From assembly GCA_029742005.1 (NCBI GenBank), contig GCA_029742005.1_4113.1: a DNA stretch of 64,000 nucleotides. One strand, written 5' to 3'. Under the pieces are notes generated by a model. That model had not been told where the DNA came from. It did no database searches and saw nothing but the letters and a program-made list of their open reading frames with translations. A program made the translations under genes and the position numbers. Position 1 is the first letter of the stretch; each line of letters opens with the position of its first letter. The DNA is from a phage. Below, in pieces: positions 1-64,000 of this stretch.

Positions 1-171
1 AAAATACTATGCTGATAGAATAAATTATTATCCCTTTTATATAAGATTAGATGCATTAATATCAAAAAAAGTTGTATATAAACGTTCTCAAGCTGAACTA
101 ACCAATATAGCATTCATTCTTGCAGTACTGTCTAAAATGGGATAATATTAAATTAAGATGGATATTAAGAG

Positions 172-348
172 ATGACACATGAAGAATGGTTAGATGAACT
201 AAAATTCAAACATAATCCTTTTGGTTTTGGTATACGCCAAGGTCATTATGATGTGTTAAAAGATAAACAACTTTTCAAATCATTTGTACTTGATGCGGAT
301 AGCAACCACTGGTTCATCTATGAGCTTGCAATTAGAGACAAAAAATAG
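172..348 (+). CDS. small hypothetical protein, MTHEEW-family paralog (58 aa)
   Basis: ATG..TAG ORF read manually (below the 60-aa track cutoff); N-terminus MTHEEWL shared with ORFs at 690, 1382 and 1543. Confidence 0.4.
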   Translation: MTHEEWLDELKFKHNPFGFGIRQGHYDVLKDKQLFKSFVLDADSNHWFIYELAIRDKK

Positions 349-353
349 TAAGA

Positions 354-452
<99 letters not shown>

Positions 453-472
453 TATAATAAAGGTGATTTAAT

Positions 473-688
473 ATGAAAGTCATTATCAATCCAGCAGGAA
501 ACTTTTTTGGTGAGGTTTTCGGTGCAGACTGTGTTGTGCAAAATTTTCCACGAATTGAAATTGACGGAATTGATGTTCAACAATATGGAAACCTGTACTA
601 TGTAGTTGATGAGACTGGTTCTATTGTTCATGACAGTGCTTTCTTTACAAAAGAAGAGATGAAGCACTTAATTGTACTGGATACATAA
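473..688 (+). CDS. hypothetical protein (71 aa)
   Basis: ORF track; AAGGTGA-like RBS upstream of ATG. Confidence 0.5.
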   Translation: MKVIINPAGNFFGEVFGADCVVQNFPRIEIDGIDVQQYGNLYYVVDETGSIVHDSAFFTKEEMKHLIVLDT

Positions 689-689
689 A

Positions 690-872
690 ATGACACACGA
701 AGAATGGATGTCCAAACAGTATAAAGAACATGACTGCTTTGGGAATGGTATTCGTCAGGTACATTATGATATTCTCAAAGATATAAATTTATTCATAAAA
801 TATGTTTTGGATGAAAATAAACATTGGTTTATATATGAGATTGCATATAGAAACTCAAATAAACAAAAATAA
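690..872 (+). CDS. small hypothetical protein, MTHEEW-family paralog
   Basis: Internal ATG of ORF 672..872 giving N-terminus MTHEEWM; paralogous to 172, 1382, 1543. Confidence 0.5.
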   Translation: MTHEEWMSKQYKEHDCFGNGIRQVHYDILKDINLFIKYVLDENKHWFIYEIAYRNSNKQK

Positions 873-886
873 ATAAGGAATATATT

Positions 887-1105
887 ATGGAAACAACGTT
901 ATTTGAAGTTATTCAAGCATTAAAAACTGGTGATGACATTCAAGTATTGCTACATGGTTATCGTTTAAAAGGCACTGTGGTTTTAGTTAATGACACAACG
1001 TTAGTTATTGCCGAAACAAATCCATATGATAGTAATCAAGTTGCTAATATCCATATTGATATTAAAAGCATTATTGGTGTAGGCGTAAATAAAAATCAAG
1101 AATAA
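887..1105 (+). CDS. hypothetical protein (72 aa)
   Basis: ORF track; AAGGAA RBS. Confidence 0.5.
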   Translation: METTLFEVIQALKTGDDIQVLLHGYRLKGTVVLVNDTTLVIAETNPYDSNQVANIHIDIKSIIGVGVNKNQE

Positions 1106-1184
1106 CAAATGTTTTTGAAAAAACCAGAAAATGAATGATTTTTTTTGGGACAACTCAAAAATATATGATATAATAATTAGTACA

Positions 1185-1274
<90 letters not shown>

Positions 1275-1278
1275 ATAT

Positions 1279-1379
<101 letters not shown>

Positions 1380-1381
1380 CC

Positions 1382-1546
1382 ATGACGCATAAAGAATGGA
1401 TGAATGACATTAATTTTAGATATGCAGGTTTCGGTAACTGGAGAAAGTATCATTGGGAAATCATGTCAGACCCAGCAGAATACGATAAACTTATAAACCA
1501 TGAAGCGTATCCGTGGTTCTTTATTGAAATAATGGTACGAACATGA
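1382..1546 (+). CDS. small hypothetical protein, MTHEEW-family paralog (54 aa)
   Basis: Manually read ORF, N-terminus MTHKEWM; stop overlaps next start (ATGA). Confidence 0.4.
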   Translation: MTHKEWMNDINFRYAGFGNWRKYHWEIMSDPAEYDKLINHEAYPWFFIEIMVRT

Positions 1547-1707
1547 CACATGAAGAGTGGATGAAACGCCAAAAATTAAAGTGGAATCCTTATTATCTCT
1601 CGTTAGAGCCGAGAATGTGGGATGTGATACGTGTTAAATGTATGTACAAATCATTTCTTTGTGATATAATGGATGTTGAAGTTCTGATGCATATTGTGTA
1701 CAGATGA
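1543..1707 (+). CDS. small hypothetical protein, MTHEEW-family paralog (54 aa)
   Basis: Manually read ORF, N-terminus MTHEEWM; translationally coupled to 1382..1546. Confidence 0.4.
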   Translation: MTHEEWMKRQKLKWNPYYLSLEPRMWDVIRVKCMYKSFLCDIMDVEVLMHIVYR

Positions 1708-1717
1708 TTAAAAAAAG

Positions 1718-2131
<414 letters not shown>

Positions 2132-2188
2132 CTAAATAATTCAGTACCAAGGAGATTAATATGTTTAAAGATGAACGTCCAGATTTGT

Positions 2189-2226
<38 letters not shown>

Positions 2227-2589
2227 GAATTCCACAATCAGACGTATATGGTGTAAGTTACGTCGATGCAATCCAGAACAAGATCTCTGGTACTCTAGGA
2301 AGTGGTGAATGTTAACCTAGACGGGTTTGATAATTGGACGATAGGCAATTATTACTTGACTAGCAGGTTTAAACTAGAGGTGATAGTCCTTCACCAAACT
2401 GGAAAACCGGATGGACTTTTATTTAAAAGGGTAAGGCGTGGAAATATGTTTACAGAAGTTGCTTTTAGTAGCCTGTACGCCCCACGTCAAGGTAGCCGAA
2501 AGGCAAGTTAAAACGGGTGGTTATAAAGCTGAATTAACAGCGGCGTTTAAAAGCGTCACCATCCATTTTTTTTAATTAAAGTTGGTGAT

Positions 2590-2979
<390 letters not shown>

Positions 2980-3004
2980 TATTCAGTACTGATATAATTA
3001 ATTT

Positions 3005-3241
<237 letters not shown>

Positions 3242-3314
3242 CTTTTTAATTTAAAAGTACTTTACTGTAGTGTTTAGTACCGTATAATGTAAACAAAAGG
3301 ATAAAATAAAACTC

Positions 3315-3839
<525 letters not shown>

Positions 3840-3861
3840 TTAAAAAATCAGTACTTTATTA

Positions 3862-4152
<291 letters not shown>

Positions 4153-4153
4153 T

Positions 4154-4246
<93 letters not shown>

Positions 4247-4263
4247 TTCACATGATATAGGGA

Positions 4264-4749
<486 letters not shown>

Positions 4750-4833
4750 AAGAACGAAATGTAGACGGTTGTATTCAGTACTGAATCACATGGGGAGGTT
4801 GTGATTCCCGATTCAGTAGCTTATAAAGCAATT

Positions 4834-4939
<106 letters not shown>

Positions 4940-4958
4940 AGAGGTACTTCGAGTATGC

Positions 4959-5084
<126 letters not shown>

Positions 5085-5086
5085 TA

Positions 5087-5173
<87 letters not shown>

Positions 5174-5228
5174 GACTGCCAAACAGCTTGAAGTACTTTG
5201 TAGTGCTGCACCTATGCCGACACTTGGC

Positions 5229-5338
<110 letters not shown>

Positions 5339-5342
5339 ATCT

Positions 5343-5413
5343 GGTTGATTAGTTAAATGGTATAACACGGATCTTGTAAGTCTGAGTCATTAGTTCGATT
5401 CTAATATTGACCA
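5343..5413 (+). tRNA. tRNA-Thr (anticodon TGT), CCA not encoded
   Basis: Manual fold: T arm ATTAG-TTCGATT-CTAAT, anticodon loop CTTGTAA, D stem GTTA/TAAC; several G-U pairs in acceptor. Confidence 0.6.
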
Positions 5414-5466
5414 CAAATATATTCTTAGAAATAACATTTTTCTTGAAAATAAATACTCCATACTAT

Positions 5467-5874
5467 ATGGAGAACTATATGAAAGAAAAACGTTATTGTG
5501 CATGTTGTAAAATTGAATTGGTTCGAAAGGGTCAAACAAAATATTGTAGTGTTGCATGTCAACAAGAGCTACAATATCAACAGAAAGTTGATAAATGGCT
5601 TAACGGTGAACATCCAGGATATAAAGGTATTACTATACAGTTATGTCCATTTGTGAGAAGATATCTACATGAAACACGCGGAACTGCATGTGAAGAGTGT
5701 GGATGGGATAAACGTCATCCAATAGATGGTGCAGTACTGACAGAAGTTGAGCACATTGATGGTGATGCTACAAATAATGACCTACCGAATTTAAAAATCC
5801 TTTGCCCTAATTGTCATTCGATGACACCAACATTCAGAGCGAGGAACAAGAACTCCGCAAGGAATCGTAAATAA
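5467..5874 (+). CDS. HNH endonuclease
   Basis: C-terminal HNH motif EVEHIDGDATNNDLPNLKILCPNCHS plus CxxC pairs; start set at internal ATG (MENYMKEK); directly downstream of tRNA-Thr. Confidence 0.7.
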   Translation: MENYMKEKRYCACCKIELVRKGQTKYCSVACQQELQYQQKVDKWLNGEHPGYKGITIQLCPFVRRYLHETRGTACEECGWDKRHPIDGAVLTEVEHIDGDATNNDLPNLKILCPNCHSMTPTFRARNKNSARNRK

Positions 5875-5891
5875 ATTTTTTAAGGTAAACT

Positions 5892-6308
5892 ATGAAATAC
5901 AACATTGTTAAAATGGTGAACTATGTATTAAAAAACAACAAATGGTCACTCCTGGATGAATATATAGATGATATTGGTGAAGTTAGAGTATTTTGCTATG
6001 ATCCATATTTGAATCAAACCACAGATTTGAGTAAATGTTTTAATATTTTTCTTGGTTATGAATTCAATAATCATTTTTATTCATTTGATGTGTATTTTGA
6101 AAAAGTTATATTCAGAAGTTATAAATGTGATAATCAAGATTATGATGAATCAATTGAATTGAATGTTAACGATATTGATACTGAAGAAAAATTCTTCCAG
6201 TACTGCCTCGTAAACGACCTACGTGGATTAACATTTGATGACATTAGTGCTATCCTTAAAGTTCAAAGATTGATTCCAGAAGAGGTATTAAATCCGTTAA
6301 ATGACTAG
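5892..6308 (+). CDS. hypothetical protein, C-terminal FFQYxLVNDLRGLT motif family
   Basis: ORF track; paralogous to 6301..6666 and others. Confidence 0.55.
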   Translation: MKYNIVKMVNYVLKNNKWSLLDEYIDDIGEVRVFCYDPYLNQTTDLSKCFNIFLGYEFNNHFYSFDVYFEKVIFRSYKCDNQDYDESIELNVNDIDTEEKFFQYCLVNDLRGLTFDDISAILKVQRLIPEEVLNPLND

Positions 6309-6666
6309 TCTAATAGTACGTATAATGCAAGATGTTTGTAATAACCTTTATACAGGCAATTTTGACGATCCGAACATAAAAATATTATGTTATGATGGTT
6401 TTACAATGGTACATCCAGCCTATTCAAATAATATCTACGTAGCATATACAGGTGAAAATCTATTATATCAATTTGATATATATAGTACAATGACAAAGAT
6501 AATTTTGGATGCATCTAAACCAGCAATCTTTATTGCTTCTCATGATTACCATTACACTGAAGAATCACTATTTCAGTACTCAATGATTAATGACATTGGT
6601 GGGTTGACATTGGATGAGGTTAATGCTATACTAGCTGTCTCACGTTTGGTTAAAACCCACAATTAG
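6301..6666 (+). CDS. hypothetical protein, same C-terminal motif family
   Basis: ORF track; C-terminus SLFQYSMINDIGGLTLDEVNAIL. Confidence 0.55.
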   Translation: MTSLIVRIMQDVCNNLYTGNFDDPNIKILCYDGFTMVHPAYSNNIYVAYTGENLLYQFDIYSTMTKIILDASKPAIFIASHDYHYTEESLFQYSMINDIGGLTLDEVNAILAVSRLVKTHN

Positions 6667-6675
6667 GAGATTCAT

Positions 6676-6867
6676 ATGTTCTGGAATTTATTATGCTTGT
6701 TTGGTCGTACATTGGTTCTTGCTATTATTCATACACCTGGTATTCGTAATTATGTTTCTTATGAATTTAAGAAAAATTATCACAACAATACTGAAGTTCG
6801 TACAACTAAGATGTGCAAAGACTTCAAGGTAGATGTTCCACCATTCAAGAAGTACGAGGATGAATAA
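6676..6867 (+). CDS. hypothetical protein (63 aa)
   Basis: ORF track; AGGAG RBS. Confidence 0.45.
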   Translation: MFWNLLCLFGRTLVLAIIHTPGIRNYVSYEFKKNYHNNTEVRTTKMCKDFKVDVPPFKKYEDE

Positions 6868-7151
6868 TGGAATTCATTGTTGCACCTGATGAACTTAAAA
6901 CATTCACGTTCAGAGATAATAACAATTATCCTTATACAAATCATTCATTGAATTCATTACATGTTATTGCAATCATTGCATCTGAATACAGGGATAATCC
7001 ATGTATTGATTTTAAAACCACTGATGGCGAATATACATGGGTGATCCCAAAAGATAAATATAGTTATCAAGGGGCAGTAGAAATTCGTGACTCGATTCTA
7101 AAACAAATCGAAGATGGAAATACTCATCCTAAACTAAACACTCAGTACTGA
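6867..7151 (+). CDS. hypothetical protein (94 aa)
   Basis: ORF track; start overlaps previous stop. Confidence 0.5.
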   Translation: MEFIVAPDELKTFTFRDNNNYPYTNHSLNSLHVIAIIASEYRDNPCIDFKTTDGEYTWVIPKDKYSYQGAVEIRDSILKQIEDGNTHPKLNTQY

Positions 7152-7340
7152 AATCGTTTAACCCGATAGCTTCTAGTCAGTACTGATTCCTCCTTATGTA
7201 TAGAAGCTATCACTTTTTTACGTATAATGATATTACCCTCAAATTCATTATATTCGTTACCCTCTAACAGTATCTTTTTATTCCTCTTGGATGCTGTAAT
7301 TTAGAAGTTGACTTTTTAACTTCTACTGTGTTATACTTAA

Positions 7341-7370
7341 GGCTGATTCGATGAATCGGCCTTTTTTCTT
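7341..7370 (+). terminator. rho-independent terminator
   Basis: Hairpin GGCTGATTC-GAT-GAATCGGCC followed by TTTTTTCTT. Confidence 0.6.
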
Positions 7371-7385
7371 ATATAGGTGAATGCA

Positions 7386-7805
7386 ATGAGTTATTTGTTT
7401 ACTTTAATTGATAAGTATGTTGACATTGTATACCGTCAAGTTTGTAGTGATACGTTTGAAACAAAAAACCCAATTAGAGATGGCATTTTTGATGTTGTCG
7501 TTGGATCATTTTTGAATGGATACACAGAGACATTATACAACAGTAATAATATTTTTATTTCAGTTCAATCCAGACATACATCAGACTATGCTGTTAGCAT
7601 TGATATTTGGGAAAATAATATAGAAATAGATATAACGGAACATACTAACATTCATGTTGATGATACATTTAATCAATTAACTGAAGAAATGTACTTGCAG
7701 TTGAATTTTGTACATGATCTTACAAATATCAGTTATGATACATTAAGGAAAATATGTTTTCTTAGTGGGGTGATCCGTAGTAATATGAGTAAGGATGGGA
7801 AGTGA
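7386..7805 (+). CDS. hypothetical protein, C-terminal motif family
   Basis: ORF track with start moved to ATG having AGGTGA RBS; C-terminus EEMYLQLNFVHDLTNISYDTLRKI. Confidence 0.5.
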   Translation: MSYLFTLIDKYVDIVYRQVCSDTFETKNPIRDGIFDVVVGSFLNGYTETLYNSNNIFISVQSRHTSDYAVSIDIWENNIEIDITEHTNIHVDDTFNQLTEEMYLQLNFVHDLTNISYDTLRKICFLSGVIRSNMSKDGK

Positions 7806-8223
7806 AATGTTAAAAATTCCACCTAAGTCGTTAACACATCTTATTGAATGTGGTGTAATATTTTCCGAAGGTGATACCTCATCATACACATTGGTCGATG
7901 AACCTTATAATTTTTCATACCAATCTTATAAAAATAATTCTAAAATTTCTTGTAGATATGCTGAAAACATATTAATAGATGTTTCGTTACATAATGTTCC
8001 GAAATTTTACATTGATATCTTTGGTGATTCTTTGACAATTCGAACATATGATTATTTTATTAATAAAGACCTCTTGAGTCTTCCAATTGAACATGATACT
8101 ATAGATTCAGAGATGTTCTTTCAGCTATCAACAGTTTACGATTTACAGGGTTTAACTGTTGAGCAGTTGAATGGAATATTTGAGATTTCACGAAACATAC
8201 GAAGCAGGAATAAAAATGTCTAA
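7795..8223 (+). CDS. hypothetical protein, C-terminal motif family
   Basis: ORF track; C-terminus SEMFFQLSTVYDLQGLTVEQLNGIFEISR. Confidence 0.5.
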   Translation: MGSEMLKIPPKSLTHLIECGVIFSEGDTSSYTLVDEPYNFSYQSYKNNSKISCRYAENILIDVSLHNVPKFYIDIFGDSLTIRTYDYFINKDLLSLPIEHDTIDSEMFFQLSTVYDLQGLTVEQLNGIFEISRNIRSRNKNV

Positions 8224-8626
8224 TATTTTAAATGAAAAAACAGTTGATGTTGTTATTGGTGTTCTTAACACCGCAACTTCATTTCAGAAGAAACACAGTG
8301 TTGTATACTTTGGTGAAGATTGTTGGCTGAACTATACTAATAATTCGTTTATAATTCGTGTAGAGGCTGATGATATTGGATTAACCGTTCAGGTAGGATG
8401 TGCCAAAACTGACAAACAAATCACTGTCATTGTTGATAAACTTACGTCTTCTTTTTATGATAGTATAGATGATTGTGAACACTATAGTTCAACATTTTAT
8501 GATACAGAAGAAGAACATTTTATGGAAAGTACTGTTCAAGAGTTAGCTATTCCATATAAGCTAATGAAAGCCGTGAGTGATTTAATTTTAAAATATAAAA
8601 AAATAGGAGTTACTAATGCAATTTAA
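8216..8626 (+). CDS. hypothetical protein, C-terminal motif family
   Basis: Internal ATG with AGGAATAAAA RBS; C-terminus EEEHFMESTVQELAIPY. Confidence 0.5.
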   Translation: MSNILNEKTVDVVIGVLNTATSFQKKHSVVYFGEDCWLNYTNNSFIIRVEADDIGLTVQVGCAKTDKQITVIVDKLTSSFYDSIDDCEHYSSTFYDTEEEHFMESTVQELAIPYKLMKAVSDLILKYKKIGVTNAI

Positions 8627-9062
8627 TGGTAAAGTTTCCAAAGTAGGTTTGGTTTTTGAAAACTGTGAATTTGTTGATATTGATGTAAAGAATGTTTTAT
8701 GGATGCATATTGCTGATGAGAAGACTCTTTGTAGCCGTTTTTCAAACGGACTGACAATTAGTACTGTTATCGGTGAGTTCGGTATTGCATTACGCAGCAA
8801 TACACCATCGGATTTCATGGACAACTCTACACTGTTAGACCGTTTAAAAATGCGTGACGTTACACACGTTTATCTATATGATACTAACGGTGTTGAACAG
8901 CGTTATGTAGTTGAATGGGCTAATTATAACCTTAGTGATCAATATTCAGTAAACCAGCGTGTTCAAATCACCCCTGGTGGTAATATTGTGTTTGTTAGTT
9001 CAACTGGTAAATTAATCAGTGTAGATGATAAAAATATTGATCTATTCACTGCATATAACTAA
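8616..9062 (+). CDS. hypothetical protein (148 aa)
   Basis: ORF track; AGGAG RBS. Confidence 0.55.
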   Translation: MQFNGKVSKVGLVFENCEFVDIDVKNVLWMHIADEKTLCSRFSNGLTISTVIGEFGIALRSNTPSDFMDNSTLLDRLKMRDVTHVYLYDTNGVEQRYVVEWANYNLSDQYSVNQRVQITPGGNIVFVSSTGKLISVDDKNIDLFTAYN

Positions 9063-9073
9063 CAAGAGCTTTT

Positions 9074-9493
9074 ATGAAAACAATCAAAGTGCATTTCAAA
9101 GACACATGGACAGAAGTGAGTACTGGTAATATTCAGGATATTTTATATAGTACTGAAACTATTCATGTTTATGATGAAGATACTGCTGCCGAGCAGTTAA
9201 AAGTTTTGCATCGTAGTGTTGGTGAGCACACTGAATATGGCATTAAACATACTCGTGAATTACTTAATACTAATCACATTGAAACCCGTAAAGCAAACTT
9301 ATCAAAAGAAGAAATGTTCGATTTCATCCTGAACCATAAAGTTCATATTGAGCCTGATGGGTCTATATGGGAGAACACTGCTGGACAAAAAGTGCTGAAA
9401 AAATATCATGTTTCAATTGATAATGTAAAAATGTCAGGGTATGATTTGGAAGATGCAATTAATGAATATGTATCTAGGCAGAGGGCAAATTGA
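9074..9493 (+). CDS. hypothetical protein (139 aa)
   Basis: ORF track. Confidence 0.5.
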   Translation: MKTIKVHFKDTWTEVSTGNIQDILYSTETIHVYDEDTAAEQLKVLHRSVGEHTEYGIKHTRELLNTNHIETRKANLSKEEMFDFILNHKVHIEPDGSIWENTAGQKVLKKYHVSIDNVKMSGYDLEDAINEYVSRQRAN

Positions 9494-9864
9494 TGAGCTT
9501 GATAACATTTACAATTATTTGTTGCATTACTATTGTACTTTGTCGCCTGATTCATGTATACTCATATCATAAAGCGTTGCGAATCGAACAAGAGATTTAC
9601 AACGAAAACCGAGAACCAGAACCAGTCAAGAAGCCACCATCACCTTATGGGTTGAAACGTGAGATGCATTCTCAAAGTAAAAAGTGGGGTTATGCAATTA
9701 CTAAAAATGGCTACATCTATACTGCAAGTAATGGTTATTTTCAAATTCACCACGAATTAGAAGTGGCAGTTCAAATTTTGTGGGAGATGGAGGACATTGG
9801 TGGTTATGAGCGTACTAAGTTTGAATTCATATCAAATGATCCAGGAACTTCACGAGAAACATGA
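9490..9864 (+). CDS. hypothetical protein with N-terminal TM helix
   Basis: ORF track; hydrophobic N-terminus LITFTIICCITIVLC. Confidence 0.5.
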   Translation: MMSLITFTIICCITIVLCRLIHVYSYHKALRIEQEIYNENREPEPVKKPPSPYGLKREMHSQSKKWGYAITKNGYIYTASNGYFQIHHELEVAVQILWEMEDIGGYERTKFEFISNDPGTSRET

Positions 9865-10009
9865 TATAATTGTTGATGTGGAGAAGAAGGAAGTCGTTAT
9901 GAAAAAGCAAGCATATAGAATTTTAGAAGACTTCCATCTAAAAGCATTTATAATGAAGTTCTGTACAGATGAACATCTTACCGGACGAGTAATACGTAAG
10001 GAGTTGTAA

Positions 10010-10351
10010 ATGAACTTAAGTTCAACAATTCAGTACTTGAGCAGTAACTTCGAGAAAATTATTTCTCGCGGTGGGATGATTGTACACCCAGAAACAGAGG
10101 AAATGTACATCATTGGATTTGATAAAAATTCTTATGATCAAGTACTTGTAATTTCCAAGTTAGAAAGTTATAATGAAGTTGTTCAGTTTTGCTGTACCGA
10201 ATTTGGTATCTATATTAAAGACGCTGAAACTAATACAATTTCGCATTATTTTTACCACACACTGATGGGTACTAAAGACTTCGGCTTGAAGTTCGATGAT
10301 TTAGTACAATGTCACTATATGTTTAAAACCTTCCCAGCTAGTGGGCATTAA
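10010..10351 (+). CDS. hypothetical protein (113 aa)
   Basis: ORF track. Confidence 0.5.
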   Translation: MNLSSTIQYLSSNFEKIISRGGMIVHPETEEMYIIGFDKNSYDQVLVISKLESYNEVVQFCCTEFGIYIKDAETNTISHYFYHTLMGTKDFGLKFDDLVQCHYMFKTFPASGH

Positions 10352-10364
10352 GGAGTATATCAAT

Positions 10365-11153
10365 ATGAGCAACATTTTCTTCAAAACTATTTCTTTCAAA
10401 AAAGCATCTTACTCCTACGCCTACGTTGATGGTAAAGTGCTTAATATTGTACTGGATGGTGTTGACGTACCAGTTGAATTTAAAACACATGAAGAAGCAG
10501 TTGAAGGTGCTAAAGAATTGAATTCAATTCTTAATGGTGAAGTAAGTCAAAAACAACATGTAAAATCTGATTTAGATGTACTTTTGGAAAAAATCAAAAC
10601 TGGTGAAGTATTAGAAATTTTAGACAACTGTAATGAAAAACTTCGTAATGTAGTTAATAATGTTCGTGACCAGATTCAAGAAAAAGCACTAGAGCAAGCA
10701 TTCAAACATGTATCCAAGAATGCTGAATCTCGTATTGACGGTATGGTTAAAAATCTTGATGATGTACTATCTCATCTCTTTACTAAAGAATACGAACAAG
10801 AAGTTGAAGAAGAACCAGTAAAAGAAACTAAAAAAGAAAAACGTAGCTTTGGCTCAGGTGATGATGTGTTTGGTTTTACGAATGTCCGAACAAGTGCAGA
10901 TGAACCAAAAGAAATTAGTGAGATGCTCATTGGTGACATGACAACTAAGCAGCTTCGTAATGAAATTGACAAGTTTGTAACTAGTTGTATCAAATCAGAA
11001 CGTGCACAAAGTATGTTTAAAAGCATTAGTGAGAACTTTGGTCCAGAAGCAACTGAGCAGGCACTAACTGCATTTAAAGAATTGATTTATAATGTAGCCA
11101 TTAGCAATCCAGATAAAACACTTGAAGAAGTTCTACGTGACAATTTCAAATAA
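10365..11153 (+). CDS. hypothetical acidic protein
   Basis: ORF track, start moved to ATG after AAGGAG RBS (MSNIFFK). Confidence 0.55.
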   Translation: MSNIFFKTISFKKASYSYAYVDGKVLNIVLDGVDVPVEFKTHEEAVEGAKELNSILNGEVSQKQHVKSDLDVLLEKIKTGEVLEILDNCNEKLRNVVNNVRDQIQEKALEQAFKHVSKNAESRIDGMVKNLDDVLSHLFTKEYEQEVEEEPVKETKKEKRSFGSGDDVFGFTNVRTSADEPKEISEMLIGDMTTKQLRNEIDKFVTSCIKSERAQSMFKSISENFGPEATEQALTAFKELIYNVAISNPDKTLEEVLRDNFK

Positions 11154-11167
11154 TTAGATAAAATTAA

Positions 11168-11193
11168 AGCCACTACAATGTAGTGGCTTTTTT
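11168..11193. terminator. bidirectional rho-independent terminator between convergent genes
   Basis: Perfect palindrome GCCACTACA-TGTAGTGGC flanked by A-run and T-run. Confidence 0.65.
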
Positions 11194-11195
11194 TA

Positions 11196-12350
11196 TTATG
11201 CGTTGTAACCAACTATTACGACTGAGCAGTCAAGCGGTTCTACTACTTTAAGAATTACATTATCATCTTCATCCACTTGTATTTCACTATGAACTACATG
11301 ATTGTCTGAAGAATATAATTGAACTTGTGGTAGTGCTTTACCATGTTCAGTTACTGGAACTGAGATAGAGTACATAGAGTCTTCACCGAGAACCCACTCA
11401 CTTAAAGTATATTCTTTATGGAAAGGAGTAGTATGCAGTGTTTTTCCGATTATACTCAAAGAAACAGGTAAATTATCAGTTTGATACACAGTAATATTAC
11501 CTTCTGCGTCTACAGAAAGATCTACACCAACTTGATATAAGTCACCACTGTATGCTTGAAGTGCTAAGTACTGTCCACGATCATGAACATCAAATGGAAC
11601 AACCGCAGAAAATACACCTTCCGAAACAGGTTCAAATTGGGATAGAAGAACTGATGTAACAAAATCAATATCCTCACCACTTTCAAGAACATCAAATTCC
11701 ACCACTTTAGTGTTATAATATGGAGAAGTGAGCGTAGCAGTACCTTTCCCTGATTGTGTGATAACATCAACTGGAATTGTAAATGCATCATTAACAAATT
11801 GGGTAGTAAAGTATTCTGTCCCGTCTGGTAATACGATTGTTATTACCATACCGTTAGTATCAATTTCTGAACCAGTGTTGAATAATTTACCACTAATTGA
11901 GTCATTACCAACAAATACTGGTGAAATGAGAATATTATCTATATCACGATCTATAATACCACATTCAGGTGTATACATATGATACAAGGTTTGTGAACTA
12001 CCTAAAATTGTTTTATGTAGCATAAATTTATATACAAATCCAGTATCAGTTTCTTGTGGCTCTTCAGAATATCCACGAACAAAGAAACAATTTTTATTAA
12101 TTTCACTTAATAGTTGGTCATTAGTTTTATTGTAATTTAATAGATAACCTTTATTATCTTTAGTTGTTATTTGTACTTTACGATATATTATATTAGTTCT
12201 TGGATCAATTAAATCATATAATCTATGGCTTCTTTGGCGATAGATTCTAATATTTTTTAGTCTAGTTCCATCGTTGAGGATTGCACCATCAACAACATAA
12301 CCACATTCACCAAACTTATAGTGTCCAGCCGCAGCAATTGACCTTGACAT
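11196..12350 (-). CDS. hypothetical protein (384 aa), only minus-strand gene in the first 42 kb
   Basis: Long ORF on minus strand bracketed by terminator and intergenic promoter region. Confidence 0.6.
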   Translation of the reverse strand: MSRSIAAAGHYKFGECGYVVDGAILNDGTRLKNIRIYRQRSHRLYDLIDPRTNIIYRKVQITTKDNKGYLLNYNKTNDQLLSEINKNCFFVRGYSEEPQETDTGFVYKFMLHKTILGSSQTLYHMYTPECGIIDRDIDNILISPVFVGNDSISGKLFNTGSEIDTNGMVITIVLPDGTEYFTTQFVNDAFTIPVDVITQSGKGTATLTSPYYNTKVVEFDVLESGEDIDFVTSVLLSQFEPVSEGVFSAVVPFDVHDRGQYLALQAYSGDLYQVGVDLSVDAEGNITVYQTDNLPVSLSIIGKTLHTTPFHKEYTLSEWVLGEDSMYSISVPVTEHGKALPQVQLYSSDNHVVHSEIQVDEDDNVILKVVEPLDCSVVIVGYNA

Positions 12351-12466
12351 TTATCCCTCCATTGGTATAATTATTATAACGTATTTATTATGAATATCCA
12401 AAAAATGAGCTTGACTGGTGTATGATTTGGTGTTATCATGTAGTGAATGAATAATGAGGTGTTTTT

Positions 12467-13051
12467 ATGAATGTTATTGATAATAGATTAGTACTGAAAA
12501 ATGGAAAAATGACTGTTAAGTTATATAAAGATGAAGCAGATTCTTTTATGGCAAAAGCGATTGAAAAATCAGAACGATATAAACTTTTGGCTCCAGCCAG
12601 TAAATCGCCATATGGTTTTAATCATGCACATAGTCATTTTGTTGGTATGGTATGTGAGCACGCATCTTTAGTACTTTTTAATGAAATTGAAAACAATACT
12701 GGTATTAAACTTAATATCGATCCAGCATTCCAAAATGAAGCACGTGACGGTGAATGTGATATTAAGGTAAACAACCTTCGTATTGAAGTAAAAGGTATCA
12801 AGTATAAATCATGGACTGACTTTGGACCATGTGTTAGTACTCGACAGTTAAAAAATATCCAGAAAAAAGCTGACGTAATACTATGGGTATTGTATAATGA
12901 GAAAAAACAAGAGTTCACGTTTGAGGGATTCAACTATGTAAAAGATATTAGTTCTATCCCAGTTATCCTCACTGGTGTACCAGGGCGACCAATGATTGAA
13001 AATCACCCAGTACTCGGTATTATGAAACCACTACAGGAGTTACCATTGTGA
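12467..13051 (+). CDS. hypothetical protein, possible PD-(D/E)xK-like nuclease
   Basis: ORF track; weak motif ARDGECDIKV...EVKG. Confidence 0.45.
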   Translation: MNVIDNRLVLKNGKMTVKLYKDEADSFMAKAIEKSERYKLLAPASKSPYGFNHAHSHFVGMVCEHASLVLFNEIENNTGIKLNIDPAFQNEARDGECDIKVNNLRIEVKGIKYKSWTDFGPCVSTRQLKNIQKKADVILWVLYNEKKQEFTFEGFNYVKDISSIPVILTGVPGRPMIENHPVLGIMKPLQELPL

Positions 13052-13275
13052 TTACTGCAACTGTATATCAAGATATCAATGAAGAATTTCATTCTAAAAT
13101 TGCGTTCTTATCATTTCCTGTACTCCCAGCAGTTGGGTCAACGTTGAATCTTACCATTTGTGGTTTTGAGAAATATTATAAAGTACTAGATATTGAGTAC
13201 TGTGCTGATGTATATTCATGTAATAGTGAAATTGCAATTCCAGTATCAATCGATATTATTGTAAAAGAGGTTTGA
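13048..13275 (+). CDS. hypothetical protein (75 aa)
   Basis: ORF track; coupled start. Confidence 0.45.
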   Translation: MITATVYQDINEEFHSKIAFLSFPVLPAVGSTLNLTICGFEKYYKVLDIEYCADVYSCNSEIAIPVSIDIIVKEV

Positions 13276-13277
13276 TT

Positions 13278-13733
13278 ATGTTTAAGAATTTTATGGTTAT
13301 CGTAGCAGTACTGTTTGGTACATCATGTTTCATTTCCCCAGTACACGCAGAAGAACAACGTCAAACTATTAAAACTATTGGGACTGGTAAAACTCCCCCT
13401 AAACGTACTGCTGAAGAATACATGCCTGAAATGCGTGAACGTTATCGTCAGACATACAGGGAAAAACATGCTAATGATAAACCCATCAAGAAGCATAAAT
13501 GGGAAGTTGTTAAATCTCCTTCATTTTGTGCTGGATATGCTAAAGTAAAGATTGAGCAGCACAAAAAACAGTACTATAAAGATATGTATTACTTCTATGA
13601 CTCCAGAATTTCTGACACAGATATGATGGCAGGGAAGGTTGATAAAGAAGAATTTCTACAAGGCTATGATATGATGGACGATGACAAAATCATGGAATGC
13701 GTTGAAGTGTATGAAAAATACAGAGGCTTCTGA
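13278..13733 (+). CDS. secreted hypothetical protein
   Basis: Signal-peptide-like N-terminus MFKNFMVIVAVLFGTSCFISPVHA. Confidence 0.55.
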   Translation: MFKNFMVIVAVLFGTSCFISPVHAEEQRQTIKTIGTGKTPPKRTAEEYMPEMRERYRQTYREKHANDKPIKKHKWEVVKSPSFCAGYAKVKIEQHKKQYYKDMYYFYDSRISDTDMMAGKVDKEEFLQGYDMMDDDKIMECVEVYEKYRGF

Positions 13734-14209
13734 TGTTAACAATAGTGTTGTTGGTAAGTCCATTTGTGTATTTTGTGCTGTATAATATTTTTAGTAATGC
13801 TAATCATTTTAAATATGCACAAACAATTGCAAAACATGAAGGATTTTGGAATTTTTTCCCAGCGTTACTATGCTCATATCTATACCATGAACGCTATTTC
13901 ATTTTCCCTGAATATAAAAATTATGGTTATGATTCTAAAGTAAATGGTATAATTGAGTACTGTATAAGAAATTATCTTAATAATAATGATAACGTCCAAG
14001 TAAGAATAGGAAATGGTAATATACCAAGAATAGTTTTCATACCTGATATACAAGACCCAATATACTTATATCCATATGATTATAGTATTAGTGTAGGTTG
14101 TTCGATACATGGTAGTAAATCTATGTACGATTACTTTATCTTACCACCAACACAAATTAGATTAATAGAAAAATATTTGATGGAAAAGTTTGACAACAAA
14201 GATTCTTAG
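13733..14209 (+). CDS. hypothetical protein with N-terminal TM segment
   Basis: ORF track. Confidence 0.5.
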   Translation: MLTIVLLVSPFVYFVLYNIFSNANHFKYAQTIAKHEGFWNFFPALLCSYLYHERYFIFPEYKNYGYDSKVNGIIEYCIRNYLNNNDNVQVRIGNGNIPRIVFIPDIQDPIYLYPYDYSISVGCSIHGSKSMYDYFILPPTQIRLIEKYLMEKFDNKDS

Positions 14210-14250
14210 TATTATAATTAACACACCAAGTAACCCAAGGGGGATGGAAA

Positions 14251-14709
14251 ATGGATGTATTAGCTACAAATTTCAAACGTAATGTTGAAGAGCGTGAAGG
14301 TTATTTTAGTATTAGTGAAGTTGTCGATGACAATTTTAAACAATACATTTTTAATAGTGCAATTAAATTAAAATGCACAAAGGATTCACCTGATCGTAGC
14401 TTTACTAAATGGATTGCATATTGGGAGGATTCACCAGTTGCAATTGAAATGACTGTGATTACAACAGTACTTGAAACTGGTTACATCAAAGCCATTATAG
14501 TTGATAAGAAAGTCCGTACTCTTGATGAAATTAATCCATATCCAGCCCGAAATTCTAAAGTTTTTGGTGTGTTGGTTGATGGTAAATTTATGATAGAAAA
14601 AGATGCAAAGGAATATGTAATTAATAAACTTCAAACTACATCAGAAAAAAAGGAAGTATTGGATCAAAACTCTGTTGATGCAATCAAAAAAGCATGGGGA
14701 CTAAAGTAA
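14251..14709 (+). CDS. hypothetical protein (152 aa)
   Basis: ORF track; GGGGGA RBS. Confidence 0.55.
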   Translation: MDVLATNFKRNVEEREGYFSISEVVDDNFKQYIFNSAIKLKCTKDSPDRSFTKWIAYWEDSPVAIEMTVITTVLETGYIKAIIVDKKVRTLDEINPYPARNSKVFGVLVDGKFMIEKDAKEYVINKLQTTSEKKEVLDQNSVDAIKKAWGLK

Positions 14710-14710
14710 T

Positions 14711-15133
14711 ATGTTCACACTAAGTAATGCAAAATATCTTTTTCTTATTAGTATTATTGGTTGGGTTATGGCTCCAGTGCTAAATGCACTGGGGTTTTCC
14801 GATGAACATAAACTTTTAAATGTTTCAGGTTTAATTCAGGGTATTTCATGGTATACATTAATTACATTTTCAGTGTGCATCAATACATTTGCCCGTGAAC
14901 ATCGACGTTTGTTATATCTGAAAGTATTTGGAACTACCCGATATAGTTTTGTTTACACTTTCATTTTAGTACCGTGTATGTTATATGCATTTGTATTTGA
15001 TTACTATACATATCTATGGGTATGTGGAACTATGTTTGTTATGTTGGAATACATCAGAACTGTTCAAAACTCATATGCCGATGAATTTCATGATCTAGAA
15101 GTTAAACGAAAATTAACGGAGCTAAACAAATGA
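14711..15133 (+). CDS. integral membrane protein
   Basis: ORF track; multiple hydrophobic segments. Confidence 0.5.
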   Translation: MFTLSNAKYLFLISIIGWVMAPVLNALGFSDEHKLLNVSGLIQGISWYTLITFSVCINTFAREHRRLLYLKVFGTTRYSFVYTFILVPCMLYAFVFDYYTYLWVCGTMFVMLEYIRTVQNSYADEFHDLEVKRKLTELNK

Positions 15134-15555
15134 GAGGTTATAATAAGATTTGTATTTTTGTATTTTTAGTTTGTGCATTCAATTCGTTTGGTTACTACTG
15201 TACAGAAAATAATATTTCATATGGTTTAAATCCTTTGTGGTTTACAATTTCTAATGTAGCACAAATTGGTATTGCTCTTATGTCTGCACTTATGTTCTGT
15301 CCAATTGTCACTATGGATACTGATCATGAAAGGCTTGGATTTCTCCGTGATACTGGAGACGAACCTTACAGTAGATTGATTGTGTTGTATCCATTTATTG
15401 TTATTTTAGGTACTAACATCCAACTTGGGTCATTATCTAATAGTGTTACATCAGCAGCTATTGCTATATTTGCATTCACATTTTTTATGGTACACAAATC
15501 AGTACTTAATTGGTATATCACAAAAATGGCAGAAGAAGGTACTAAAAATACTTGA
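15130..15555 (+). CDS. integral membrane protein
   Basis: ORF track; multiple hydrophobic segments. Confidence 0.5.
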   Translation: MRGYNKICIFVFLVCAFNSFGYYCTENNISYGLNPLWFTISNVAQIGIALMSALMFCPIVTMDTDHERLGFLRDTGDEPYSRLIVLYPFIVILGTNIQLGSLSNSVTSAAIAIFAFTFFMVHKSVLNWYITKMAEEGTKNT

Positions 15556-15580
15556 CATAATTTAGTATGTTATATATAAT
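15552..15580 (+). promoter_or_regulatory. sigma-70-like promoter
   Basis: TTGACA-N17-TATAAT. Confidence 0.5.
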
Positions 15581-15614
15581 TATTTTGTTAAAAACAAATT
15601 AGAGTAAGGAACTT

Positions 15615-15866
15615 ATGAACATCGATAAGGTCAAAGAACTTAGTGCTGCACTAATTAAGAATGAAGAAGTTTGTGAAGAACTTCGCAGTACTATCAAAGT
15701 TGAGTACGCACGACTCCAAGGTATGCTTCAAGAATCAGAATGGGTAGTAACTAAATCTATCGAAGCAATCTATAAGGATATCGAATCCCTTTTCAACAAG
15801 AAAAGTAAGATTGAATCTGATTCATATAACAAACGTAAAGAGTTATCTACTGCACTTGGTATCTAA
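15615..15866 (+). CDS. hypothetical protein (83 aa)
   Basis: ORF track; AAGGAA RBS. Confidence 0.5.
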   Translation: MNIDKVKELSAALIKNEEVCEELRSTIKVEYARLQGMLQESEWVVTKSIEAIYKDIESLFNKKSKIESDSYNKRKELSTALGI

Positions 15867-15940
15867 AAGTATTTGACATAACAAATAATATGGAGTACAA
15901 TGTGCTCCTAATTTAATTATCAGCTAAAAAGGAAAACATT

Positions 15941-16201
15941 ATGAAATCTATTCTCGTTGCAGTTAACCTGGTTGCTTCCCCATCTTTCAACTTCAAACAA
16001 GTTGTTGCTGATAATCTGAAGAAGATCTGTCCAAACGCTGAATTAACTTTCTGTGTGTTTGATTCAGAAAAAGTAACTAAAGTTGATCTAAACTATCTTT
16101 TGAACGAAGTAAAAAGCGTTTCTGGTGAAAGTAACTTAAAAGTTCTTCATGATATTGCTGATGATTATGATGATACACTTGTAATTTCGGAGAAATTCTA
16201 A
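15941..16201 (+). CDS. hypothetical protein (86 aa)
   Basis: ORF track; AAGGAAA RBS. Confidence 0.5.
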   Translation: MKSILVAVNLVASPSFNFKQVVADNLKKICPNAELTFCVFDSEKVTKVDLNYLLNEVKSVSGESNLKVLHDIADDYDDTLVISEKF

Positions 16202-16206
16202 ATAAA

Positions 16207-16626
16207 ATGTTTAGATTTCTTCAGTACTTAATCATTAAGTTCTTTGGTTATCATACGATTGAAGGAAAAGCTACACTTGCACATAAAATCTTTGTAGCAT
16301 TATGTACGGGTGATTATGACGTATTGAATAAGTACTGTAAATCGCAAGCATGTATTGATATAATGGCACTTCGTATCTATGAGTGCCAGTTCAATAGATA
16401 TAATTTTTACCAGTACAGATTTGATAAAGAAGAATTTGATAGCATCAAAATGCTAAAGAATTTATGTAACAATAAAAAGAATATGCATATATCAGAATTT
16501 GTTGCTTTGTATTTTTATTTAAAAAGTTCATTGTATATGAACACGATGCAAAGATTCGATACTAGAATTAATGTATTCACCGATAAAGAATTTTATATAT
16601 ACGATAAATTCTTAGATAAGGTTTAA
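16207..16626 (+). CDS. hypothetical protein (139 aa)
   Basis: ORF track. Confidence 0.5.
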   Translation: MFRFLQYLIIKFFGYHTIEGKATLAHKIFVALCTGDYDVLNKYCKSQACIDIMALRIYECQFNRYNFYQYRFDKEEFDSIKMLKNLCNNKKNMHISEFVALYFYLKSSLYMNTMQRFDTRINVFTDKEFYIYDKFLDKV

Positions 16627-16627
16627 T

Positions 16628-17125
16628 ATGACAACTGTTTATATTGATAAACGATTAAATTTATTGATTACCGATTCTAGAGTTACGTCAACTATACCAC
16701 GAAACTTATTTGGTTTTTTTCCACTAAGACCAAAATATCAATATGGAGTTGTTAATCAAAAAACTTTATATGTACATGACCGTTTATTCAGTGCTAGTGG
16801 GGCAGTAAGTGAAATTGATAAAGTACTGGATTGGTTAATTAATAAAGTACCAGTTATACCTGACAGAAAGTTAAGTTGCCATTGTGTGCTTCTTTCTAAA
16901 GATTATGTTATTCATATGATTTTAACTAAAGGAAAGTTTATTAAAAAACTTGAATATCTACATGAAGACTACACTTTCTTTATGGGAAGTGGTGGAGAAT
17001 ACATGGTAGATGCTGCTATTCATGAAGAACATACAACTTTATATGATAAAGTGTTTAGTACTTTCATGGATGTGCATAACCATGATTGCTTCACAGATGA
17101 TAATATTAATGTATATCGATTTTGA
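16628..17125 (+). CDS. hypothetical protein (165 aa)
   Basis: ORF track. Confidence 0.5.
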   Translation: MTTVYIDKRLNLLITDSRVTSTIPRNLFGFFPLRPKYQYGVVNQKTLYVHDRLFSASGAVSEIDKVLDWLINKVPVIPDRKLSCHCVLLSKDYVIHMILTKGKFIKKLEYLHEDYTFFMGSGGEYMVDAAIHEEHTTLYDKVFSTFMDVHNHDCFTDDNINVYRF

Positions 17126-17146
17126 TTTCGTCATTAGGAGATGTAA

Positions 17147-18112
17147 GTGAAAAAGCTTGATTTAAATACAATTGCCGAAGAAGTTCTGGATGAATGTTTT
17201 GCTAATGAAGAAGTCAACACACTAGAAGCCTTAGATTTCGTTGAAGATAAAGATGAAAATGAAGGTAAAGTACAAAGCAGTTTCAAATATAATATTACAC
17301 TTAAGCGACCACCAAATGTTTCCAATGAAGATCTAATTCGTGATATTCAAGCTGGTATCAATGTAAAGAAAAACACTGAACTGTTAGTTCGTTACAATTA
17401 TGGACTGATTATTGATGTAGCAAGTAAATGTACTTGTTATATCCCATTTGAAGATAAGATTTCATATGGTGTTGAGGGGTTCATGAGAGCACTAAAAACC
17501 TTTGATCTTAATAAGAATGTGAAGTTCATTACCTATGCTTCTTCTAGTATTTACATGACAGTTTATAACGAAAGTTCTGACGCTAACTATATGGTACACT
17601 TCCCACGTTATATGAGTGTTCATAAGATCAAAGTAAAAAGATTCTGCCAGGAATATATGCGTAAACATGGTGTTCGCCCAACTCCTGAAATAATCTCAGA
17701 GGGTACTGGGATTGAGATTCAGCATGTTAATAATTGTTTGTTATTTCAAAGCGAATACACTTCACTGGATGCACCATTAGACGGTGTTACAGATGGTACA
17801 CTAGGTGACATTATTCATTCACCTGCTTCTGATTTTAACCTCAATGTTGATAGTATTCGTGCACCTTTACGTTATGCTATCAATGAACTGACTAACGAAT
17901 TGAGTACTAAAGAACGTGAGATTATCCAGCGTGTTCATGGTCTAGGTGAATATGAACCTGAAACGCTTCGTGAGATTGCTGATAATGGTTTTGTTGATGA
18001 TAATGGAAAATATGTTAAATCCCGTTCATCAATACACCGAAAGTACAGTGAAGCTATGCAAAAGCTTAAGAAGCTAGTACTTGCAAAAGGGTACGAATAC
18101 GAAGATTTCTAA
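17147..18112 (+). CDS. sigma-70 family RNA polymerase sigma factor (GTG start)
   Basis: Region-2-like LVRYNYGLIIDVASK and FITYASSSIYMTVYN, region-4 HTH-like LSTKEREIIQRVHGLGEYEPETLREIADNGFV...KSRSSIHRKYSEAMQKLKK; RBS TAGGAG before GTG. Confidence 0.65.
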   Translation: MKKLDLNTIAEEVLDECFANEEVNTLEALDFVEDKDENEGKVQSSFKYNITLKRPPNVSNEDLIRDIQAGINVKKNTELLVRYNYGLIIDVASKCTCYIPFEDKISYGVEGFMRALKTFDLNKNVKFITYASSSIYMTVYNESSDANYMVHFPRYMSVHKIKVKRFCQEYMRKHGVRPTPEIISEGTGIEIQHVNNCLLFQSEYTSLDAPLDGVTDGTLGDIIHSPASDFNLNVDSIRAPLRYAINELTNELSTKEREIIQRVHGLGEYEPETLREIADNGFVDDNGKYVKSRSSIHRKYSEAMQKLKKLVLAKGYEYEDF

Positions 18113-18120
18113 AGAAAAAA

Positions 18121-18146
18121 GGTTGGCATAAGCCAACCTTTTTTTA
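18121..18146 (+). terminator. rho-independent terminator
   Basis: GGTTGGC-ATAA-GCCAACC followed by TTTTTTT. Confidence 0.7.
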
Positions 18147-18671
18147 TGGGATGAAGTAAAAGTTTGTGATATAATTATCTTGTACAATTCTGTTGGCATG
18201 ATATTCATGTACCTGATCCACTCGAAAACGTAGAGGGCAGTTGAGCAGTCCGACAGTGCGAACAGCAAAAGAAACCCGTTAGATGTGGGCATAGTTTGAA
18301 CCCCTCACGGCAATGCGGCTGTATAAAGAACCACGTTAGGATAGCTGGTGGTTCCTTGATAGACATATAAGGATAACACCTTACGAATTATCTAAGGGAG
18401 AGTTATCAAATTTTGTACAGGAAAGTTGCGTCCAGAATTTGAGTACTCACATTAAGTATTTGATTGCATAGATACTTAATGAAGATACACTATGTTTAAA
18501 AGTGTAGACCGTCATATGAAACTGAAGTAGAGAGAAACAGGATGACCCGCTTTCGCACTCGTTATGAGTAATCTTCAATGCAATAGCTCTGATACCATCA
18601 GCGTCAAATTTCCCTCCTTGTGGGGGGGGAAGAAAAATCCCTTCCTCAAATCCCGTCAATATTAAAAGTCC

Positions 18672-18700
18672 TTGACAGTTATTAATCATTCGCGTAGAAT
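18672..18700 (+). promoter_or_regulatory. sigma-70-like promoter
   Basis: TTGACA-N17-TAGAAT upstream of ORF 18765. Confidence 0.5.
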
Positions 18701-18764
18701 ACGTAGTATTAGAAGCGAACAGACATCTCTTCGAGATGGATGATTAACCATTAAGGAATATCAA

Positions 18765-18974
18765 ATGAATTCAGTAATCTTTTTAGTAGTCGCTTTCTCT
18801 GTTAATTCCGGTGTACAAATAACCCCAATGAATTCCATGAATCAATGCATAGCAGTACGTGATAGTACATACGAACAAGTAAACAAAGATATTTGGATTA
18901 CAGTTAATAAAGAACAAATGTGGTGTTACAATAGTAATACTAACACAAAGCTTATTGTAGGACAAACTCAATGA
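18765..18974 (+). CDS. secreted small protein
   Basis: ORF track; hydrophobic N-terminus MNSVIFLVVAFSVNS. Confidence 0.5.
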   Translation: MNSVIFLVVAFSVNSGVQITPMNSMNQCIAVRDSTYEQVNKDIWITVNKEQMWCYNSNTNTKLIVGQTQ

Positions 18975-19201
18975 GTTATGGTGTTCGTTTTGAGATTCGT
19001 TCTATTGTCATCGATGCAGAGAAACAAGTATCGTTAGATGGTGATATACGTGAAATTTATCTATCATGTATCCGTGCGAAATCTGAAGCAGATGCCTTAG
19101 TACAAATGTATAGTTTTAACTTTTCAAATGGATTCTATTTGGTACGAGTTGTTGAAGTTAAAAAAGTAATTCTTGGTTGTTGCATAGAAGGAATAATGTA
19201 A
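18971..19201 (+). CDS. hypothetical protein (76 aa)
   Basis: ORF track. Confidence 0.5.
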   Translation: MSYGVRFEIRSIVIDAEKQVSLDGDIREIYLSCIRAKSEADALVQMYSFNFSNGFYLVRVVEVKKVILGCCIEGIM

Positions 19202-19990
19202 ATGAGCACTATCGATGAACTGATTCAACGGAATTCAAAATATTACCAACCATCAGAAATTGTGGATAACATTACTAAATCTGAGTTTGGACCGAACACA
19301 CGCAAACTCATTCATGTAATGTCACGTGATGGCTTTAAATGTGATTGTTGTGGTGAATCAAATGTAGTATTCACTTTACACAAGCACAGTACTAAAGAAC
19401 GTTATAAATTCAGACATTATGTACTTAAAGGGAAACGTCTTGTACGCATGACGTTAGACCATAACGTACTGGACTGTCTTCAGGGCGGTAATGATAAAGA
19501 GAACATGACTGCACTGTGTGAAGATTGTAACGCATTACGCCAGCATAAGTTTGCTGAATACAGTGAGTTTAAACACTGGTATCATAACGCGGATCGTTCA
19601 ATCGAGCCTGACGTTAACTACTGCTTCATTGAGTACATTAAGAATGCAAAAGATACATACATTCTTAAATCAATGTCACCTATTACCGTGTTTCCTGAGA
19701 ACCTATTCACTACATTAAAGAATAGTTTTATTGTAGGTGATATTGATGCATTCAAGTATTTTGACAAAGGTGCAAAACATTTTGAAATTCAATGTCTTAG
19801 TACTGCACTATGTGAACTCATTAAAATTTACATAAAAGAGTATTTGGGTATTGACAATGTACGTGTACCAGAGTATACTTTTTCTATTGAATTCGATTGT
19901 GAATCAATCAAAGAGTTTGGAATTCTTTTCAATAAACAAATAGAACTTGCAATTCAAAACGAAATCAAGTACTATACTACTAACATTTAA
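19202..19990 (+). CDS. HNH endonuclease-like protein
   Basis: CDCCGE ... LDHNVLDCLQGGNDKENMTALCEDCNALR motif. Confidence 0.6.
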   Translation: MSTIDELIQRNSKYYQPSEIVDNITKSEFGPNTRKLIHVMSRDGFKCDCCGESNVVFTLHKHSTKERYKFRHYVLKGKRLVRMTLDHNVLDCLQGGNDKENMTALCEDCNALRQHKFAEYSEFKHWYHNADRSIEPDVNYCFIEYIKNAKDTYILKSMSPITVFPENLFTTLKNSFIVGDIDAFKYFDKGAKHFEIQCLSTALCELIKIYIKEYLGIDNVRVPEYTFSIEFDCESIKEFGILFNKQIELAIQNEIKYYTTNI

Positions 19991-20005
19991 TCAGAGGAAA
20001 TTATC

Positions 20006-20188
20006 ATGCAAATCATCATTCTTATCGTTGGTATCATGTTAGGTGTTTATGGTCACTCATGGATGAACGAGAAGTTTCCTAATACGCGTCCTGAATATTG
20101 CAGTACTAATGTATTCCAGAATGGTGAGAAACCAAAGGAAAGTATTGGTAAAAAGCTGGACAAAGTACTTGATGTAATCAACGAATAA
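20006..20188 (+). CDS. small membrane protein
   Basis: ORF track; N-terminal TM MQIIILIVGIMLGVYG. Confidence 0.45.
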   Translation: MQIIILIVGIMLGVYGHSWMNEKFPNTRPEYCSTNVFQNGEKPKESIGKKLDKVLDVINE

Positions 20189-20197
20189 GGGGAAAGT

Positions 20198-20398
20198 ATG
20201 TTTAAATCAAATTCGAATGTTGGTAAGAAGGTTCAATTACTTGAGGATGTATCCACTCTGAGTGGGATTTTCCCAAGAGGTCACATCATGACTATTATTG
20301 CCGAAACATCCCGTGGTTGGGACTTGGAAGATGCTGATGGTAATCGCATCCTTGAGGCTGGCTTCTATGGTCATCGTGAATATAAAATTATCGATTAA
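20198..20398 (+). CDS. hypothetical protein (66 aa)
   Basis: ORF track. Confidence 0.45.
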   Translation: MFKSNSNVGKKVQLLEDVSTLSGIFPRGHIMTIIAETSRGWDLEDADGNRILEAGFYGHREYKIID

Positions 20399-20494
20399 GG
20401 ATATAAAATGATGTTAGAGGCTATCGTTGGTATTGTTAGTTTTAGTCATCTGTGTTGCTTGCTTTGGGTATATGATGATTTTTGGTGATTAATA

Positions 20495-20522
20495 CTTGAC
20501 AGAAGATATCAGTACTGTATAA
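20495..20522 (+). promoter_or_regulatory. sigma-70-like early promoter (class A)
   Basis: TTGACAGAAGATATCAGTACTGTATAAT. Confidence 0.6.
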
Positions 20523-20568
20523 TGTTTATATCAAACGAAATCCACTTTAACAAATGATAGGAAATATT

Positions 20569-20847
20569 ATGTCTTTTTCTAAAGAAGAACGTGACCTTAT
20601 TAAAAAAGCAATTTGGTTTTATGCTAATGAAGGGAAGTGCGATGAAGAAAAAGCACGTGAACTGTGTAATATCCTTGAGAAGAAACAAGAACTGAAAGTG
20701 TTTCGTATCCGTGATTTGGATGAAGGGGATCGTATTGTCCTAGCTGAAACAAAAGAAGAAGCAGAACAAATCTTCACTGATAAAAACGAAAATCCACATT
20801 GGATGGAAGAAGTCTGTGATGTTAAAAAAGGTACTTATATCGATTGA
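20569..20847 (+). CDS. hypothetical protein
   Basis: ORF track with start moved to MSFSKEER. Confidence 0.5.
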   Translation: MSFSKEERDLIKKAIWFYANEGKCDEEKARELCNILEKKQELKVFRIRDLDEGDRIVLAETKEEAEQIFTDKNENPHWMEEVCDVKKGTYID

Positions 20848-20872
20848 CAGTACTGAATAATAGCAGTATAAT
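20844..20872 (+). promoter_or_regulatory. sigma-70-like early promoter (class A)
   Basis: TTGACAGTACTGAATAATAGCAGTATAAT, 17-bp spacer. Confidence 0.55.
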
Positions 20873-20965
20873 GTTTATATCAAAGGGAATGCAGTGAAAG
20901 GAAAGACAGCATAATCGTACTCGTCACTGCGTTCCCGCCCTTTTAAATTAAATGAGGAATTAACT

Positions 20966-21274
20966 ATGTTTCAAACTAACACTCAAGGTTTTGTAATCAT
21001 CGATTTGAATCAAAACAGCGGTTATTGGATGAAACCTACTGACGCATGTATGCAGTTTGATTTCTTAGGTTACAGAATTAGTGTAAGTACTGGTGCTTCT
21101 GTACTGAGAGGTGGTTGTATCGTTGAACATCTGGTAACTGATCCAGAAGGTCGTGAGTATGAAATCGCAGGTTCAGTACAAGATGCCATTATGTTTGTAT
21201 GTCAGCGTGAAATGAATGGTTCGAATTCAAATGCACTGACTCATGCTCTTTCTCAAGAAGTGGAGGTTCGTTAA
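20966..21274 (+). CDS. hypothetical protein (102 aa)
   Basis: ORF track; GAGGAA RBS. Confidence 0.5.
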   Translation: MFQTNTQGFVIIDLNQNSGYWMKPTDACMQFDFLGYRISVSTGASVLRGGCIVEHLVTDPEGREYEIAGSVQDAIMFVCQREMNGSNSNALTHALSQEVEVR

Positions 21275-21519
21275 TGAAATATATTGTAGCAGTACTAATC
21301 GCTTTTCTACTCACTGCATGTGATGCTTCTACCAAAGAACGTACAAGTGATTTTGTTCTACCTGCTGAATTAAAAGAAGCAGGGTGTAAGATTTATCGTA
21401 TGCAACAAGATGGTGCTGGTGCGACTTTGTACACTGTGTACTGTCCTAATGCAAACACTTCTACGTCGCATACGAGTGGGAAAATTCGTATGAATACATC
21501 AGTGGTTCATGGAGAATAA
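21274..21519 (+). CDS. putative lipoprotein
   Basis: Signal peptide plus lipobox-like LLTAC (MKYIVAVLIAFLLTACDAS). Confidence 0.55.
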   Translation: MKYIVAVLIAFLLTACDASTKERTSDFVLPAELKEAGCKIYRMQQDGAGATLYTVYCPNANTSTSHTSGKIRMNTSVVHGE

Positions 21520-21521
21520 CA

Positions 21522-21890
21522 ATGAGTCTTGATACAACTCGTGCAGCAAATATCTTAGAACGTTTGAATGATGAAGAATATCTTGCTAATGCAAAATATC
21601 AGCTTGAAAAACTCATTCGAAATGTAAAATATGTTGATATCACTACACAGCTTCCACTAGATGAATATCATAAGCTAAACGAAAATATTGTATATCACCC
21701 AAATGAAATTTGGATTGAGTGGGAATCATGGACCCATTCGGTTCTCCGTATCGAGGGCTATTGTGTGAAATATGAAAGTTCACCAGGTGATTTTACAAAA
21801 AAACTGTCGATATTGTGCACTGACACACATGAAATAGTTGAGGTGAATTTGAATCATATGAAGGGTTGCCGTTGGGGAGATCTTAAATGA
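21522..21890 (+). CDS. hypothetical protein (122 aa)
   Basis: ORF track. Confidence 0.5.
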   Translation: MSLDTTRAANILERLNDEEYLANAKYQLEKLIRNVKYVDITTQLPLDEYHKLNENIVYHPNEIWIEWESWTHSVLRIEGYCVKYESSPGDFTKKLSILCTDTHEIVEVNLNHMKGCRWGDLK

Positions 21891-22162
21891 TTAAAAAACT
21901 ATTGACTGTGTTTGTTGTATTCTGTACAATGTTTCTTACAGCATGTAATGATGACGGCAGGTTTAGTGCAAAAGACTTAGTTCGTCAGGATTGTACATTC
22001 ACAGGCAAGTCTTTTATTAACGAGTATGAAATATGTACACAATCAGGTCGTATCTGTGGTGGTTGGGAAAAACGTCAGGAGCGATTGTATGTATATGAAT
22101 GCCCTGGACATCACAACAAAGTACTAAGCACACACAAACTTGTTTATGATAAGGTTGAATAA
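21887..22162 (+). CDS. putative lipoprotein
   Basis: Signal peptide plus lipobox-like FLTAC (MIKKLLTVFVVFCTMFLTACNDD). Confidence 0.55.
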   Translation: MIKKLLTVFVVFCTMFLTACNDDGRFSAKDLVRQDCTFTGKSFINEYEICTQSGRICGGWEKRQERLYVYECPGHHNKVLSTHKLVYDKVE

Positions 22163-22377
22163 TGACTACCAATGAAATGATGCAGGTTATTTGGGATAAA
22201 GGTTGTGATATTAAAATCACTAGTACTGATGTTCGTGTATTCAAAACTGAATATATGGAGTACTTGGATCTTGATACTTATAATAATATTGTATCAATCG
22301 AACACAAAGGTGCAGTACTGGAAACGATTGATGTAGTACTCAAGAAAGCTACCGACCTATTAGGAGTGGCAGTGTGA
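22162..22377 (+). CDS. hypothetical protein (71 aa)
   Basis: ORF track. Confidence 0.5.
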   Translation: MTTNEMMQVIWDKGCDIKITSTDVRVFKTEYMEYLDLDTYNNIVSIEHKGAVLETIDVVLKKATDLLGVAV

Positions 22378-22531
22378 ATAACAAAGAGTGGGAAGATTAC
22401 CGCAAGAAGTGCCGAGAGTTTGATAAAGAACTCACAGGTGCAGTGAACGCGGTAATGTGGGTATCTGCAATTATTGCAGTACTTGGTTTGGGTGCTATTA
22501 TTATTATTAATAAATTATTGTAAGGACTAAT

Positions 22532-22732
22532 ATGTTTACTTTATATCTTGCAGTAGTACTAACTAATGGTGAAATCACTCGCACCGTTGGTGAAGGTGTA
22601 TATAAAACACCTGAGCAGTGTTACTCTGCAACTCATTGGCCTCGTGATGCTGGTGATGAATCTCGCACTGAATACAAATGTATGAAGGTTAAAGGTGATT
22701 TTGTAAATCTAAAGGTTATTGAGACTAAGTAA
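22532..22732 (+). CDS. secreted small protein
   Basis: ORF track; hydrophobic N-terminus. Confidence 0.45.
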   Translation: MFTLYLAVVLTNGEITRTVGEGVYKTPEQCYSATHWPRDAGDESRTEYKCMKVKGDFVNLKVIETK

Positions 22733-23250
22733 TGGATATTAATGAGTTGTTGAAATTAGTGTTTAATCGTGAACGCCGCGATACAAGACCAATTGAATAT
22801 CAAGATGTGATACGCATTGAAACTGATTTCTGTTATGGTAAAACAACTCATGACCTTTTGAATCTCTCTGGAAAACGCTATGCTGATGTTTGTTTTTCAG
22901 AGAGAAGTGATGGTTCAGAAATAACGAGTACTGATATTGTTTGTTACGCACGCAGTGCTGATAAATCTTATGAAATAGAACTTATATATTCCCCTAGTTC
23001 TAAAACAAATCATCACCGCCATATTTTATATGATGTTTACACACCACCTGGTATTGCTGAATATTTTGTTATTGATTATAGTACTGAAGAAAATGTGTTT
23101 CAACAAAGTTTGATTCATAACTTTGAGGTGAATGATCCATTAGTACCAAAGTTGTTCAAACTACTTGACACCATAGATGTTGATTTTGAATTTGTTATGT
23201 GCATTAGAACTTCTTTATTCAATGAATTCATGGAACTTTTTAATATATGA
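22732..23250 (+). CDS. hypothetical protein (172 aa)
   Basis: ORF track. Confidence 0.5.
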   Translation: MDINELLKLVFNRERRDTRPIEYQDVIRIETDFCYGKTTHDLLNLSGKRYADVCFSERSDGSEITSTDIVCYARSADKSYEIELIYSPSSKTNHHRHILYDVYTPPGIAEYFVIDYSTEENVFQQSLIHNFEVNDPLVPKLFKLLDTIDVDFEFVMCIRTSLFNEFMELFNI

Positions 23251-23468
23251 ATAGATACTATGTTGTGTATGAACACGTCTCTGAATTTAATAACATACGC
23301 GGGTTTTCCAGAGTAGTCACCAAGATGGATGTATTCATTCGTGCTCTTAGTGAAGTAGATGCACTGTTTAAATTGTTTGATGAAATTACAAAGTATAACA
23401 CACCTAAAACACACCGCTATGTGGAAACTGTACATAGCATTATGCTAACTGAAAGTGATGAGGAATGA
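23247..23468 (+). CDS. hypothetical protein (73 aa)
   Basis: ORF track; coupled start. Confidence 0.5.
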   Translation: MNRYYVVYEHVSEFNNIRGFSRVVTKMDVFIRALSEVDALFKLFDEITKYNTPKTHRYVETVHSIMLTESDEE

Positions 23469-23471
23469 TAA

Positions 23472-23690
23472 ATGAATTTATATCTAGTTGAAGGTTTAGT
23501 ACAAGTCTATAAACCAGAAGGTGAAGGTCAACGTTTTTCACACGTAGAAGAATTTAAGTACGTTGTACAGGCTGATGGTCAGTACGATGCGGAAATTCAA
23601 GTAGATGAATCATTCCGTAAGAAAAATGAAATTGGTAAATTTCAATACCAGAACTTACAATATAAAGTATGGCCTAGTATAAATGACTAA
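23472..23690 (+). CDS. hypothetical protein (72 aa)
   Basis: ORF track. Confidence 0.5.
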   Translation: MNLYLVEGLVQVYKPEGEGQRFSHVEEFKYVVQADGQYDAEIQVDESFRKKNEIGKFQYQNLQYKVWPSIND

Positions 23691-23898
23691 GATGTGGTGG
23701 TGTCATGGTGTATATAACGTGTATGTAAATGGTAGATATAAAATGTCTAGTACCTATACAAGACGTGTTAATGCGAACAACCAAGTTGATGCTGCTTGTG
23801 AGATCATTGAGTGGTATGCTGAGTTCAATGCACCTGACTATATGTACGAAATAGTTACAATAAATGTTGTACAAATCGATACATCTTTGATACAATAA
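23683..23898 (+). CDS. hypothetical protein (71 aa)
   Basis: ORF track. Confidence 0.45.
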   Translation: MTKMWWCHGVYNVYVNGRYKMSSTYTRRVNANNQVDAACEIIEWYAEFNAPDYMYEIVTINVVQIDTSLIQ

Positions 23899-23929
23899 CC
23901 ACATCAAAAAATTGCATCTGAGGATACTT

Positions 23930-24592
23930 ATGTTAGTTAATCTTAATTTCATCACTTCACCTGACTGGGCATTACGTGGGGTTTCTTTAAACTTCAAGGA
24001 AACTATGTTTGATTACATTGGTGAGTGTACATTGGTAAATGCAACTTTTGACCCAAATCATCCGTTCTGGGCTGAAATTCATGATCCAACTGTAAACAAC
24101 AATACATCTGTTATGACTATTGTCCAGACTAAACATGCAGGTATCCTTGCAGGTTATCGATCTGCACATGCAATTGAACACTTCACTGATTACGATGTCG
24201 TGGATGAATACCCAATGATCCATGAAGATGGAAGTCTATACACATCTGAAGACTTCCGTGCTATCTTTAATAGTACTGATGATATTCTACCAAGTGGACG
24301 TCCACGTCCTGAGTCTTATCTTATGCATCCATCTTATGGTGTAGCAGATACGCTTGAACAGATTATGAATAAGTACAAGAACCTAATTGAAGGTCCAGAA
24401 GAAATTGTCCTGTGCTATCACCCAGTACTGAAGTCTGAACAACCAAAGGATGGTGGATGGCGTTGGCATAAGAATGGTGAGTATATCGGTACTAAACGAA
24501 GTAAAGAACGTTTTGAGTACTTGTATGATGAGCCAGATGTTGATGTGGTTTTGTGTTATAATTTTATTAAGGTGAAAAAGAAATGTATCTAG
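23930..24592 (+). CDS. hypothetical protein
   Basis: ORF track, start moved to MLVNLN with AGGATA RBS. Confidence 0.5.
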   Translation: MLVNLNFITSPDWALRGVSLNFKETMFDYIGECTLVNATFDPNHPFWAEIHDPTVNNNTSVMTIVQTKHAGILAGYRSAHAIEHFTDYDVVDEYPMIHEDGSLYTSEDFRAIFNSTDDILPSGRPRPESYLMHPSYGVADTLEQIMNKYKNLIEGPEEIVLCYHPVLKSEQPKDGGWRWHKNGEYIGTKRSKERFEYLYDEPDVDVVLCYNFIKVKKKCI

Positions 24593-24825
24593 TACTAAGT
24601 TTTGTTGTTGCACTATTGTTTATGTTTTATCCTACACTAGTAGCATTAGCCACTAAACGACCGATTGTAGATATCACTACTGTATTCTTGCTAAACGTGG
24701 CATTAGTACTGGTGTCTATTATCATTCCAGTGAGCTTTACAGTTATTGATATTATTTCGGTATTACTCTTCGTGTTAAGTTATCTTATGCTTATTGAAGA
24801 AACAAATGTTGACAAACGTTCGTAG
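24583..24825 (+). CDS. small integral membrane protein
   Basis: ORF track; two hydrophobic helices. Confidence 0.5.
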   Translation: MYLVLSFVVALLFMFYPTLVALATKRPIVDITTVFLLNVALVLVSIIIPVSFTVIDIISVLLFVLSYLMLIEETNVDKRS

Positions 24826-24836
24826 TACTGTATAAT
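24809..24836 (+). promoter_or_regulatory. sigma-70-like promoter (class A-like)
   Basis: TTGACAAACGTTCGTAGTACTGTATAAT. Confidence 0.5.
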
Positions 24837-24882
24837 GGTTCCTGTAGTCTGAAACTTAACACTTAAACTTGAGGTAAAAAAT

Positions 24883-25209
24883 ATGCTATCAGTACTAATT
24901 TCAATTCCGTCTTTAATTCTGATTTGGCTTCTGGTTTACGAATGCTTTATTACTGATGATAATGATAAAAAAGAGTTCTCTGAGTTGTTTATGCTTGATT
25001 CACCAATTGTACGTATTTTCTATACAGTCGTTGTGGTTTCAGTAATTGTATGGGTTTTGAGTTTTATCTTCCCACTCGGTGCAGTAGTTAAAACTTTGGA
25101 TTTGGTTGAGAACTTTGTTGCAATTATGTGGCTAATTAAAGCACTATTTGCAGGAAATGTTAAAATTTGGATTGATATTATCAAATTCAAGTTCACGAAT
25201 AAGATGTAA
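24883..25209 (+). CDS. integral membrane protein
   Basis: ORF track; hydrophobic segments. Confidence 0.5.
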   Translation: MLSVLISIPSLILIWLLVYECFITDDNDKKEFSELFMLDSPIVRIFYTVVVVSVIVWVLSFIFPLGAVVKTLDLVENFVAIMWLIKALFAGNVKIWIDIIKFKFTNKM

Positions 25210-25287
25210 CAGTCAAAATACCTCTATAGTATTAAATACTTCTGTACATATATATAGTACAGAAGTATTTCTCGTTAGAGGTTTGTT

Positions 25288-25647
25288 ATGAAAAGTTATA
25301 TAAAATTAATAGCACTTGTGTGTGCATTATTTTCATGTTTTAGTTATGGTGCAGCAGCAGAAACATATTGTCGTAGTACTAAGGGAACGTGGCATGTATT
25401 GACTAACGACCCTAGAAATGGTAAAAATATAGTTGTTGATGGTGTGATTTATCGTTTTAAAGTAGAAAGTATTATCGGTAATAAAAAAATCTCGACTTAT
25501 AGAGATGATTCTGGTACATTAGCAAACGTAATATTAATTGTAGACCCAAGAACTGGTAATGGTGATATCTATATAGTAATTTACTTGGACTCATCGGTAC
25601 GCCGTGACCTAGATATAGATAAATTGAACTTACACTGTGAAATATAG
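25288..25647 (+). CDS. secreted protein, paralog of 26039..26389
   Basis: Signal peptide MKSYIKLIALVCALFSCFSYGAAAE. Confidence 0.55.
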   Translation: MKSYIKLIALVCALFSCFSYGAAAETYCRSTKGTWHVLTNDPRNGKNIVVDGVIYRFKVESIIGNKKISTYRDDSGTLANVILIVDPRTGNGDIYIVIYLDSSVRRDLDIDKLNLHCEI

Positions 25648-25658
25648 GACTTAAAAAA

Positions 25659-26036
25659 ATGGTAAACACTATTTTACTTTTGTTGTTGAATATTCCAATT
25701 ATTCTGTCTTTTTTAATTTCTATTTTTATGGCAGGATATTGTTTAGTTGCAGTAATTCATTTCATTTTAACAAACAAATATGTCCTAATTTCTAAGCTTG
25801 ATTCTATTTTTGCTTGCGATTCGATTGCTTATAACTTGTGGTTAATTTGTTCTTGCATTATGGGAGTAACTTTCCTTCTGTATGTATTTGATGTCCTTGA
25901 CCAAAAGTTCGTATATATCAGTACTGGATTGGCTCTTTATCCTGCTACGTGGTACTTGATTTACGTTGGTGATATATGGTATAGTACTTATAAAGAATAT
26001 CAGTACAAGAAATCACTTAACGTTGGAGGAAAATAA
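25659..26036 (+). CDS. integral membrane protein
   Basis: ORF track; hydrophobic segments. Confidence 0.5.
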   Translation: MVNTILLLLLNIPIILSFLISIFMAGYCLVAVIHFILTNKYVLISKLDSIFACDSIAYNLWLICSCIMGVTFLLYVFDVLDQKFVYISTGLALYPATWYLIYVGDIWYSTYKEYQYKKSLNVGGK

Positions 26037-26038
26037 TC

Positions 26039-26389
26039 ATGAAAATTATTTTATTTTTTGTATGTATGTTAATGTGTGGATTGTCATATGCTGAACCATT
26101 GGAAGGTTTAGTTTGTACAGATGGTAATATTAAACATATCTATCAAGGTGATAGTGACGATCGAGATATTGTATATATTGATGGACAATCATATACGTTT
26201 GTTAAAGAGCATACAGTAGGCGACATTAGCTTCACTGAGTTTTCTAACGACACAGACCCTAACTTCTTAGCGTTTATTGAAGTAGATGTATATGAAGATA
26301 GTAATGGCACACAATATGCTAAATTAGTTATGATGCGTCGTGGTGCTAAAGAAACTAGTTTTGGTGGCTTGTGTAAATATAAGGATTGA
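26039..26389 (+). CDS. secreted protein, paralog of 25288..25647
   Basis: Signal peptide MKIILFFVCMLMCGLSYAEP. Confidence 0.55.
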   Translation: MKIILFFVCMLMCGLSYAEPLEGLVCTDGNIKHIYQGDSDDRDIVYIDGQSYTFVKEHTVGDISFTEFSNDTDPNFLAFIEVDVYEDSNGTQYAKLVMMRRGAKETSFGGLCKYKD

Positions 26390-26393
26390 TATT

Positions 26394-26585
26394 ATGTTGA
26401 TTTATCAAAGTGATAATATTCGTGTTATGCAGCATCCCTACTTACAAATCTTTGATGTGCAGCAGTATATGGAAGGTGATGACCCAAGAACCTATGGTCG
26501 TAAGTATGATTACTTCACTGTAAAGCAGTGTAAAAATATTAACGAAGTACGACAATTAGTTCAAGAACTTCAAAACAAAGGTTGA
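26394..26585 (+). CDS. hypothetical protein
   Basis: Internal ATG after AAGGA RBS (MLIYQSDN). Confidence 0.45.
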   Translation: MLIYQSDNIRVMQHPYLQIFDVQQYMEGDDPRTYGRKYDYFTVKQCKNINEVRQLVQELQNKG

Positions 26586-26611
26586 CTTCGGTCAGCCTTT
26601 TTTGTTATAAT
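26580..26611 (+). promoter_or_regulatory. combined terminator-like stem-loop and sigma-70-like promoter (class B cassette)
   Basis: GGTTGAC-TTCG-GTCAGCC hairpin plus T-run; TTGACT inside the stem, TATAAT 17 bp downstream. Confidence 0.6.
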
Positions 26612-26639
26612 TCTCTTAATAAATTAGAGGATTTTAATT

Positions 26640-27080
26640 ATGTATGTATATCGTTTTGAACTTAAATTTAGTTACATTGAACCTAACTTAGATCCTGCAC
26701 GAACTGTAGGTCCGTTTGCACGGTATTCAACCAGATACAGTACTAAAAATGGATTTGACCGTTTGCTCATGACTACACCTTCTCAATTCCAACCTGAACC
26801 AACTGAGGATGGGATCTATTCAATCAAAAGTGGATGGGTATTTGGCTGTCAAAGTTTGAAAGATTTGTTCAGATTCTTCACTATGGACTTAGGTAAATTG
26901 CATCGTGCTGGGTTTGCTATATCTGTATATGAAGTTCCAGACCACCATGTAGACATTGGTCGTAATCAGGTTCAGTACTATTGCGGTAGTGCTAAATTAG
27001 TTCGTATCATGTCAGTTAAGGAAGCAAAGGATGAGTTCCGACAAAGTAAAAGAGAAACAAATGAGGTAATATATGGATAA
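26640..27080 (+). CDS. hypothetical protein (146 aa)
   Basis: ORF track; AGAGGA RBS. Confidence 0.55.
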   Translation: MYVYRFELKFSYIEPNLDPARTVGPFARYSTRYSTKNGFDRLLMTTPSQFQPEPTEDGIYSIKSGWVFGCQSLKDLFRFFTMDLGKLHRAGFAISVYEVPDHHVDIGRNQVQYYCGSAKLVRIMSVKEAKDEFRQSKRETNEVIYG

Positions 27081-27417
27081 AACTCAAATAGAATTAAAGA
27101 AATTTGTTTCATTCTATCTTCCTGATGACCCACGTAATTCACAAAAAGATATTGAATATTATAATATCCTATCTAAACAGTTAATGAGAAAGTTTCAACA
27201 GTGTTTAACAATATTCAATACAGATGGAAGACGTAGATACCGAATCGTTTCAATGAATGATGAAAACGCAAATTTCTTTGATTACGATGTGGTTTTTAGA
27301 GCATATAATGATGATCGTATAAAATTAAATTATGATCAAATTATACTTGACCTGAATGTTATATGTGTTATAATCACTCACGTAGCCGAACTTAATGGTT
27401 TTAAAGAATGGTATTGA
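27073..27417 (+). CDS. hypothetical protein (114 aa)
   Basis: ORF track. Confidence 0.5.
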   Translation: MDKTQIELKKFVSFYLPDDPRNSQKDIEYYNILSKQLMRKFQQCLTIFNTDGRRRYRIVSMNDENANFFDYDVVFRAYNDDRIKLNYDQIILDLNVICVIITHVAELNGFKEWY

Positions 27418-27431
27418 ATAGAGGATAACAT

Positions 27432-27698
27432 ATGAAGCTTAAATTACAATATAATGGATTTACTTTACGTAATGATACTGAATTTATTAATCGTTCTCCT
27501 GGTGCTGAACTGTTTTTACGAGAGATGAACATTCCTTTCATCATTACTACAGTGGGCGACCGTGAAGTTCTACAATACGCAGAGCATCCGATCATTGATG
27601 TTCCTTGGTACTCTGAGCATATGTACATGGATATGGCACGTCGCTACAACTGTAAGTTCGTAGTTGAAGGTGATAAAATTACAGTCGAATTTAAATAA
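27432..27698 (+). CDS. hypothetical protein (88 aa)
   Basis: ORF track; AGAGGA RBS. Confidence 0.5.
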   Translation: MKLKLQYNGFTLRNDTEFINRSPGAELFLREMNIPFIITTVGDREVLQYAEHPIIDVPWYSEHMYMDMARRYNCKFVVEGDKITVEFK

Positions 27699-27709
27699 GG
27701 TAAATTAAA

Positions 27710-28003
27710 ATGATCAGTACTTCAGTTAATGAAAGCATCGTCGCTGACGTAGAAATGGTTAAAGAATGTGCAGATGAAACTCTTCGTGATATGTACATTA
27801 ATGATTTAATTACTGAATACGGTAGTCGTGGTGTACACGAATTTATTCGTTTAAGTGGAGAGTTGATGAAAAATCGAATTCGTATGAAGCTTAACGTACA
27901 TCCAAAAGCATGGGCATTTACATTAAAATACGCAGAAGATATTGTGAATTTGCGTCGAACTGAAGTATATGAACGTTTGCACAATGGTATGTTAGATAAA
28001 TGA
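27710..28003 (+). CDS. hypothetical protein (97 aa)
   Basis: ORF track. Confidence 0.5.
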   Translation: MISTSVNESIVADVEMVKECADETLRDMYINDLITEYGSRGVHEFIRLSGELMKNRIRMKLNVHPKAWAFTLKYAEDIVNLRRTEVYERLHNGMLDK

Positions 28004-28055
28004 TTGTAAAATAGGAATTCTTAAATGAATTCCTTTTTGTTTATAAGGTATAGTA

Positions 28056-28277
28056 ATGAAATATATAGTACTTGTACTGATATTATTCAGTACTGTTGTA
28101 AGTGCTAAACAAAAAGAATATGTTAAATGTATAAATTATGAAGAGAAATATGTTGAAACATATAAAAAAAGTATAATTAAAAACGTTTCGATTACTAACA
28201 GAGCAACAATCATTGTACTTAAAAATGGGTTAATTATGCTATATAAACCACACGTTAAATGTGAAATTATTAATTGA
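28056..28277 (+). CDS. secreted small protein
   Basis: Signal peptide MKYIVLVLILFSTVVSA. Confidence 0.5.
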   Translation: MKYIVLVLILFSTVVSAKQKEYVKCINYEEKYVETYKKSIIKNVSITNRATIIVLKNGLIMLYKPHVKCEIIN

Positions 28278-28284
28278 GGAAATT

Positions 28285-28857
28285 ATGAATCGTAAAGGTC
28301 GTTTTAAAGTATCAAAAAAGAACAAAAGTTCTAGGTTTAAACCTATTGTTTTAACAGTTAAATCTAACAAAGATTTAACTGCACTTAGTAAAAAGATAAT
28401 TTCATCTAAGATTGAAGTATCATACGTAAATTCATTAAAATATATGAATGTCAAACCACTGGACCAACTCATTTCACTTATATTTGAACGTAATGATTTT
28501 GAGATATCAGTAGATGATTATAGAGCCTATAATGCTGGTTTCATTAATGTTACTTGTAATAAAAAACTAACTGAGTTGGAAAATTTGTCATGTATAATAA
28601 ATCTAGATAAAGGTGTTGTGAAGTACCATTTTGTACATTTCACTAATATCAATAATGGAATGGGTGTACAATCCAGACCTATAGTGCCTACATGTGATGT
28701 TACTAAATTAGCAAAGCTCAATGATGAAGAATATTTTCAAGAAAGTATTGTGACTGAGCATTTAGATGATATAATAGCTACTTACAAAGAGTGCATATGG
28801 GTTTTGAATTCTATAAAGCCTAAATTGTGTTTAATGAATATTGTTCGTGATTTATGA
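28285..28857 (+). CDS. hypothetical protein, C-terminal EEYFQESIVTEHL motif family
   Basis: Internal ATG after GAGGAA RBS. Confidence 0.5.
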   Translation: MNRKGRFKVSKKNKSSRFKPIVLTVKSNKDLTALSKKIISSKIEVSYVNSLKYMNVKPLDQLISLIFERNDFEISVDDYRAYNAGFINVTCNKKLTELENLSCIINLDKGVVKYHFVHFTNINNGMGVQSRPIVPTCDVTKLAKLNDEEYFQESIVTEHLDDIIATYKECIWVLNSIKPKLCLMNIVRDL

Positions 28858-28870
28858 ATGGGGAATCGTA

Positions 28871-29314
28871 ATGAGTTGGGTAAATGTTAATAGTATTGAA
28901 CTTAACGAACAAGATATTTTTGCATTTGTAAATTTAACCAATAATACAGTACTAAAAGGGCGTTTGTTCAGTGCGAGTGATGGATATAAATGGATCTCTT
29001 TGATGGATGATAGTGGTGTGATTTATAATGTAATGCAATTACCCCAATGGGTATATAGTAACACTGCCGACGATGTTCTTGCCGCAGTTATGCGTGAGTT
29101 TGAAAAACTCCCAGGTGGTGATATCAAAAACAAAGTTTTTAATGCAGAACGGAAAAATTATACAGCACAGCAGTTGGAATCCCTTGCCATTGCTGCTTAT
29201 CAAGCTGCTATTAAGAAGCCAGAGTGCGTTATTCTTAAGTATGTACCAGACTTAAAACTTACGTTGGAAGACATGGATGCATTCATTTTTACATCTGAAC
29301 TTGATCAGTACTAA
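28871..29314 (+). CDS. hypothetical protein
   Basis: Internal ATG (MSWVNVN). Confidence 0.5.
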   Translation: MSWVNVNSIELNEQDIFAFVNLTNNTVLKGRLFSASDGYKWISLMDDSGVIYNVMQLPQWVYSNTADDVLAAVMREFEKLPGGDIKNKVFNAERKNYTAQQLESLAIAAYQAAIKKPECVILKYVPDLKLTLEDMDAFIFTSELDQY

Positions 29315-29429
29315 TTTAACTTTGGGACAACCATTCTTATTATGATATAATGTTTTATGTCATTCGATATAAATGACAACGGAACTATAAATATTATAGT
29401 AAAATTTATCTCTTATAGGAGTTATAAAA

Positions 29430-29813
29430 ATGGTTGATAAATGGAATAAGAAAGATCCATCACATGATGTTGATATTTCTGGTCTAGACAATGCACATAA
29501 GCACAAGTATCTAGATTCACTAGGTCTTCTAAAACCAGACCAAAGTCTTGCACATGATCGTCCATCCCGTGAAAAAGCATTTAGCCTAGAATCACTAGGT
29601 CATGAGCTTAATCGTGTGTTTGAGGATCACCCAATCTATGTACGTGATATTATCGAGAAACTTAAAGTAACTCCTAAAGAGCACTTTAAAGCAACTGTAC
29701 ACTCTGCATTCCGTGCATTACATGAATCTCTAAAGAAAACTCACAATCTTCGTAAAATTCATGATGAAATCGTGAATGCAATCGAAAGTGAAAAACATAA
29801 GTTCAAGAAGTAA
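29430..29813 (+). CDS. hypothetical protein, shares LGLL N-terminal motif with 31120..32364
   Basis: ORF track; AGGAG RBS. Confidence 0.55.
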   Translation: MVDKWNKKDPSHDVDISGLDNAHKHKYLDSLGLLKPDQSLAHDRPSREKAFSLESLGHELNRVFEDHPIYVRDIIEKLKVTPKEHFKATVHSAFRALHESLKKTHNLRKIHDEIVNAIESEKHKFKK

Positions 29814-29821
29814 TAAAAAGG

Positions 29822-29858
29822 GGTTGACTTCGGTCGGCCTTTTTTTATATAGTAAATA
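29822..29858 (+). promoter_or_regulatory. terminator-like stem-loop with embedded TTGACT (class B cassette, weaker -10)
   Basis: GGTTGAC-TTCG-GTCGGCC plus T-run, then TATATA. Confidence 0.5.
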
Positions 29859-29891
29859 TATGAAATAATAAAGATTCAGGGATTATATTTC

Positions 29892-31076
29892 ATGGCTAGT
29901 GGGATACGATTAACACAAGAAGAAGCTGAAAAATTAGTAGCGAATAGATGTTTAGAAGAAAATTATACATATAAACCTTTCACTTATATTAACACTAAAA
30001 CAATATTAGAACTTAAATGTGATAACTTTGAACATGAAGAATGGAAATGTAAATTTAGTAAATTCATTTACAAAAGAACTGGGTGTCCAGAATGTAAAGG
30101 AAGAAATTCTTTAAAAGAAAAAACAGCAAGAACTAAAGTTCATGAAATATGTGAATTAAAAGGATATACTTATGAACCATTTGATTTTAACGGTGCTATA
30201 GGAACAAAAATAATAATTCATTGTGGAGTTGACTCTCATAAACCACATGAAACTAATTATAATTCTTTAGTTAATAAGAAAAATGGATGTATTGAATGTG
30301 GTGGAAAGTTAAAATTAACCCAACAACAAGCAGAATTAAATGTAATTAACATATGTAATACTACTGGATATACTTATAAACCTTTTGAATATAAAAATAA
30401 TAGAACTAAAATTACATTAAAATGTTGCAATCCCGACCATGATGAATTTAGTTTAAGTTATGATAAATTTGTATATCAAGGTAATGGGTGTGTAAAATGT
30501 GGAAATCAATCTACAGCTAGAAAACTTTGTCTTTCGCAAGATGAATCAATTAAAAGGCTTAATGAAATTTGTACATCTAAAGGATATACTTATAAACCAT
30601 TTATATATAAAAATGTACATACATTAATTACATTAAAATGTTCAGAATGTGAACATCCTGAATGGACAACTCGATATCAAAATATTGTTCAAAAGCAACG
30701 AGGTTGTCCAAGTTGTAGTCGAGGTGGATATGACCCAAATAAACCTGGTTATTTTTATATACATCGAGTTCTAGGTAATGGTAGGATATATTATAAATTT
30801 GGTATAACAAACAATTATATATACAGATTTGAACAATATAATAAGAATTTATTTAGAACTGAAAAATATAAAACATATTACAGTACTAATGGTATTTTAA
30901 TCAAAGAACTTGAATATTTTATTAAACATATGAGTGGCATAAAAAGAAAAGTTATTGATAAAATAAATTATTTAGATGGGTATACTGAAACAATCAATGA
31001 ATCAGAATATGAAAAATTAATAAAAATAATTGAATCATATAATGTACAAGAACTTGATGTGAACAGTATTAAGTAG
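29892..31076 (+). CDS. protein with four tandem zinc-ribbon repeats and C-terminal T5orf172/GIY-YIG-like domain
   Basis: Four ~65-aa repeats each with GYTYKPF and CxxC pairs; C-terminal GYFYIHRV...YYKFGITNN. Confidence 0.6.
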   Translation: MASGIRLTQEEAEKLVANRCLEENYTYKPFTYINTKTILELKCDNFEHEEWKCKFSKFIYKRTGCPECKGRNSLKEKTARTKVHEICELKGYTYEPFDFNGAIGTKIIIHCGVDSHKPHETNYNSLVNKKNGCIECGGKLKLTQQQAELNVINICNTTGYTYKPFEYKNNRTKITLKCCNPDHDEFSLSYDKFVYQGNGCVKCGNQSTARKLCLSQDESIKRLNEICTSKGYTYKPFIYKNVHTLITLKCSECEHPEWTTRYQNIVQKQRGCPSCSRGGYDPNKPGYFYIHRVLGNGRIYYKFGITNNYIYRFEQYNKNLFRTEKYKTYYSTNGILIKELEYFIKHMSGIKRKVIDKINYLDGYTETINESEYEKLIKIIESYNVQELDVNSIK

Positions 31077-31119
31077 TATAATAAATAATAATATATTTTA
31101 TGCTAAAGGAGGGCACACG

Positions 31120-32364
31120 ATGCCTAGTGATTATAATAATGGTGATATGAAGCACAGAAATGGTGCAATTGTTCAACATTCAAAACGCAAGTCGGAGTAC
31201 CGCCCTGCTGGAAACTATCATAGTGGTAGAAAAATGAGTCGTAACCAAAGCACTGGTGCACAAGGTGTAGAAAATGCAAAGCCGGGTGAAGTAACAGATA
31301 CTTCCAAAATGAATCAACATGAAAAATTAAAATACATGAATGCTTTGGGATTACTTAATGCTCATCAAAAAGAGCAACTAGCTGCAATGGATAAAGCACA
31401 AGAACGTCCAGAAGCAGCAGAAGCCCCCGCACAATCAAAAGCGACTAACCCTGTCAAAGAACTGTCTGATAAGTTAGGTAAGATTTTTGCTAATAAACCA
31501 CAACTTATCCAAGGTATTGTGAAAGAATTGCAATCTGTACCTAAAGAAGAATTAAAAGTCAAAGCACAAGCTGTACTTGATGCAATGAGTGGAAATACCA
31601 GTACTGAACCAACTGAAGTATTCAGTACTATAATGCGTGCACTTGAAGGTACGCAACAAGGTGATGTGCCTGCACAAGAGGAAGTAAGTCTTGAAAGCGT
31701 ACTTAAAACATTTGATAGTATTGGTAAAGAAGACCGTGCTAATGCTCAACAAGTTAAGAATGTACTAGCTAAGTTAGAAAACCGTCTGGAAGGTAAAGAC
31801 GATAAGATTAAATTAGTATCTGATGCAGTTAACGATGCACTTAAATCTTATGTACAAGGTGAAAAGAGTCGTTTTGTAACTGCAATGGATGCTGCATTCA
31901 ATACTATGAAAAAGTATGAAGCTGATCATGGTGAGAAGGTTACACGAGATGGTTATCTGATGCGTGATGATGAAGAAGGTGCAGTAGAACAGAATGATGT
32001 TCATTCAGACGAAGAAATTGATGACATGGAAGCTGAACTGTCACAAGACCGCCAAATGACTGAAAAATCCCATAACGAACTACAGAAATTAATGCAATGG
32101 GTTGCAGATGTTGGTGAAAAAGCTGGTGCTGATAAGAAGAGTATAAACCGAAATCTTAGTTGGATTAAAGATAAAGTTGGTAACAACGCTCGTAAACTAC
32201 AAAAAGCGTGGACTGATGTAGTGAATGGTGCTGTTGACATTGATGTTGAATCCGGTGAGGCATATGATTATGCATTGACTACACTTGATGACTCTTTCCG
32301 TGATTACGAAAATGGAAATGTAACTCCTTGGGAAAAGGATATCATGAGCAAATACGGTAAATGA
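31120..32364 (+). CDS. hypothetical acidic protein (414 aa)
   Basis: ORF track; AAGGAGGG RBS. Confidence 0.6.
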   Translation: MPSDYNNGDMKHRNGAIVQHSKRKSEYRPAGNYHSGRKMSRNQSTGAQGVENAKPGEVTDTSKMNQHEKLKYMNALGLLNAHQKEQLAAMDKAQERPEAAEAPAQSKATNPVKELSDKLGKIFANKPQLIQGIVKELQSVPKEELKVKAQAVLDAMSGNTSTEPTEVFSTIMRALEGTQQGDVPAQEEVSLESVLKTFDSIGKEDRANAQQVKNVLAKLENRLEGKDDKIKLVSDAVNDALKSYVQGEKSRFVTAMDAAFNTMKKYEADHGEKVTRDGYLMRDDEEGAVEQNDVHSDEEIDDMEAELSQDRQMTEKSHNELQKLMQWVADVGEKAGADKKSINRNLSWIKDKVGNNARKLQKAWTDVVNGAVDIDVESGEAYDYALTTLDDSFRDYENGNVTPWEKDIMSKYGK

Positions 32365-32374
32365 TAAAACAAAA

Positions 32375-32406
32375 GGTTGACTTCGGTCAGCCTTTTTTTT
32401 GTAAAT
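32375..32406 (+). promoter_or_regulatory. terminator-like stem-loop with embedded TTGACT (class B cassette)
   Basis: GGTTGAC-TTCG-GTCAGCC plus T8. Confidence 0.55.
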
Positions 32407-32436
32407 ACAAAAGAGGAATTAAGAAGAGGGATTACA

Positions 32437-32688
32437 ATGAAAAAATATATTATATTTGGAATTGTATTATTTTCCAGTACTACTTATGGTGCAGATTATC
32501 ATTGCTCCGTAGCAAGGCAGGATTTCAGAAATGGGGAGTTCTATACTACCTCATACACAAAAGGAATAATACACGACACCGACAGAACTATTGGATTTAA
32601 TGCGTTTGACAACAAAGATTCATATACTTCAGGTATACTATCTGAGCGTAAGACGGATGTACTCGGAATAGAAAAAGAGTTTCGGTGA
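32437..32688 (+). CDS. secreted small protein
   Basis: Signal peptide MKKYIIFGIVLFSSTTYGA; internal ATG after AGAGGG RBS. Confidence 0.5.
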   Translation: MKKYIIFGIVLFSSTTYGADYHCSVARQDFRNGEFYTTSYTKGIIHDTDRTIGFNAFDNKDSYTSGILSERKTDVLGIEKEFR

Positions 32689-32698
32689 TTCCGTGGCA

Positions 32699-33022
32699 AT
32701 GTGTAATGACATTGAAAGTACTAAAAAAATTTATTATAATAATGAAATAAATTATCGTTTTCATAATTTAACCACAAATAAAAGTTTACTATTTTACAAT
32801 TGTAAAGAAGTAAAATTCCCACCAGACAATAGCTGTACTCCAACTAATCAACCCCCAGCACAATGTAATACTCCCTCTGAACCTGATAAAAATAAAAAAG
32901 ACAAAGATAAAGATAAAAAAGAAGACAAAAAACCTTTAAAAGATAAAAAGAAAGATAAAAAACCTAATCCGTTTAAAAATAATAAACCAGCACAACCCGA
33001 TATGACGTGTAAAATAAAATAA
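32699..33022 (+). CDS. hypothetical Lys/Asp-rich low-complexity protein
   Basis: ORF track; KDKDKDKKEDKKPLKDKKKDKKPNP tract; start uncertain. Confidence 0.4.
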   Translation: MCNDIESTKKIYYNNEINYRFHNLTTNKSLLFYNCKEVKFPPDNSCTPTNQPPAQCNTPSEPDKNKKDKDKDKKEDKKPLKDKKKDKKPNPFKNNKPAQPDMTCKIK

Positions 33023-33031
33023 GGATATAAA

Positions 33032-33451
33032 ATGAAAAAGATTTTTTTAAGTATTATTTTAGTACTTTTTAGTTTTAATGTATATGCAGCAGATGCTAAA
33101 CAGGTTGCTAATACAGTAAAAGATGTTATAGTAGACAATGCTCCTACCTTAGAGGAAATTGGGGTAAAAACTTGTGATATTGTAATATATAATTTAGTTA
33201 ATGATGAACGAGTTATGTTGAATACGTATGAACAAGTAGTCCCATTGGTTGAATCTGGTGCTGCTTTTAGCTTTACATATAAAGTTAAATTAACAGGAGG
33301 GGTTGAAGTTAATCTTGACATTGATACCGCTTCAGTACTAAAAGATAAACTAGGATATGTGTTCAATCGTATTCGTGAAGAAGGTCATCTTAAGTATGTT
33401 TATGAAAGTAAAATACTAAAACGTGCAATAGTTATAGAAAACTGTAAATGA
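33032..33451 (+). CDS. secreted protein
   Basis: Signal peptide MKKIFLSIILVLFSFNVYAADA. Confidence 0.55.
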   Translation: MKKIFLSIILVLFSFNVYAADAKQVANTVKDVIVDNAPTLEEIGVKTCDIVIYNLVNDERVMLNTYEQVVPLVESGAAFSFTYKVKLTGGVEVNLDIDTASVLKDKLGYVFNRIREEGHLKYVYESKILKRAIVIENCK

Positions 33452-33460
33452 TAATAAAAG

Positions 33461-33492
33461 GGTTGACTTCGGTCAGCCTTTTTTGTTATGAT
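33461..33492 (+). promoter_or_regulatory. terminator-like stem-loop with embedded sigma-70-like promoter (class B cassette)
   Basis: GGTTGAC-TTCG-GTCAGCC-TTTTTTG-TTATGAT. Confidence 0.55.
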
Positions 33493-33520
33493 GTTGATAT
33501 TAACTACAGAGGATAAAGTA

Positions 33521-34162
33521 ATGACTAAGCAAGAAATATTCAAAACTTTAATTGACATTTTGCGTCCATCAAAAACTCGTTGTGCGATGGAGTTTGATAT
33601 TCCTTATGCTGAACGCGTAATCTTTCCACAAGTTAAAGCTGCTGGACTTACTTTGCTTGGAATGGGGATGTACTCTGTAGTAGTTGAACATAAAAACTAT
33701 CCTGGGCGTGCATTTAAAGTAACCACTTCACGCTGGGATGGTTTTCGTGCTTATGCAATGTACTGCATTGAAAACGCAGGAACCAAGTTTCTTCCAGTGA
33801 TCTACAGTGCAAACGAACAAGGAAACTTTGGATGGTATGAGATGGACAAGTACTATCCTATAATTAAACAAAAAAATAATTATGATGACTTTGTTAGTAC
33901 TAAAATTGGAGATTTATATTCTTATGCACATGCTGGTCAGTATGCTACTTCAGTGAATGATATGCGTGGAAATTCTGAAGAGATTGCTATTGCGACGGTC
34001 GCTGCTAACATCATGAAAGAGTTTCACGGGCGTTTTGTACCAGACATTCATTCCAGTAATGTCATGATGGATAAAGATGGCAATGTATTCATTACTGATC
34101 CTCTTTCGTGTGATGTACGTAGAGAAATACCAGTTACTGAAGAAGATCCAGTTTTTTATTGA
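33521..34162 (+). CDS. protein kinase-like fold protein
   Basis: Catalytic-loop-like DIHSSNVMMDKDGNVFITDP; start at internal ATG after AGAGGATAAAG. Confidence 0.5.
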   Translation: MTKQEIFKTLIDILRPSKTRCAMEFDIPYAERVIFPQVKAAGLTLLGMGMYSVVVEHKNYPGRAFKVTTSRWDGFRAYAMYCIENAGTKFLPVIYSANEQGNFGWYEMDKYYPIIKQKNNYDDFVSTKIGDLYSYAHAGQYATSVNDMRGNSEEIAIATVAANIMKEFHGRFVPDIHSSNVMMDKDGNVFITDPLSCDVRREIPVTEEDPVFY

Positions 34163-34224
34163 CAGAACTGATGTAATGAGGTATTCTTAATAAACCATTA
34201 AAAAGTGCGGTAAAGGATAAAATC

Positions 34225-34506
34225 ATGCGTTCATTTGAAAACTTAATAGGTAAGAATCTTTTATCTGAAATTGATGCAGACGTTAAAGAATTATCCAAAT
34301 CAAAAAGTTACATTCATTTGGATGAACTATTTGTTAAGTACGGTGAGATTGGTTTTAAGTCATTATTTGTTTTTACTATGAAAGTACATAGTTTAAAGTA
34401 CTTCGATTTGAGTGCTAAAGATGGTGAACCGAATCTATATTACATGTATTACCTTAAGAACAAAGATGAAGCTAATACATTACTCTCTGAATATATATTG
34501 GGGTAA
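34225..34506 (+). CDS. hypothetical protein (93 aa)
   Basis: ORF track; AAAGGA RBS. Confidence 0.5.
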   Translation: MRSFENLIGKNLLSEIDADVKELSKSKSYIHLDELFVKYGEIGFKSLFVFTMKVHSLKYFDLSAKDGEPNLYYMYYLKNKDEANTLLSEYILG

Positions 34507-34508
34507 AA

Positions 34509-34847
34509 ATGGAACAATATTTTGAATTAATAAACAAAGTATCATTTTATGTAGTATCTTTGGTTTGGGTGTATTATATGTTTTGCTACATTATTGCATT
34601 CTTCCGATACACTACTTTATATGAACGTATCTACTATGATGCCCCAATTTCATTCTTGATGTTTTGTGCATGTACGTGGGGAATATTAGAAGTACTGATA
34701 TGTGGGTATAGTACTGATGAATTAAATCTGGTATCGGTGTTGACTGGGTTTTCATTTGTTGTTATGATAGCTGCCGTTCCAGTATGGTTGTTCTTTGGAC
34801 TAGTTCATCGCATTGATATATGGCGTTCTAATATCCCTGAAAAGTAA
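34509..34847 (+). CDS. small 3-TM membrane protein, array member
   Basis: Three hydrophobic helices; C-terminal RSNIPEK. Confidence 0.55.
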   Translation: MEQYFELINKVSFYVVSLVWVYYMFCYIIAFFRYTTLYERIYYDAPISFLMFCACTWGILEVLICGYSTDELNLVSVLTGFSFVVMIAAVPVWLFFGLVHRIDIWRSNIPEK

Positions 34848-34850
34848 GGA

Positions 34851-35198
34851 TTGGTAATGATTTATTACACTAACATGTTTGCCTATGCTGTTGCTTGCAT
34901 TTACATTGTTTACTTCTTATTCGGTGGAGTACTGTGCTTCTTTAAGTACAAAACGTTGTTCAACCGAATGTACCCAAATCATCCAATTGTAGTTGTACTT
35001 TTGATTCTTTCAGTTTCTCAAATAATCGTTGAAACTACAATGGGTATCAGTAGTGTACATTATAGTTTTGGTACTATAGTAATTATTACTATGCTTATTG
35101 CATACATTTTAGTACTTGGATATGGTATCTTTGGTAATATTGGTATGAAAATGTATCATCGAATTAAAACATTACGTGATAATCTACCGGAGCGTTGA
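34851..35198 (+). CDS. small 3-TM membrane protein, array member
   Basis: Paralog; C-terminal RDNLPER. Confidence 0.55.
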   Translation: MVMIYYTNMFAYAVACIYIVYFLFGGVLCFFKYKTLFNRMYPNHPIVVVLLILSVSQIIVETTMGISSVHYSFGTIVIITMLIAYILVLGYGIFGNIGMKMYHRIKTLRDNLPER

Positions 35199-35199
35199 T

Positions 35200-35544
35200 A
35201 TGTATAATTTGAACCTAATCTCATATATTATAACAACACTGTTTACATTCTATGCCTTTGTTGGTATAATCCTACTGTACTTTAAATTTTATAAAGTGTT
35301 TAACCGTTTCTATCCTTCAATGGAGAATGAGTTTTTCTTTGTGTTGTACGTATGTTACACATTCATGGCTACATGTTTCACTGTAGTCGATGGTGTCATC
35401 GGCATTAAAACTGCTGCACCAAATGGTAGTACGCTGGTTGCATTTATTCTTACCGGATTCCTTGCAACTTATATTGCCTTCATTGCAACATGGTCAGTGG
35501 TTGAATTTCTCTTGCGACTACGAAAGAATATGCCGAATCGATAG
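35200..35544 (+). CDS. small 3-TM membrane protein, array member
   Basis: Paralog; C-terminal RKNMPNR. Confidence 0.55.
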   Translation: MYNLNLISYIITTLFTFYAFVGIILLYFKFYKVFNRFYPSMENEFFFVLYVCYTFMATCFTVVDGVIGIKTAAPNGSTLVAFILTGFLATYIAFIATWSVVEFLLRLRKNMPNR

Positions 35545-35553
35545 GAGACATAT

Positions 35554-35808
35554 ATGTTTGCATTGCGTAACAAAAACACTAAAGAAATATTATGTTTAGA
35601 TACCGTATGGGATTGTGCGGGATCAACTACAGTTCTTGAAGAAGGAACTGGATATTGCGTGTTTGTTGTACATGATAGGAATGAACTCGAATTATTACTT
35701 GCTGAGTTCAATGCTGGTGGTAATCCTAACAGTACTGAATACCCTGAGATTATCAATCCAGCACCACCAGGCTCTTATGAAATTCTACAACTGTGGGAGT
35801 TGAAGTAA
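35554..35808 (+). CDS. hypothetical protein (84 aa)
   Basis: ORF track; GGAGA RBS. Confidence 0.5.
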   Translation: MFALRNKNTKEILCLDTVWDCAGSTTVLEEGTGYCVFVVHDRNELELLLAEFNAGGNPNSTEYPEIINPAPPGSYEILQLWELK

Positions 35809-36188
35809 TGCGTCAAATGCACAAAGTAACCGAGCTAAACAAGCGTCTGGTTAAACAATCAATGTTCGAGGATAAAGAGTCTTATTATAACTTTAAACGT
35901 GCAGTAGAGGCTGCTATCCACATTCAGAAGCTTAAAGAACGTGGTTGTATTATTCTGGAAAATGGTTCGGAAGTTGTAACGGATGACTTTAGTGTAGCGT
36001 TTGATGTTTCACCTGACGGGACGCTATCAATGCCCCGCTTAGGAACTGGAAACATGACTGTTTGGGTTGGCTTCACTATGGGGAATGTACCTGGTACTGT
36101 GTACGTAGATGATGCGGAATTGAAAGACAGTTTCAAAAACTTATCTTATCTTGAACCACAATACGCACATGAAATGAATTTATTTTGA
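35808..36188 (+). CDS. hypothetical protein
   Basis: ATG overlaps previous stop (TAATG). Confidence 0.5.
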   Translation: MRQMHKVTELNKRLVKQSMFEDKESYYNFKRAVEAAIHIQKLKERGCIILENGSEVVTDDFSVAFDVSPDGTLSMPRLGTGNMTVWVGFTMGNVPGTVYVDDAELKDSFKNLSYLEPQYAHEMNLF

Positions 36189-36189
36189 G

Positions 36190-36217
36190 TTGACAAACAC
36201 ATTCAGTACTGTATAAT
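36190..36217 (+). promoter_or_regulatory. sigma-70-like early promoter (class A)
   Basis: TTGACAAACACATTCAGTACTGTATAAT. Confidence 0.6.
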
Positions 36218-36264
36218 GCTTATCAAGGGGATGAATTTCTCATCCCTACAATCGAGGAACTACC

Positions 36265-36819
36265 ATGATTACTTTTAAGAAAACTGCTAACCACATCCAT
36301 GAAATCTACATTAACGGTCACAAAGCTGGCCTTCTTCGTTTACTCGCCCATCATCCTGATGTTACCGTATCTGATAATGAACCTAAAGATTGGCGTGTAT
36401 TTTTCTTTGGAAAGTACAGTGATTTTCAAGTATCAAACCTGAAGAACATTCGTTCAGTATGCACGTTAACTGAAATTAAAGAAAAGTTAGAAAAAGCATT
36501 GAAAACTAATCCAGATGGTGTTCTTCCACCTGATAACTTTGTAGAGAAAGGTTATGCATTAGCTCATTTCAAAGATGGTACTATTCAATCTATCAGTACT
36601 GAATATGAATATCAATGGACTGAGTACTTCACTTATGGATCGCGTAATACATTGATGGCTTCACGTAGTAAATTGGAAGAAGTACTGACTCGTATGAATG
36701 AACGCGAACGTCAATTTTATGACAAACCAGAAATGTGGAGTTCAACTTACATTGACCGTATTGACTATGTTATTATGACTCCAATCTTTGACACTGCTTA
36801 CTATGATTCTTTGAAATAA
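36265..36819 (+). CDS. hypothetical protein (184 aa)
   Basis: ORF track; GAGGAA RBS. Confidence 0.55.
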   Translation: MITFKKTANHIHEIYINGHKAGLLRLLAHHPDVTVSDNEPKDWRVFFFGKYSDFQVSNLKNIRSVCTLTEIKEKLEKALKTNPDGVLPPDNFVEKGYALAHFKDGTIQSISTEYEYQWTEYFTYGSRNTLMASRSKLEEVLTRMNERERQFYDKPEMWSSTYIDRIDYVIMTPIFDTAYYDSLK

Positions 36820-36830
36820 GGATAACTTAT

Positions 36831-37007
36831 ATGAAACTACGTACTCGTAATCGACTGATGGATGCACTGTACCATGAACAGCTTTCACTGAATGAAGTGA
36901 AGCGACAGTTAATGTACACATATCTGTTACCCGCTCGCATTGCAAAACAACGTGCTAAAGAATTGCTGAAAGAAGCAATCGAGTACTGGGAATCTGATTC
37001 GTACTAA
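36831..37007 (+). CDS. small basic hypothetical protein (58 aa)
   Basis: Manually read ORF below track cutoff; AAGGA RBS. Confidence 0.4.
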   Translation: MKLRTRNRLMDALYHEQLSLNEVKRQLMYTYLLPARIAKQRAKELLKEAIEYWESDSY

Positions 37008-37035
37008 TTGTCACGTTAATTAAGTGAGGCGATAA

Positions 37036-37287
37036 ATGAAAATTTTATTAGTTCTAATACTACTAATTGTTTTACCATTTACGTTAGTATCCCCTGGACT
37101 TGCATGGAATGTGTTTGTGTACTTAGTATGTACTATTGTAGTAAATGGTATCTTGTTCTTAGTTCTATTCATAAATGGAATAGGACACGGTGGAGGATGG
37201 ACCAGTACTGCTGATATTGTACATAAAACCACTATGTCTTTATTTGTAGTGTGGAATTTATTCTGGACTTGGTTTGTGTTCTTCTAA
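37036..37287 (+). CDS. small integral membrane protein
   Basis: ORF track; hydrophobic throughout. Confidence 0.5.
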   Translation: MKILLVLILLIVLPFTLVSPGLAWNVFVYLVCTIVVNGILFLVLFINGIGHGGGWTSTADIVHKTTMSLFVVWNLFWTWFVFF

Positions 37288-37299
37288 TTAAAAAAAAAT

Positions 37300-37671
37300 A
37301 TGAATATAGATTTGAAAGGTGCAACCCGAACTGTCATACTCATTGGGGAATATGCTATCAAGATTCCAACCTTTAAAAGTTGGAAGCTATTCTTAACAGG
37401 GATGATAGCTAACCTCAATGAACGTTCTTGGATGCAGTACTCCAAGCGTAGTGATAGTGGTATCTGCCCTACGTTGTGGTCATCATGTACTGGACTAGTA
37501 ACTGTACAGAAACGTTGTAAGCCAGTACAACATAGGGGTTTATTTTGGGTGGAGTTGTGTGCTTTAGCATTGAATTCAGAGTTAAGTACTGACTTCTTCT
37601 ATTCAGATGCGAAGCCAGAAAACTTTGGGTATCTGGGTGGTAAGTTAGTTAAACTTGATTATGGAGATTAA
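37300..37671 (+). CDS. minimal protein-kinase-like protein (123 aa)
   Basis: Ordered kinase-like motifs: G-rich LKGATRTVILIG, YAIKIP, DAKPENFGY, KLDYGD. Confidence 0.45.
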   Translation: MNIDLKGATRTVILIGEYAIKIPTFKSWKLFLTGMIANLNERSWMQYSKRSDSGICPTLWSSCTGLVTVQKRCKPVQHRGLFWVELCALALNSELSTDFFYSDAKPENFGYLGGKLVKLDYGD

Positions 37672-37672
37672 T

Positions 37673-38095
37673 ATGTACGCACTGTATAATAAAGAAAAGA
37701 AACAATTTGCTAAGGTTGAAAAATCGATTGATACATTTGGCATGTTTAAGTACTGTATTGTGACGGACCCATATGCTAACTTGTATTACGTTCTTGATGA
37801 CGTATCAGTACTGCAACGATTGCTTGAACGTTCCAAAAGCCAATGCCAAGGTATCCATGATGGTTCAACTTATGAAACACCTGAGTGTTCCTATGGCTAT
37901 CTGGATGGGTATGAGATTGTGAAGTTGGGTGCATTGTTGATTAATGAGGAATTTATGAAACTATGTACATGTGATGATTGTGGTAAACAAATACCAGAAA
38001 GTGAAGTATATCGTAATGAAACTGCATTCGGTGATGATGGTGACTACTGCCAGGATTGTTTTTACGAGAACCATTATGATTTTGGCGATGATTAA
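37673..38095 (+). CDS. hypothetical protein with C-terminal zinc-ribbon
   Basis: CTCDDCGKQ ... YCQDCFYENHYDF; internal ATG after GGAGA RBS. Confidence 0.5.
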   Translation: MYALYNKEKKQFAKVEKSIDTFGMFKYCIVTDPYANLYYVLDDVSVLQRLLERSKSQCQGIHDGSTYETPECSYGYLDGYEIVKLGALLINEEFMKLCTCDDCGKQIPESEVYRNETAFGDDGDYCQDCFYENHYDFGDD

Positions 38096-38101
38096 AACAA
38101 A

Positions 38102-38134
38102 GGGTTGACTTCGGTCAGCCCTTTTTGTTATAAT
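38102..38134 (+). promoter_or_regulatory. terminator-like stem-loop with embedded sigma-70-like promoter (class B cassette)
   Basis: GGGTTGAC-TTCG-GTCAGCCC, T-run, TATAAT. Confidence 0.6.
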
Positions 38135-38162
38135 CATTTCATCGAAACGAGAGGATGAATAC

Positions 38163-38678
38163 ATGACACGCATTAACTTAGTACACGTTAAAGAACTTGC
38201 TGACCAACATCTGATGGCTGAATATCGTGAACTCCCACGTGTATTTGGTGCTGTACAAAAACACGTTCAAGCACGTAAGCGTGTACGTGATTTCAAAATT
38301 AACAGTACTTACCTGTTAGGTTCAGGTCATGTAACATTCTTCTACAACAAGTTATTGTACTTACAGAAGCGTCATATTGATATTGTTAACGAATGTTTGC
38401 GTCGTGGTATGAAGATTCAAAACACTGAAGTAAACGACATTAGCGGATTCCCTGCTGAGTTTTGTAATGACTACGTACCATCGGAGTCAGAGATTAAAAT
38501 GTCTCGTGAGCGTTTGATTGAGAAGCTACAGATGAAGCCTACGTGGTATAAATTTACTGACGTTGAACGCCCACAGTATGTTAAAGATATGCAGGACGTA
38601 AGTAGTAATATAGAATCTAGTACTGATTTGTTCGACGAAATTGAAGAACAAATCAAAGATGAAATGAATAATTATTAA
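38163..38678 (+). CDS. denV: endonuclease V, pyrimidine-dimer DNA glycosylase
   Basis: N-terminal two-thirds closely matches T4 DenV as recalled from memory (MTRINL...[18 protein letters not shown]...KRVRDFKI...GHVTFFY); extra acidic C-terminal tail. Confidence 0.85.
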
Positions 38679-38685
38679 AGAAAAG

Positions 38686-38718
38686 GGTTGACTTCGGTCA
38701 GCCCTTTTTGCTATAATT
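38686..38718 (+). promoter_or_regulatory. terminator-like stem-loop with embedded sigma-70-like promoter (class B cassette)
   Basis: GGGTTGAC-TTCG-GTCAGCCC, TTTTTG, CTATAAT. Confidence 0.6.
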
Positions 38719-38745
38719 ATTTCATCAACTGATGAGGATAACGAA

Positions 38746-39516
38746 ATGACCAGAGAAGCACGTAGCATTCAAATCCAGAAAAACTTCAACTCCATGATGG
38801 TTGCTCTTGAGTGTTTGCTCGATGATAGCAGTACTGTAAAAAGTATGGTTGTCAGCGGTGCACCTGGTGTTGGTAAGACTTACACCCTGTCACAACGCCT
38901 CCAGAAAGCTCATGACGCAGCAGAATGGAACGTAGCTACTATCAGTGGTAAGATGACTACTCTTGCTCTGTATGAAGTTCTGTACAAGAATCGTCACAGC
39001 ACTAACGTATTAGTACTGGATGATATGGACAGCATCTTTGATTCAGAAGACGGTATGAACCTGCTCAAAGCAGTACTGGACAGCGGTAAACGTACTGTGT
39101 CTTACATGACTAGCTCTAAGTACTTAACTACCAACGGTATCCCTAACAGCTTTGATTTTAACGGTCGTATCGTATTCATTACTAACAAAGATTTAGCACT
39201 GAATGCTAAAGCTAAAACCAAAATGTCTGCTCACTATGCTGCTCTTATGTCTCGCTCTGTGTATGTTGACTTACAGATCCAGACTAAAAGCGATATCATG
39301 ATTCACATTGAAAACGTAATGAACAAGACCAACATCCTGTCAACTAAAGGTGTTAATAGTAATGGTAGTAAAGCAATCCTGAATTGGATGCTGAAACATG
39401 AAGATGCACTTCGTGCCCCTTCACTGCGTATGCCTCTGTTGATTTCAGCAGTATACAACAACAACCCGTATGATTGGGAAGAGCAGTGCGAAAACTTGTT
39501 CCTTGAGAAAATTTAA
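38746..39516 (+). CDS. P-loop NTPase (Walker A GAPGVGKT)
   Basis: Walker A motif VVSGAPGVGKTYT and Walker B-like VLVLDDMD. Confidence 0.6.
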   Translation: MTREARSIQIQKNFNSMMVALECLLDDSSTVKSMVVSGAPGVGKTYTLSQRLQKAHDAAEWNVATISGKMTTLALYEVLYKNRHSTNVLVLDDMDSIFDSEDGMNLLKAVLDSGKRTVSYMTSSKYLTTNGIPNSFDFNGRIVFITNKDLALNAKAKTKMSAHYAALMSRSVYVDLQIQTKSDIMIHIENVMNKTNILSTKGVNSNGSKAILNWMLKHEDALRAPSLRMPLLISAVYNNNPYDWEEQCENLFLEKI

Positions 39517-39583
39517 TTACATGTATTGACAGTACTACACTATGGTAGTACTATAACTTAATATTCACCACCGGAGATACGAT

Positions 39584-39922
39584 ATGCTTGAGTTTTTTAA
39601 TTCAGATACAATGCTTAGTATTACTTTGATTTATCTGTTTGGTTTTTTCTTTTATCATGCACTAGTTGTAGTACTATGGTATTTTAAAAAGAAAATCGTT
39701 TTCAAACTGTATCCTGATGGAAACATTTCACTACTTCTTTTCACTATTATCCAAGGTATGTTTGCAATTGTTGGTCTTATCGCACACTTAATTTATTGTG
39801 CTAATCCACAGTTGAACTCAATATCACAATATATTGTATTCCTTGGATTACTAATTTGGGTGCTGATATACTTGTTTAATCTCATCATTAATGGTAGAGC
39901 AAAAATTCGTGGGGACTTCTAA
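39584..39922 (+). CDS. small 3-TM membrane protein, array member
   Basis: Paralog of 34509-35544 family. Confidence 0.55.
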   Translation: MLEFFNSDTMLSITLIYLFGFFFYHALVVVLWYFKKKIVFKLYPDGNISLLLFTIIQGMFAIVGLIAHLIYCANPQLNSISQYIVFLGLLIWVLIYLFNLIINGRAKIRGDF

Positions 39923-40269
39923 TGTTTGAATCTTATCTTGAGTTTTTAAAGAGTAGTTCTGTTGCACATTCAATTGCAGGGATTATTCTAACAGGTTATG
40001 TAACATTTTGGGTAGTTATGTTTCTAGGATGGTATTTTAAACGACAATTCTATAAGCGTAATGGTGAAGATTTTATGAATTCTTTCATTAATCAATCGTT
40101 GTTTGCATCAACATTGATAGCATGTATTGTAGCAACACTCACAGGAAAGGTACTGCCAGCATTCTCCGCAGTTTACGGTACATTGGGTATGATATGTGTA
40201 GTTTTTTACTTGACCATTAAACTTTGTTGTGTTATGATTGAACTTCGAAACAAGATACCGGAGGAATGA
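39922..40269 (+). CDS. small 3-TM membrane protein, array member
   Basis: Coupled start; C-terminal RNKIPEE. Confidence 0.55.
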   Translation: MFESYLEFLKSSSVAHSIAGIILTGYVTFWVVMFLGWYFKRQFYKRNGEDFMNSFINQSLFASTLIACIVATLTGKVLPAFSAVYGTLGMICVVFYLTIKLCCVMIELRNKIPEE

Positions 40270-40604
40270 TGGAATATTTTTTACACTTACTGCCGTGGTA
40301 TATGAAAGTTAGTACTATGTACTATATTCTTAGTGCTGGATTCTACTTTCTGATGTGGTTCTTCAAACGACCAATTTCAGTATTCATCTCTGATAACATG
40401 CTGCAATTAAAATTACACGCATGGTTTTTTATGGCGATGTTTATGCCTATTATTCACTACTCAATGATTAGTAGAGGTTTACGTTCTAATGGTGAACCAA
40501 TTATATTAGTATTCTATTGGGGTTCAACTATTGCATATGTAAGTTTGTTGTTGATCCCAGCCGTTCATAAATTACGTGCTAAAGTTCCTGATGTGAGGTA
40601 CTAA
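40266..40604 (+). CDS. small 3-TM membrane protein, array member
   Basis: Overlapping ATGA junction. Confidence 0.55.
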   Translation: MMEYFLHLLPWYMKVSTMYYILSAGFYFLMWFFKRPISVFISDNMLQLKLHAWFFMAMFMPIIHYSMISRGLRSNGEPIILVFYWGSTIAYVSLLLIPAVHKLRAKVPDVRY

Positions 40605-40918
40605 TGGATATCTTAACATTGATTTACACGTTGTATTCATTCTATTTTATTATGTGTTGGGTTGGATTTTTATTTGTACTGAAGATGTTTGATTATGTTG
40701 AAAAACAGATAAAAGAATTTTGTATTCCTTTTATTGGGTCAACCATTATTAGTATTACTTGTTTGTATTATTTGGTATGTGATCCACCTGATGATACAGC
40801 TATGATTGATTTCATGTTATTGCCAACAACTGTTATTTTTTTATGTAGTCTGATGCCACCGATTAGCCGTGGACTAACTGAATTTAGACGCAATCAAAAG
40901 CGTAAACGAGGGATGTGA
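40604..40918 (+). CDS. small 3-TM membrane protein, array member
   Basis: Coupled start. Confidence 0.55.
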   Translation: MDILTLIYTLYSFYFIMCWVGFLFVLKMFDYVEKQIKEFCIPFIGSTIISITCLYYLVCDPPDDTAMIDFMLLPTTVIFLCSLMPPISRGLTEFRRNQKRKRGM

Positions 40919-41286
40919 TGGAAATTGCACTTATTATATTAACTGCTATGTTGTTTATTAGTACAATTGTTATTATTGGCAAGTTCTTCTGTGTATCCTT
41001 CTTGGAAACCGTATACGATGAAATTGCTGATGATTATGAATTACATGCGGGATTTTTTACTACGTATTGGATTAGTTTATTACTACTTATCACTGTATGG
41101 ATTTTACATATATTCAAATGGGGTATGGTAGATGGTGATCCAGTACTGGCAATTATCTGTGTAGTGTTTGGTCTACTCGGTGGTGCTGTCCATAATCTGA
41201 TGGTAATTTGGCAAACCGTACAATATGTATTAGTTCCACATTTTCAGAGAATGCACCAAAGCATCAAATACCGCAAACGAGGATAA
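40915..41286 (+). CDS. small 3-TM membrane protein, array member
   Basis: Overlapping junction. Confidence 0.55.
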   Translation: MMEIALIILTAMLFISTIVIIGKFFCVSFLETVYDEIADDYELHAGFFTTYWISLLLLITVWILHIFKWGMVDGDPVLAIICVVFGLLGGAVHNLMVIWQTVQYVLVPHFQRMHQSIKYRKRG

Positions 41287-41287
41287 C

Positions 41288-41650
41288 ATGAATAATATTG
41301 AATTATCTTTTATTGGTCAATTAATGGTAATGGCGTATACATTTATCTTCTCACTGAATGCATTCGTGTGCATTGGGAAGTACTTCCATAAGCGACCATT
41401 ATCAAATATATATGATGTAATCCAAAAGAGATATAGTCCAGCATATACTGTGTTGGGTACAGTATTCAATTTTGGTTTTATTGTATTAATAATTGGACTG
41501 TTCACATCCTCTTTGAATACAATAACCTTCGGTCTTATGATATGTTCATTGGTATTAGCCGTAATTATATGTTGTTTAGTACTACACCTTGTGATACTAT
41601 TATATATAAAGATCTCTGAAATCCACCAACGTTTGGGTATGAGGAAATAA
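41288..41650 (+). CDS. small 3-TM membrane protein, array member
   Basis: Coupled start. Confidence 0.55.
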   Translation: MNNIELSFIGQLMVMAYTFIFSLNAFVCIGKYFHKRPLSNIYDVIQKRYSPAYTVLGTVFNFGFIVLIIGLFTSSLNTITFGLMICSLVLAVIICCLVLHLVILLYIKISEIHQRLGMRK

Positions 41651-41651
41651 T

Positions 41652-42023
41652 ATGAGTTACCGTGAGATATTTTCCATTATTTCAATTATTATGTTCAGTA
41701 CTGGAACACTGGTATGGTTATTATATTTCTTCTGTATTAATCCAGTGTATAATATGTTATGTAATATTAAATCAAGTGCCGGATATATCACTTTTATGGT
41801 CTTTATGGGATATTATTGTCTAAGCATTTTAGGTGTTGTTTTGGTTGTTATATTTGATGTGGGGCCAAATAGTGATGGTATGGAAATACATGAATTAATA
41901 ACCATGTTTGGATGTATGATACCAACAGCACTACTGTTTGTAGCTACTGGTAGTGGATTGATAAAATTATATAATTATTTAAAATCCATTCATAATTCCA
42001 TTCATAATAAGCGTATGTCATAA
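41652..42023 (+). CDS. small 3-TM membrane protein, array member
   Basis: Coupled start. Confidence 0.55.
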   Translation: MSYREIFSIISIIMFSTGTLVWLLYFFCINPVYNMLCNIKSSAGYITFMVFMGYYCLSILGVVLVVIFDVGPNSDGMEIHELITMFGCMIPTALLFVATGSGLIKLYNYLKSIHNSIHNKRMS

Positions 42024-42065
42024 TAAAAAATCCAGTACTATTAAGTACTGGATGTATAAGGAGTT

Positions 42066-42728
42066 ATGATGAAATCAAAATTAGGTTTGTTTTATAAAAA
42101 CTATTTTGTTAAACAACGTAAATTTATAAAAAAATATTTCTCTGGTGAGAAGTCTAGTCCTATAATTTTTAAAAGACCAAGTTATAATACTTACTTAGCT
42201 GGTGCTAAACAGTCTAAGAAATTTATTACTCTTTTAAATAAAAACAAAATTAAAGCTTCTTATGTTGAAACGAGAAGAAACTCATCAATAACTCCTGGTG
42301 ATTTTATTGAGTACGGATGTTTCAATATTAAGTATAATGATAATACATACTTTATGGATATTGATTGTAATACATCCAATCTTTTTAACATTGTAGTAAA
42401 TCCATTAAAACAATATAATGTTTATGGTGATTCTATTATCAAATTAATAAAAAACAAAGATGGCTTTGATTTTGAAATAAATGTTTTAGATGATAATTTT
42501 GACGAAGTACCCGTAAACCCTGAAATCTGTGATATTTTAAACAGTTTAAAAGGTAGTACCTACAATATATCATCTGATTTAATGTTTCAGTACTCATTAA
42601 TCCATAAAGATATTGAAAAGTATATTGAATGCTCCAGAATTTTGAATTTTCTCTATGATGAATTTAAAAAGAGTTCTAAAATAACTGCATACACTTTGTA
42701 CAATATTCCTAAAATGGTGAATCTTTAA
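42066..42728 (+). CDS. hypothetical protein (220 aa)
   Basis: ORF track; AAGGAG RBS; last plus-strand gene before strand switch. Confidence 0.55.
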   Translation: MMKSKLGLFYKNYFVKQRKFIKKYFSGEKSSPIIFKRPSYNTYLAGAKQSKKFITLLNKNKIKASYVETRRNSSITPGDFIEYGCFNIKYNDNTYFMDIDCNTSNLFNIVVNPLKQYNVYGDSIIKLIKNKDGFDFEINVLDDNFDEVPVNPEICDILNSLKGSTYNISSDLMFQYSLIHKDIEKYIECSRILNFLYDEFKKSSKITAYTLYNIPKMVNL

Positions 42729-43132
42729 CAAATACAGTACTGGCAACTCCACCGTCTGTAATATATTGTCCAGTACTGTAAATTTGTATACCATCGGTTA
42801 AGTAAGTTCTGTATAAAGTTGCTGTAACATATACGTTATTCATATTCATCTCTATTGGTAGTACACATTTGGTATAGGCCGACACATCTGTTTGTGTACC
42901 TATACCCAATTGACCTGCGTTATCGCCTGTGTTATTACCAGTTGCGTAAACACCCAATGAAGTTATAATATGATTAGAAAAATATGAATAACCCAAACTC
43001 TTGAGATTCTCTACTGTACAACGTACCATCTGACATAAGGGCAAAAACTGTTGTATCAGATGAAGCTATTTTTGTTACAGAAGGTTGTATGTTCTGTTTT
43101 GATGATGTGATAATTCTTCGAAAGGGTAGCAT
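42709..43132 (-). pseudogene. truncated and frameshifted RCC1-like paralog
   Basis: N-terminus MLPFRRI in one frame (42974..43198) continues in another frame (42709..43044) carrying GNNTGDNAGQLGIGTQTD. Confidence 0.5.
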
Positions 43133-43203
43133 TGTATCCTCCAAATGTAAATCGTTATTATATTTAGGACAAAAAATGCCAGTACAAGGCACTGGCATAA
43201 AAT

Positions 43204-44373
43204 CTAAGCAGAAGGCATATCCTTCATCTTAATAAATGAAAATTGTGTACCAGTATTTGTGGTTTGATCAGTAAAATATGAATTACTACCAGCCCAGTAC
43301 AATTCATTATTAACTATACAATATATAACAGAACTCGAACTCTGTGAATACACACGACTTATATTTGATGGTTCTACTCCAGTACTGAACTGAACCGAAC
43401 CCAACTGTGAACTTGGTATCACATCAGTTGGTCTACCTAAACCATTAACACCAGCCCCACCACCACATGTATATACCCCAGTACTATCAGTTGATATATT
43501 AACATAACCATTCCCGGCATTTTCAAATAGTATTTCACTGGGAGCAACACCAAATCCTGTAAGATCTATTTTCCTGAATGTAGTGTAAACAGTAGAACCA
43601 CCAACACCTCTTCCACCATAATCATTAGAACCAGCCATATAGATACTATATCCAGAACTTCCTAAACATAATAACTGTACGTTGTCATATAATATTTGCA
43701 TAGATATAACGTTATCAGGAATACTCAATACCGTAAAAGTAGTTAAAGAAGAACTTCCAATATTACTACCAACCGATGTTCCACATCTGTAGTACTTACC
43801 GCCTTTTATATAATGGAACGATGAACCCCCTAACTTATGTGCTCCTATTGCACTTACCTCAGTATCTATGAGAATGGGAGATACAACTTTGTTATTAACA
43901 CCTAACTCAGATCTACTGTTCATACCGAACCCATATAAACGACCATCTAACATCAATATTAGTGTACTACCGGAAGTACCCGCTGACGTAAATTCTATAT
44001 TCTTTATTTGCGACACGTCAATACCTACAAATAATGAAGTTACTTCAGTCCAGTTAACATATGAACCACTAGCCCCAAAATATCCACCCATGTATAGACC
44101 TGCACAATATAATTTATTATCAACAGTCTTTATTAATGTACCGGATACACACGCCCAAAAATCATCAACTTCATAGGGTACATGTACCCAACCACCTAAT
44201 ACATCACTAGCATCCCCTGTACCTAATTTATAGTTCGAACCAGAACCACGCATGTACATATTCCCTGTACTATAAAGTAATCCGACATGTAATTGACTAC
44301 CATCCAATTTCTTTATTTCGGGAAGAGTTGGTTTAATATTTCCGTACTTTAACATTCTTCCAAAAGGTAACAT
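43204..44373 (-). CDS. RCC1-like beta-propeller repeat protein, array member 1
   Basis: Start at MLPFGRMLKYGN after AAGGAGG RBS; repeated Y-x-x-G-x-N-x-x-G-x-L/G-G motifs. Confidence 0.7.
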   Translation of the reverse strand: MLPFGRMLKYGNIKPTLPEIKKLDGSQLHVGLLYSTGNMYMRGSGSNYKLGTGDASDVLGGWVHVPYEVDDFWACVSGTLIKTVDNKLYCAGLYMGGYFGASGSYVNWTEVTSLFVGIDVSQIKNIEFTSAGTSGSTLILMLDGRLYGFGMNSRSELGVNNKVVSPILIDTEVSAIGAHKLGGSSFHYIKGGKYYRCGTSVGSNIGSSSLTTFTVLSIPDNVISMQILYDNVQLLCLGSSGYSIYMAGSNDYGGRGVGGSTVYTTFRKIDLTGFGVAPSEILFENAGNGYVNISTDSTGVYTCGGGAGVNGLGRPTDVIPSSQLGSVQFSTGVEPSNISRVYSQSSSSVIYCIVNNELYWAGSNSYFTDQTTNTGTQFSFIKMKDMPSA

Positions 44374-44444
44374 AATTCCTCCTTTATTCATTATACTATA
44401 TTTAATACAAAAAGAAAAGCCAGTACAGAGTACTGGCCTATATT

Positions 44445-45164
44445 TTAGACTGAATTGTTAGGATAATATCTCCCACGTCCCCATATTATTCGCACAGCAC
44501 CACCACCAGCAGCCGTATAAGAAAAATTATCCCATATACTACCACCACCACCATACATCTTACCAGCACCACCACTACCAGCACCACCATTATATGAACC
44601 ATCGTATCTACCGCCAATACCATTAGCACCTTGAACAATGATACCAGTACCACCACCCGTACCAATGAACGAGGTATTATAGAATGCACCACCACCGCCG
44701 CCGCCGCCAGCACCATTTTCACCAGTGATTGCATCTCCGTTACCACCTTTACCAGTGTAGCCACCAGCACCACCACCAATGACTGCACCACCACTTACAC
44801 CAGCGTTGCCCCCATTACCACCACCATCATTAATAGCGTTAGCAGCTTTCCCACCTAGTCCACCAACCCTATATTCACCAGTGAAGCTAACACATAGTTT
44901 TTCAGTTCCACGATATAAACCGTTTTCAACTGGTGTAGTAGTGTTGGGATGTGTAAGAGAAACACTTAAGTACTCACCACTAGTAACCGGAATATTATTA
45001 CGCCACGATAAGCCGCCACCAGCACCACGTTGACCACCCGGCGAAATAACACATACTGATATTTCGGTAACGCCAGCAGGAACTGTAAATTGTGTTGTTC
45101 CTATTGTCGTGATTAATTGTTCACCATGTGGCTTATATTCAATTTTATTCCCTCCTTTATTCAT
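44445..45164 (-). CDS. glycine-rich repeat protein (start codon uncertain)
   Basis: ~100-aa N-terminal domain then GGxGG-rich tract ending GGGAVRIIWG; same upstream cassette as RCC1-like genes. Confidence 0.55.
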   Translation of the reverse strand: MNKGGNKIEYKPHGEQLITTIGTTQFTVPAGVTEISVCVISPGGQRGAGGGLSWRNNIPVTSGEYLSVSLTHPNTTTPVENGLYRGTEKLCVSFTGEYRVGGLGGKAANAINDGGGNGGNAGVSGGAVIGGGAGGYTGKGGNGDAITGENGAGGGGGGGAFYNTSFIGTGGGTGIIVQGANGIGGRYDGSYNGGAGSGGAGKMYGGGGSIWDNFSYTAAGGGAVRIIWGRGRYYPNNSV

Positions 45165-45218
45165 TATAATATATTTAATACAAAAAAGAAAAGCCAGTAC
45201 TCTGTACTGGCTTTTACA

Positions 45219-46409
45219 TTACAATTGTCTAGGTGTATCCAGTACATATCTATTTGTACGAGGACCACCATCATCATGCGTTCCGGTTGAATATATATTT
45301 TTCATATCAGCAGTTAGGAAAGTACGATACGAACCGCGATATATTTTAATTTTATCATACATAGAATATGTTATTCCTGACGGCAATGGACATGCAGTAA
45401 ATTTACCAATGGTAACATTAGAACCAACACCTAATGTACCAGCATAACCACTCGCATTTAAACCAGTTGCATATACACCTGTACTCGTAACTAGTATACT
45501 AGATTGTGATGCATATCCAGTATGGATTGAATAATAAGTTCCTGATGGTAATGTAGTACTATTATTCCCTAATACTGCTAGTGCTGTACTATTCGTAGTG
45601 TTATTACCCCATGCCCCATTATTAGCTAATCCACCAACTAGAAACTGACGTGCTCCTGTATTTGGATTCTCCACTAAAGCACTGACAGCACCAAATGAAC
45701 AAACAGTATATTGTAATGTTTTTGTATATGTGGTACTTGGCTTATACAAAGTATATTCATTAAATGGTGTCCATGTGGTACTAGTACTTATGCCAGATGT
45801 ACTACCACCAATATATAAATTATTTTGTGTATCAAAAAACATTGCACAGTAATTTGTTGACTGTATTTGTGCAATATCTACATCTGGTGTTACCGCTTTA
45901 ACAAATGAACCATCTGATATTTGATAAGTAGTTCCTGTACCATCTGCGAATTGTCTAGCACTATTCCACCCTGTACTCCATATTGTATTATTATCCATTA
46001 AGAAAGTAAACCATGTAGTACCTGCATACATCTGTTTAATTGAAGTACTTGAACTTTGTTTGTACAATTTTTCAATATATTGGTTATAACTTAAAAATGA
46101 TGTAGTACTAGTTTCTAAACCAATATGACTACCATATCCACAATAAAAATAATTTAAGTCCTTATCTTGAACTAACAAAGTTCCTTGTGTCATCCAGCAA
46201 TCTTTGACATTTTCTCTAATTAATGTCCACGACCTTACTGCATTATTATTTCCTCTACCAAACTTCCCAAAACTATTACTGCCTCGTGCGTATAGTTGAC
46301 CGTCGGTATAAAGTACAACAACCTCAGTATCAGTTGGTATTATTTTCTTAATTTGAAGAGGTTCAGGTGTGATATTCCCATAATCAAACATTCTAACAAA
46401 AGGTAACAT
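45219..46409 (-). CDS. RCC1-like beta-propeller repeat protein, array member 2
   Basis: N-terminus MLPFVRMFDYGN. Confidence 0.7.
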   Translation of the reverse strand: MLPFVRMFDYGNITPEPLQIKKIIPTDTEVVVLYTDGQLYARGSNSFGKFGRGNNNAVRSWTLIRENVKDCWMTQGTLLVQDKDLNYFYCGYGSHIGLETSTTSFLSYNQYIEKLYKQSSSTSIKQMYAGTTWFTFLMDNNTIWSTGWNSARQFADGTGTTYQISDGSFVKAVTPDVDIAQIQSTNYCAMFFDTQNNLYIGGSTSGISTSTTWTPFNEYTLYKPSTTYTKTLQYTVCSFGAVSALVENPNTGARQFLVGGLANNGAWGNNTTNSTALAVLGNNSTTLPSGTYYSIHTGYASQSSILVTSTGVYATGLNASGYAGTLGVGSNVTIGKFTACPLPSGITYSMYDKIKIYRGSYRTFLTADMKNIYSTGTHDDGGPRTNRYVLDTPRQL

Positions 46410-46478
46410 ATTTCCTCCTTATTCATTATACTATATTTAATACAAATAAGAATGCCAGTATCAAGTACTGGCATTATG

Positions 46479-47588
46479 TTATTTTGGTAAATCAATTTTA
46501 GTAAAGACTGCAACATCCTCGATTGCACCTGGAATGGCGTAATACGATCCAGTACTATACACATCTCCATTTTTGGTTAATATCGATGTCAAACCATCAC
46601 TAAAAAGAACATCCCTAATCTCACTAACTTCAACGGGTAATTGTAAATTGGTAGCACTATATATAGCACCAGTTTGAGAATTGTTTAATCCCAAACCACG
46701 GTTCGCCCCAACACCCTTCTGATATGTACTAGTAATTACCATTTGTGTAGCAGTATTTAAGGCAGGTGAATTCGTCATAAACAACGGAGAACTATTAGGC
46801 AAAGTACTTACAGGAACGGCACGGAATGTAGTCGTGCCTGAACTAAGAAAGTTTGGAGTTTGACCACATACGAAATATGATGTACCATTATAGTAATTGA
46901 ATGCATTACCACCAATGGCTGCATCGATTACACCAGAACTACGCAATCCCCAAGTGTTAATTTGTGTTTGGTTCCCCGTACCATGCTGTCCACTACTATT
47001 CCATCCAGAACTATATAGCTTATTATCTAATGTAAGATACATACTATCATTCGCATTGGTCATTACTTTACGAACGTTCGTAGCACATTGAGTTAATGTG
47101 TAAATTGATGAGGAACCAATACCCAAAGAACCACGATATCCATTATCTCCTGCACCATAGAGTACTGAATTAGTGCTAAGTACAAATATTAAACCATTTG
47201 TACATACAATATTAGCAATTTCACTTACTGGTATAGCATTGGTAAACCAATTAGTCCTTTCAACTAATACAGTACTGTAAGAAGTAGTTGTAGAAGATGA
47301 GAACCAGTACGTTTGACCTGATGTCCATATCGTATTATCATTTTTAATAATAACAAGTGTACGATCACCCACGAAAAAATTAGAAACATCTGCACTTACT
47401 AATATCCATGAAGATACCGTGTTGGTATTACCATTTCCAGATTCACCACCTTGATTTCTACCTATGTAATATAAATCATGTGAATCAGTCAATAAGAATT
47501 GACCTTGTGTAGAAGCACCAACTTTAATTATATTTTTAGGACCAGGTACAATATTTCCGTACTTAACCATTCTTGCAAAAGGTAACAT
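46479..47588 (-). CDS. RCC1-like beta-propeller repeat protein, array member 3
   Basis: N-terminus MLPFARMVKYGN; C-terminus FTKIDLPK. Confidence 0.7.
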   Translation of the reverse strand: MLPFARMVKYGNIVPGPKNIIKVGASTQGQFLLTDSHDLYYIGRNQGGESGNGNTNTVSSWILVSADVSNFFVGDRTLVIIKNDNTIWTSGQTYWFSSSTTTSYSTVLVERTNWFTNAIPVSEIANIVCTNGLIFVLSTNSVLYGAGDNGYRGSLGIGSSSIYTLTQCATNVRKVMTNANDSMYLTLDNKLYSSGWNSSGQHGTGNQTQINTWGLRSSGVIDAAIGGNAFNYYNGTSYFVCGQTPNFLSSGTTTFRAVPVSTLPNSSPLFMTNSPALNTATQMVITSTYQKGVGANRGLGLNNSQTGAIYSATNLQLPVEVSEIRDVLFSDGLTSILTKNGDVYSTGSYYAIPGAIEDVAVFTKIDLPK

Positions 47589-47598
47589 AATTCTCTCC

Positions 47599-48729
47599 TT
47601 AATTTAATAATGCCCCTGGCAAATCCACTTTGACGAATTGTGCATATGCTGAGGAATTTTGATCAAAGTTTGGTCCCAATCCATAAAATGAGCTAATGCC
47701 GTCTTCATTTGTGTATATGATATAAACGTTCTTTACATCATTTCCGCATATAAATCGAATGTCTTTCGTTTGTGTTCCCGCTGGAACATTACGAAGGTTC
47801 ACAACGCCATTACTTGCATTGTTATCAGCCGACGCAATTGGTAATTGATTTTGACCATATTGACCACGCATATTTTTTGCATCTAAACCAAACACAGTAT
47901 TTGATACCGCACCAACTTTCAAAAATGAACCAAAACTATTATTGAATGACTTTGGAAATGTACCACTATAAACACTTCTCCCATCTGATAATACCGCTGA
48001 ACTGAATTTCCCGTTATTCGATATGGCAAATTCATTGTAAGGAAGTGTACCCATTTTGGTATATACAGAATATGAATTAGTGGAAGTATTATCAATAATC
48101 TTATTACCATTATATCCAATACCATACTGGTATCCGTCTGCATCTTGAACTATACACAAAGGACCACTTGGGGTTTGTGTCAACGAAACAACACGTTCAA
48201 CTTGTATATCACCAAATGTATTTCTTCGCCATGTTCTATCTATTATAGTACTAGTATTACCCAAAGATAATTCCACACTATATAATAGATTGTTTTCAGT
48301 AAAAATGGCAACATAATATGCGTGGTTAATAACTTGCTTCATCCCAGCATCAATAACTTCCTGTGGAATATGATCAGTAACATCCAACCAATCAAGGTTA
48401 GATGATGCAATATCTGGAGTACTGAATTTGTCAAATCTAGTTGAGCCACAAACTAGCACTCTATCATCATTTGTCAAAGCCACTGTGCTAGTCTGCATAT
48501 TAGAACTGAATGATTTAACATTACTAATGTTAGACTTGTACCAACCCTTATCAGCAGCACCCACCGTGAATCCGGTTCCCATTGATCCACTTGTACTTGT
48601 ACCATAAGCCCACATCTCACCACTATATGTTAGTGCCATACAGTGGCTTCCATTTGCTTGGAAATCCTTTATACCAGTGGGAGCAACCACTGTATTCCCA
48701 TAATCAAACATTCTAACAAAAGGTAACAT
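47599..48729 (-). CDS. RCC1-like beta-propeller repeat protein, array member 4
   Basis: Start at MLPFVRMFDYGN; C-terminus FVKVDLPG. Confidence 0.7.
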   Translation of the reverse strand: MLPFVRMFDYGNTVVAPTGIKDFQANGSHCMALTYSGEMWAYGTSTSGSMGTGFTVGAADKGWYKSNISNVKSFSSNMQTSTVALTNDDRVLVCGSTRFDKFSTPDIASSNLDWLDVTDHIPQEVIDAGMKQVINHAYYVAIFTENNLLYSVELSLGNTSTIIDRTWRRNTFGDIQVERVVSLTQTPSGPLCIVQDADGYQYGIGYNGNKIIDNTSTNSYSVYTKMGTLPYNEFAISNNGKFSSAVLSDGRSVYSGTFPKSFNNSFGSFLKVGAVSNTVFGLDAKNMRGQYGQNQLPIASADNNASNGVVNLRNVPAGTQTKDIRFICGNDVKNVYIIYTNEDGISSFYGLGPNFDQNSSAYAQFVKVDLPGALLN

Positions 48730-48804
48730 AACTAAAATCTCCATATAATAATTATAATGTATTTACAAAAAAATACCAGTACATATTTCAGTACTGGCAT
48801 TTTG

Positions 48805-49932
48805 TTAAAATGGTAAATCTATTTGTTTAGTAAATGTCATACTTAGTGGTATTGAACACATTGACGCATTTCTCCCATTTAAATTGGACGGAGGCTGTCC
48901 GTTCATCCATATATTGGTATCGTCGTAAAAAGTACTCCACCACGTAGAACCTTCCGTATGAAGATTAATATTAAAATCAGGGAATTGACATTCTTGAAAA
49001 ACATCAAAAAACGGGATAGATGATACACTACTACCAGTAAATGGAGTGTAGCCTGTTGACATTAATTTATTAGTATCCGAATTTACCAAAAAGATAACAG
49101 AACCAGTATTGAATGGTGAATATTTTGGATACAAATTACTCATATCACCGATAGTGAAGTTGATATCAAATATTTTACTATGCTTACCAGTTCCTGAAAG
49201 TGTAGTACCAGTTACATATATTTTATTATCAGTTGTTCCCATGACAAACCCAATTCCAAATCCCACACAAAATGTTATGTCATATGGTATATTATCAAAG
49301 AGTGGGACAAACGTTGTGGCATCACCAGTAGTAGCTTTTATTTGATAGCTATTATTTGCCCCAGCACCCCAAACAGTACCATTTGATTTCACTTTGAATA
49401 TACTATCTCCTATGTAGTGACCGTATATACTATCAACTTCAGTATCAAGTTTTGTCCATTGTGATACAAAGTTTTTATGCCCTAAACCTAAACAACCATT
49501 GCGGTTTAGTCCCCTGCCGTATAGTGTACCATCATTCATCAGTACAAATGTTGTGTATCCACAAAGCATTTTTTTGATTTGTGTAACATCAATACCAGCA
49601 AAAAAACCACTCCAATCAGTATATCCTTGTTGGATTGCGTTTGATTTGGTGAATGACATAGTTGGTCCTGAACCATATATTTTACCATCTTTTATAATCA
49701 CTGAATAAGAACCTAACCATACATCTTGAACATTCTCACTAATTGTTTTCAATTCACCATATGCAGAGAATGGAGTACTTTGCCCTGCACTATATGATGA
49801 ATCTTCACCGTGTGCATATAATGTTCCATTTTCTGTTAGAATCATTTCCAAATATACACAATTGACAATTTTCTTTATTTTATTAACTTCTATTTTATTT
49901 CCGTACGCTAACATCCTTGCAAAAGGTAACAT
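48805..49932 (-). CDS. RCC1-like beta-propeller repeat protein, array member 5
   Basis: Start at MLPFARMLAYGN; C-terminus FTKQIDLPF. Confidence 0.7.
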   Translation of the reverse strand: MLPFARMLAYGNKIEVNKIKKIVNCVYLEMILTENGTLYAHGEDSSYSAGQSTPFSAYGELKTISENVQDVWLGSYSVIIKDGKIYGSGPTMSFTKSNAIQQGYTDWSGFFAGIDVTQIKKMLCGYTTFVLMNDGTLYGRGLNRNGCLGLGHKNFVSQWTKLDTEVDSIYGHYIGDSIFKVKSNGTVWGAGANNSYQIKATTGDATTFVPLFDNIPYDITFCVGFGIGFVMGTTDNKIYVTGTTLSGTGKHSKIFDINFTIGDMSNLYPKYSPFNTGSVIFLVNSDTNKLMSTGYTPFTGSSVSSIPFFDVFQECQFPDFNINLHTEGSTWWSTFYDDTNIWMNGQPPSNLNGRNASMCSIPLSMTFTKQIDLPF

Positions 49933-50007
49933 AACTAAAATCTCCATATAATAATTATAATGTATTTACAAAAAAATACCAGCACATATTTCAGTACTGG
50001 TATAATG

Positions 50008-51180
50008 TTATGGTAAAATAATAGCTTGTAACGAACTCATACCCAATGTTGGAACACTCGCCTGTGGTGCTGGTGCATTCACTTTTGGTGATGAAACCGC
50101 ATAAGTCATTCCTGTACCCAAATCTGGATCAAAAACTACAGAACAATAATCCCCATTGTATATAAGTCCATTAGTATATCCTTGTACACTTTGAATGCAT
50201 TTCGTGAACGTACCAATGTCAGTAGTGGCATTTATTAAGTTCCTCCCACGGTAGCCACATGTGTATATGAAATTATCATCACCTATGTACATACTCGCAT
50301 TCCCAGAAGAACTACATAGATAAGACATATAAGCACGCATGTTTTTAGGAGCAACTGACAATGTACCAGCATAGAATTTATTATTCATACCCGAAATATC
50401 ACCATCACCCAAAGCACCAAAACTCCCCCAACCAGTACCATAATATCTCTTATCACTCAAGAATATAATACAGTTGTTATTACACATCTTGACTTGATAT
50501 ATCAATGAAGGATCAACCCCAGGGAATGATTCAGTGTATGTTAGAACAGCCAGATCAGTACTGGCATTACATTGATGATATGTATTAGTACCAGCGGACA
50601 ATATTGTACCATCAACTAATAGAATCCTCGAAGTGCCAGTACCAGCAATACAAGCAACAGCATTACCTGTATATATTTTTCTGAAAGTAAAGAAACCAAC
50701 AGTCTTACTCCCCTGTCCACTCCAACCAGTATTATCAACACCACATGCCCATACTGAACCATCTTGCATGATCATCATTACACCATAGCGTTCTATCGAA
50801 ATATAGACAATCTTCGTAGTATCAACTGCACTAAATCTAGAAGTTATATCAGTCCAAACCTTTACACTCACCGCCGTCGCACCGAAAGTAGGATCTTCCC
50901 CTGCTATCATTATCCTACCATTGTTAGTCAGATACATTGTCTGACTATAACCAGTACTACAAAACTTAACACTATCAGTCTCTGGAACTTTTAACCACTC
51001 GTTGTAACGTGTTACGTTAGTGTTATTATCTAACTGATAATAGTTATTCATCCCAGATACATATAACACACCATCCTTTATTAAACTATAAGTCGCACTA
51101 TAGTCACTACAGGTATAACGTGTACCCACAGGTCGCTCAACGACGTTCCCATATTCTAACATCCTTACAAAAGGCAACAT
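50008..51180 (-). CDS. RCC1-like beta-propeller repeat protein, array member 6
   Basis: Start at MLPFVRMLEYGN. Confidence 0.7.
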   Translation of the reverse strand: MLPFVRMLEYGNVVERPVGTRYTCSDYSATYSLIKDGVLYVSGMNNYYQLDNNTNVTRYNEWLKVPETDSVKFCSTGYSQTMYLTNNGRIMIAGEDPTFGATAVSVKVWTDITSRFSAVDTTKIVYISIERYGVMMIMQDGSVWACGVDNTGWSGQGSKTVGFFTFRKIYTGNAVACIAGTGTSRILLVDGTILSAGTNTYHQCNASTDLAVLTYTESFPGVDPSLIYQVKMCNNNCIIFLSDKRYYGTGWGSFGALGDGDISGMNNKFYAGTLSVAPKNMRAYMSYLCSSSGNASMYIGDDNFIYTCGYRGRNLINATTDIGTFTKCIQSVQGYTNGLIYNGDYCSVVFDPDLGTGMTYAVSSPKVNAPAPQASVPTLGMSSLQAIILP

Positions 51181-51221
51181 AACTAAATACCAGAACATAT
51201 TTCAGTACTGGTATCGTAGCG

Positions 51222-52364
51222 TTAAAATGGCATCTTAACCTCTTTATATACTAATATATCACCGGATAAACCAGGAAACGCAGAACCATTACCACATGCA
51301 TATATAGTACTGTCATTCCACGCCGCTTGATGGTAATTACCTATAGTACATTTATAATTCGATAAATCAGTCACACCAGGTGTTAGTACATAATATACTG
51401 GTCCACTAGGTAAATTAAAATCAAATCTACCAAAGTAGTTCAAACCAGATGAATAGGACTTGTCATTAGCAAATATTACAGTACCATCTTCTGTAAAAGA
51501 ACTGTGAGAAATGTCTTTGAGATTGTTCACAACACCAGACGGTATTGATGTATTCAACGTAAAGGACGTCAATGGTGCTGCACTCGGTGTGTTGTTCGCC
51601 GTGTAACCATAATATGCATAACCAGCTACATATACACTCGAATCTGAACAAAATAAAAATGCACTCCTATAACCCAACCTAATACTCTCTATAGTCTTAC
51701 TAAAAGTAACTTTAGTAAAGGTAGGAACTAAACCACTATATCCTACCCCACATGTACCAAAATCATTCTTCCCAGTACTGTACAATTCGTTATTATTTGT
51801 AAGGTAAAATGACGCAGCAGCACCGCTATCTAAAGTACTGTAAACGTCTTTTACATTACTCGCAATCAATTTAAATGCACTCAATACGGTAGCCGAACCA
51901 TTGTTAGACAGCGTTGTTGAATCCGTGCCTTGTCCTATTGTATATAAATCTCCAGTACTAGTCAAAACAAATATACCATTAGTCGCCATAACAATTCTGT
52001 CATTCTTTAAATTAAATGAACTAAAAAGTGTACTTATATCAGTAAAGGTAGTATAACGCCCACTCTGCCCTATACTCGATAAATTCCCACTCAAATAAAC
52101 CTTATTATCATTACCAACAGCTACATAACAACCCCACCCAGCATATATCTGATCAATGCCTTGTATCGGTATTTGTAACCATTCACTACCAGTTACCGAA
52201 GCAGTACTTCCAGTTCCAAGTTCACCAGAGTTATTAGCTCCGAATACATATAAATTCCCACTATCCGATAAAACAACTGTATTACCAACTCCAGTTTTTA
52301 TATCCTTGATACCATTCTTAGGAGCAACATTCCCATAATCAAACATTCTAACAAAAGGTAACAT
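51222..52364 (-). CDS. RCC1-like beta-propeller repeat protein, array member 7
   Basis: N-terminus MLPFVRMFDYGN; C-terminus YKEVKMPF. Confidence 0.7.
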   Translation of the reverse strand: MLPFVRMFDYGNVAPKNGIKDIKTGVGNTVVLSDSGNLYVFGANNSGELGTGSTASVTGSEWLQIPIQGIDQIYAGWGCYVAVGNDNKVYLSGNLSSIGQSGRYTTFTDISTLFSSFNLKNDRIVMATNGIFVLTSTGDLYTIGQGTDSTTLSNNGSATVLSAFKLIASNVKDVYSTLDSGAAASFYLTNNNELYSTGKNDFGTCGVGYSGLVPTFTKVTFSKTIESIRLGYRSAFLFCSDSSVYVAGYAYYGYTANNTPSAAPLTSFTLNTSIPSGVVNNLKDISHSSFTEDGTVIFANDKSYSSGLNYFGRFDFNLPSGPVYYVLTPGVTDLSNYKCTIGNYHQAAWNDSTIYACGNGSAFPGLSGDILVYKEVKMPF

Positions 52365-52436
52365 ATTTCCCTCCTTTATTCATTATACTATATTTAATCA
52401 AAAATAAAAGCCAGTACTTGAGTACTGGCATAGTAT

Positions 52437-53564
52437 TCAAAAAGGTAAATCAATTTGCTTAGTAATAATAGTATCTAACGGTATTGAACACAATGAGAAA
52501 TTCTTTCCACCCGTATTTTCAGGATTATATCCATTCATCCATACATTATTACCTTCGTAAAATGTATTCCAGTATAAAGCCCCACTATATCGTGTATTCG
52601 AATTGAACGATGGAAAGTTGAATTCTTGGAATGATGTAAAATATGGAATGGAACTTGAACTACTTCCCGTAAATGGGGTATACCCAGTTGCTATTAGTTT
52701 GTTTGTATCTGCATTAATTAAAAATACAACACTAGTCGAATAGTCCAACGAATCAGGATGATATATATTACTCATATCACCTATAGTAAAACCAACATCA
52801 AAAACTTTACTATGTGCACCACTACCAGCAAAAGTAGTTCCAGTTGCATATATTTTATTATCAGATGTTATCATTACAAAACCAACACCAGAAACAAAAC
52901 TGCATTTTATATCATAAGATATATCATCAAACAACGGAACAAATGTGGTTGCATCACCCGATGTTGCTTTAACTTGAAAGCTGTTATTTGAACCTGAACC
53001 ATATACAGTTCCATCGTTTTTAATCTTAAACAATGTATCGCCAAGGTAACCGCCAAATATATTATCCACATTAGTGTCAAGTACAGTCCACGCTGAAACA
53101 TAATTTTTATGTCCTAAACCTAATGCACCACTTCGATTCCATCCTCTTCCATAAAGTGTTCCGTCTTTCATTAATATAAATGCTGTATAACCACATAACA
53201 TTTTTTTAATTTGGGTAACATCTATACCAGTGAAATACACAGCCCAGTCAGTATATCCTTGTTGGAAAGTATCAGAATTCGTGAATGCATATGTTGGACC
53301 TGAACCATATATTTTATCACCTTTAATAACAACGGAAAACAATCCTAACCATAAGTCATCAACTTCAGTTGTGATTTGTTGAACTGCTCCTAACGATACA
53401 AACTTTGTACTTAAACCCGCATTATAGTTTGAATCTTCACCGTGTGCATATACAGTGCCATCTTGCATTAGAAACATTTCAAGAGTGCCACTAACAACAC
53501 TTTTCTTTATATTATTAACTTCGATTATATTCCCATAATCAAACATTCTAACAAAAGGTAACAT
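52437..53564 (-). CDS. RCC1-like beta-propeller repeat protein, array member 8 (close paralog of member 5)
   Basis: N-terminus MLPFVRMFDYGN; C-terminus ITKQIDLPF. Confidence 0.7.
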   Translation of the reverse strand: MLPFVRMFDYGNIIEVNNIKKSVVSGTLEMFLMQDGTVYAHGEDSNYNAGLSTKFVSLGAVQQITTEVDDLWLGLFSVVIKGDKIYGSGPTYAFTNSDTFQQGYTDWAVYFTGIDVTQIKKMLCGYTAFILMKDGTLYGRGWNRSGALGLGHKNYVSAWTVLDTNVDNIFGGYLGDTLFKIKNDGTVYGSGSNNSFQVKATSGDATTFVPLFDDISYDIKCSFVSGVGFVMITSDNKIYATGTTFAGSGAHSKVFDVGFTIGDMSNIYHPDSLDYSTSVVFLINADTNKLIATGYTPFTGSSSSSIPYFTSFQEFNFPSFNSNTRYSGALYWNTFYEGNNVWMNGYNPENTGGKNFSLCSIPLDTIITKQIDLPF

Positions 53565-53636
53565 AATTCCCTCCTTTATTCATTATACTTTATTTAATAC
53601 AAATAAGAATTCCTGTATCGAGTACTGGCATTCAAT

Positions 53637-54785
53637 TTATTGTAAAAAGGACATATCTACTTCTGTATAACTAAGAATGTTTTGACCAGCAATTCCACCC
53701 ATTACTACTATTGCATACCCACAATAATATAATTTCCCAGTGTCCGTAAGTATAAGTGAACCAGAAGGTGTTCTTACCAAATTACACGAACTATTAAAAG
53801 AAGTATACGAAGGAGTATAGGAGTACTGATTAATATTATTACCAACACCTAATTGACCACCCCTATTCGAACCAGATGCATAAAGTACTTCATCTGCTTT
53901 GACAATATGTGATGCCATGTTAGCAACACATGCATATACACCATATACCCCTGTACTCAATAATGTAGGAGTCTTGTATTGAATATCAGTACTAGTAGAT
54001 GTTCCACCTGTGCCAAATTCATTACCATATTGTGCTCCGTACTGCTTCCCACATGCGTACAAATTATTATCCGATTTGATAAAAAATGTACTCTGATAAC
54101 TTACATCAAAATCTATAACATCCGAAGAAATCATCGTTACCCCAGTAATCGAAGTTTGATTACCAGTACCCAACTGGTAGTAATAGTTAAAACCACAACC
54201 CCATAAAGTATTATCTTCTTTTAGGTATATGTTACCAACTGCCTTTTTAACCGAAGTTATAGTATCTACCCTTTTGAATGTGTTAAAAGAATTAATGTTT
54301 GTACCATCACCAAATGATGATAGGTTCGAGTTATTGTTAACTCCACAACAATACAACGTACCATCGTTTGTTATCAAATTCACCTTCATATCATTAAAAC
54401 TACTCATGTATTTTATATCAGAAACATTAATACCACCTGATGTTATCCATGTAGTACAGTCCGTCCATAACGTCTTCCTATCAGTTACCCCAGTAAATGC
54501 CTTCGTGTTACCAGTGATAAACACTTTACCAGTACCCTTTTCTTCATACAATTGACAATCACTACTGTTATCTTCCAATAAAACCCTCTGTACATTCTCT
54601 GCACAAAGAATAAATTTACTCGATGCTACACCTGTTCCAGTACCCCAATTCGTCGCAGAAGATGCATACAACTTATGTGTTAGTGTATCATGCAAATACA
54701 TAGAACCACTAGAATATATTTTAAAACGCCCAGAGTTGGTAGGTGCTTCATTCCCATAATCAAACATTCTAACAAAAGGTAACAT
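53637..54785 (-). CDS. RCC1-like beta-propeller repeat protein, array member 9
   Basis: Start at MLPFVRMFDYGN; C-terminus YTEVDMSF. Confidence 0.7.
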   Translation of the reverse strand: MLPFVRMFDYGNEAPTNSGRFKIYSSGSMYLHDTLTHKLYASSATNWGTGTGVASSKFILCAENVQRVLLEDNSSDCQLYEEKGTGKVFITGNTKAFTGVTDRKTLWTDCTTWITSGGINVSDIKYMSSFNDMKVNLITNDGTLYCCGVNNNSNLSSFGDGTNINSFNTFKRVDTITSVKKAVGNIYLKEDNTLWGCGFNYYYQLGTGNQTSITGVTMISSDVIDFDVSYQSTFFIKSDNNLYACGKQYGAQYGNEFGTGGTSTSTDIQYKTPTLLSTGVYGVYACVANMASHIVKADEVLYASGSNRGGQLGVGNNINQYSYTPSYTSFNSSCNLVRTPSGSLILTDTGKLYYCGYAIVVMGGIAGQNILSYTEVDMSFLQ

Positions 54786-54827
54786 ATTTCCTCCTTTATT
54801 CATTATATCATATTTACCCCATAACCC

Positions 54828-54856
54828 TTGACATCCTTTCAGTACTGGTGTACTAT
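54828..54856 (+). promoter_or_regulatory. sigma-70-like promoter at strand-switch, driving the plus-strand small-gene array
   Basis: TTGACATCCTTTCAGTACTGGTGTACTAT. Confidence 0.5.
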
Positions 54857-54881
54857 AGAAGGAATATAAGGAGAACTACAC

Positions 54882-55109
54882 ATGACAGCTACACTTAAGT
54901 ACTACATTAATACTCTAAATGAACTAGAGTACGGTAAGTTTCTCGCGGATTGTTCGTGGCTAATAGAGCTAAAAACACATAACAGTACTGGATGTAACCT
55001 TATGCTGAACAATGCACTTGATACCCTTGTAGTGAGTATTTTACACAGCAACATCTGCGGGAATAGCAATAAACAATTATCAAAAATCTTAGTACTGGTA
55101 GCTATATGA
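54882..55109 (+). CDS. small hypothetical protein, first gene of small-paralog array
   Basis: ORF track; AAGGAGAA RBS. Confidence 0.5.
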   Translation: MTATLKYYINTLNELEYGKFLADCSWLIELKTHNSTGCNLMLNNALDTLVVSILHSNICGNSNKQLSKILVLVAI

Positions 55110-55318
55110 ACACTATGAACATTAAACAGTACTACATCGATGCACTACCAACAAAAGGTCTACGAGAAAGCCTACTGTATACACAAAATAATTTTATACA
55201 CTACAAACGTTATCCTAAACTCCTGAACTCGTACAGGAATAATAACATAAGAAATGCTTTACAAGGGGTAGAAAGTATGCAATACTATTACATCCTTACC
55301 CTTTTAATCGAGTACTAA
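55106..55318 (+). CDS. small paralog-array protein (YY-N-term, LLIEY C-term)
   Basis: ORF track; coupled start. Confidence 0.5.
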   Translation: MNTMNIKQYYIDALPTKGLRESLLYTQNNFIHYKRYPKLLNSYRNNNIRNALQGVESMQYYYILTLLIEY

Positions 55319-55319
55319 T

Positions 55320-55505
55320 ATGTATAAAGAATTCTACTGTAGTAAGCTGCACAAGCAATACCGAGATTCATTCCCCAATGAACCTATGGACATGAATAGT
55401 CCATTTTATAAATTTGACTTCAGACTGGAGACACGTTATGCAATAGAACATCAATTTCCTGAAACTAAGTACTTATCTATCATGAACCTCATCTTTAAGT
55501 TCTAA
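55320..55505 (+). CDS. small paralog-array protein
   Basis: ORF track. Confidence 0.5.
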   Translation: MYKEFYCSKLHKQYRDSFPNEPMDMNSPFYKFDFRLETRYAIEHQFPETKYLSIMNLIFKF

Positions 55506-55516
55506 AAGAGTACTAT

Positions 55517-55729
55517 ATGAAAACTATGAACATTCATCAGTACTACTTAGATATTCTCCCTAAAGATGTGCAGAACATCCTTAAACAAGAATTCAGTACT
55601 TTAAAAAACCTTAAAAGATCCGCACCGAATGTACTCATCCTGCACCAAATAAATGTAGTTGATAATATTCTACAAGGTGTACCAGGAACCGAGTACTTTA
55701 ATATAGTAAGGCTAATTACATTACAATGA
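55517..55729 (+). CDS. small paralog-array protein
   Basis: ORF track; similar to 55106..55318. Confidence 0.5.
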   Translation: MKTMNIHQYYLDILPKDVQNILKQEFSTLKNLKRSAPNVLILHQINVVDNILQGVPGTEYFNIVRLITLQ

Positions 55730-55911
55730 ATCATATAAGCTACTATTACCAAAAACTATCCGACCGAGACAAGTACAGCCACAACTCCCATGTATGGTAC
55801 TACAAACGCGGTAGTATAAGGGACAAACAACATTACTTCTGTACTGCTATAAAAGAAAAACTAACAACTAAGTACACGTACAGAGCAGTACTGAAACTTA
55901 TTGATATGTAA
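55726..55911 (+). CDS. small paralog-array protein
   Basis: C-terminus KYTYRAVLKLIDM. Confidence 0.5.
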   Translation: MNHISYYYQKLSDRDKYSHNSHVWYYKRGSIRDKQHYFCTAIKEKLTTKYTYRAVLKLIDM

Positions 55912-55921
55912 AGAGAATACT

Positions 55922-56107
55922 ATGAATACATTTGAGTACTATACAAATAAACTATCTATGCCAGAAAGATCTCATCTCTATGTGTGGAGAAATGCGTATA
56001 AAAGCGGCAATAAACTTATACAAAGAAATTCCCTTACAGTGTGTACAAATTTAATTAAAGCAGAGTACCGCACATATATTGAAGTACTGAAACTAATCTC
56101 TATCTAA
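55922..56107 (+). CDS. small paralog-array protein
   Basis: Internal ATG (MNTFEYY); C-terminus YIEVLKLISI. Confidence 0.5.
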   Translation: MNTFEYYTNKLSMPERSHLYVWRNAYKSGNKLIQRNSLTVCTNLIKAEYRTYIEVLKLISI

Positions 56108-56115
56108 GGTACTCT

Positions 56116-56295
56116 ATGCAAGAATTCTATATCTATAAACTTCAGCACAAAGATAGATACAACTATAATAAATTCCAAAGGTACTACACAGTCGGGAACA
56201 AAAGAGATAAAAAACGATACTTTCTATCATGTACAGTAGAAGCACAAAACGAAAAGTACACGTACAGAGAAGTACTGAAACTCATCTCAATCTAA
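56116..56295 (+). CDS. small paralog-array protein (59 aa)
   Basis: Manually read ORF below track cutoff; C-terminus KYTYREVLKLISI. Confidence 0.45.
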   Translation: MQEFYIYKLQHKDRYNYNKFQRYYTVGNKRDKKRYFLSCTVEAQNEKYTYREVLKLISI

Positions 56296-56303
56296 GGAAT
56301 AAT

Positions 56304-56483
56304 ATGCAAGAATACTATATAGAACACATAAGCATTAAAGACCGTTTCATGTACGACACCTTCGTGAAGTACTACAACCTGGCAACTAACAGTACTAAAA
56401 ATATTAATCTCAATAGCTGCATTCATCAGGCACTAACAAAAGATAATCCCTTCAGGGAAATCCTCGCTCTCGCATCTGTATAA
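56304..56483 (+). CDS. small paralog-array protein
   Basis: Internal ATG (MQEYYIEH) after AAGGAA RBS. Confidence 0.5.
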   Translation: MQEYYIEHISIKDRFMYDTFVKYYNLATNSTKNINLNSCIHQALTKDNPFREILALASV

Positions 56484-56494
56484 AGGAATCTAAT

Positions 56495-57154
56495 ATGAAA
56501 CTTAATGCACACAGTAAACAATACCTTAAGCACTTTAAGTACCTCAACAGTATTCAAGCAGAATCTTTTACACCAACATATACTTACGACCCGTGTGTAC
56601 TAAAGAAACGAAATAAAAAGAAAAAATCCAGAAATGTTCTCGTATCTAAGAACCTCAAATCGTACTTGAAGAAAAATAATATAGCTCTTGCTTTTATTAA
56701 TATCTATAATACTGATTTAAAAGTATTGAGTACTAATACCAGCACAAAAGCACTAAAGAATGCATCTATCTATATACACATGGATAATATCCCGTGTACT
56801 ATAATTCTATCTTTCGGGAATGTATACTTCTTCGGGAATTGTAATAGCACCCATGATATCAGTACTGCACAATTCCAAATCGGCGATATGTACTGCATGG
56901 GTTCAGAAAAAATACACGATAACATGCACTTCTTCCAAAAGCAACGTACTAACGAAACTGATACAGTACTGCAATTCCTCAAAGAATTACAAGGCAAAGA
57001 ATTATCAGAAGAAGATCTATTCATGTACAGTACTGTAATCGATAATCCAGAACTCTATAAAAACGCGTACAATCTAACAAAACATGTACAGGAACTTATC
57101 AGTACTGATAAGAAATTTCATCACCTCATTACGTATATTTCAAACTATGTATAA
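56495..57154 (+). CDS. hypothetical protein (219 aa) embedded in small-paralog array
   Basis: ORF track; AAAGGAA RBS. Confidence 0.55.
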   Translation: MKLNAHSKQYLKHFKYLNSIQAESFTPTYTYDPCVLKKRNKKKKSRNVLVSKNLKSYLKKNNIALAFINIYNTDLKVLSTNTSTKALKNASIYIHMDNIPCTIILSFGNVYFFGNCNSTHDISTAQFQIGDMYCMGSEKIHDNMHFFQKQRTNETDTVLQFLKELQGKELSEEDLFMYSTVIDNPELYKNAYNLTKHVQELISTDKKFHHLITYISNYV

Positions 57155-57329
57155 AGAATACTACAAAGATAAAATCCCAATGCATCTACAACACCATATA
57201 CCAAACGTTGCATTGGGTATCAAAGATCACGCAAAGATAATGTTCCAACAATGTACTAAGTACACGCTCATATACGATGATAATCCATATATGCTGTACT
57301 ACGTAGTAATGCTAACATTCAGGTACTAA
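57147..57329 (+). CDS. small paralog-array protein
   Basis: Internal ATG (MYKEYYKDK) overlapping previous stop; C-terminus VVMLTFRY. Confidence 0.5.
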   Translation: MYKEYYKDKIPMHLQHHIPNVALGIKDHAKIMFQQCTKYTLIYDDNPYMLYYVVMLTFRY

Positions 57330-57330
57330 T

Positions 57331-57510
57331 ATGAATACTTATAAAGAATTCTACCTCTCGTACCTTAATTCCGATATAGTAACATCCAATACATTCAGTA
57401 CTAAAATTATCTATAATGAATTAATGAAAGAATGTATTAACGGTGCTATTAACCCTAAAGATACGTATGACTTGTACTATGCAGTACTAACCCTTGTTTT
57501 CACGAAATAA
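57331..57510 (+). CDS. small paralog-array protein (59 aa)
   Basis: Manually read ORF below track cutoff (MNTYKEFY...); TAATATG junction. Confidence 0.45.
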   Translation: MNTYKEFYLSYLNSDIVTSNTFSTKIIYNELMKECINGAINPKDTYDLYYAVLTLVFTK

Positions 57511-57518
57511 CACATAAT

Positions 57519-57710
57519 ATGAATAACCACAAAGAATACTACATAGAGAAACTCCCAATGTATCTCCAACACCTTGTACCAACAGAACCATTGGGTATAG
57601 AAAAAAACTACGAAAAAGACTACTTCATTCAGTGCACTAAATCCTCGATATATATTGAAGACTATAATCGAGTACTGTATCACATCCTTTTACTAATATA
57701 TAGGTACTAA
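57519..57710 (+). CDS. small paralog-array protein
   Basis: MNNHKEYYIEKLP ... LLLIYRY. Confidence 0.5.
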   Translation: MNNHKEYYIEKLPMYLQHLVPTEPLGIEKNYEKDYFIQCTKSSIYIEDYNRVLYHILLLIYRY

Positions 57711-57711
57711 T

Positions 57712-57894
57712 ATGCACAAAGAATACTACACACAATTTCTCCCCAGCATTTTTGAACACTACGCCAGATACAAAGTCCCTATGGATAACGATTTGGCAGT
57801 ACTGGGATTCAATAACTGCATAGAACGAAGTATAGAAAATAGTAGTAGTTATGACCAGCTATATAACACTATCCTACTTATATTCAGGTACTAA
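57712..57894 (+). CDS. small paralog-array protein
   Basis: MHKEYYTQFLP ... ILLIFRY. Confidence 0.5.
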   Translation: MHKEYYTQFLPSIFEHYARYKVPMDNDLAVLGFNNCIERSIENSSSYDQLYNTILLIFRY

Positions 57895-57895
57895 T

Positions 57896-58081
57896 ATGCA
57901 TAAAGAATACTACACACAATTTGTTAAAGGGAACTACAAACATGCCGTACCCAGAACCCCTTTAAATTCTCATGACCCAAGTACTATATTCTTGTTTAAT
58001 GACGCAATACGTACAGTACTCAATACTAAAGATGAAGATGTGCAGTACGTATTCTTACTATTACTTATATACAGACACTAA
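57896..58081 (+). CDS. small paralog-array protein
   Basis: Internal ATG (MHKEYYTQFVKG); C-terminus LLLLIYRH. Confidence 0.5.
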   Translation: MHKEYYTQFVKGNYKHAVPRTPLNSHDPSTIFLFNDAIRTVLNTKDEDVQYVFLLLLIYRH

Positions 58082-58086
58082 CTAAT

Positions 58087-58296
58087 ATGAATAAAGAACA
58101 TAAAGAATTCTACTCCAAATACATAAGCCCCTCAGAACAAATGTTTCTAAGGACTACTCCACCTTTAAGTACTAATACATTTTTCGGCAGAGTATGCTAC
58201 AATAATTGTATTCAAATGACTTTAAACGCAAACGAAGATGGTAACAGTACTAACCTGTACTCAGGTATCATAGGTATACTATTCCTGTATGAATAA
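58087..58296 (+). CDS. small paralog-array protein
   Basis: MNKEHKEFYSKY ... Confidence 0.5.
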   Translation: MNKEHKEFYSKYISPSEQMFLRTTPPLSTNTFFGRVCYNNCIQMTLNANEDGNSTNLYSGIIGILFLYE

Positions 58297-58477
58297 TTAC
58301 AAAGACTTCTATTTGAATACACTACCTACTGTACTTTCTCTAAGTGCTCAATGTAAAATCCCGCTGGATAATGCTTACGCCAGATATAGCTATTCCATAA
58401 CTGTTAATCGATGTATAGAGAATCATTGCAGTACTAACCAGTACTATAACATAATCCTACTTATATTCAGGTACTAA
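58289..58477 (+). CDS. small paralog-array protein
   Basis: MNNYKDFYLNTLP ... ILLIFRY. Confidence 0.5.
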   Translation: MNNYKDFYLNTLPTVLSLSAQCKIPLDNAYARYSYSITVNRCIENHCSTNQYYNIILLIFRY

Positions 58478-58478
58478 T

Positions 58479-58625
58479 ATGAATAAAGAACATAAAGAAT
58501 TCTATATACGAAAACTAACATTCGTCCCCGTAAGAATATATAAAGAATGCGACCCAAGATTATACCTATGGCACTTCAATGAGTGCATAAAAGATTCTAT
58601 ATACCATAAGAACTATAAAGAATAA
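58479..58625 (+). CDS. small paralog-array protein, short variant (48 aa)
   Basis: Manually read ORF (MNKEHKEFYIRKL...); may be a truncated copy. Confidence 0.35.
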   Translation: MNKEHKEFYIRKLTFVPVRIYKECDPRLYLWHFNECIKDSIYHKNYKE

Positions 58626-58676
58626 TTGTGCTCAGTACTAACACTAGTACTATCATATTAATTAATAGAGAATACT

Positions 58677-58868
58677 ATGTATAAAAACTTCTATATAAGT
58701 AAACTAAAAGAAAATGAACAAGTATGGATTAGATCTATAATTCCACTGGCATTTAATAGATATGCATTTAACAGATGTACCGAGATTGCTATAGACCCTT
58801 ATAATATTAAAGAGAATGTACAGTATAATCAGTACTACTATATCTTAATGCTTATATATAGAAAGTAA
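58677..58868 (+). CDS. small paralog-array protein, last member
   Basis: MYKNFYISKL ... ILMLIYRK. Confidence 0.5.
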   Translation: MYKNFYISKLKENEQVWIRSIIPLAFNRYAFNRCTEIAIDPYNIKENVQYNQYYYILMLIYRK

Positions 58869-59506
58869 TTAAACACAAGTAGACAGGGGAAGCTCCTAGT
58901 GAACAACCTTTATGTACAGGCGAATTGTTAAAATTCAGCCTGGACAAATGCGATCACTAGGATTCTCCCCAGGCTAAACCCCGTAATCATAGGTAGTCAT
59001 AAGTAATCATATATAAACATTTATATGAGCACCGTAGAATCACAGAATGATTATATATGATTCAGTACTGATTAGTATAGACAAGATTGCTCAAGAATGC
59101 ACGGAAATGTGTGTGAATGATTCAGTACTGATATCCCACTAAGTAGGCAGAGGAAGTCTGCCGTACTTTTTAGTTTCCAAGCTCCTTTTCCATTTTTCAA
59201 ATTACATCAAATGTAATCAAAAGTAATCACGCAATGATTAGTACTGAATTATTACTTTCACCTTAATTTCAATGACCCCTTTACCCTTCGGGGTAAAATT
59301 CCATTACCCCTTGAGGCTCCAGCAAAAAGTTGGTTAGTACTCCATCCTAAATCTCGATCCTAAAAATTTTGGAGTACCTATGAAATAAAAGTTGGATCTT
59401 CGAAAGTTGAAATTTACGTTGGGACGTTTATGATTTGTGGGATATAATGATGTTTGTAGTCGGGTAGTTCTCAAGAATATCAGTACTGAATAATGAAAGA
59501 AAGCTA

Positions 59507-59533
59507 TTGACATTATGATTCAGTACTGTATAA
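59507..59533 (+). promoter_or_regulatory. sigma-70-like promoter inside the ORF-free region
   Basis: TTGACATTATGATTCAGTACTGTATAAT; no ORF downstream. Confidence 0.5.
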
Positions 59534-59920
59534 TGTTCTACATAGCTTCAAGGGGTGATGAGTTGCTGCGAACAATTCATTTACTCTACCTCCTGTCGTG
59601 AGACAGTACAGAAAAGATAGTTCCTCCTGTGGTGGTACATCTTTTTGAACCTCATATGAAAATCGTAATAACAGTACTGATATTAACAGAATGGTGTCAG
59701 TACTGATTTTAATCTAAAGCATTATGCCACCAGCACAAGCTGGTGGATTCCCTCTAACAGTATTCAGTACTACATGATAGTCTTCATCCTCCTAGGGTAA
59801 CATAGTGAGGGCTATGATGGCAGTACTGAATACTCCCTTTCAAAAGATAGATCTATGGTATAGTACTGACGGATTTTGGGCGTAGTTACCCTGGATGGAT
59901 TTTGGACGTAGATATGTCTA

Positions 59921-60060
59921 GCCCTCCAGAAGTCTGGAAGTAAAGATGGCTATCCATCTAGACGGCTAAACGGCTAGATTTCTGGATGGCTGGATGGCTA
60001 GACGTTTGGACGGCTAAACGGCTAGATGGTTACACGTCTGGAAGTATAGACGGCTAAATC
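59921..60060. repeat. cluster of short direct repeats (iteron-like)
   Basis: GACGGCTAAACGGCTAGAT x2, GTCTGGAAGTA x2, multiple GGATGGCT copies. Confidence 0.6.
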
Positions 60061-60220
60061 AAAATTTTATTTTGTTTTTTCCAATAGTTCCCCTACCGCG
60101 TGGGGATAGTTTCCCCGCAGTATCTGGAGTTAGATTTTTCTGAATCTGGAATCATTATCTTATAAACTGGGGGCAATGTCAACCGCCTGGACGGATATTT
60201 TTAAAAATTTTTTCAGTACT

Positions 60221-60295
60221 GAATTTTGGGCGTAACTATGCACCCGGTGGGCTATAGTCTTTCTCGACTTGATGGAACTATTATACAGTACTGAA
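60221..60295. repeat. ~70-bp repeated element, copy 1
   Basis: GAATTTTGGGCGTAACTATGCACCCGGTGGG...; related copies at 60436 and 63774. Confidence 0.5.
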
Positions 60296-60435
60296 AAAAT
60301 AAAGCAATACCCTGGAAGCAAAAAAGTTTTAATTAATTTGCTTGCCATCCTGGGCCGTACTATGGTACTATATTTCAGTACTGAGAAAGTGCGTTTACCT
60401 GCTAGGGTGCGGGAGTGTATCCTTTTTTTATATCT

Positions 60436-60505
60436 TGAATTTTGGGCGTAATTCCGCACCCTCTGGGGTTTCCGCTTTCTCGCGTCTATGTAGTAATTAT
60501 ACGCT
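60436..60505. repeat. ~70-bp repeated element, copy 2
   Basis: GAATTTTGGGCGTAATTCCGCACCCTCTGGGG...TAGTAATTATACGC. Confidence 0.5.
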
Positions 60506-60816
60506 TTTTCAGGATCAAGTCAATACCTAAAAACAAAATAATTGAAAATAATTTAACGCGTTTAAACGGCCCGTAACGCCCTGGAATGATTGGAATGGTG
60601 CAAATGTATAGCTTAGGTGTATTAATGCGTTAGAATGCGTCTGAGGCCGTTTTACGGGGTATGGGGATGATTTAGTGGATTGATTCAGTACTGAATGATA
60701 GTACTACTATATAGAAAGATAGTTCCCCTGGATGGTTGCAGTACTGAATGATAGTACTGAATAATAGTTCCCCTATATAGAAAGAAAACTATTTTAAAAG
60801 TATTTGTAGAAAGTAC

Positions 60817-60876
60817 TTGCAAACTATGTTTAACGGCGTATAATGTTTTACATCGAGAGCGGGAACACTTCCCGCT
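60817..60876 (+). promoter_or_regulatory. class C cassette: sigma-70-like promoter plus GC-rich leader hairpin
   Basis: TTGCAA-N16-TATAAT then hairpin GCGGGAAC...TTCCCGC. Confidence 0.6.
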
Positions 60877-60899
60877 ACACTTTAAGAGAGATTAATACG

Positions 60900-61262
60900 A
60901 TGGCGACTCAAATCACTAAAATCATGCTTAACCTGGTAAACTTCCGCGATGAGATGAAAGGTCTTCCGGCTGAAACTGTAAAAATTCACATTGCAGCTTA
61001 TCGGGAACTTATTGCAATGTTGCCGCTTAAGCGTGAACAATACGCCGCTACTTTGATGCTTGATTCAATGATCCATATAATGATCTCAAATGATTTAACG
61101 ATGGTTTATCAGTATATGGGTGAATTGTTCGCGGTGTATAGTAAACCAGTACCAGGAATGGAAAGTACAGAAGTATTACACGGTTTAAATTTAAAACAAG
61201 ATGCATGGGATAATATGCCTCGTTTCCTGGTATGGGCTGACAGTGGCAAGATTTACGAATAA
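60900..61262 (+). CDS. hypothetical protein
   Basis: Internal ATG (MATQITKIM) downstream of leader hairpin. Confidence 0.55.
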   Translation: MATQITKIMLNLVNFRDEMKGLPAETVKIHIAAYRELIAMLPLKREQYAATLMLDSMIHIMISNDLTMVYQYMGELFAVYSKPVPGMESTEVLHGLNLKQDAWDNMPRFLVWADSGKIYE

Positions 61263-61276
61263 GTTTTAGAAAGTAC

Positions 61277-61335
61277 TTGCAAACTAAGTTTAAAAGCGTA
61301 TAATGTTTTACATCAGGTGGGGAATAGTTCCCCAC
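61277..61335 (+). promoter_or_regulatory. class C cassette: promoter plus leader hairpin
   Basis: TTGCAA-N16-TATAAT then GTGGGGAA-TAG-TTCCCCAC. Confidence 0.6.
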
Positions 61336-61355
61336 TATATAAGAGGATTAAAAAA

Positions 61356-61595
61356 ATGGCTAAATCAAAAATGTTCTTGGGTCACAAAAACAAAACTCAT
61401 TGGAATGTAAGCCTTTGGATTAATAACGATGAGTCATTGTACCGGTTGGCCCAGGACTTTATTGCCGCCAATACTAATCGCAATGATGCGGCCCGTCATA
61501 TGATGTTATTTTTAGAACAGACTGGACAATATAAAACACCGGACGGATTCAAATATAGCACTACTGCGATCCGTGCGGCGATGGTTGGAATGTAA
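61356..61595 (+). CDS. hypothetical protein
   Basis: ATG after AGAGGA RBS (MAKSKMFLG). Confidence 0.55.
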   Translation: MAKSKMFLGHKNKTHWNVSLWINNDESLYRLAQDFIAANTNRNDAARHMMLFLEQTGQYKTPDGFKYSTTAIRAAMVGM

Positions 61596-61680
61596 TAGAA
61601 TTTATTTAAAGTACTATCGCAAAAAATGATAGTACTTTATAATAGTGTTTTATTCATACACCAACGATAAGGGCAACAGC

Positions 61681-61947
61681 ATGAATATTAAGTATTTTGC
61701 GACGCGTGAACAAGCTCGGATCGCCGCACGCCAGGACGGGGCAACGTTTAAAGATATGGGCGTACAATCGGAACGTGGTAAACGTTGGGCCATTATAAAG
61801 CGTAGTACCGCCAGATCATTACAGTACTGGCTATCTGCTTTAAAGCGTCCTGATAGTGTATCGCGTCGCGTGGTAGAAATAAAGCACGACCGCAAGGGCA
61901 ACCGCGTTACTGTGTACAGTACTAAAAAGATAGCAGTACTTGAATAA
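61681..61947 (+). CDS. hypothetical basic protein
   Basis: ATG after AAGGGCAA (MNIKYFATREQ). Confidence 0.5.
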   Translation: MNIKYFATREQARIAARQDGATFKDMGVQSERGKRWAIIKRSTARSLQYWLSALKRPDSVSRRVVEIKHDRKGNRVTVYSTKKIAVLE

Positions 61948-61953
61948 AAGTAC

Positions 61954-62022
61954 TTGCATACTATGTTTAAAGGCGTATAATGTTTTACATCAGGACGGGG
62001 AACGAAATAAGTAACTTCCCGT
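61954..62022 (+). promoter_or_regulatory. class C cassette: promoter plus leader hairpin
   Basis: TTGCAT-N16-TATAAT then ACGGGGAAC...CTTCCCGT. Confidence 0.55.
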
Positions 62023-62071
62023 TAAGTAGCCCAGGAGTAAGGCACACGAAAAACTCCCCTGATAAAATAGT

Positions 62072-62099
62072 TTGACAAATGTTTTTAAAAGCGTATAAT
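62072..62099 (+). promoter_or_regulatory. sigma-70-like promoter
   Basis: TTGACA-N16-TATAAT upstream of ORF 62132. Confidence 0.55.
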
Positions 62100-62131
62100 A
62101 CTTACATCAACTACTGAATGAGGGTTACAAA

Positions 62132-62743
62132 ATGAAAACTATCACTACTACTACTTTCGTTATGGCTTTTTCTGAATTGAACGCAGAACAACAAACGTCA
62201 GCTATCGAACTGGTTCGGGATCGGGAACGTTCAAGCGGTGATGATTTCTTTTCTGAGTCAGTGATCGAGTACTATAAAGAAACAGTACTACCAGAATATG
62301 GAATTGATGACGCTGATTTGCAATTCAGTGGTTTTTGGTCGCAGGGTGACGGTGCATCAATCAGTACTGACCACGTTGACGCAGTGAAGTTTTTACGCAA
62401 GATTAAAGCATTAACTAAGTATCGTTCTATCCGTCACCTGCTGAATGAAGATGATTTGGCGATGAGTGTAAAGCGTTCTCACTCCCACTACTCGCATGAA
62501 AACACTGTAAGCGGGTACATTGAATCGGGGTACACTGATTTAACCGCAAAACAAGAAACGTTAGTTAATGAGCTTGAGGAACTACTCACTGAAACTATTC
62601 GTGAATTATCCCGCAAGTTGTACCGTGATTTAGAGAATGCATATGAGGATCAATTCACTACTGAAAACATTACGGCACTGATTGAGGGTAACGAATATCA
62701 ATTCAATGTTATTGATGGCGTAGTAGAATCTATCGAATATTAA
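62132..62743 (+). CDS. hypothetical acidic protein (203 aa)
   Basis: ORF track; GAGGG RBS. Confidence 0.6.
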   Translation: MKTITTTTFVMAFSELNAEQQTSAIELVRDRERSSGDDFFSESVIEYYKETVLPEYGIDDADLQFSGFWSQGDGASISTDHVDAVKFLRKIKALTKYRSIRHLLNEDDLAMSVKRSHSHYSHENTVSGYIESGYTDLTAKQETLVNELEELLTETIRELSRKLYRDLENAYEDQFTTENITALIEGNEYQFNVIDGVVESIEY

Positions 62744-62799
62744 TTCAGTACTGAATCAATGGCGGGAGTGGTTCCCGCCTATAACCAGGAGTAAGCATC

Positions 62800-63033
62800 A
62801 TGTTCGAACAAATTCAAACGACCACAAGCCGGAGCGGAACGAAAGTACATTACATCGCTGATACTGATAAAGGTGTACCCTATTGTGCTGTACACGTAAA
62901 TACTGACGGTGACTATTGGTTAACTGTATACGGGCGTTACTCGTTTGCTTTTAGTGCACATTGTAAGATCCTGGAAGTAGTGAAGCCTACCGGTAAGAAT
63001 ATCACGCCGGGAAAATGTTTTACTAAGCACTAA
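62800..63033 (+). CDS. hypothetical protein, paralog of partial ORF at 63955
   Basis: N-terminus MFEQIQTTTSRSG vs MLEQIKSTSSNVTG. Confidence 0.55.
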   Translation: MFEQIQTTTSRSGTKVHYIADTDKGVPYCAVHVNTDGDYWLTVYGRYSFAFSAHCKILEVVKPTGKNITPGKCFTKH

Positions 63034-63040
63034 AAAGTAC

Positions 63041-63101
63041 TTGCATACTAAGTTTAAAAGCGTATAATACTTTATATCGAGGCGGGGGAATGGTTCCCGC
63101 C
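63041..63101 (+). promoter_or_regulatory. class C cassette: promoter plus leader hairpin
   Basis: TTGCAT-N16-TATAAT then GGCGGGGGAA-TGG-TTCCCGCC. Confidence 0.6.
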
Positions 63102-63119
63102 TTTACTGAGGATTATCTA

Positions 63120-63407
63120 ATGAGCAAAGTAATTAACTATACAGTACTAAGCAAGTCATTATCTATTAGCCAGTGCACCGATGGTTTTTGGCTGTACGAT
63201 GAAACGCGTGGCATGAATTTAGCTATGCGGGAGAAAACTGCTGAGGCGGCGTATTTACAAGCCCTGGAATACTACCAGGAACGTTTAAAGGAAGTAGAAA
63301 ACAATTATCAAAATTTAAAAGAGAAAGTAGATAATTTCGTTGGTCAATTCGTTGACGATGACGAGGAAGACGGGCACTACTGCAACCGTTGCGGATCTTA
63401 CAATTAA
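63120..63407 (+). CDS. hypothetical protein with C-terminal CxxC
   Basis: ATG after GAGGA RBS (MSKVINYT). Confidence 0.55.
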   Translation: MSKVINYTVLSKSLSISQCTDGFWLYDETRGMNLAMREKTAEAAYLQALEYYQERLKEVENNYQNLKEKVDNFVGQFVDDDEEDGHYCNRCGSYN

Positions 63408-63411
63408 GTAC

Positions 63412-63471
63412 TTGCAATTAGTTTTCAGTACTGTATAATGGTTTACATCAAAGGGAGAAATGGTTCTCCCT
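63412..63471 (+). promoter_or_regulatory. class C cassette: promoter plus leader hairpin
   Basis: TTGCAA-N16-TATAAT (spacer has CAGTACTG) then AGGGAGAA-ATGG-TTCTCCCT. Confidence 0.6.
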
Positions 63472-63489
63472 GGTAATGAGGAAAATAAA

Positions 63490-63711
63490 ATGGCTAATAT
63501 CACTACTCTTTCCCAACTGGAAGCACTGGTTAAATCTATGCGGGAACATGCCGACAAAATCGGCGTACAAGATCCAGCCGTTTGCTTTTGCGACGAATTG
63601 AATGATGATACCCTGGTAATAGCAGAAGTCCAGGACGTTTCTAACTATTCCTCGCGTTACACTGGCGGCGTAGCAAATAAAGGTGACTTCTGTTTATACC
63701 TTACAAAATAA
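63490..63711 (+). CDS. hypothetical protein
   Basis: ATG after GAGGAA RBS (MANITTLSQ). Confidence 0.55.
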   Translation: MANITTLSQLEALVKSMREHADKIGVQDPAVCFCDELNDDTLVIAEVQDVSNYSSRYTGGVANKGDFCLYLTK

Positions 63712-63773
63712 CAACGCGGGGAGATAATAACTCCCCGTTACTTTTTCAGTACTGAATCATTTAATAGACGGAT

Positions 63774-63826
63774 CTATGCACCCGGTGGGTTAGTGACTGT
63801 TTCGTCTTGATGTAGTAATTATGCCA
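63774..63826. repeat. ~70-bp repeated element, copy 3
   Basis: TCTATGCACCCGGTGGGTTAGTGACTGTTTCGTCTTGATGTAGTAATTATGCC. Confidence 0.45.
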
Positions 63827-63879
63827 GTACTGGATGCACTTGTCAACAATTATTTTTCAAATACTTTTTATTAAAATAC

Positions 63880-63933
63880 TTGCAATTAGTTTTTAAACGC
63901 GTATAATGTTTTGCATAGGGGGAGCGGTTCCCC
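63880..63933 (+). promoter_or_regulatory. class C cassette: promoter plus leader hairpin
   Basis: TTGCAA-N16-TATAAT then GGGGGA-GCGG-TTCCCC. Confidence 0.6.
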
Positions 63934-63954
63934 TGGTAACTAAGGAATAATAAA

Positions 63955-64000
63955 ATGCTTGAACAAATCAAATCAACGTCTTCGAATGTAACGGGAACGG
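63955..64000 (+). CDS. hypothetical protein, 5' partial at window edge
   Basis: ATG after AAGGAA RBS; ORF runs off the window. Confidence 0.4.
   Translation, partial: MLEQIKSTSSNVTGT

Follow-up and report, generated by a model that had tools for sequence, protein, structure and literature searches.

An array of about 4 kb, at 54882-58868 on the plus strand of the window (the whole 64,000-nucleotide stretch of DNA analysed here), was found to contain 18 consecutive genes, 17 of them small and one of 219 aa, as judged from the ORF listing and inspection of starts and Shine-Dalgarno (SD) sites. Sixteen of the 17 small genes belong to one family with products of about 60 residues. The stretch belongs to a 121Q/PBECO4-like jumbo E. 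coli phage (Asteriusvirus). With slightly better than an even chance of being right, we interpret the array as one polycistronic operon encoding a 16-copy family of soluble helical proteins, which is turned over via junction modules and would have a host-directed accessory role.

Gene content and family relationships of the array

In every phage the operon begins with g01 (54882..55109, 75 aa). This gene is followed by g02 (55106..55318, 70 aa, ortholog type A) and g04 (55517..55729, 70 aa, type E) of subfamily A, with g03 (55320..55505, 61 aa, type C) of subfamily C between them. Subfamily B comprises g05 (55726..55911, 61 aa, type G), g06 (55922..56107, 61 aa, type H), g07 (56116..56295, 59 aa, type L), and g08 (56304..56483, 59 aa, type M). 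The 219-aa gene g09L (56495..57154) is always located between the B block and the C block, and its stop is overlapped by 8 nt by g10 (57147..57329, 60 aa, type P). The remaining subfamily C genes are g11 (57331..57510, 59 aa, type Q), g12 (57519..57710, 63 aa, type S), g13 (57712..57894, 60 aa, type T), g14 (57896..58081, 61 aa, type W), g15 (58087..58296, 69 aa, type Y), g16 (58289..58477, 62 aa, type Z), g17 (58479..58625, 48 aa, type a), and the last gene of the array, g18 (58677..58868, 63 aa, type c). All are on the plus strand. Coding on the minus strand, hinted at by a negative GC skew, was ruled out, as the minus ORFs are short and overlapping and substitutions follow the plus frames.

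The tandem array of tightly coupled small genes reported in the preliminary description is borne out, as is its single embedded 219-aa gene, which is unrelated to the small family. Its count of about 18 paralogous genes holds for 16 small genes, g01 being at best weakly linked to them. The proposed range of 48-84 aa is right in that the proteins are small; however, the ORFs of 84, 81, 76, and 68 aa were longest-start artefacts, and family-type starts give 59-75 aa. Starts were reset for g06 (TTG 55901 to ATG 55922), g08 (56229 to 56304), and g14 (57851 to 57896). Nor is 48 aa an ordinary member size: g17 is a nonsense-truncated copy, with CAA changed to TAA at a codon where the orthologs of 121Q, JP4, and SD-15 continue to 60 aa, the length of eight of the nine copies in this ortholog group. 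The truncation accounts for the only long gap in the array (51 nt, after g17), which is reduced to 15 nt when measured from the untruncated ancestral stop near 58661. TAATATG junctions, given as the general type, occur at five positions (1-nt spacer), whereas the others are four overlaps (ATGA or 8 nt), seven spacers of 5-11 nt, and the one of 51 nt.

The assignment of the 16 small genes to one family, divided into three subfamilies (A, g02 and g04; B, g05-g08; C, g03 and g10-g18) is statistically solid at the level of sequence profiles. Within subfamilies, BLASTP E-values reach 4e-18, and subfamily HMMs recover their members at E 1e-16 to 1e-43, compared to E>0.01 for 900 shuffled controls. 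When ten-phage profiles were compared with hhalign, subfamilies A and C, as well as B and C, were linked over their full length (54-60 aligned columns) with a probability of 87% and E 3.8e-6; the direct link between A and B is weaker (E 7.5e-4). The best profile link of g01 is to subfamily A, and is weak (E 1.5e-3, probability 17%), and the same profiles revealed no relationship of g09L to the small family. The paralogs are mutually 22-45% identical, and their alignment upholds the conserved ends and variable middles described previously, with the N-terminal motif M..KE[YF]Y...L and the C-terminal ILLLIYRY and VLKLISI present as stated.

All subfamily C members tested matched PHROG 11711 from end to end, with E-values from 6e-28 to 5e-9 (g03, 2e-15; g12, 6e-28; g13, 2e-24; g15, 5e-9; g18, 7e-24). 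The same search gave no match for g01, g02, g05, and g07, placing g01 and the tested A and B members outside this profile, which thus takes in only subfamily C of an array that also holds A, B, and g01. The 219-aa gene corresponds to PHROG 29152 (E 1e-113), and both PHROGs are annotated as function unknown. Likewise, 121Q (genes 249-265) and the relatives with annotation examined list the array genes as hypothetical proteins. No further family member was found elsewhere in the 64-kb window. Searches of 5.8 billion proteins returned 52 matches, all from Escherichia/Salmonella phages of the 121Q-like type or metagenome contigs, the g01-like matches among them being circular since the query included g01; only 29 cluster representatives were found among 1.84 billion. 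Homologs of g09L were found only within the 121Q-like phage group. In Yersinia phage fHe-Yen9-04 (Eneladusvirus), the family is absent beside the RCC1-like array and at the genome start (23 kb examined). As judged from these searches, the family is restricted to the array and to the 121Q-like phage group. A literature search found neither a description of the tandem family, its subfamilies, repertoire variation, or junction cassettes nor a transcriptome of an Asteriusvirus.

Coding constraint and turnover of whole units

Related phages preserve the small genes as coding sequence, a point on which the preliminary description had made its claim depend: the ORFs retain their lengths in ten phages, and the dN/dS analysis it proposed gave a pooled value of 0.35 across them. 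Substitutions between orthologs show a third-position excess (1085/934/1819 at codon positions 1/2/3), and dN/dS is 0.25 in the N-terminus, 0.39 in the middle, and 0.29 in the C-terminus, with no segment above 1. Several ortholog types have values as low as 0.03-0.15. Values of 0.7-1.1 were obtained for types K, S, and W, and in type S the high omega coincides with documented chimerism. For g01, the ten orthologs are 65-93% identical with a dN/dS of 0.48, and g09L has a dN/dS of 0.46. These substitution patterns show that the small genes are real protein-coding genes on which purifying selection acts. At the ortholog level, positive selection was ruled out for the variable middle (omega 0.39), and the lack of any sign of it in orthologs argues against a classical arms-race surface. 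The "rapid duplication and diversification" suggested earlier therefore does not describe the sequences, as the paralogs must be old to be only 22-45% identical and the orthologs are well conserved, but it does fit the fast turnover of whole units.

Copy number ranges from 14 to 21 per phage among phages that are about 90-95% identical in DNA, and at least 29 ortholog types were distinguished, arranged in collinear order, with six types found in all ten phages. The array architecture of metagenome contigs is identical to that of the phage arrays. The comparison of gene content and order shows that old, conserved paralog types make up a mosaic with a fixed order, in which close relatives differ by whole units. 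The breakpoints of these indels fall in modules of 29-57 nt common to neighbouring units. Each module runs from the 3' codons of one gene, which include its stop and an SD-like AGGT or GAG, across a short spacer into the following gene, of which it covers the first ~9 codons. Modules are near-identical in DNA between paralogs whose middles sit at background identity; in g13 and g16, the 3' ends are 94% identical over 33 nt and the 5' blocks are identical at 26 of 27 nt, against a gene-middle mean of 35%. As an example of a breakpoint, window positions 57866-57920 align to two junctions of JP4, T/U and V/W. In addition, chimeric genes were identified with crossovers within the conserved 5' block, P0014 combining the 5' end of S with the body of P, and phAPEC6 gp542c the start of P with the body of S. 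The breakpoints, the homogenised modules, and the chimeras together indicate that units are added or removed in register, whole copies being gained and lost by recombination at the junction modules, and that the conserved ends and variable middles reflect, in part, recombination and homogenisation of these cassettes. The junction cassettes thus show that homogenisation at the DNA level, together with overlapping translation signals, can conserve the termini of small paralogs, and that protein function need not be the only cause.

Expression signals and predicted protein properties

A consensus scan placed a putative sigma70-type promoter (TTGACA-N17-TACTAT, 10/12) with the palindrome CAGTACTG in its spacer at 54828..54856 on the plus strand. 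Its identification is by consensus alone. The hexamers are invariant in nine phages and three spacer positions vary; with 92% conservation over the entire intergenic region, this invariance is only mildly discriminating. The Shine-Dalgarno sequence of g01, TAAGGAG (54867..54873, plus strand), is invariant in the same number of phages. Inside the array, the scan detected no promoter-like site scoring 10/12 or higher and no terminator-like site on the plus strand. The first terminator-like hairpin with a T-run 3' of the array, a candidate operon end, is located at 59146..59162 on the plus strand. C-ending codons for Tyr, Asn, His, Phe, Asp, and Ile account for 48% in the array versus 28% elsewhere in the window, the array share resembling that of the promoter-cassette genes downstream.

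The virion proteome of phAPEC6 comprises 62 proteins, with a 4.7-kDa protein among those detected, and the annotated array genes gp540c-548c are absent from it, about half of the array ORFs being annotated and only those being searchable (PMC7247149). In the related phage CBB, RpoD-like promoters cluster before short hypothetical genes taken as early host-takeover genes (PMC5259590), and PA5oct, another related phage, has an early-gene pattern like that of CBB. The invariant promoter, the lack of internal promoters and terminators, the absence from virions, and the host-like codons suggest that the array is a single early, non-structural operon.

An AlphaFold2 model of g12 is all-helical with four helices (pLDDT 85, pTM 0.72; pLDDT 81-92 over the first 20 residues), and, on this one model, the family fold is predicted to be a small helical bundle with the terminal helices as core. 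The corresponding model of g09L, based on 22 homologs, was unusable (pLDDT 37). GRAVY is negative in all 16 family members, g01 alone being positive (+0.33), and no uncharged hydrophobic run exceeds 12 residues. Hydrophobicity analysis thus gave no transmembrane segment or signal peptide of the kind expected in small membrane proteins of the holin, spanin, or exclusion type. Charge varies across the family (pI 5.0-9.6); strong basicity, with a pI of 9.2-9.6 and a net charge of +4 to +7, is found in subfamily B and in several other members. Pfam returned only sub-threshold noise for g01, g09L, and the eight family members scanned, PDB searches gave no sequence-profile match (best E 0.17) and no fold match, and Foldseek against BFVD found only the family members themselves. 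PADLOC gave nothing meaningful, and Rfam gave no match on 54-64 kb.

Possible roles of the small proteins

In the interpretation that we favour, host sigma70 RNA polymerase would transcribe the operon early from the 54828-54856 promoter, and translation would proceed by coupling together with the embedded SD-like sites. The products would be non-structural accessory proteins in which, on the model, the conserved aromatic and hydrophobic terminal helices make up the core of a small bundle and the variable middle may let each paralog bind a different partner in the infected cell, in host takeover, anti-defence, or inter-phage competition. A role in host takeover or anti-defence is inferred only, and agrees with the invariant promoter, the absence from phAPEC6 virions, and the early pattern of CBB and PA5oct. 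Pfam, PDB, BFVD, and PADLOC searches gave no similarity in sequence or fold to characterised host-takeover or anti-defence proteins. Like the CBB and PA5oct early clusters, the array consists of short, lineage-specific, non-structural genes behind a sigma70-type promoter that vary between relatives; the SPO1 host-takeover module and the T4/T5 early ORFs are further early clusters of small genes. The genes in such clusters, however, are for the most part unrelated and have individual promoters, whereas the array is one family repeated 16-21 times in one coupled operon with one promoter, whose earliness is predicted. Anti-CRISPR and other anti-defence operons likewise consist of small, fast-turnover genes absent from virions, but the array members are mutual paralogs without similarity to solved structures, and Pfam detected no HTH (Aca-like) regulator of the Acr-Aca type in g01, g09L, or eight family members.

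A more specific reading, which we regard as rather unlikely, is that each ~60-aa unit neutralises a different defence or target and that the module is a built-in recombination cassette, by which co-infecting phages would swap, add, or drop units in register with translation unbroken. The array would then parallel, in a phage, antigenic-variation or integron-like cassette systems, and would rank with the largest tandem arrays of a single family known from phages. In ASFV MGF110/360 and in the "genomic accordions" of poxviruses, the copy number of tandem paralogs shifts by unequal recombination, giving strain-specific repertoires. The array resembles these families in its recombination-driven copy number changes, but belongs to a bacteriophage, has 60-aa units with a defined junction cassette of 29-57 nt, and bears no sign of recent amplification under selection. 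It is, in our view, distinctly unlikely that the array is largely dispensable baggage, with units persisting and turning over through readily recombining junction cassettes and not through per-copy function. The copy number range of 14-21 among such similar phages, the tolerated nonsense truncation of g17, and the dN/dS of 0.7-1.1 in groups K, S, and W would fit this, but the pooled dN/dS of 0.35 (0.03-0.15 for several types), the ORF lengths kept in ten phages, the six types present in all of them, the coincidence of the high omega of type S with chimerism, and the shift to host-preferred C-ending codons are against it.

The neighbouring genes would suggest another role, as partners (assembly chaperones, adaptors, or regulators) of virion proteins. 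Ten RCC1-like paralogs at 43204-54803 on the minus strand diverge from a 78-bp intergenic region common with the small array; both arrays vary between phages, and their adjacency is kept in every phage and metagenome contig examined, with different RCC1 paralogs adjoining the small array in different phages. In phAPEC6, eight RCC1-like proteins are associated with the virion, whereas no small array protein, within the searchable annotated half, was found there (PMC7247149). Moreover, Yersinia phage fHe-Yen9-04 has an RCC1-like array yet encodes none of the small family across 23 kb examined, and the sigma70-type promoter and host-like codons of the small operon are not shared by the RCC1 genes, making such a partnership improbable. 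Packaging in the capsid and injection with the DNA against host defences, with the N-terminus as capsid-targeting sequence, is very improbable. The T4 IP locus encodes polymorphic small proteins with a common N-terminal capsid-targeting sequence, MKTYQEFIAE, and IPI* of T4 has an anti-defence role. The g11 N-terminus, MNTYKEFY, resembles this sequence, and 121Q-like phages are in the T4 superfamily with a prohead protease (gp227c in phAPEC6). The array differs, however, in lacking a conserved Leu/Ile-x-Glu protease site after the KE[YF]Y motif, in its equally conserved C-terminus and confidently modelled N-terminal helix, in a promoter of the sigma70 type and not of the late TATAAATA type, and in being undetected, for the annotated half, in a virion proteome that did include a 4.7-kDa protein. 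The least probable role is in nucleic-acid binding, with the small proteins serving, for example, as regulators that recognise the abundant (C)AGTACT(G) palindrome, of which CAGTACTG in the promoter spacer of the operon would be a target. The basic pI of subfamily B and several others and the AGTACT peak in and just downstream of the array would agree with this, but charge is unconserved across the family, Pfam and PDB searches recognised no DNA-binding fold, and Yersinia phage loci have the motif in excess without the family.

Jumbo phages contain hundreds of unannotated small genes, of which the array is a clean and tractable case. If the units are host-directed, as in the favoured interpretation, their presence/absence mosaic over ~37 sequenced relatives would be a genotype-to-host-range map for their targets, and these relatives are under development as therapeutics against pathogenic E. 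coli and Salmonella.

The AGTACT palindrome, on which a literature search found nothing relevant, may hold broader interest than the array itself. It is 11-fold over-represented with a density maximum at 54-62 kb, and its excess is even higher in the Yersinia phage loci.

Gene content and paralogy of the array

When the ORFs were listed and every candidate start was inspected together with its upstream sequence, we found 18 consecutive plus-strand genes at 54882-58868 (g01-g18 in order), among which a 219-aa gene (g09L, 56495-57154) is embedded. Of the array of tiny genes put forward in the preliminary description, the run of consecutive genes and the tight junctions stood, whereas the sizes of up to 84 aa did not: four ORFs listed at 68-84 aa have spurious upstream starts, and the small genes span 59-75 aa once their starts are fitted to the family N-terminus. 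The junctions are very tight, with four overlaps (ATGA or 8 nt), five 1-nt spacers (TAATATG) and seven spacers of 5-11 nt, and at many of them an SD-like AGGT or GAG, 6-8 nt 5' of the ATG, is supplied by the final sense codons of the preceding gene (..AGG TAC TAA T ATG). The sole loose junction, of 51 nt, lies 3' of the shortened copy g17 (58479-58625) and is explained by a plus-strand CAA to TAA nonsense mutation at 58623-58625 that removes the C-terminal helix. This mutation is absent from the 121Q, JP4 and SD-15 orthologs; among the nine copies of this type that were compared, eight have 60 aa and the mutation is peculiar to this phage.

The small genes had also been described as paralogs, which was borne out for sixteen of them. 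BLASTP among the array proteins gave E-values as low as 4e-18, and three subfamily HMMs found their own members at E 1e-16 to 1e-43, compared with E > 0.01 for all of 900 composition-matched shuffles. Subfamily A comprises g02 and g04, subfamily B g05-g08, and subfamily C g03 and g10-g18. Since both A and B align with C over their full length in hhalign (probability 87%, E 3.8e-6, profiles from ten phages), the sixteen genes constitute one family. The best link of g01 to this family (E 1.5e-3) was not convincing, the 219-aa protein is unrelated to it, and no further members were found elsewhere in the window in any frame.

Searched with a profile, 5.8 billion proteins gave 52 matching clusters, none with a Pfam domain. 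Named matches were restricted to Escherichia or Salmonella phages of the 121Q/PBECO4 group, the remainder being unnamed metagenome sequences, and HMMER, run exhaustively over 1.84 billion representatives, found only 29 clusters, all of 41-69 aa. The counterpart of subfamily C is PHROG 11711 and that of the 219-aa protein is PHROG 29152, each with the annotation "unknown function". At the DNA level, 54500-59500 matched 37 phage records in megablast, mostly at 90-95% identity and with 15 covering at least 80% of the query; all 37 are Escherichia or Salmonella jumbo phages of 320-386 kb from the same group (Asteriusvirus). The counterpart of the array in 121Q is genes 249-265, every one annotated "hypothetical protein", and the array genes carry this label in the other relatives examined as well.

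Coding constraint and turnover of the array

Lack of coding conservation in related phages had been named as a finding that would speak against the array. We compared nine relatives (121Q, BF17, JP4, PBECO4, SD-15_S21, slurp01, G17, phAPEC6 and A4), sorting 170 members into 29 ortholog types at a cut-off of at least 70% identity. ORF length is essentially constant inside each type, substitutions at the three codon positions (1085/934/1819) show a third-position excess, and the pooled dN/dS is 0.35; the ORFs are therefore conserved as coding sequence in these phages. Judged from these alignments, the array genes are real and constrained. The N-terminal and C-terminal segments gave dN/dS of 0.25 and 0.29, g01 gave 0.48 and the 219-aa gene 0.46, and in the variable middle no signal of diversifying selection was seen with ortholog types from ten phages (dN/dS 0.39).

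Across ten phages with DNA about 90-95% identical, copy number ranges from 14 to 21. Unit order is collinear; what differs between the phages is which whole units they have, six types being found in all ten. In pairwise BLASTN, the two alignment blocks that border an indel share 29-57 nt of window sequence. JP4, for instance, carries two extra units at the place where 57866-57920 matches its T/U junction as well as its V/W junction. These overlaps are shared junction modules, consisting of the 3' end of one gene, the junction and the 5' end of the next gene. Near-identity of gene ends was also observed within the array: g13 and g16 share 94% identity over 33 nt at their 3' ends, g13 and g14 differ by one base in the first 27 nt, and g15 and g17 are identical over the first 26 nt. 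Mean identity of the gene middles is 35%, which is background for this composition. Two chimeric genes were identified, the metagenomic P0014, in which the junction and the ~20 initial codons are of type S and the body is of type P, and phAPEC6 gp542c, which starts as type P and continues as type S. Breakpoint overlaps, near-identical gene ends and chimeras together argue that the array changes as junction cassettes undergo homologous recombination with one another, in register. At least in part, the "conserved ends" are thus a DNA-level phenomenon, in which recombination maintains end homology over a stretch that overlaps the ribosome-binding signal of the downstream gene. In kind, the array can be grouped with clusters of small accessory genes and with the tandem multigene families that large viruses carry; we found no published description of this family, its three subfamilies, the repertoire mosaic or the junction-cassette mechanism.

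Expression, genomic setting and possible function

A sigma70-type promoter, TTGACA-N17-TACTAT, is located at 54828-54856 (plus strand), followed by TAAGGAG and the start of g01. In nine phages neither the hexamers nor the SD vary, but the spacer positions do. Inside the array we found neither a promoter-like site of at least 10/12 nor a plus-strand terminator-like site, consistent with one transcription unit; a hairpin followed by a T-run first occurs 3' of the array (59146-59162, plus strand). The phAPEC6 annotation covers only about half of its array ORFs, as gp540c-548c, and these are absent from the 62 virion proteins of that phage, which include eight RCC1-like proteins and a protein as small as 4.7 kDa (PMC7247149). 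In the related phage CBB, RpoD-like promoters cluster 5' of short hypothetical genes read as early host-takeover genes (PMC5259590), and in PA5oct the early class by RNA-seq consists of uncharacterised genes, and across its genome 32 TTGAC/TATAATA-type promoters have been proposed around transcription start sites (PMC7318152). C-ending codons for Tyr, Asn, His, Phe, Asp and Ile make up 48% in the array vs 28% elsewhere in the window, similar to the promoter-cassette genes just downstream. From the promoter, the virion data, the CBB and PA5oct parallels and the codon use, we infer an early, non-structural, efficiently translated operon.

Divergent from this operon, ten RCC1-like genes lie in tandem on the minus strand at 43204-54803 (239-396 aa, nine of them 369-396 aa). 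In 121Q and other relatives, genes of this type carry the annotation "regulator of chromosome condensation", and metagenome-contig homologs of the ten match Pfam WD40_RLD/RCC1. The array of 121Q is likewise flanked by opposite-strand RCC1-like genes on one side and by ~2 kb without an annotated gene on the other, and metagenome contigs have the same layout of RCC1, small array and 219-aa gene. The small proteins could accordingly be partners of the adjoining RCC1-like virion proteins. The adjoining RCC1 paralog differs from phage to phage. An obligatory link is weakened by the Yersinia Eneladusvirus fHe-Yen9-04, where two loci (23 kb) include an RCC1-like array but yielded no member of the small-protein family.

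Packaged proteins resembling the T4 IPs are another alternative, to be set beside the absence of gp540c-548c from phAPEC6 virions, and the array might also be dispensable recombining baggage, a reading to be weighed with both its turnover and its coding constraint. Alternatively, the products may be nucleic-acid binders. We lean slightly towards a repertoire of small binding proteins with a role inside the infected cell, the functional part of this reading being the less secure. The aromatic and hydrophobic conserved N- and C-terminal helices would build the fold, and specificity would come from the variable middle. The AlphaFold2 model of g12 (57519-57710, subfamily C), based on a 51-sequence alignment, has helices predicted at residues 3-10, 14-17, 30-45 and 49-61 (pLDDT 85, pTM 0.72). 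The small proteins are Tyr-rich (up to 16%), range in pI from 5.0 to 9.6 and have no transmembrane segment.

The AGTACT palindrome and the region downstream

The three most over-represented hexamers in the window are CAGTAC, GTACTG and AGTACT. The last, a 6-bp palindrome, occurs 236 times vs 21 expected (~11-fold excess), and CAGTACTG 63 times vs 0.9 (~70-fold). AGTACT is present in all three frames, is twice as dense in non-coding DNA, and is densest at 54000-62000, in the array and just downstream. It is favoured via synonymous codon choice: V-L is written GTA-CTN 75 times vs 32 expected, S-T is written AGT-ACT 80 times vs 25, and Tyr between ..AG and T.. is TAC in 38 of 41 cases. Site retention in relatives is 0.75-0.93 vs 0.48-0.75 for other hexamers, and in two loci (23 kb) of fHe-Yen9-04, of a different genus, the palindrome is 14-19-fold over-represented. 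The excess, of which we found no report in the literature, resembles the cyanobacterial HIP1-type iterated palindromes; a protein binding site, a modification target and a self-marker are candidate roles. ARAGORN located a tRNA-Ser with the unusual anticodon ACT at 3901-3992, beside tRNA-Ser GCT and TGA; it would read AGT, the codon for the first half of AGTACT in frame 0.

The palindrome abuts the -10 element in a recurrent strong promoter, TTGAC(A/T)-N8-TTCAGTACTG(A)-TATAAT, found at 1719, 2198, 2970, 20496, 24809, 36190, 59507 and 63412 on the plus strand and at 63846 on the minus strand, and of the eleven perfect 12/12 sigma70 matches, five include AGTACT. The arrangement points to the palindrome as an operator-like element shared by a class of early promoters. 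The array promoter at 54828 is a looser form of this architecture.

In composition, the array is atypical for plus-strand genes, with a GC skew of -0.31 at third codon positions, no G enrichment at first positions (-0.03 vs +0.33 elsewhere) and a GC3 of 0.37 vs 0.24. The whole 42-59 kb block is C-rich on the plus strand, whichever way its genes point.

Downstream of the array, 58869-60850 is ~2 kb without a credible ORF or an Rfam match, and its counterpart is also unannotated in 121Q, PBECO4, slurp01, phAPEC6 and A4. It is dense in GATTCAGTACTGA repeats and hairpins, and contains GGCTAAACGGCTAGA-type iterons (~59930-60060), TTTTGGGCGTA repeats (59873, 60226 and 60437) and strong promoters on both strands (12/12 at 59507, plus; 11/12 at 60523 and 60182, minus). 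This stretch may be an origin, a packaging region or a terminus, or it may carry ncRNA genes. Beyond it, 60800-62750 has G+C and GC3 above the rest of the window and carries three near-identical promoter cassettes, AAGTACTTGCA[A/T]ACTA[T/A]GTTTAA..GCGTATAATGTTTTACATC, and a fourth, related one at 62072 (TTGACAAATGTTTTTAAAAGCGTATAAT). Downstream of each come a G+C-rich leader hairpin and a small gene (60901-61262, 61357-61596, 61682-61946 and 62132-62743), and these look like classic early-gene units.

Follow-up and report, generated by a model that had tools for sequence, protein, structure and literature searches.

A predicted left chromosome end and a conserved untranslated leader in the largest gene-free stretch of an Asteriusvirus jumbo coliphage

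The 1983 account of T7 by Dunn and Studier is said to describe fixed chromosome ends, a direct terminal repeat (DTR), arrays of short repeats and the early promoters A1-A3. In T5, the left terminal repeat contains the untranslated Repeat Regions 1-3, which include the injection-stop-signal region (bioRxiv 10.1101/866236). Ends have also been reported for relatives of the phage studied here. Those of fEgEco12 were assigned with PhageTerm and confirmed by restriction digests, which gave a repeat of 20,993 bp (PMC13070987); PhageTerm indicated a repeat of ~20.5 kb in BF17 (PMC10059673), and the ends of CBB are based on read depth and PFGE (PMC5259590). The terminal repeat of PA5oct, a related jumbo phage, is transcribed early and makes abundant non-coding RNAs (PMC7318152).

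The DNA analyzed here is a stretch of 64,000 nucleotides (the window) that shares 95-98% identity with the genomes of Asteriusvirus, a genus of PBECO4/121Q-like, Rak2-like jumbo coliphages. Between the end of one gene at 58868 and the ATG of the next at 60900 lies the longest non-coding interval of this gene-dense genome. Our reanalysis finds no credible open reading frame (ORF) in this stretch (58869-60899), in agreement with the preliminary description of 59000-60800, and the curated relatives G17, phAPEC6, 121Q and A4 leave it unannotated. All but one of the ORFs called mechanically inside it are interrupted by stop codons or frameshifts in some of eight relatives. The sole unbroken frame (60442-60576; TTG start, 44 amino acids) lies in DNA that is 94-97% identical and is hence uninformative. 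Missed small genes were therefore rejected, and a tRNA search found none within the ORF-free region. The stretch could in principle be a leftover of gene loss or a mis-join of the assembly at a repeat, and this is a place where assemblies are prone to break; in one case a metagenome contig stops at window position 60066, the end of a tandem array. However, more than 35 independent genomes have the stretch in collinear form at 90-98% identity; it is better conserved than the flanking genes, and its architecture persists between genera with next to no nucleotide identity in common. These comparisons effectively refute decay or artefact, to which we give almost no credence. The stretch is a chromosome-end control region, neither a gap nor a cluster of missed genes.

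Comparison with related genomes places the left end of the chromosome inside this stretch. The bond between 59141 and 59142 in concatemeric DNA is predicted to be the left boundary of a DTR of ~20.6 kb, which makes base 59142 the predicted first base of the linear virion genome. This end was placed by homology to relatives rather than from reads of this phage, and just the first 4.9 kb of the repeat fall within the window. The records of BF17, ELP-22, CRJP21 and fEgEco12, in which both repeat copies are present, all begin at the equivalent of window position 59142, and in vB_Ec-M-J and E9.1 the repeat array lies at the same offset from base 1 as in those four. Homology and the literature on relatives thus point to a unique, reproducible end sequence. 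Bases 1-20590 of the BF17 record correspond to 362904-383493 by gene order and sequence start, and the unique sequence ahead of the right copy is the one seen in the window; this duplication is seen in the BF17 record and falls outside what is visible in the window. On the phage map, the region bounds the left repeat copy on its outer (left) side and the right copy on its inner side.

The predicted cut position coincides with conserved sequence in divergent relatives. Among the first bases, RAAGTC occupies nucleotides 12-17 in Muenster (whose end was assigned with PhageTerm), CBB, Serratia BF, pEa47 and XbC2. The motif spans Asteriusvirus, Alcyoneusvirus, Mimasvirus (CBB, XbC2) and Eneladusvirus; phages of Klebsiella, Pectobacterium, Serratia and Xanthomonas are among the five lineages that have it. 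The right repeat boundary, CTAAAG..GTAAC.CT/TAGCG (the slash marks the boundary), is common to three genera. GTAATCA repeats occur on both sides of the left end, so the cut site is flanked by direct repeats. Two metagenome contigs read straight through the junction, which is expected for concatemers or collapsed repeats and is uninformative. Pattern scans of IMG/VR returned only genomes that were already known and one unrelated G+C-rich contig, a chance match. We consider that a left chromosome end at 59142, an untranslated leader and an inferred end-handling mechanism together best explain the locus, with a probability of roughly 85%.

Positions 59142-60899 form a 1.76-kb untranslated leader ahead of the early-gene block that fills the repeat. 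Among nine Asteriusvirus genomes, identity in the leader is 0.92-0.97, compared with 0.6-0.9 in flanking genes. Its length is 1.5-1.8 kb in all lineages compared, and the same modules follow one another across genera. The terminal RAAGTC with its hairpin is succeeded by A-tract/TCTSGA repeats and, a few hundred bp in, by a consensus host-type promoter; a hairpin that contains Chi (in this genus) and the tandem 8-bp array come next, and two to three structured repeat units rich in the palindrome TTCAGTACTGAA lead to the first early promoter. Table 1 lists the features.

Table 1. Sequence features of the gene-free stretch and its borders in window coordinates.
Feature	Position	Strand	Remarks
Non-coding tail of unique region, outside terminal repeat	58869..59141	.	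conservation 0.54-0.85
GTAATCA-type repeats outside end	58986-59019		
Two TTCAGTACTGA sites in unique tail	59062, 59122		
Predicted left physical end, first DTR bases AGTAGGCAGAGGAAGTCTGCCGTACTTTTT	59142..59170	+	
End hairpin, then T-run	59146-59162		
GAAGTC	59153-59158		nt 12-17 of end
GTAATCA repeats inside end	59206..59229	+	partners of 58986-59019
A-tract/TCTSGA-type repeat cluster AAATCTCGA, AAAAATTTTGGA, AAAAGTTGGA, AAAGTTGAA	59349..59411	+	includes AAATTTTGGAGTACC
P1 sigma-70 promoter	59507..59534	+	365 bp from end; CAGTACTG in spacer
14-bp hairpin/cruciform from two adjacent CAGTACTG palindromes	59672..59705	.	segment z = -5.6; palindromes pair trivially
Inverted E. coli Chi pair CCACCAGC-ACAA-GCTGGTGG	59727..59746	.	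+586/+598 from end
Pre-array block, two ATTTTGGRCGTAG copies	59862..59927	+	
Array of ~17 head-to-tail 8-bp units, consensus RGAYGGCT	59928..60063	+	'iteron-like' block of the preliminary description
A/T-rich run, then conserved TTTTCCAATAGTTCCCCTACCGCG and small G+C hairpin	60064..60125	+	fold z = -2.6
Promoter-like sites invoked for small RNAs	60523, 60312, 60182	-	
Repeat unit U1: CAGTACTGA, ATTTTGGGCGTAA, small hairpin (CACCC..GGG), TTTCTC, TATTATACAGTACTGA	60214..60300	.	
P2 promoter-like site TTGCCA-18-TACTAT with TG, then CAGTACTGAGAAAGTGC	60342..60430	+	
Hairpin with run of seven Ts	60404-60430		downstream of P2
Repeat unit U2 (GAATTTTGGGCGTAATTCCGCACCCTCTGGGG..TTTCTCGCGTCTATGTAGTAATTATAC)	60434..60523	.	
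Genus-specific block	60540..60665	+	94-97% conserved
53-bp tandem duplication	60685..60790	+	paired AGTACT, TAGTTCCCCT..TATATAGAAAGA
Promoter and 5' leader of first early gene	60812..60899	+	gene annotated in BF17 and relatives
Early-gene promoter AGTACTTGCAA-N16-TATAAT	60817-60844	+	
Hairpin, then ribosome-binding site and ATG 60900	60859-60875		early-gene leader
Predicted right repeat end			homologue of ..GGGTAACCT/TTAGCG

The A-tract/TCTSGA cluster is 0.92-0.97 identical within the genus and is the best cross-genus block of the leader, conserved in all five lineages, in each of which its equivalent lies at +60 to +270 from the end. It is a candidate recognition site for terminase or a bending protein. 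In the block preceding the array, GAATTTTGGGYGTA is conserved across genera, and the block that begins with the A/T-rich run after the array is kept in all five lineages. Repeat unit U1 resembles a promoter on its minus strand (TTGCTT-16-TATAAT). A strong minus-strand promoter-like site (TTGACT-16-TATAAT, 60523-60496) overlaps U2, which has matches in Yersinia fHe-Yen9-04, Serratia BF, Klebsiella Muenster, RaK2 and K64-1. RNA folding gave no significant fold in the genus-specific block 60540-60665, and the leader varies most in the 53-bp duplication, where conservation falls to 0.59.

The direct-repeat block noted previously is real and resolves into the tandem array. Two of the repeats described there, GACGGCTAAACGGCTAGAT (59961, 60009) and GTCTGGAAGTA (59932, 60036), each occur exactly twice as claimed; GGATGGCT, said to be present several times, is exact just twice (59984, 59992). 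Conservation of the block in related phages had been proposed as a check, and the array proves to be 99-100% identical in most Asteriusvirus genomes. Eneladusvirus and Mimasvirus have matches close to their ends or terminal repeats. In the T7-like PGT2/phiKT group the BLAST match (E = 3e-12, 83% over 75 nt) falls at nucleotides 40-114 from the left end of PGT2, inside its 260-bp terminal repeat. Another match (E = 4e-10) is to T5-like Vibrio and Aeromonas phages, beside the DnaA-box region; there the array is near the inner repeat boundary rather than the outer end, and its position relative to the end is thus not uniform. In Muenster, quite different repeats (T5 Fur-box-like) fill the array position. 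A search of 5,426 E. coli genomes for a host locus that could share a binding factor found no array-like DNA.

The array also bears on a replication origin, a function that could coexist with the chromosome end. According to this proposal, the 8-bp units would act as iterons, the 22-nt A/T run directly after them (60064-60085) would unwind, and transcription from P1 or the divergent promoter-like sites would prime synthesis as in T4/T7. It has in its favor the strong promoters on both strands, the high conservation of the non-coding sequence and a local minimum of cumulative GC skew near 58-59 kb, which is confounded by gene orientation; skew was set aside as an origin marker because minus-strand genes grouped at 42.7-54.8 kb account for most of the sign change. 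We found no DnaA box (TTWTNCACA) on either strand of 58800-60900. The units are contiguous 8-mers instead of 17-22-bp iterons in helical phase, and the neighboring genes are small early genes of unknown function, with no adjoining initiator gene. Moreover, a T7-like phage has the same array type inside its 260-bp terminal repeat, and Muenster has quite different repeats in its place. We regard an origin at this site as improbable. Among the three functions suggested earlier (origin, packaging site, small RNA genes), a packaging site comes closest, given the fixed left end and the conserved signals that adjoin it, and the origin finds no support in DnaA boxes, spaced iterons or an adjacent initiator gene.

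The consensus promoter reported earlier, P1, is a perfect 12/12 match to TTGACA-16-TATAAT. It points rightward into non-coding DNA and has equivalents at +270-330 in Muenster, Serratia BF, CBB and XbC2. Elsewhere in the window, promoters of its class stand upstream of tRNA genes and early genes. The P2 promoter and its GAGAAA..AGGGTGC element are kept in the same four phages, and transcription from P2 to 60430 would yield a possible ~50-nt RNA. At the far end of the leader, the early-gene promoter/leader cassette recurs at 61272-61336. The leader is likely to be transcribed because it carries conserved sigma-70 promoters, and by analogy with PA5oct the repeat may be expressed early. No conserved terminator, RNA family or convincing covariation was found in the leader, with few lineages available for covariation. 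Rfam gave no match over the whole window at gathering thresholds; over the region at E <= 5, it gave nothing credible, only eukaryotic families at chance level. When ten segments were folded, z-scores were significant only where CAGTACTG palindromes pair together. Such self-pairing says nothing about RNA function.

These observations frame the proposal that small non-coding RNA genes are clustered here, or that the region yields a long untranslated leader RNA; short structured RNAs from P1, P2 and the minus-strand sites would act early in infection. Several features fit: P1 is perfect and belongs to a class that drives tRNA genes, the positions of P1 and P2 are conserved across genera, a hairpin and T-run follow P2, and PA5oct makes abundant non-coding RNAs from its terminal repeat (PMC7318152). 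Against this, Rfam is silent even at the permissive cutoff, folding is unremarkable apart from the trivially pairing palindromes, the T-run of the P2 terminator is not kept in the other genera, and across genera the leader is least conserved downstream of P1. We judge this proposal unlikely and prefer a chromosome end with an untranslated leader.

At least ten sites of one motif had been counted in the region. That count is correct: positions 59000-60800 contain 11 CAGTACTGA as well as 12 CAGTACTG and 18 AGTACT. As a marker of the region, the cluster carries less weight than was thought. The motif is genome-wide, with 63 CAGTACTG in the whole window (0.9 expected) and 236 AGTACT (21 expected), an over-representation of ~11-fold that extends throughout the window and to all three reading frames. 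The local density of 7-10 per kb is just 2-3 times the window average. A literature search found no prior description of AGTACT in jumbo phages or of promoter motifs in this genus. We considered TTCAGTACTGAA as a possible E. coli SlmA site (GTGAGTACTCAC) and set this aside because the flanking bases differ.

The palindromes could instead be operators. A dimeric protein of the phage or host would bind TTCAGTACTGAA to switch early promoters off or on, with the leader as its sink or nucleation site. Consistent with this, at least eight strong sigma-70 promoters in the window, P1 among them, carry CAGTACTG in their spacer directly against the -10 element; the motif sits in the context of a 10-12-bp palindrome; and its density is 2-3 times higher inside terminal repeats than outside. 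However, 170 of the 236 AGTACT are inside genes in all three frames, which indicates a genome-wide role beyond promoter control alone. An operator function accounts neither for the terminal motif and the 8-bp array nor for why the region coincides with the mapped end. We hold it to be a tentative alternative, somewhat unlikely as the explanation of the leader.

RecBCD recognizes Chi in one orientation relative to the DNA end at which it enters, as its biochemistry has established. In the leader, CCACCAGC on the top strand at 59727 is 586 bp from the left end and is oriented for RecBCD entering at that end; GCTGGTGG follows at 59739. The Chi hairpin is conserved in seven of nine Asteriusvirus genomes, with a loop that alternates between ACAA and TTGT; A4 and EJP2 lack it, as do the leaders of other genera. 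A4 still has a hairpin at this place, but one that has lost Chi, so structure rather than Chi may be selected at 59727-59746.

Across the terminal repeats of three genera, Chi is strongly enriched in one orientation. The top strand has 8 copies in BF17, 7 in Muenster and 7 in CBB, compared with 0.1-0.3 for octamers of the same composition. The dominant orientation in the repeat would protect the right end and not the left, which counts against the Chi part of our explanation.

We propose a mechanism in which the packaging nuclease would recognize the terminal motif and the nearby repeat cluster and cut at a fixed position, and the repeat would be duplicated during packaging, as in DTR phages of the T7/T5 type. 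After ejection, the leader would serve as a non-coding buffer at the DNA end, and its host-type promoters would start early transcription towards the early genes. Chi in the leader, together with the many copies in the rest of the repeat, would switch RecBCD from degradation to RecA loading, which would favor recombination between the two repeat copies and generate circles or concatemers. The 8-bp array may be a binding platform for a protein, candidates for which are the small terminase subunit and a factor for DNA entry or end handling.

Unrelated DTR phages also have the array close to their terminal repeats, and one could speculate that the leader is a portable chromosome-end module. A common array factor, from the host or associated with terminase, would govern end cutting, ejection or pausing. 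In jumbo phages, a Chi field of one orientation over the whole 20-kb repeat would protect the incoming end and, through recombination by way of RecBCD, yield a replicating circle or concatemer. This reading, which we consider doubtful, draws on three observations: Rak2-like jumbo myoviruses, T5-like siphoviruses and phiKT-like podoviruses all have RGAYGGCT arrays close to their terminal repeats; ~12 nt in from the end there is a similar G-A-R-G-T-C motif; and the array and Fur-box-like repeats can replace each other.

The predicted end has practical consequences. Genome records of this group should open at the equivalent of base 59142. The jumbo coliphages of this clade are in development for therapy and engineering, and conserved elements with exact coordinates are natural targets for mapping the packaging signal and for transducing or engineered genomes. 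If confirmed, Chi-rich repeats in three genera and an array shared with T5- and T7-like phages would suggest how phages with long DTRs handle naked ends in RecBCD cells.

How does the locus compare with known systems? It shares with iteron origins tandem direct repeats that adjoin an A/T-rich stretch, and differs in its contiguous 8-mers and in the lack of DnaA boxes and of an adjacent initiator gene. In lambda cosB and the pac sites of SPP1 and P22, short phased repeats or A-tracts lie beside a fixed cleavage position, an arrangement that is plausible for 59349-59411 and the array. Spacing and sequence are unrelated, and the likeness is one of resemblance only.

The parallel with T5 extends further. 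Both phages have a long (1.2-1.8 kb), ORF-free, repeat-dense stretch inside a long DTR that otherwise carries the earliest genes, and in both this stretch is better conserved than neighboring genes (bioRxiv 10.1101/866236; T5 annotation). T5-like Vibrio and Aeromonas phages bear the same type of 8-bp array, and Klebsiella phage Muenster has the Fur-box-like repeats of T5 in the place of the array. In contrast, the main repeat region of T5 is at the inner (right) boundary, downstream of genes, whereas here it is at the outer left, upstream of them. T5 also has GTGCAAATCCGAC repeats and, set in inverted repeats, paired DnaA boxes; neither occurs in the window, where the boxes were sought over 58800-60900. 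Two-step DNA transfer is a feature of T5 that this clade is not known to share.

With T7, the locus shares fixed ends with a DTR, short direct-repeat arrays in or beside the repeat, and strong host-type promoters that point inward, a few hundred bp or less from the left end. The repeat here is ~20.6 kb and filled with genes, compared with 160-260 bp, and the leader measures 1.76 kb. We take this phage to be a T4-related jumbo myovirus whose terminase lineage is other than that of T7. The short-repeat array resembles those of PGT2 and phiKT. In the T7-like PGT2, the same 8-bp array lies 40-120 nt from the left end, and GAGGTCGC occupies nucleotides 13-20.

The ORF-free stretch at ~59000–60800 of the window and its flanks are 95–98% identical to the Asteriusvirus phages PBECO4, 121Q, phAPEC6 and G17 and the Salmonella-propagated SD-2_S15, which are Rak2-like jumbo myoviruses of ~350 kb. 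As the preliminary description had claimed, the stretch contains no credible ORF: the last credible gene upstream stops at 58868, the first gene downstream begins at the ATG at 60900 with a ribosome-binding site ahead of the start codon, and 58869–60899 is gene-free. Careful annotations of relatives leave ~1.9–2.0 kb empty at the same position. When eight relatives are compared, all but one of the ORFs of 31–99 codons within the region prove to be broken by stop codons or frameshifts in some of them; the surviving frame has a TTG start and lies in a nearly invariant stretch, which makes it uninformative. A mechanical ORF from 60843 was rejected as a gene because it only reads through the promoter of the gene at 60900. 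In the small plus-strand genes just ahead of the chromosome end (54900–58868), GC skew at third codon positions is −0.28, opposite to the +0.06 and +0.01 of other plus-strand genes in the window. About eleven tandem minus-strand genes of 1.1–1.2 kb each (42709–54803) are probably paralogues, and three of them contain the complement of Chi (44503, 44761 and 45016; ~255-nt spacing); nearly all of the remaining window genes lie on the plus strand.

A sensitive BLAST search with the region revealed an unexpected pattern: pieces of it align with the opening few hundred bases of numerous records from distant relatives, and in one case the alignment falls inside a feature annotated as a PhageTerm-predicted terminal repeat. 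The long records of BF17, ELP-22, CRJP21 and fEgEco12, which hold both repeat copies, have their base 1 exactly at window position 59142, and the distance from the array of tandem 8-bp repeats to base 1 is identical in vB_Ec-M-J and E9.1. The ends of fEgEco12 were determined by PhageTerm, with a repeat of 20,993 bp, and confirmed by restriction digests (PMC13070987); PhageTerm gave a repeat of ~20.5 kb for BF17 (PMC10059673). The unique sequence ahead of the right-hand repeat copy of BF17 is the same as that of the window, and the BF17 repeat terminates at ..GGGGCTAAAGGGCGGGTAACCT/TTAGCGACTTCG (slash, boundary), past the last base of the window. Because the relatives' records start at 59142, the ends of fEgEco12 and BF17 were called as described, and the right-hand copy of BF17 agrees, sequence comparison places the junction between the unique sequence and the direct terminal repeat at 59141/59142, which makes 59142 the base at which the packaged chromosome begins. 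The region is thus a chromosome end of the kind found in phages that carry direct terminal repeats. A metagenome contig from a close relative (OERM01000014.1, 87 kb) crosses this junction and stops at window position 60066, the end of the array, which probably reflects a break in the assembly at the repeat.

The same end is found in other genera. RAAGTC occupies nucleotides 12–17 from the record start in Klebsiella phage Muenster, Pectobacterium phage CBB, Serratia phage BF, Erwinia phage pEa_SNUABM_47 and Xanthomonas phage XbC2, as GAAGTC (59153–59158) does from the end in the window. The Muenster end was called by PhageTerm and that of CBB came from read depth and PFGE (PMC5259590). The right repeat boundaries of BF17, Muenster and CBB have CTAAAG..GTAAC.CT/TAGCG in common. 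Nucleotide similarity is otherwise almost absent among these genomes, which indicates that independent end determinations fall on homologous positions. These observations suggest a model in which the packaging nuclease would recognize the terminal motif together with the repeat cluster close to it and cut at a fixed distance; packaging may remake the repeat, a scheme already proposed for T7-type phages.

Measured from the chromosome end up to the first start codon, the leader spans 1,758 nt in the window, ~1,785 in Serratia BF, 1,799 in CBB, 1,725 in XbC2 and ~1,522 in Muenster. Direct comparison of these leaders reveals a common order of modules, listed in the table below.

Modules of the leader in their common order, with other sequence features; positions are those of the window
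Feature	Position	Description
Module 1	59153–59158	terminal motif (GAAGTC, counterpart of RAAGTC) and hairpin
Module 2	59349–59411	A-tract/TCTSGA repeat cluster including AAATTTTGGAGTACC
Module 3 (P1)	59507–59534	strong sigma-70 promoter, 270–390 bp from end, firing inward
Module 4		variable stretch and hairpins
Module 5	59928–60063 (array)	GAATTTTGGGYGTA, then tandem array
Module 6		TTTTCCAWTAGYTCCCCTWCCGCG
Module 7	60342–60371 (P2)	one or two units of hairpin CACCC..GGG, TTTCTC, TATTATRCCAGTACTG; conserved second promoter
Module 8		early-gene promoters AAAGTACTTGMMA-N-TATAAT
Chi hairpin	59727–59746	CCACCAGC-ACAA-GCTGGTGG, 586 bp from end
P1-class promoters	1733, 2212, 2984, 20510, 36204, 59521, 63426 (also 49992, 54840)	strong sigma-70 promoters, TTGACA-N8-ttCAGTACTG-(a)TATAAT-Gtt
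Second promoter class	60812, 61272	AGTAC just ahead of −35 (AAAGTACTTGCAA)

Across nine Asteriusvirus genomes, identity per 50-nt bin is 0.92–0.97 in leader positions 59300–60650, compared with 0.81–0.93 in the first early gene and 0.54–0.85 in the unique-side genes and spacer. The alignment thus indicates stronger constraint on the non-coding leader than on the surrounding coding DNA, and this conservation excludes the notion that the region is junk or an artefact. An element of leader units E1/E2, CCACAGGGTGCGG with its complement TCCGCACCC, recurs in 4–5 copies through the terminal repeats of CBB (1–22456) and Muenster (1–20030); it is therefore a dispersed early-region repeat, not one confined to the leader.

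Tandem repeats that adjoin an A/T run, with promoters on the flanks, make the region resemble a replication origin; however, DnaA boxes, spaced iterons and an initiator gene are all lacking, and the signal in the skew is confounded. Small RNAs are another candidate explanation. Transcription of the leader is likely; no known family, conserved terminator or usable covariation was found for it. Rfam and ARAGORN yielded no RNA gene near the ORF-free region and, in the whole window, only the tRNA cluster at 376–5414. Within this cluster, ARAGORN calls a tRNA-Ser at 3901–3992 whose anticodon, ACT, is unusual (Rfam tRNA score 49.9 bits); a tRNA-Met and further phage tRNAs lie next to it.

Within the chromosome-end region, P1 is, as first described, a consensus promoter, with a perfect TTGACA-16-TATAAT. 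In promoters of its class, an AGTACT palindrome abuts the −10 element. tRNA genes lie directly downstream of those at 1733, 2212 and 2984, and members of the class also precede early genes; because of this, and because early transcription covers the terminal repeat of PA5oct, a related phage, P1-class promoters may fire early. The second class is also found in Serratia, Yersinia, Pectobacterium and Xanthomonas relatives. At least ten motif sites had been ascribed to the region; eleven copies of CAGTACTGA are indeed present in 59000–60800, but CAGTACTG (63 sites in the window versus 0.9 expected) marks the whole window rather than the region. AGTACT itself (extended consensus TTCAGTACTGAA) occurs 236 times in the window versus 21 expected, an ~11-fold excess, with 18 sites in 59000–60800 and the densest part at 54000–64000. 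Inside the BF17, Muenster and CBB terminal repeats it reaches 6.4–7.8 sites per kb, versus 2.3–3.4 per kb outside them. The position of the palindrome within promoter spacers would suit an operator, yet most copies lie inside genes, and in plus-strand genes all three frames are enriched (56/43/36 observed versus 8.5/2.9/5.7 after codon shuffling). The excess is thus a genome-wide DNA-level signal.

The Chi hairpin is an inverted pair of E. coli Chi octamers. It is kept in seven of nine Asteriusvirus genomes with the loop in either orientation; in A4, a compensatory change and a wobble change keep the hairpin paired, but Chi is lost. The loop (59735–59738) reads ACAA in the window, SHEFM2K and BF17 and its reverse complement TTGT in 121Q, JNE01, G17 and phAPEC6, which suggests that the palindrome flips. 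By the established orientation rule for RecBCD, the CCACCAGC arm is the one that enzyme entering at the left end encounters. Top-strand GCTGGTGG occurs 8, 7 and 7 times in the repeats of BF17 (~20 kb), Muenster (1–20030) and CBB (record 1–22456), and Chi on the other strand 2, 1 and 2 times; the 168 octamers of identical composition average 0.1–0.3 per repeat. Chi is the commonest G+C-rich octamer in each repeat and is absent from the 25 kb following that of Muenster. The dominant orientation is the one that acts on RecBCD coming in from the right genome end, against which it protects. In the most likely scheme, these sites would let RecBCD, otherwise a danger to the phage, serve to recombine the two copies of the repeat. 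The 10-kb repeat of T5 has two top-strand and no bottom-strand Chi sites.

Long terminal repeats and end coordinates are already published for a small number of phages in this clade. In the literature, we found no description of a conserved untranslated leader, a cross-genus terminal motif, an array shared with T5-like and T7-like phages, a Chi field or an AGTACT excess; the side observations merit follow-up.

The direct-repeat block of the preliminary description is better described as ~17 contiguous 8-bp units (RGAYGGCT). Conservation in related phages, proposed there as a check, was evident: the array is nearly invariant among Asteriusvirus and found also in Eneladusvirus and Mimasvirus. 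Array-like DNA was not found in E. coli genomes. Muenster has Fur-box-like repeats (GAGAATGATAATGATTCTC and similar; leader coordinates 780–910, 1073–1100 and 1306–1325) where the window has the array, with six matches within five mismatches of the Fur consensus versus 0.17 in shuffles and no match in the leader of the window. Outside the jumbo group, BLAST matches to the array fall in unrelated phages with direct terminal repeats. The T7-like phages PGT2 and phiKT match it with E = 3e-12. In Escherichia phage PGT2, a podovirus, the array lies at nt 40–120 of a 260-bp direct terminal repeat that begins TCCAACACAAATGAGGTCGCG and carries GAGGTCGC at nt 13–20, one base off the position of the jumbo-phage motif. 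T5-like phages of Vibrio, Aeromonas and Providencia gave many matches (E down to 4e-10). In Pontus, a T5-like phage, the array has DnaA boxes on one side and GGTGCAAATYCGA repeats on the other; T5, with the same flanks, has Fur-box-like repeats (AAATGAGAATCATTATC) between DnaA boxes and GTGCAAATCCGAC repeats. The T5 'direct repeat C' and palindromes resemble the Fur-box-like repeats of Muenster. The T5 stretch lies within untranslated Repeat Region 3, which Davison tied to the injection stop signal. Because either kind of array can take the corresponding position in each of two phage groups that are unrelated, the comparison points to a protein-binding platform with a swappable partner, at which a putative factor would bind.

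Follow-up and report, generated by a model that had tools for sequence, protein, structure and literature searches.

Promoter-driven structured RNA elements predicted in the direct terminal repeats of RaK2-like jumbo phages

Among phage small RNAs, those of the lambda OOP type have their own promoter and terminator, and the RNA anti-CRISPR solitary repeat units are likewise small, promoter-driven hairpin RNAs, as predicted for the elements considered here. Lambdoid phages further provide the boxB hairpin, of which one part of the present module is reminiscent. The PeSL (promoter-early stem-loop) cassettes of T4-like phages are repeats of ~100 bp dispersed among small early ORFans; each combines a stem-loop terminator with a strong sigma70-like promoter that has an A/T-rich region upstream, and the cassettes have been linked to module shuffling (PMC2839356). 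In phage HK022, the put elements (putL and putR) are RNA made by the host polymerase from a phage early promoter; they comprise two stem-loop units, need no coding capacity, and putL begins within a few nucleotides of the transcript start (PMC9378689). With a length of ~70 nt and two long stem-loops, of which stem I carries a triplex, put binds the zinc-binding domain of the RNAP beta' subunit (PMC9378689). In PA5oct, a related jumbo phage, RNA-seq has defined two ncRNAs of 236 and 451 nt in the long terminal repeat, each accounting for a few percent of the phage reads, with promoters not reported (PMC7318152).

The DNA analysed here (the window, 64 kb) belongs to an Asteriusvirus, a PBECO4/121Q-like coliphage of ~350 kb, and the long direct terminal repeat (DTR) of this phage begins at ~59141. 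The DTR of RaK2-like jumbo phages is a region of small early genes, and the repeat family described below is confined to it: covariance model R1 detects no member in the 59 kb of the window outside the DTR. An earlier note, made from the sequence alone, had recorded a dispersed repeat near the right end of the window and offered interpretations that are partly supported by our analysis. We consider it likely that the repeats are promoter-driven structured RNA elements.

Repeat copies and the transcribed module

Three related copies are present where the earlier note had placed them (repeat family D6, at 60231-60284, 60447-60500 with 67% and 63769-63822 with 76%), and pairwise local alignments with z = 14.0, 17.3 and 6.7 relative to shuffles show that their similarity exceeds chance. 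An HMM built from members in other genera, with every Asteriusvirus sequence excluded from training, finds exactly these copies in the 64-kb window, at E = 6e-8 (copy 3), 1.6e-6 (copy 2) and 4.7e-5 (copy 1), and besides them only one weak, fourth site on the plus strand. Model R1 locates the copies at 63760-63811 (51 bits), 60438-60489 (46.9 bits) and 60222-60273 (41.8 bits), all on the minus strand. The intervals first proposed are right in position but not in strand, the informative one being the minus strand; they include the -10 promoter hexamer at their right ends, and that of copy 3 (63774-63826) is 8 nt too short to cover the whole conserved hairpin, whose end lies at 63766. As claimed, one copy (copy 3) lies between genes in the GC-richer part, where GC is 0.39-0.40; every 2-kb bin before it has 0.31-0.39. 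The earlier note had overlooked the promoters, the fourth copy and how widely the family is distributed.

The conserved RNA is ~50 nt long, and its module of ~46 nt is located directly at the predicted transcript start, after a sigma70-type promoter. It consists of an optional 5' hairpin P1 (3-4 bp), a linker ACUAA, and the overlapping helices P2 (4 bp; (A/G)CCC-N3-4-GGGU) and P3 (5-7 bp; GGGUGS-N4-8-SYRYCY, where GGGUG pairs with YRYCY). The invariant GGG(U) is common to P2 and P3, and the two helices therefore cannot form at once. The combined core, (A/G)CCC-N3-4-GGGUGS-N4-8-SYRYCY, is present in copies 1-3 and, with CCU replacing CCC, in the plus-strand copy, and in all four a sigma70 promoter is found with its -10 ending ~13-30 nt upstream of CCC.

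Copy 1 (60222..60307, minus strand) has a predicted promoter with 9/12 matches, composed of -35 TTGCTT (60307-60302), a 16-nt spacer and -10 TATAAT (60285-60280); the -35 matches at only three of six positions, and for this reason the promoter is absent from the promoter-scan list. The RNA core spans 60273-60222 with a predicted start at ~60273, and can form P1 GUC-GAGAAA-GAC, P2 GCCC-ACC-GGGU and P3 GGGUG/CGCCC; no clear terminator was found for this copy.

Copy 2 (60438..60523, minus strand) is the most conserved member. Its predicted promoter (11/12) has TTGACT at 60523-60518, a 16-nt spacer and TATAAT at 60501-60496, and the core extends over 60489-60438 from a predicted start at ~60489, with P1 CGC-GAGAAA-GCG, P2 ACCC-CAGA-GGGU and P3 GGGUG/CGCCC. 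It is directed at the physical left end, ~1.3 kb off. The 52-nt block is 96% identical in the Salmonella phages Munch, 7t3, SE_PL and PHA46, and 88% in XbC2. In Munch, fENko-Kae01 and XbC2 the counterpart is found 1.0-1.1 kb after the start of the record, and in Muenster ~1.3 kb after it; the records of 7t3, SE_PL and PHA46 were not deposited from the terminus.

Convergent with copy 2 is the fourth, diverged member (60342..60430, plus strand; core 60377-60428), which scores 15.8 bits with R1 (E = 0.29) and E = 0.07 with the HMM. We accept it as a member because its position is conserved in other genera, a plus-strand partner being present at the equivalent position in Muenster, fENko-Kae01, Munch and XbC2. 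From a predicted promoter TTGCCA-18-TACTAT (60342-60371; 9/12), an RNA of ~55 nt would be made (~60378-60430), with P1 GUAC-UGAGAAA-GUGC, P2 CCU..GGG containing a U.G wobble, and P3 GGGUGCG/UGUAUCC (60404-60423), the latter followed by T7 (U7 in the RNA) as a predicted intrinsic terminator.

Copy 3 (63705..63846, minus strand) is predicted to be a complete small transcription unit. Its putative promoter (11/12) comprises TTGACA (63846-63841), a 17-nt spacer with TG, and CATAAT (63823-63818); the core covers 63811-63760 with a predicted start at ~63811, and forms P1 GAC-GAAACA-GUC, P2 ACCC-ACC-GGGU (63790-63780) and P3 between 63783-63779 and 63770-63766. Next come CAGUACUG and a hairpin (63737-63717) with a U-rich tail, predicted to act as terminator on both strands, which gives an RNA of ~105 nt. 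Copies 1-3 all point away from genes.

A partial copy suspected near 59869 proved not to belong to the family, as neither the covariance model nor the HMM matches there and only an 11-nt motif, TTTTGGRCGTA, is shared. By pattern count the motif occurs four times in the window, on the plus strand only, at 59874, 59900, 60224 and 60440; the first two form a tandem of TTTTGG(G/A)CGTA (59874..59910; units 59874-59884 and 59900-59910, repeat family D15). The motif is the complement of the P3 3' strand and tail of copies 1 and 2 (UACGCCCAAAA). A sequence resembling it is located at 641-660 in Klebsiella phage fENko-Kae01, ~640 bp from the left end.

Conservation and distribution of the family

The transcribed part is conserved in the manner of an RNA, that is, by compensatory changes and G.U-tolerant variation, and this, together with the fixed-distance sigma70 promoter on each copy, bears out the earlier suggestion of small RNA genes or regulatory repeats; in addition, predicted terminators follow two of the four copies in the window. 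For P1, all four pairs are altered on both sides in 22-40 sequences and are the top mutual-information pairs, and in the covariation check that the earlier note had proposed the observed value was matched by 0 of 500 shuffles. P1 is absent from about one third of the members, and its sequence is not conserved. P2 is paired in 99-100% of 109 distinct sequences, with one break; each substitution in its CCC is matched by the partner strand, namely as CCU/AGG in two members that are unrelated, as CUC/GAG, and as a single U.G wobble. At the outer pair 84 sequences have A-U and 24 have G.U, and modelling of P2 adds 9-16 bits for members with compensatory changes. In P3, pairing in the correct register reaches 92-100% for g1-g18 to g5-g14, as compared with at most 62% in other registers. 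The 3' strand, facing the invariant GGGUG, varies from Y to Y and from R to R only, and since these variants would be A/C mismatches on the opposite strand, selection acts on the promoter-sense RNA. Because the 5' strand is invariant, the support for P3 consists of one-sided variation and not of true covariation, and in many members the helix has little thermodynamic stability (mean -2.9 kcal/mol; copy 3, +0.8). The P2 loop of 3 or 4 nt breaks any reading frame. The core is conserved far more than the promoters or flanks, and the DNA past P3 is A/T-rich (columns g19-g30).

With the covariance model we identify 122 members, of which 108 are distinct; the phages that carry them belong to at least five genera, namely Asteriusvirus, Alcyoneusvirus and Mimasvirus according to record taxonomy, the unclassified Munch/fENko-Kae01 group, and IMG/VR contigs that are putatively Eneladusvirus phage fHe-Yen9-04-like and GAP32-like. 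About ten members are present per ~350-kb genome, all in one region of at most 20 kb, which is the DTR where the termini are known; no member lies in the stretches that separate the DTR ends from where loci L003 and L006 end. In the 40-kb repeat of PA5oct, R1 finds no member (best E = 1.1). In the window only tRNAs pass the Rfam gathering threshold, with nothing relevant in 58800-64000 at E up to 10; four DTRs (85 kb in total) gave no Rfam match, and ARAGORN detects no tRNA at the repeats. A blastn search of 5,426 E. coli genomes returned no match at E up to 1, and a pattern scan of bacterial genomes gave 17 scattered matches, all at or below 21 bits and attributable to chance. A host-derived RNA mimic, i.e., a tRNA, rRNA or sRNA fragment, was considered and rejected, as these searches detected no similarity to host sequences.

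At the fixed distance from the module, 83% of 111 distinct members have at least 10/12 matches to TTGACA-17-TATAAT, as compared with 1.9% of random positions in the same loci. The units occur in both orientations, 30-40% of them antisense to the uniformly plus-strand genes, which fits autonomous units better than mRNA leaders. Three arrangements recur: singles that run into bidirectional terminators, as copy 3; convergent pairs (37/112 members, with 3' ends 10-32 bp apart), as copy 2 and its plus-strand partner; and units placed directly upstream of a gene's own promoter. Under strict criteria a terminator follows 15 of 112 members, its end lying 46-56 nt past P3 in 12 of them, the spacing seen in the copy-3-type paralogues of other phages, and P3 is followed by at least five U in 9/112, including 60377-60428(+). 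Most members, copies 1 and 2 included, lack a recognisable terminator, and their transcription would continue into an adjacent promoter or gene or run on towards the end of the genome. The set of copies varies between close relatives, and copy-number differences correspond to cassette swaps bounded by promoter repeats: in vB_Ec-M-J, a gene with a convergent-pair cassette occupies the place of another gene in the window, and homology resumes at the promoter repeat.

Possible functions

A cis-acting, co-transcriptional role is unlikely, although several features point to it. The nascent module would act on its own polymerase, either by suppressing termination or pausing like HK022 put, or as a minimal attenuator with P2 as antiterminator and P3 as terminator, and these promoters would then yield transcripts that differ in behaviour from ordinary early transcripts. 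The distance from transcript start to module is always a few nucleotides at most, as in putL (PMC9378689), a strand is shared between P2 and P3 as in an antiterminator/terminator pair, a few members have the U tract noted above, and plus-strand singles precede genes without an intervening terminator. However, those genes carry their own promoters, the U tract is missing in most members, the antisense units face away from all genes, with copies 1 and 2 facing the DNA end, the module is smaller than put and lacks its two long stems and triplex, and no known antitermination system has anything like ten copies per 20 kb. Less probable by a good measure are DNA-level cassettes, i.e., PeSL-like promoter/terminator modules or protein-binding sites that serve mainly as promoters and recombination points, with a transcribed part devoid of RNA function. 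The swap in vB_Ec-M-J agrees with this, as do the many plus-strand members with a terminator hairpin overlapping the -35, e.g., GGGGTTGACTTCGGTCGGCCCTTTT, which recall the composite PeSLs of T4-like phages (PMC2839356, PMC4122927). Against it, the conserved part is downstream of the promoter, does not end in a Shine-Dalgarno sequence and gene, and exceeds promoters and flanks in conservation; the one-sided G.U-type variation and the compensated changes in CCC/GGG are RNA-level signatures specific to one strand, and a loop that varies between 3 and 4 nt suits a hairpin and not a DNA-binding palindrome.

Slightly more improbable still is that the units produce replication-origin transcripts, which would serve as R-loop primers as at T4 oriF/oriG or in ColE1 RNA II, with convergent pairs, in which an A/T-rich spacer adjoins the RNA 3' ends, as bidirectional origins and copy 2 priming leftward. 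These phages have a T4-like replisome (PMC5259590), the DNA past P3 is A/T-rich, the pairs are closely spaced, the leftward copy 2 stays 1.0-1.3 kb from the terminus across several genera, and the G-rich RNA segment could form a stable hybrid with the template. Yet RNA-level conservation of small hairpins is unexpected for T4-type origins, ten origins within 20 kb and none elsewhere would be implausible, converging polymerases add positive supercoiling that opposes unwinding, ordinary terminators end some members, and the copy set differs between close relatives. Miniature mobile elements (MITE/REP-like), raised in the earlier note, or chance similarity are hardly credible. The copies are dispersed, intergenic and in both orientations, and CAGTACTG flanks copies 1 and 3, but this palindrome is abundant throughout the window (63 copies) and part of the promoter spacer; element-specific terminal inverted repeats and target-site duplications are missing, the copies are confined to one 20-kb region per genome instead of being genome-wide, and the differences between relatives are cassette swaps. 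Chance is excluded by the independent-profile E-values of 1e-5 to 1e-8.

On balance, we favour a lineage-specific family of small, independently promoted, structured ncRNA units in RaK2-like DTRs, expressed immediate-early and with a protein-bound P2/P3 module. The host RNA polymerase could fire each sigma70-type unit once the DNA enters the cell, and the RNAs would be made in many copies during the first minutes of infection. The invariant P2/P3 module may be the binding site for a host or phage protein and serve as a decoy (sponge) or handle, while P1 might only stabilise the 5' end, like analogous hairpins on neighbouring early mRNAs. This trans-acting, protein-binding mechanism, taken for itself, is put forward tentatively: the window showed no target complementarity, and neither a binding partner nor a likeness to a known protein-binding RNA was found. 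Since P2 and P3 are nearly equal in energy, they may form a conformational switch. It is possible, if doubtful, that P2/P3 is a bistable switch for an RNA-based host takeover, of which the terminal repeat, probably an early-entering part of the DNA, would supply 10-20 copies; it would be either a decoy for a host defence or RNA-metabolism protein or a polymerase-riding element that reprograms the host RNA polymerase. For a polymerase-riding element, the convergent pair of conserved position, ~1.2 kb from the terminus, would be specialised for a task at the DNA end, be it end protection, replication priming or concatemer-junction processing. That copy 2 keeps its position close to the DNA end is a hint of a function connected with the ends rather than of a generic decoy.

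Comparison with known systems

With regard to PeSLs, many plus-strand members in relatives have a terminator hairpin that overlaps the -35; of the four copies in the window, copy 3 alone adjoins a terminator, at its 3' end. In a PeSL, the Shine-Dalgarno sequence and start codon of the downstream gene form the end of the motif, whereas here the promoter leads into a conserved non-coding module that shows RNA-level covariation, occurs in either orientation and often has no gene. The promoters of neighbouring genes in the window (family D1/D2) resemble genuine PeSL analogues. With put, the predicted RNAs have in common that they are structured, promoter-proximal, non-coding early phage RNAs. Unlike the two put copies per genome, which are co-oriented with the genes they serve, there are about ten copies per DTR with a third or more antisense, and three of the four window copies are antisense instead of upstream of and co-oriented with an operon; the helices are short and exclude each other, and there is no sequence similarity to put.

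The P1 stem is short with a purine-rich loop (GAGAAA or GCGAAA), which accounts for the resemblance to lambdoid boxB, and no boxA was found at the members. We know of no resemblance between the core and enterobacterial CRISPR repeats. The ncRNAs of PA5oct compare with this family by analogy only. Copy 3 and its paralogues are similar to OOP in having a promoter, an RNA of ~100 nt and a bidirectional terminator, which is shared with the convergent upstream gene. In contrast to OOP, the copy 3 type overlaps its neighbour only at the terminator and hence has no extended antisense target, and it belongs to a multi-copy family with an invariant internal motif. The RNA family is new and apparently undescribed, while being of a known general kind.

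Promoters and genomic setting of the repeats

The three related copies described in the earlier note are real, and are grouped by a repeat search in a single family (D6). Pairwise local alignments between them lie 6.7–17 SD above shuffles, and chance similarity is rejected. An independent profile, built solely from members in other genera, recovers exactly these three copies from the 64 kb (E = 6e-8, 1.6e-6, and 4.7e-5), and also returns one weak plus-strand site. The partial copy proposed near 59869 is a mere motif, TTTTGGRCGTA, which occurs four times (59874, 59900, 60224, and 60440) and matches the module's 3' edge; the idea of a miniature mobile element (MITE) was likewise rejected. The finding is more interesting than first stated. 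On the minus strand, the repeat unit consists of a −10 hexamer followed by the first ~50 nt of a predicted transcript. The plus-strand reading adopted originally offers no promoter and no consistent structure, and is rejected because the promoters are seen on the minus strand.

In the promoter scan, copy 3 is preceded by TTGACA and CATAAT with a 17-nt spacer containing TG (63846-63818, minus strand), and copy 2 by TTGACT and TATAAT with a 16-nt spacer (60523-60496, minus strand). The promoter of copy 1, read from the sequence, has TTGCTT, a 16-nt spacer, and TATAAT (60307-60280, minus strand). Across the family, at least 10/12 consensus positions are present in 83% of 111 distinct upstream contexts, against 1.9% for random positions in the same loci; the −35 element is TTGACA or TTGACT in 89 of these contexts, and 81 have a 17-nt spacer. 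Two other near-perfect sigma70 promoters in the non-coding terminal leader, at 59507-59534 (plus strand, 12/12) and 60182-60154 (minus strand, 11/12), have neither a gene nor a family member downstream; GGGGAAACTATCCCC-type hairpins come next after the latter.

The segment 59800-64000 is 92–95% identical to Asteriusvirus jumbo coliphages (PBECO4, 121Q, phAPEC6, and relatives; ~350 kb). In vB_Ec-M-J the homologous DNA begins 660 bp into the record, within an annotated direct terminal repeat (DTR) of 21,525 bp, and the counterpart in fEgEco12 lies at 1055-1404. PhageTerm analysis and restriction digests confirmed the fEgEco12 termini and its DTR, which is 20,993 bp (PMC13070987). The positions in these two phages place the physical left end, i.e., the DTR start, at ~59141 of the window. 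No convincing gene is present in 58950-60840, and from 60900 on there are small plus-strand genes, each of which has a 5' hairpin and a separate TTGCAA-16-TATAAT promoter. For the seven neighboring small ORFs, Pfam returned only DUF7249 above the curated cut-off, which gives no functional clue, and weak sub-threshold matches to DUF1033 and HVO_A0114 that add nothing.

Several other motifs were observed in this region. At 59338-59380, close to the terminus, the motif GTACTCCATCCTAAATC...GATCCTAAAAATTTTGGAGTAC, with the inverted repeat GTACTCCA/TGGAGTAC, is common to the coliphage and the Klebsiella phage fENko-Kae01 (85-130), and is a candidate packaging or terminase signal. Inverted Chi octamers, CCACCAGC-ACAA-GCTGGTGG, are located at 59727-59746, ~590 bp from the physical left end, and have a matching arrangement at 484-503 in fENko-Kae01 and Munch. 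In the first 23–30 kb (DTR plus a few kb) of vB_Ec-M-J, fENko-Kae01, and two other relatives (L007 and L008), plus-strand GCTGGTGG occurs 7–12 times versus two for CCACCAGC, a strand-biased enrichment that suggests a means of handling RecBCD at DNA ends. An array with 8-bp period at 59957-60056 (units such as GGATGGCT, AGACGGCT, and AAACGGCT; TRF periods 8, 16, 24, and 48) is situated in the non-coding leader, with the DNA end ~0.8 kb away, and may serve as a series of protein-binding sites; at the corresponding position, fENko-Kae01 has Fur-box-like repeats. Near-consensus Fur boxes, e.g., GATAATGATAATCATTTAC (17/19), are found in Klebsiella and Salmonella relatives between convergent RNA-element pairs and in the terminal leader (787, 1306, and 2422 in locus L005; 775, 2342, and 7309 in fENko-Kae01; 776, 2343, and 7434 in L007), and are absent from the window, vB_Ec-M-J, and XbC2.

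The palindromes AGTACT and CAGTACTG occur 236 and 63 times in the 64 kb, an estimated excess over base composition of roughly 10-fold and 100-fold, respectively. Examples are at 59063, 59123, 59481, 59521, 60214, 60286, 62746, 63426, and 63747. Within 58900-64000, many of the palindromes occupy non-coding DNA, promoter spacers (CAGTACTGTATAAT), or positions immediately 5' of the −35 element (AAAGTACTTGCAA); they may be bound by a phage regulator or act as a modification or processing motif. The hairpin TAGTTCCCCTACCGCGTGGGGATAGTTTC (60085-60113) agrees at 17 of 29 positions, including GTTCCCC and GGGGATA, with the E. coli type I-E CRISPR repeat, GAGTTCCCCGCGCCAGCGGGGATAAACCG; the likeness is probably due to chance since GGGGA/TCCCC hairpins are common here. 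Elsewhere in the window, a cluster of seven tRNA genes occupies 376-5414; a tRNA-Ser with the unusual anticodon ACT is called at 3901-3992 (49.9 bits with Rfam tRNA), and tRNA-Gly at 376-448 is called by ARAGORN alone.

Predicted structure of the family RNA

Folding with covariation had been put forward in the earlier note as a check. Single-sequence folding is weak, with z-scores of −0.3 to −2.2 and inconsistent structures, and RNAalifold on the model alignment returned a 3-bp P2 helix as its sole output. The structure was therefore inferred from patterns of variation, and here the covariation in helix P1 is reached by no shuffle. P1 is a 3–4-bp hairpin directly after the predicted start, and its loop is rich in purines (GAGAAA, GCGAAA, or AGAUAA). 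The stem varies freely among members (GAC/GUC, CGC/GCG, CCA/UGG, GGC/GCC, and GAG/CUC), each of the four pairs being altered on both sides in 22–40 sequences, and its pairs are the top mutual-information column pairs. About one third of the members lack P1 and carry a ~14-nt A-rich leader instead.

A linker, ACUAA, joins P1 to P2, which has the form (A/G)CCC-loop-GGGU, the loop measuring 3 or 4 nt, and is paired in 99–100%. Either loop length was allowed in this count, replacing the alignment to covariance model R2, which was dropped because it forced a single loop length and misregistered the 4-nt-loop class. The outer pair is A-U in 84 cases and G.U in 24. Rare substitutions in CCC are matched, as CCU/AGG in two unrelated members, CUC/GAG in one orthologous pair, and U.G in the window's plus-strand copy; pairing is broken once. 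For members with compensated changes, modeling P2 adds 9–16 bits.

In P3, the invariant GGGUG pairs with g14–g18, in 92–100% in this register compared with at most 62% in alternative registers. Variation on the 3' strand is limited to C/U opposite G and A/G opposite U, and because these variants would be A/C mismatches on the complementary strand, the constraint acts on the promoter-sense RNA. P2 and P3 have GGGU in common and are thus mutually exclusive. Calculated energies are similar, at −4.25 ± 0.5 kcal/mol for P2 versus −2.9 ± 3.1 kcal/mol for P3, with P3 the stabler in 38 of 102 members. We read P2/P3 as a putative bistable module.

An alternative hairpin in copy 3, AUAGA-UCCG-UCUAU, was rejected since the vB_Ec-M-J orthologue lacks it. 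Coding potential was also rejected, given the 3/4-nt loop indels and the lack of a start codon, and ORFs such as 60160-60459 (minus strand) were discounted as they cross two promoters. Several deposited genomes have short hypothetical proteins (e.g., PHANOTATE calls of 30–70 aa) annotated over both the non-coding leader and the RNA elements, as in SHEFM2K (2745-3543) and the SD-series Salmonella phages. These are probably spurious, and annotators should be warned of such calls. Among resemblances to CsrA (GGA), Hfq (ARN), CRISPR repeats, boxA/boxB, ToxI, and preQ1 or guanidine-II, we know of none that fits all members.

Predicted transcript ends, orientation, and distribution

A bidirectional terminator at 63737-63717, ~50 nt past P3, predicts an RNA of ~105 nt for copy 3. 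The plus-strand copy has T7 directly after P3 (60404-60423), a combination that the terminator scan scores as intrinsic and that predicts an RNA of ~55 nt. For copies 1 and 2, a clear terminator was not found. When strict criteria are applied, a downstream terminator is present in 15 of the 112 distinct members, and its hairpin ends 46–56 nt past P3 in 12 of these. Convergent pairs, with modeled ends just 10–32 bp apart, involve 37 of the 112 members, among them copy 2 and the plus-strand copy. This pair has a counterpart in Muenster, fENko-Kae01, Munch, and XbC2, where the left end is 1.0–1.3 kb away, and a copy 2-type unit lies ~1.1–1.3 kb from the physical DNA end wherever the termini are known. 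Over its 52 nt, the copy 2 block shares 96% identity with Salmonella phages and 88% with XbC2; whole-genome ANI between coliphage and those Salmonella phages is only ~29% (PMC13070987). Such constraint points to an important early function, borne by RNA rather than protein. In relatives, other plus-strand members have on one side a terminator overlapping their own −35 element and on the other the promoter of the next gene. The genes are uniformly on the plus strand, and 30–40% of members run antisense to them. The core has no antisense target within the window.

The pattern CCC-N3-4-GGG(T/C)G was searched in the DTRs of vB_Ec-M-J, Muenster, fENko-Kae01, Munch, and XbC2 and in ~350-kb IMG/VR contigs; every occurrence is preceded by a promoter, giving 102 distinct members. 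Covariance model R1, run on 312 kb of RaK2-like loci, returned 122 matches (108 distinct). In the window the model finds 63760-63811, 60438-60489, and 60222-60273 (minus strand) and, weakly, 60377-60428 (plus strand), with none in the 59 kb outside the DTR. Members are confined to one region of at most 20 kb per ~350-kb genome, none lies beyond the DTR ends in vB_Ec-M-J or fENko-Kae01, and exact-pattern matches in IMG/VR are all on RaK2-like contigs. Rfam gave nothing at the gathering threshold or at E up to 10. E. coli genomes contain no match, and 596 Gb of bacterial genomes yielded 17 scattered pattern matches, all at 21 bits or less, compared with 32–59 bits for most phage members; the bacterial matches are attributed to chance, and host mimicry is rejected.

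Possible function and relation to known systems

Judged from sequence, the family is one of DTR-specific, autonomous units, each made of a promoter and a structured RNA, that are under selection at the RNA level. On the most economical reading, host polymerase would make the units as immediate-early small RNAs, the invariant P2/P3 module would be recognized by a protein, and P1 would serve as a generic 5'-end stabilizer, as on neighboring mRNAs. The occurrence of both orientations and multiple paralogues, the terminators carried by some members, and the lack of an antisense target all accord with this reading.

A cis-acting element, either an attenuator or akin to put, the early antitermination RNA of HK022, would explain the position close to the transcription start and the strand common to P2 and P3, but fits poorly with the orientation and copy number, and we consider it rather unlikely. 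The units could also act as DNA cassettes of the PeSL (promoter-early stem-loop) type. The cassette swap in vB_Ec-M-J and the terminator-promoter composites are in line with such a role, which is made improbable by the strand-specific pattern of wobble and compensatory changes. Priming of replication through R-loops would account for convergent pairs around A/T-rich spacers at a conserved distance to the DNA end; since it explains neither hairpin conservation at the RNA level nor the density of elements, we regard it as very improbable.

In the literature searched on phAPEC6, RaK2, Asteriusvirus, PBECO4, and 121Q, neither a description of these elements nor a transcriptome turned up. The elements form an apparently undescribed, deeply conserved RNA family in the immediate-early region of RaK2-like jumbo phages, unusual in its two mutually exclusive helices, and a candidate for RNA family databases. 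Phages of this group are under therapeutic development (PBECO4, 121Q, phAPEC6, RaK2, K64-1, Munch, GAP32, and CBB), and their ~20-kb terminal repeats are annotated solely as strings of hypothetical proteins, yet each copy holds ~10 conserved units of promoter plus structured RNA. The family offers a testable way into their immediate-early program.

Small or leader RNAs driven by their own promoters are already known from phages as a general kind. The terminal repeat of PA5oct produces abundant non-coding RNAs, but contains no member of the family, and these RNAs were rejected as homologues and are unrelated. A second repeat family is present in the window at 60807-60877, 61267-61337, 61944-62014, 63031-63101, 63402-63460, and 63870-63935, and consists of early-gene promoters, AAAGTACTTGCAA-N-GCGTATAAT, followed by ACATC, a GGGGAA...TTCCCC hairpin, and a ribosome-binding site. 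In vB_Ec-M-J (3130-3700), another gene and a convergent RNA-element pair replace the window ORF 61681-61947, and the AAAGTACTTGCA promoter is the exact point at which homology restarts. Modules are thus swapped at promoter repeats, which alters the number of RNA elements among close relatives. It is these early-gene promoters that look like the true analogues of the PeSL cassettes in T4.
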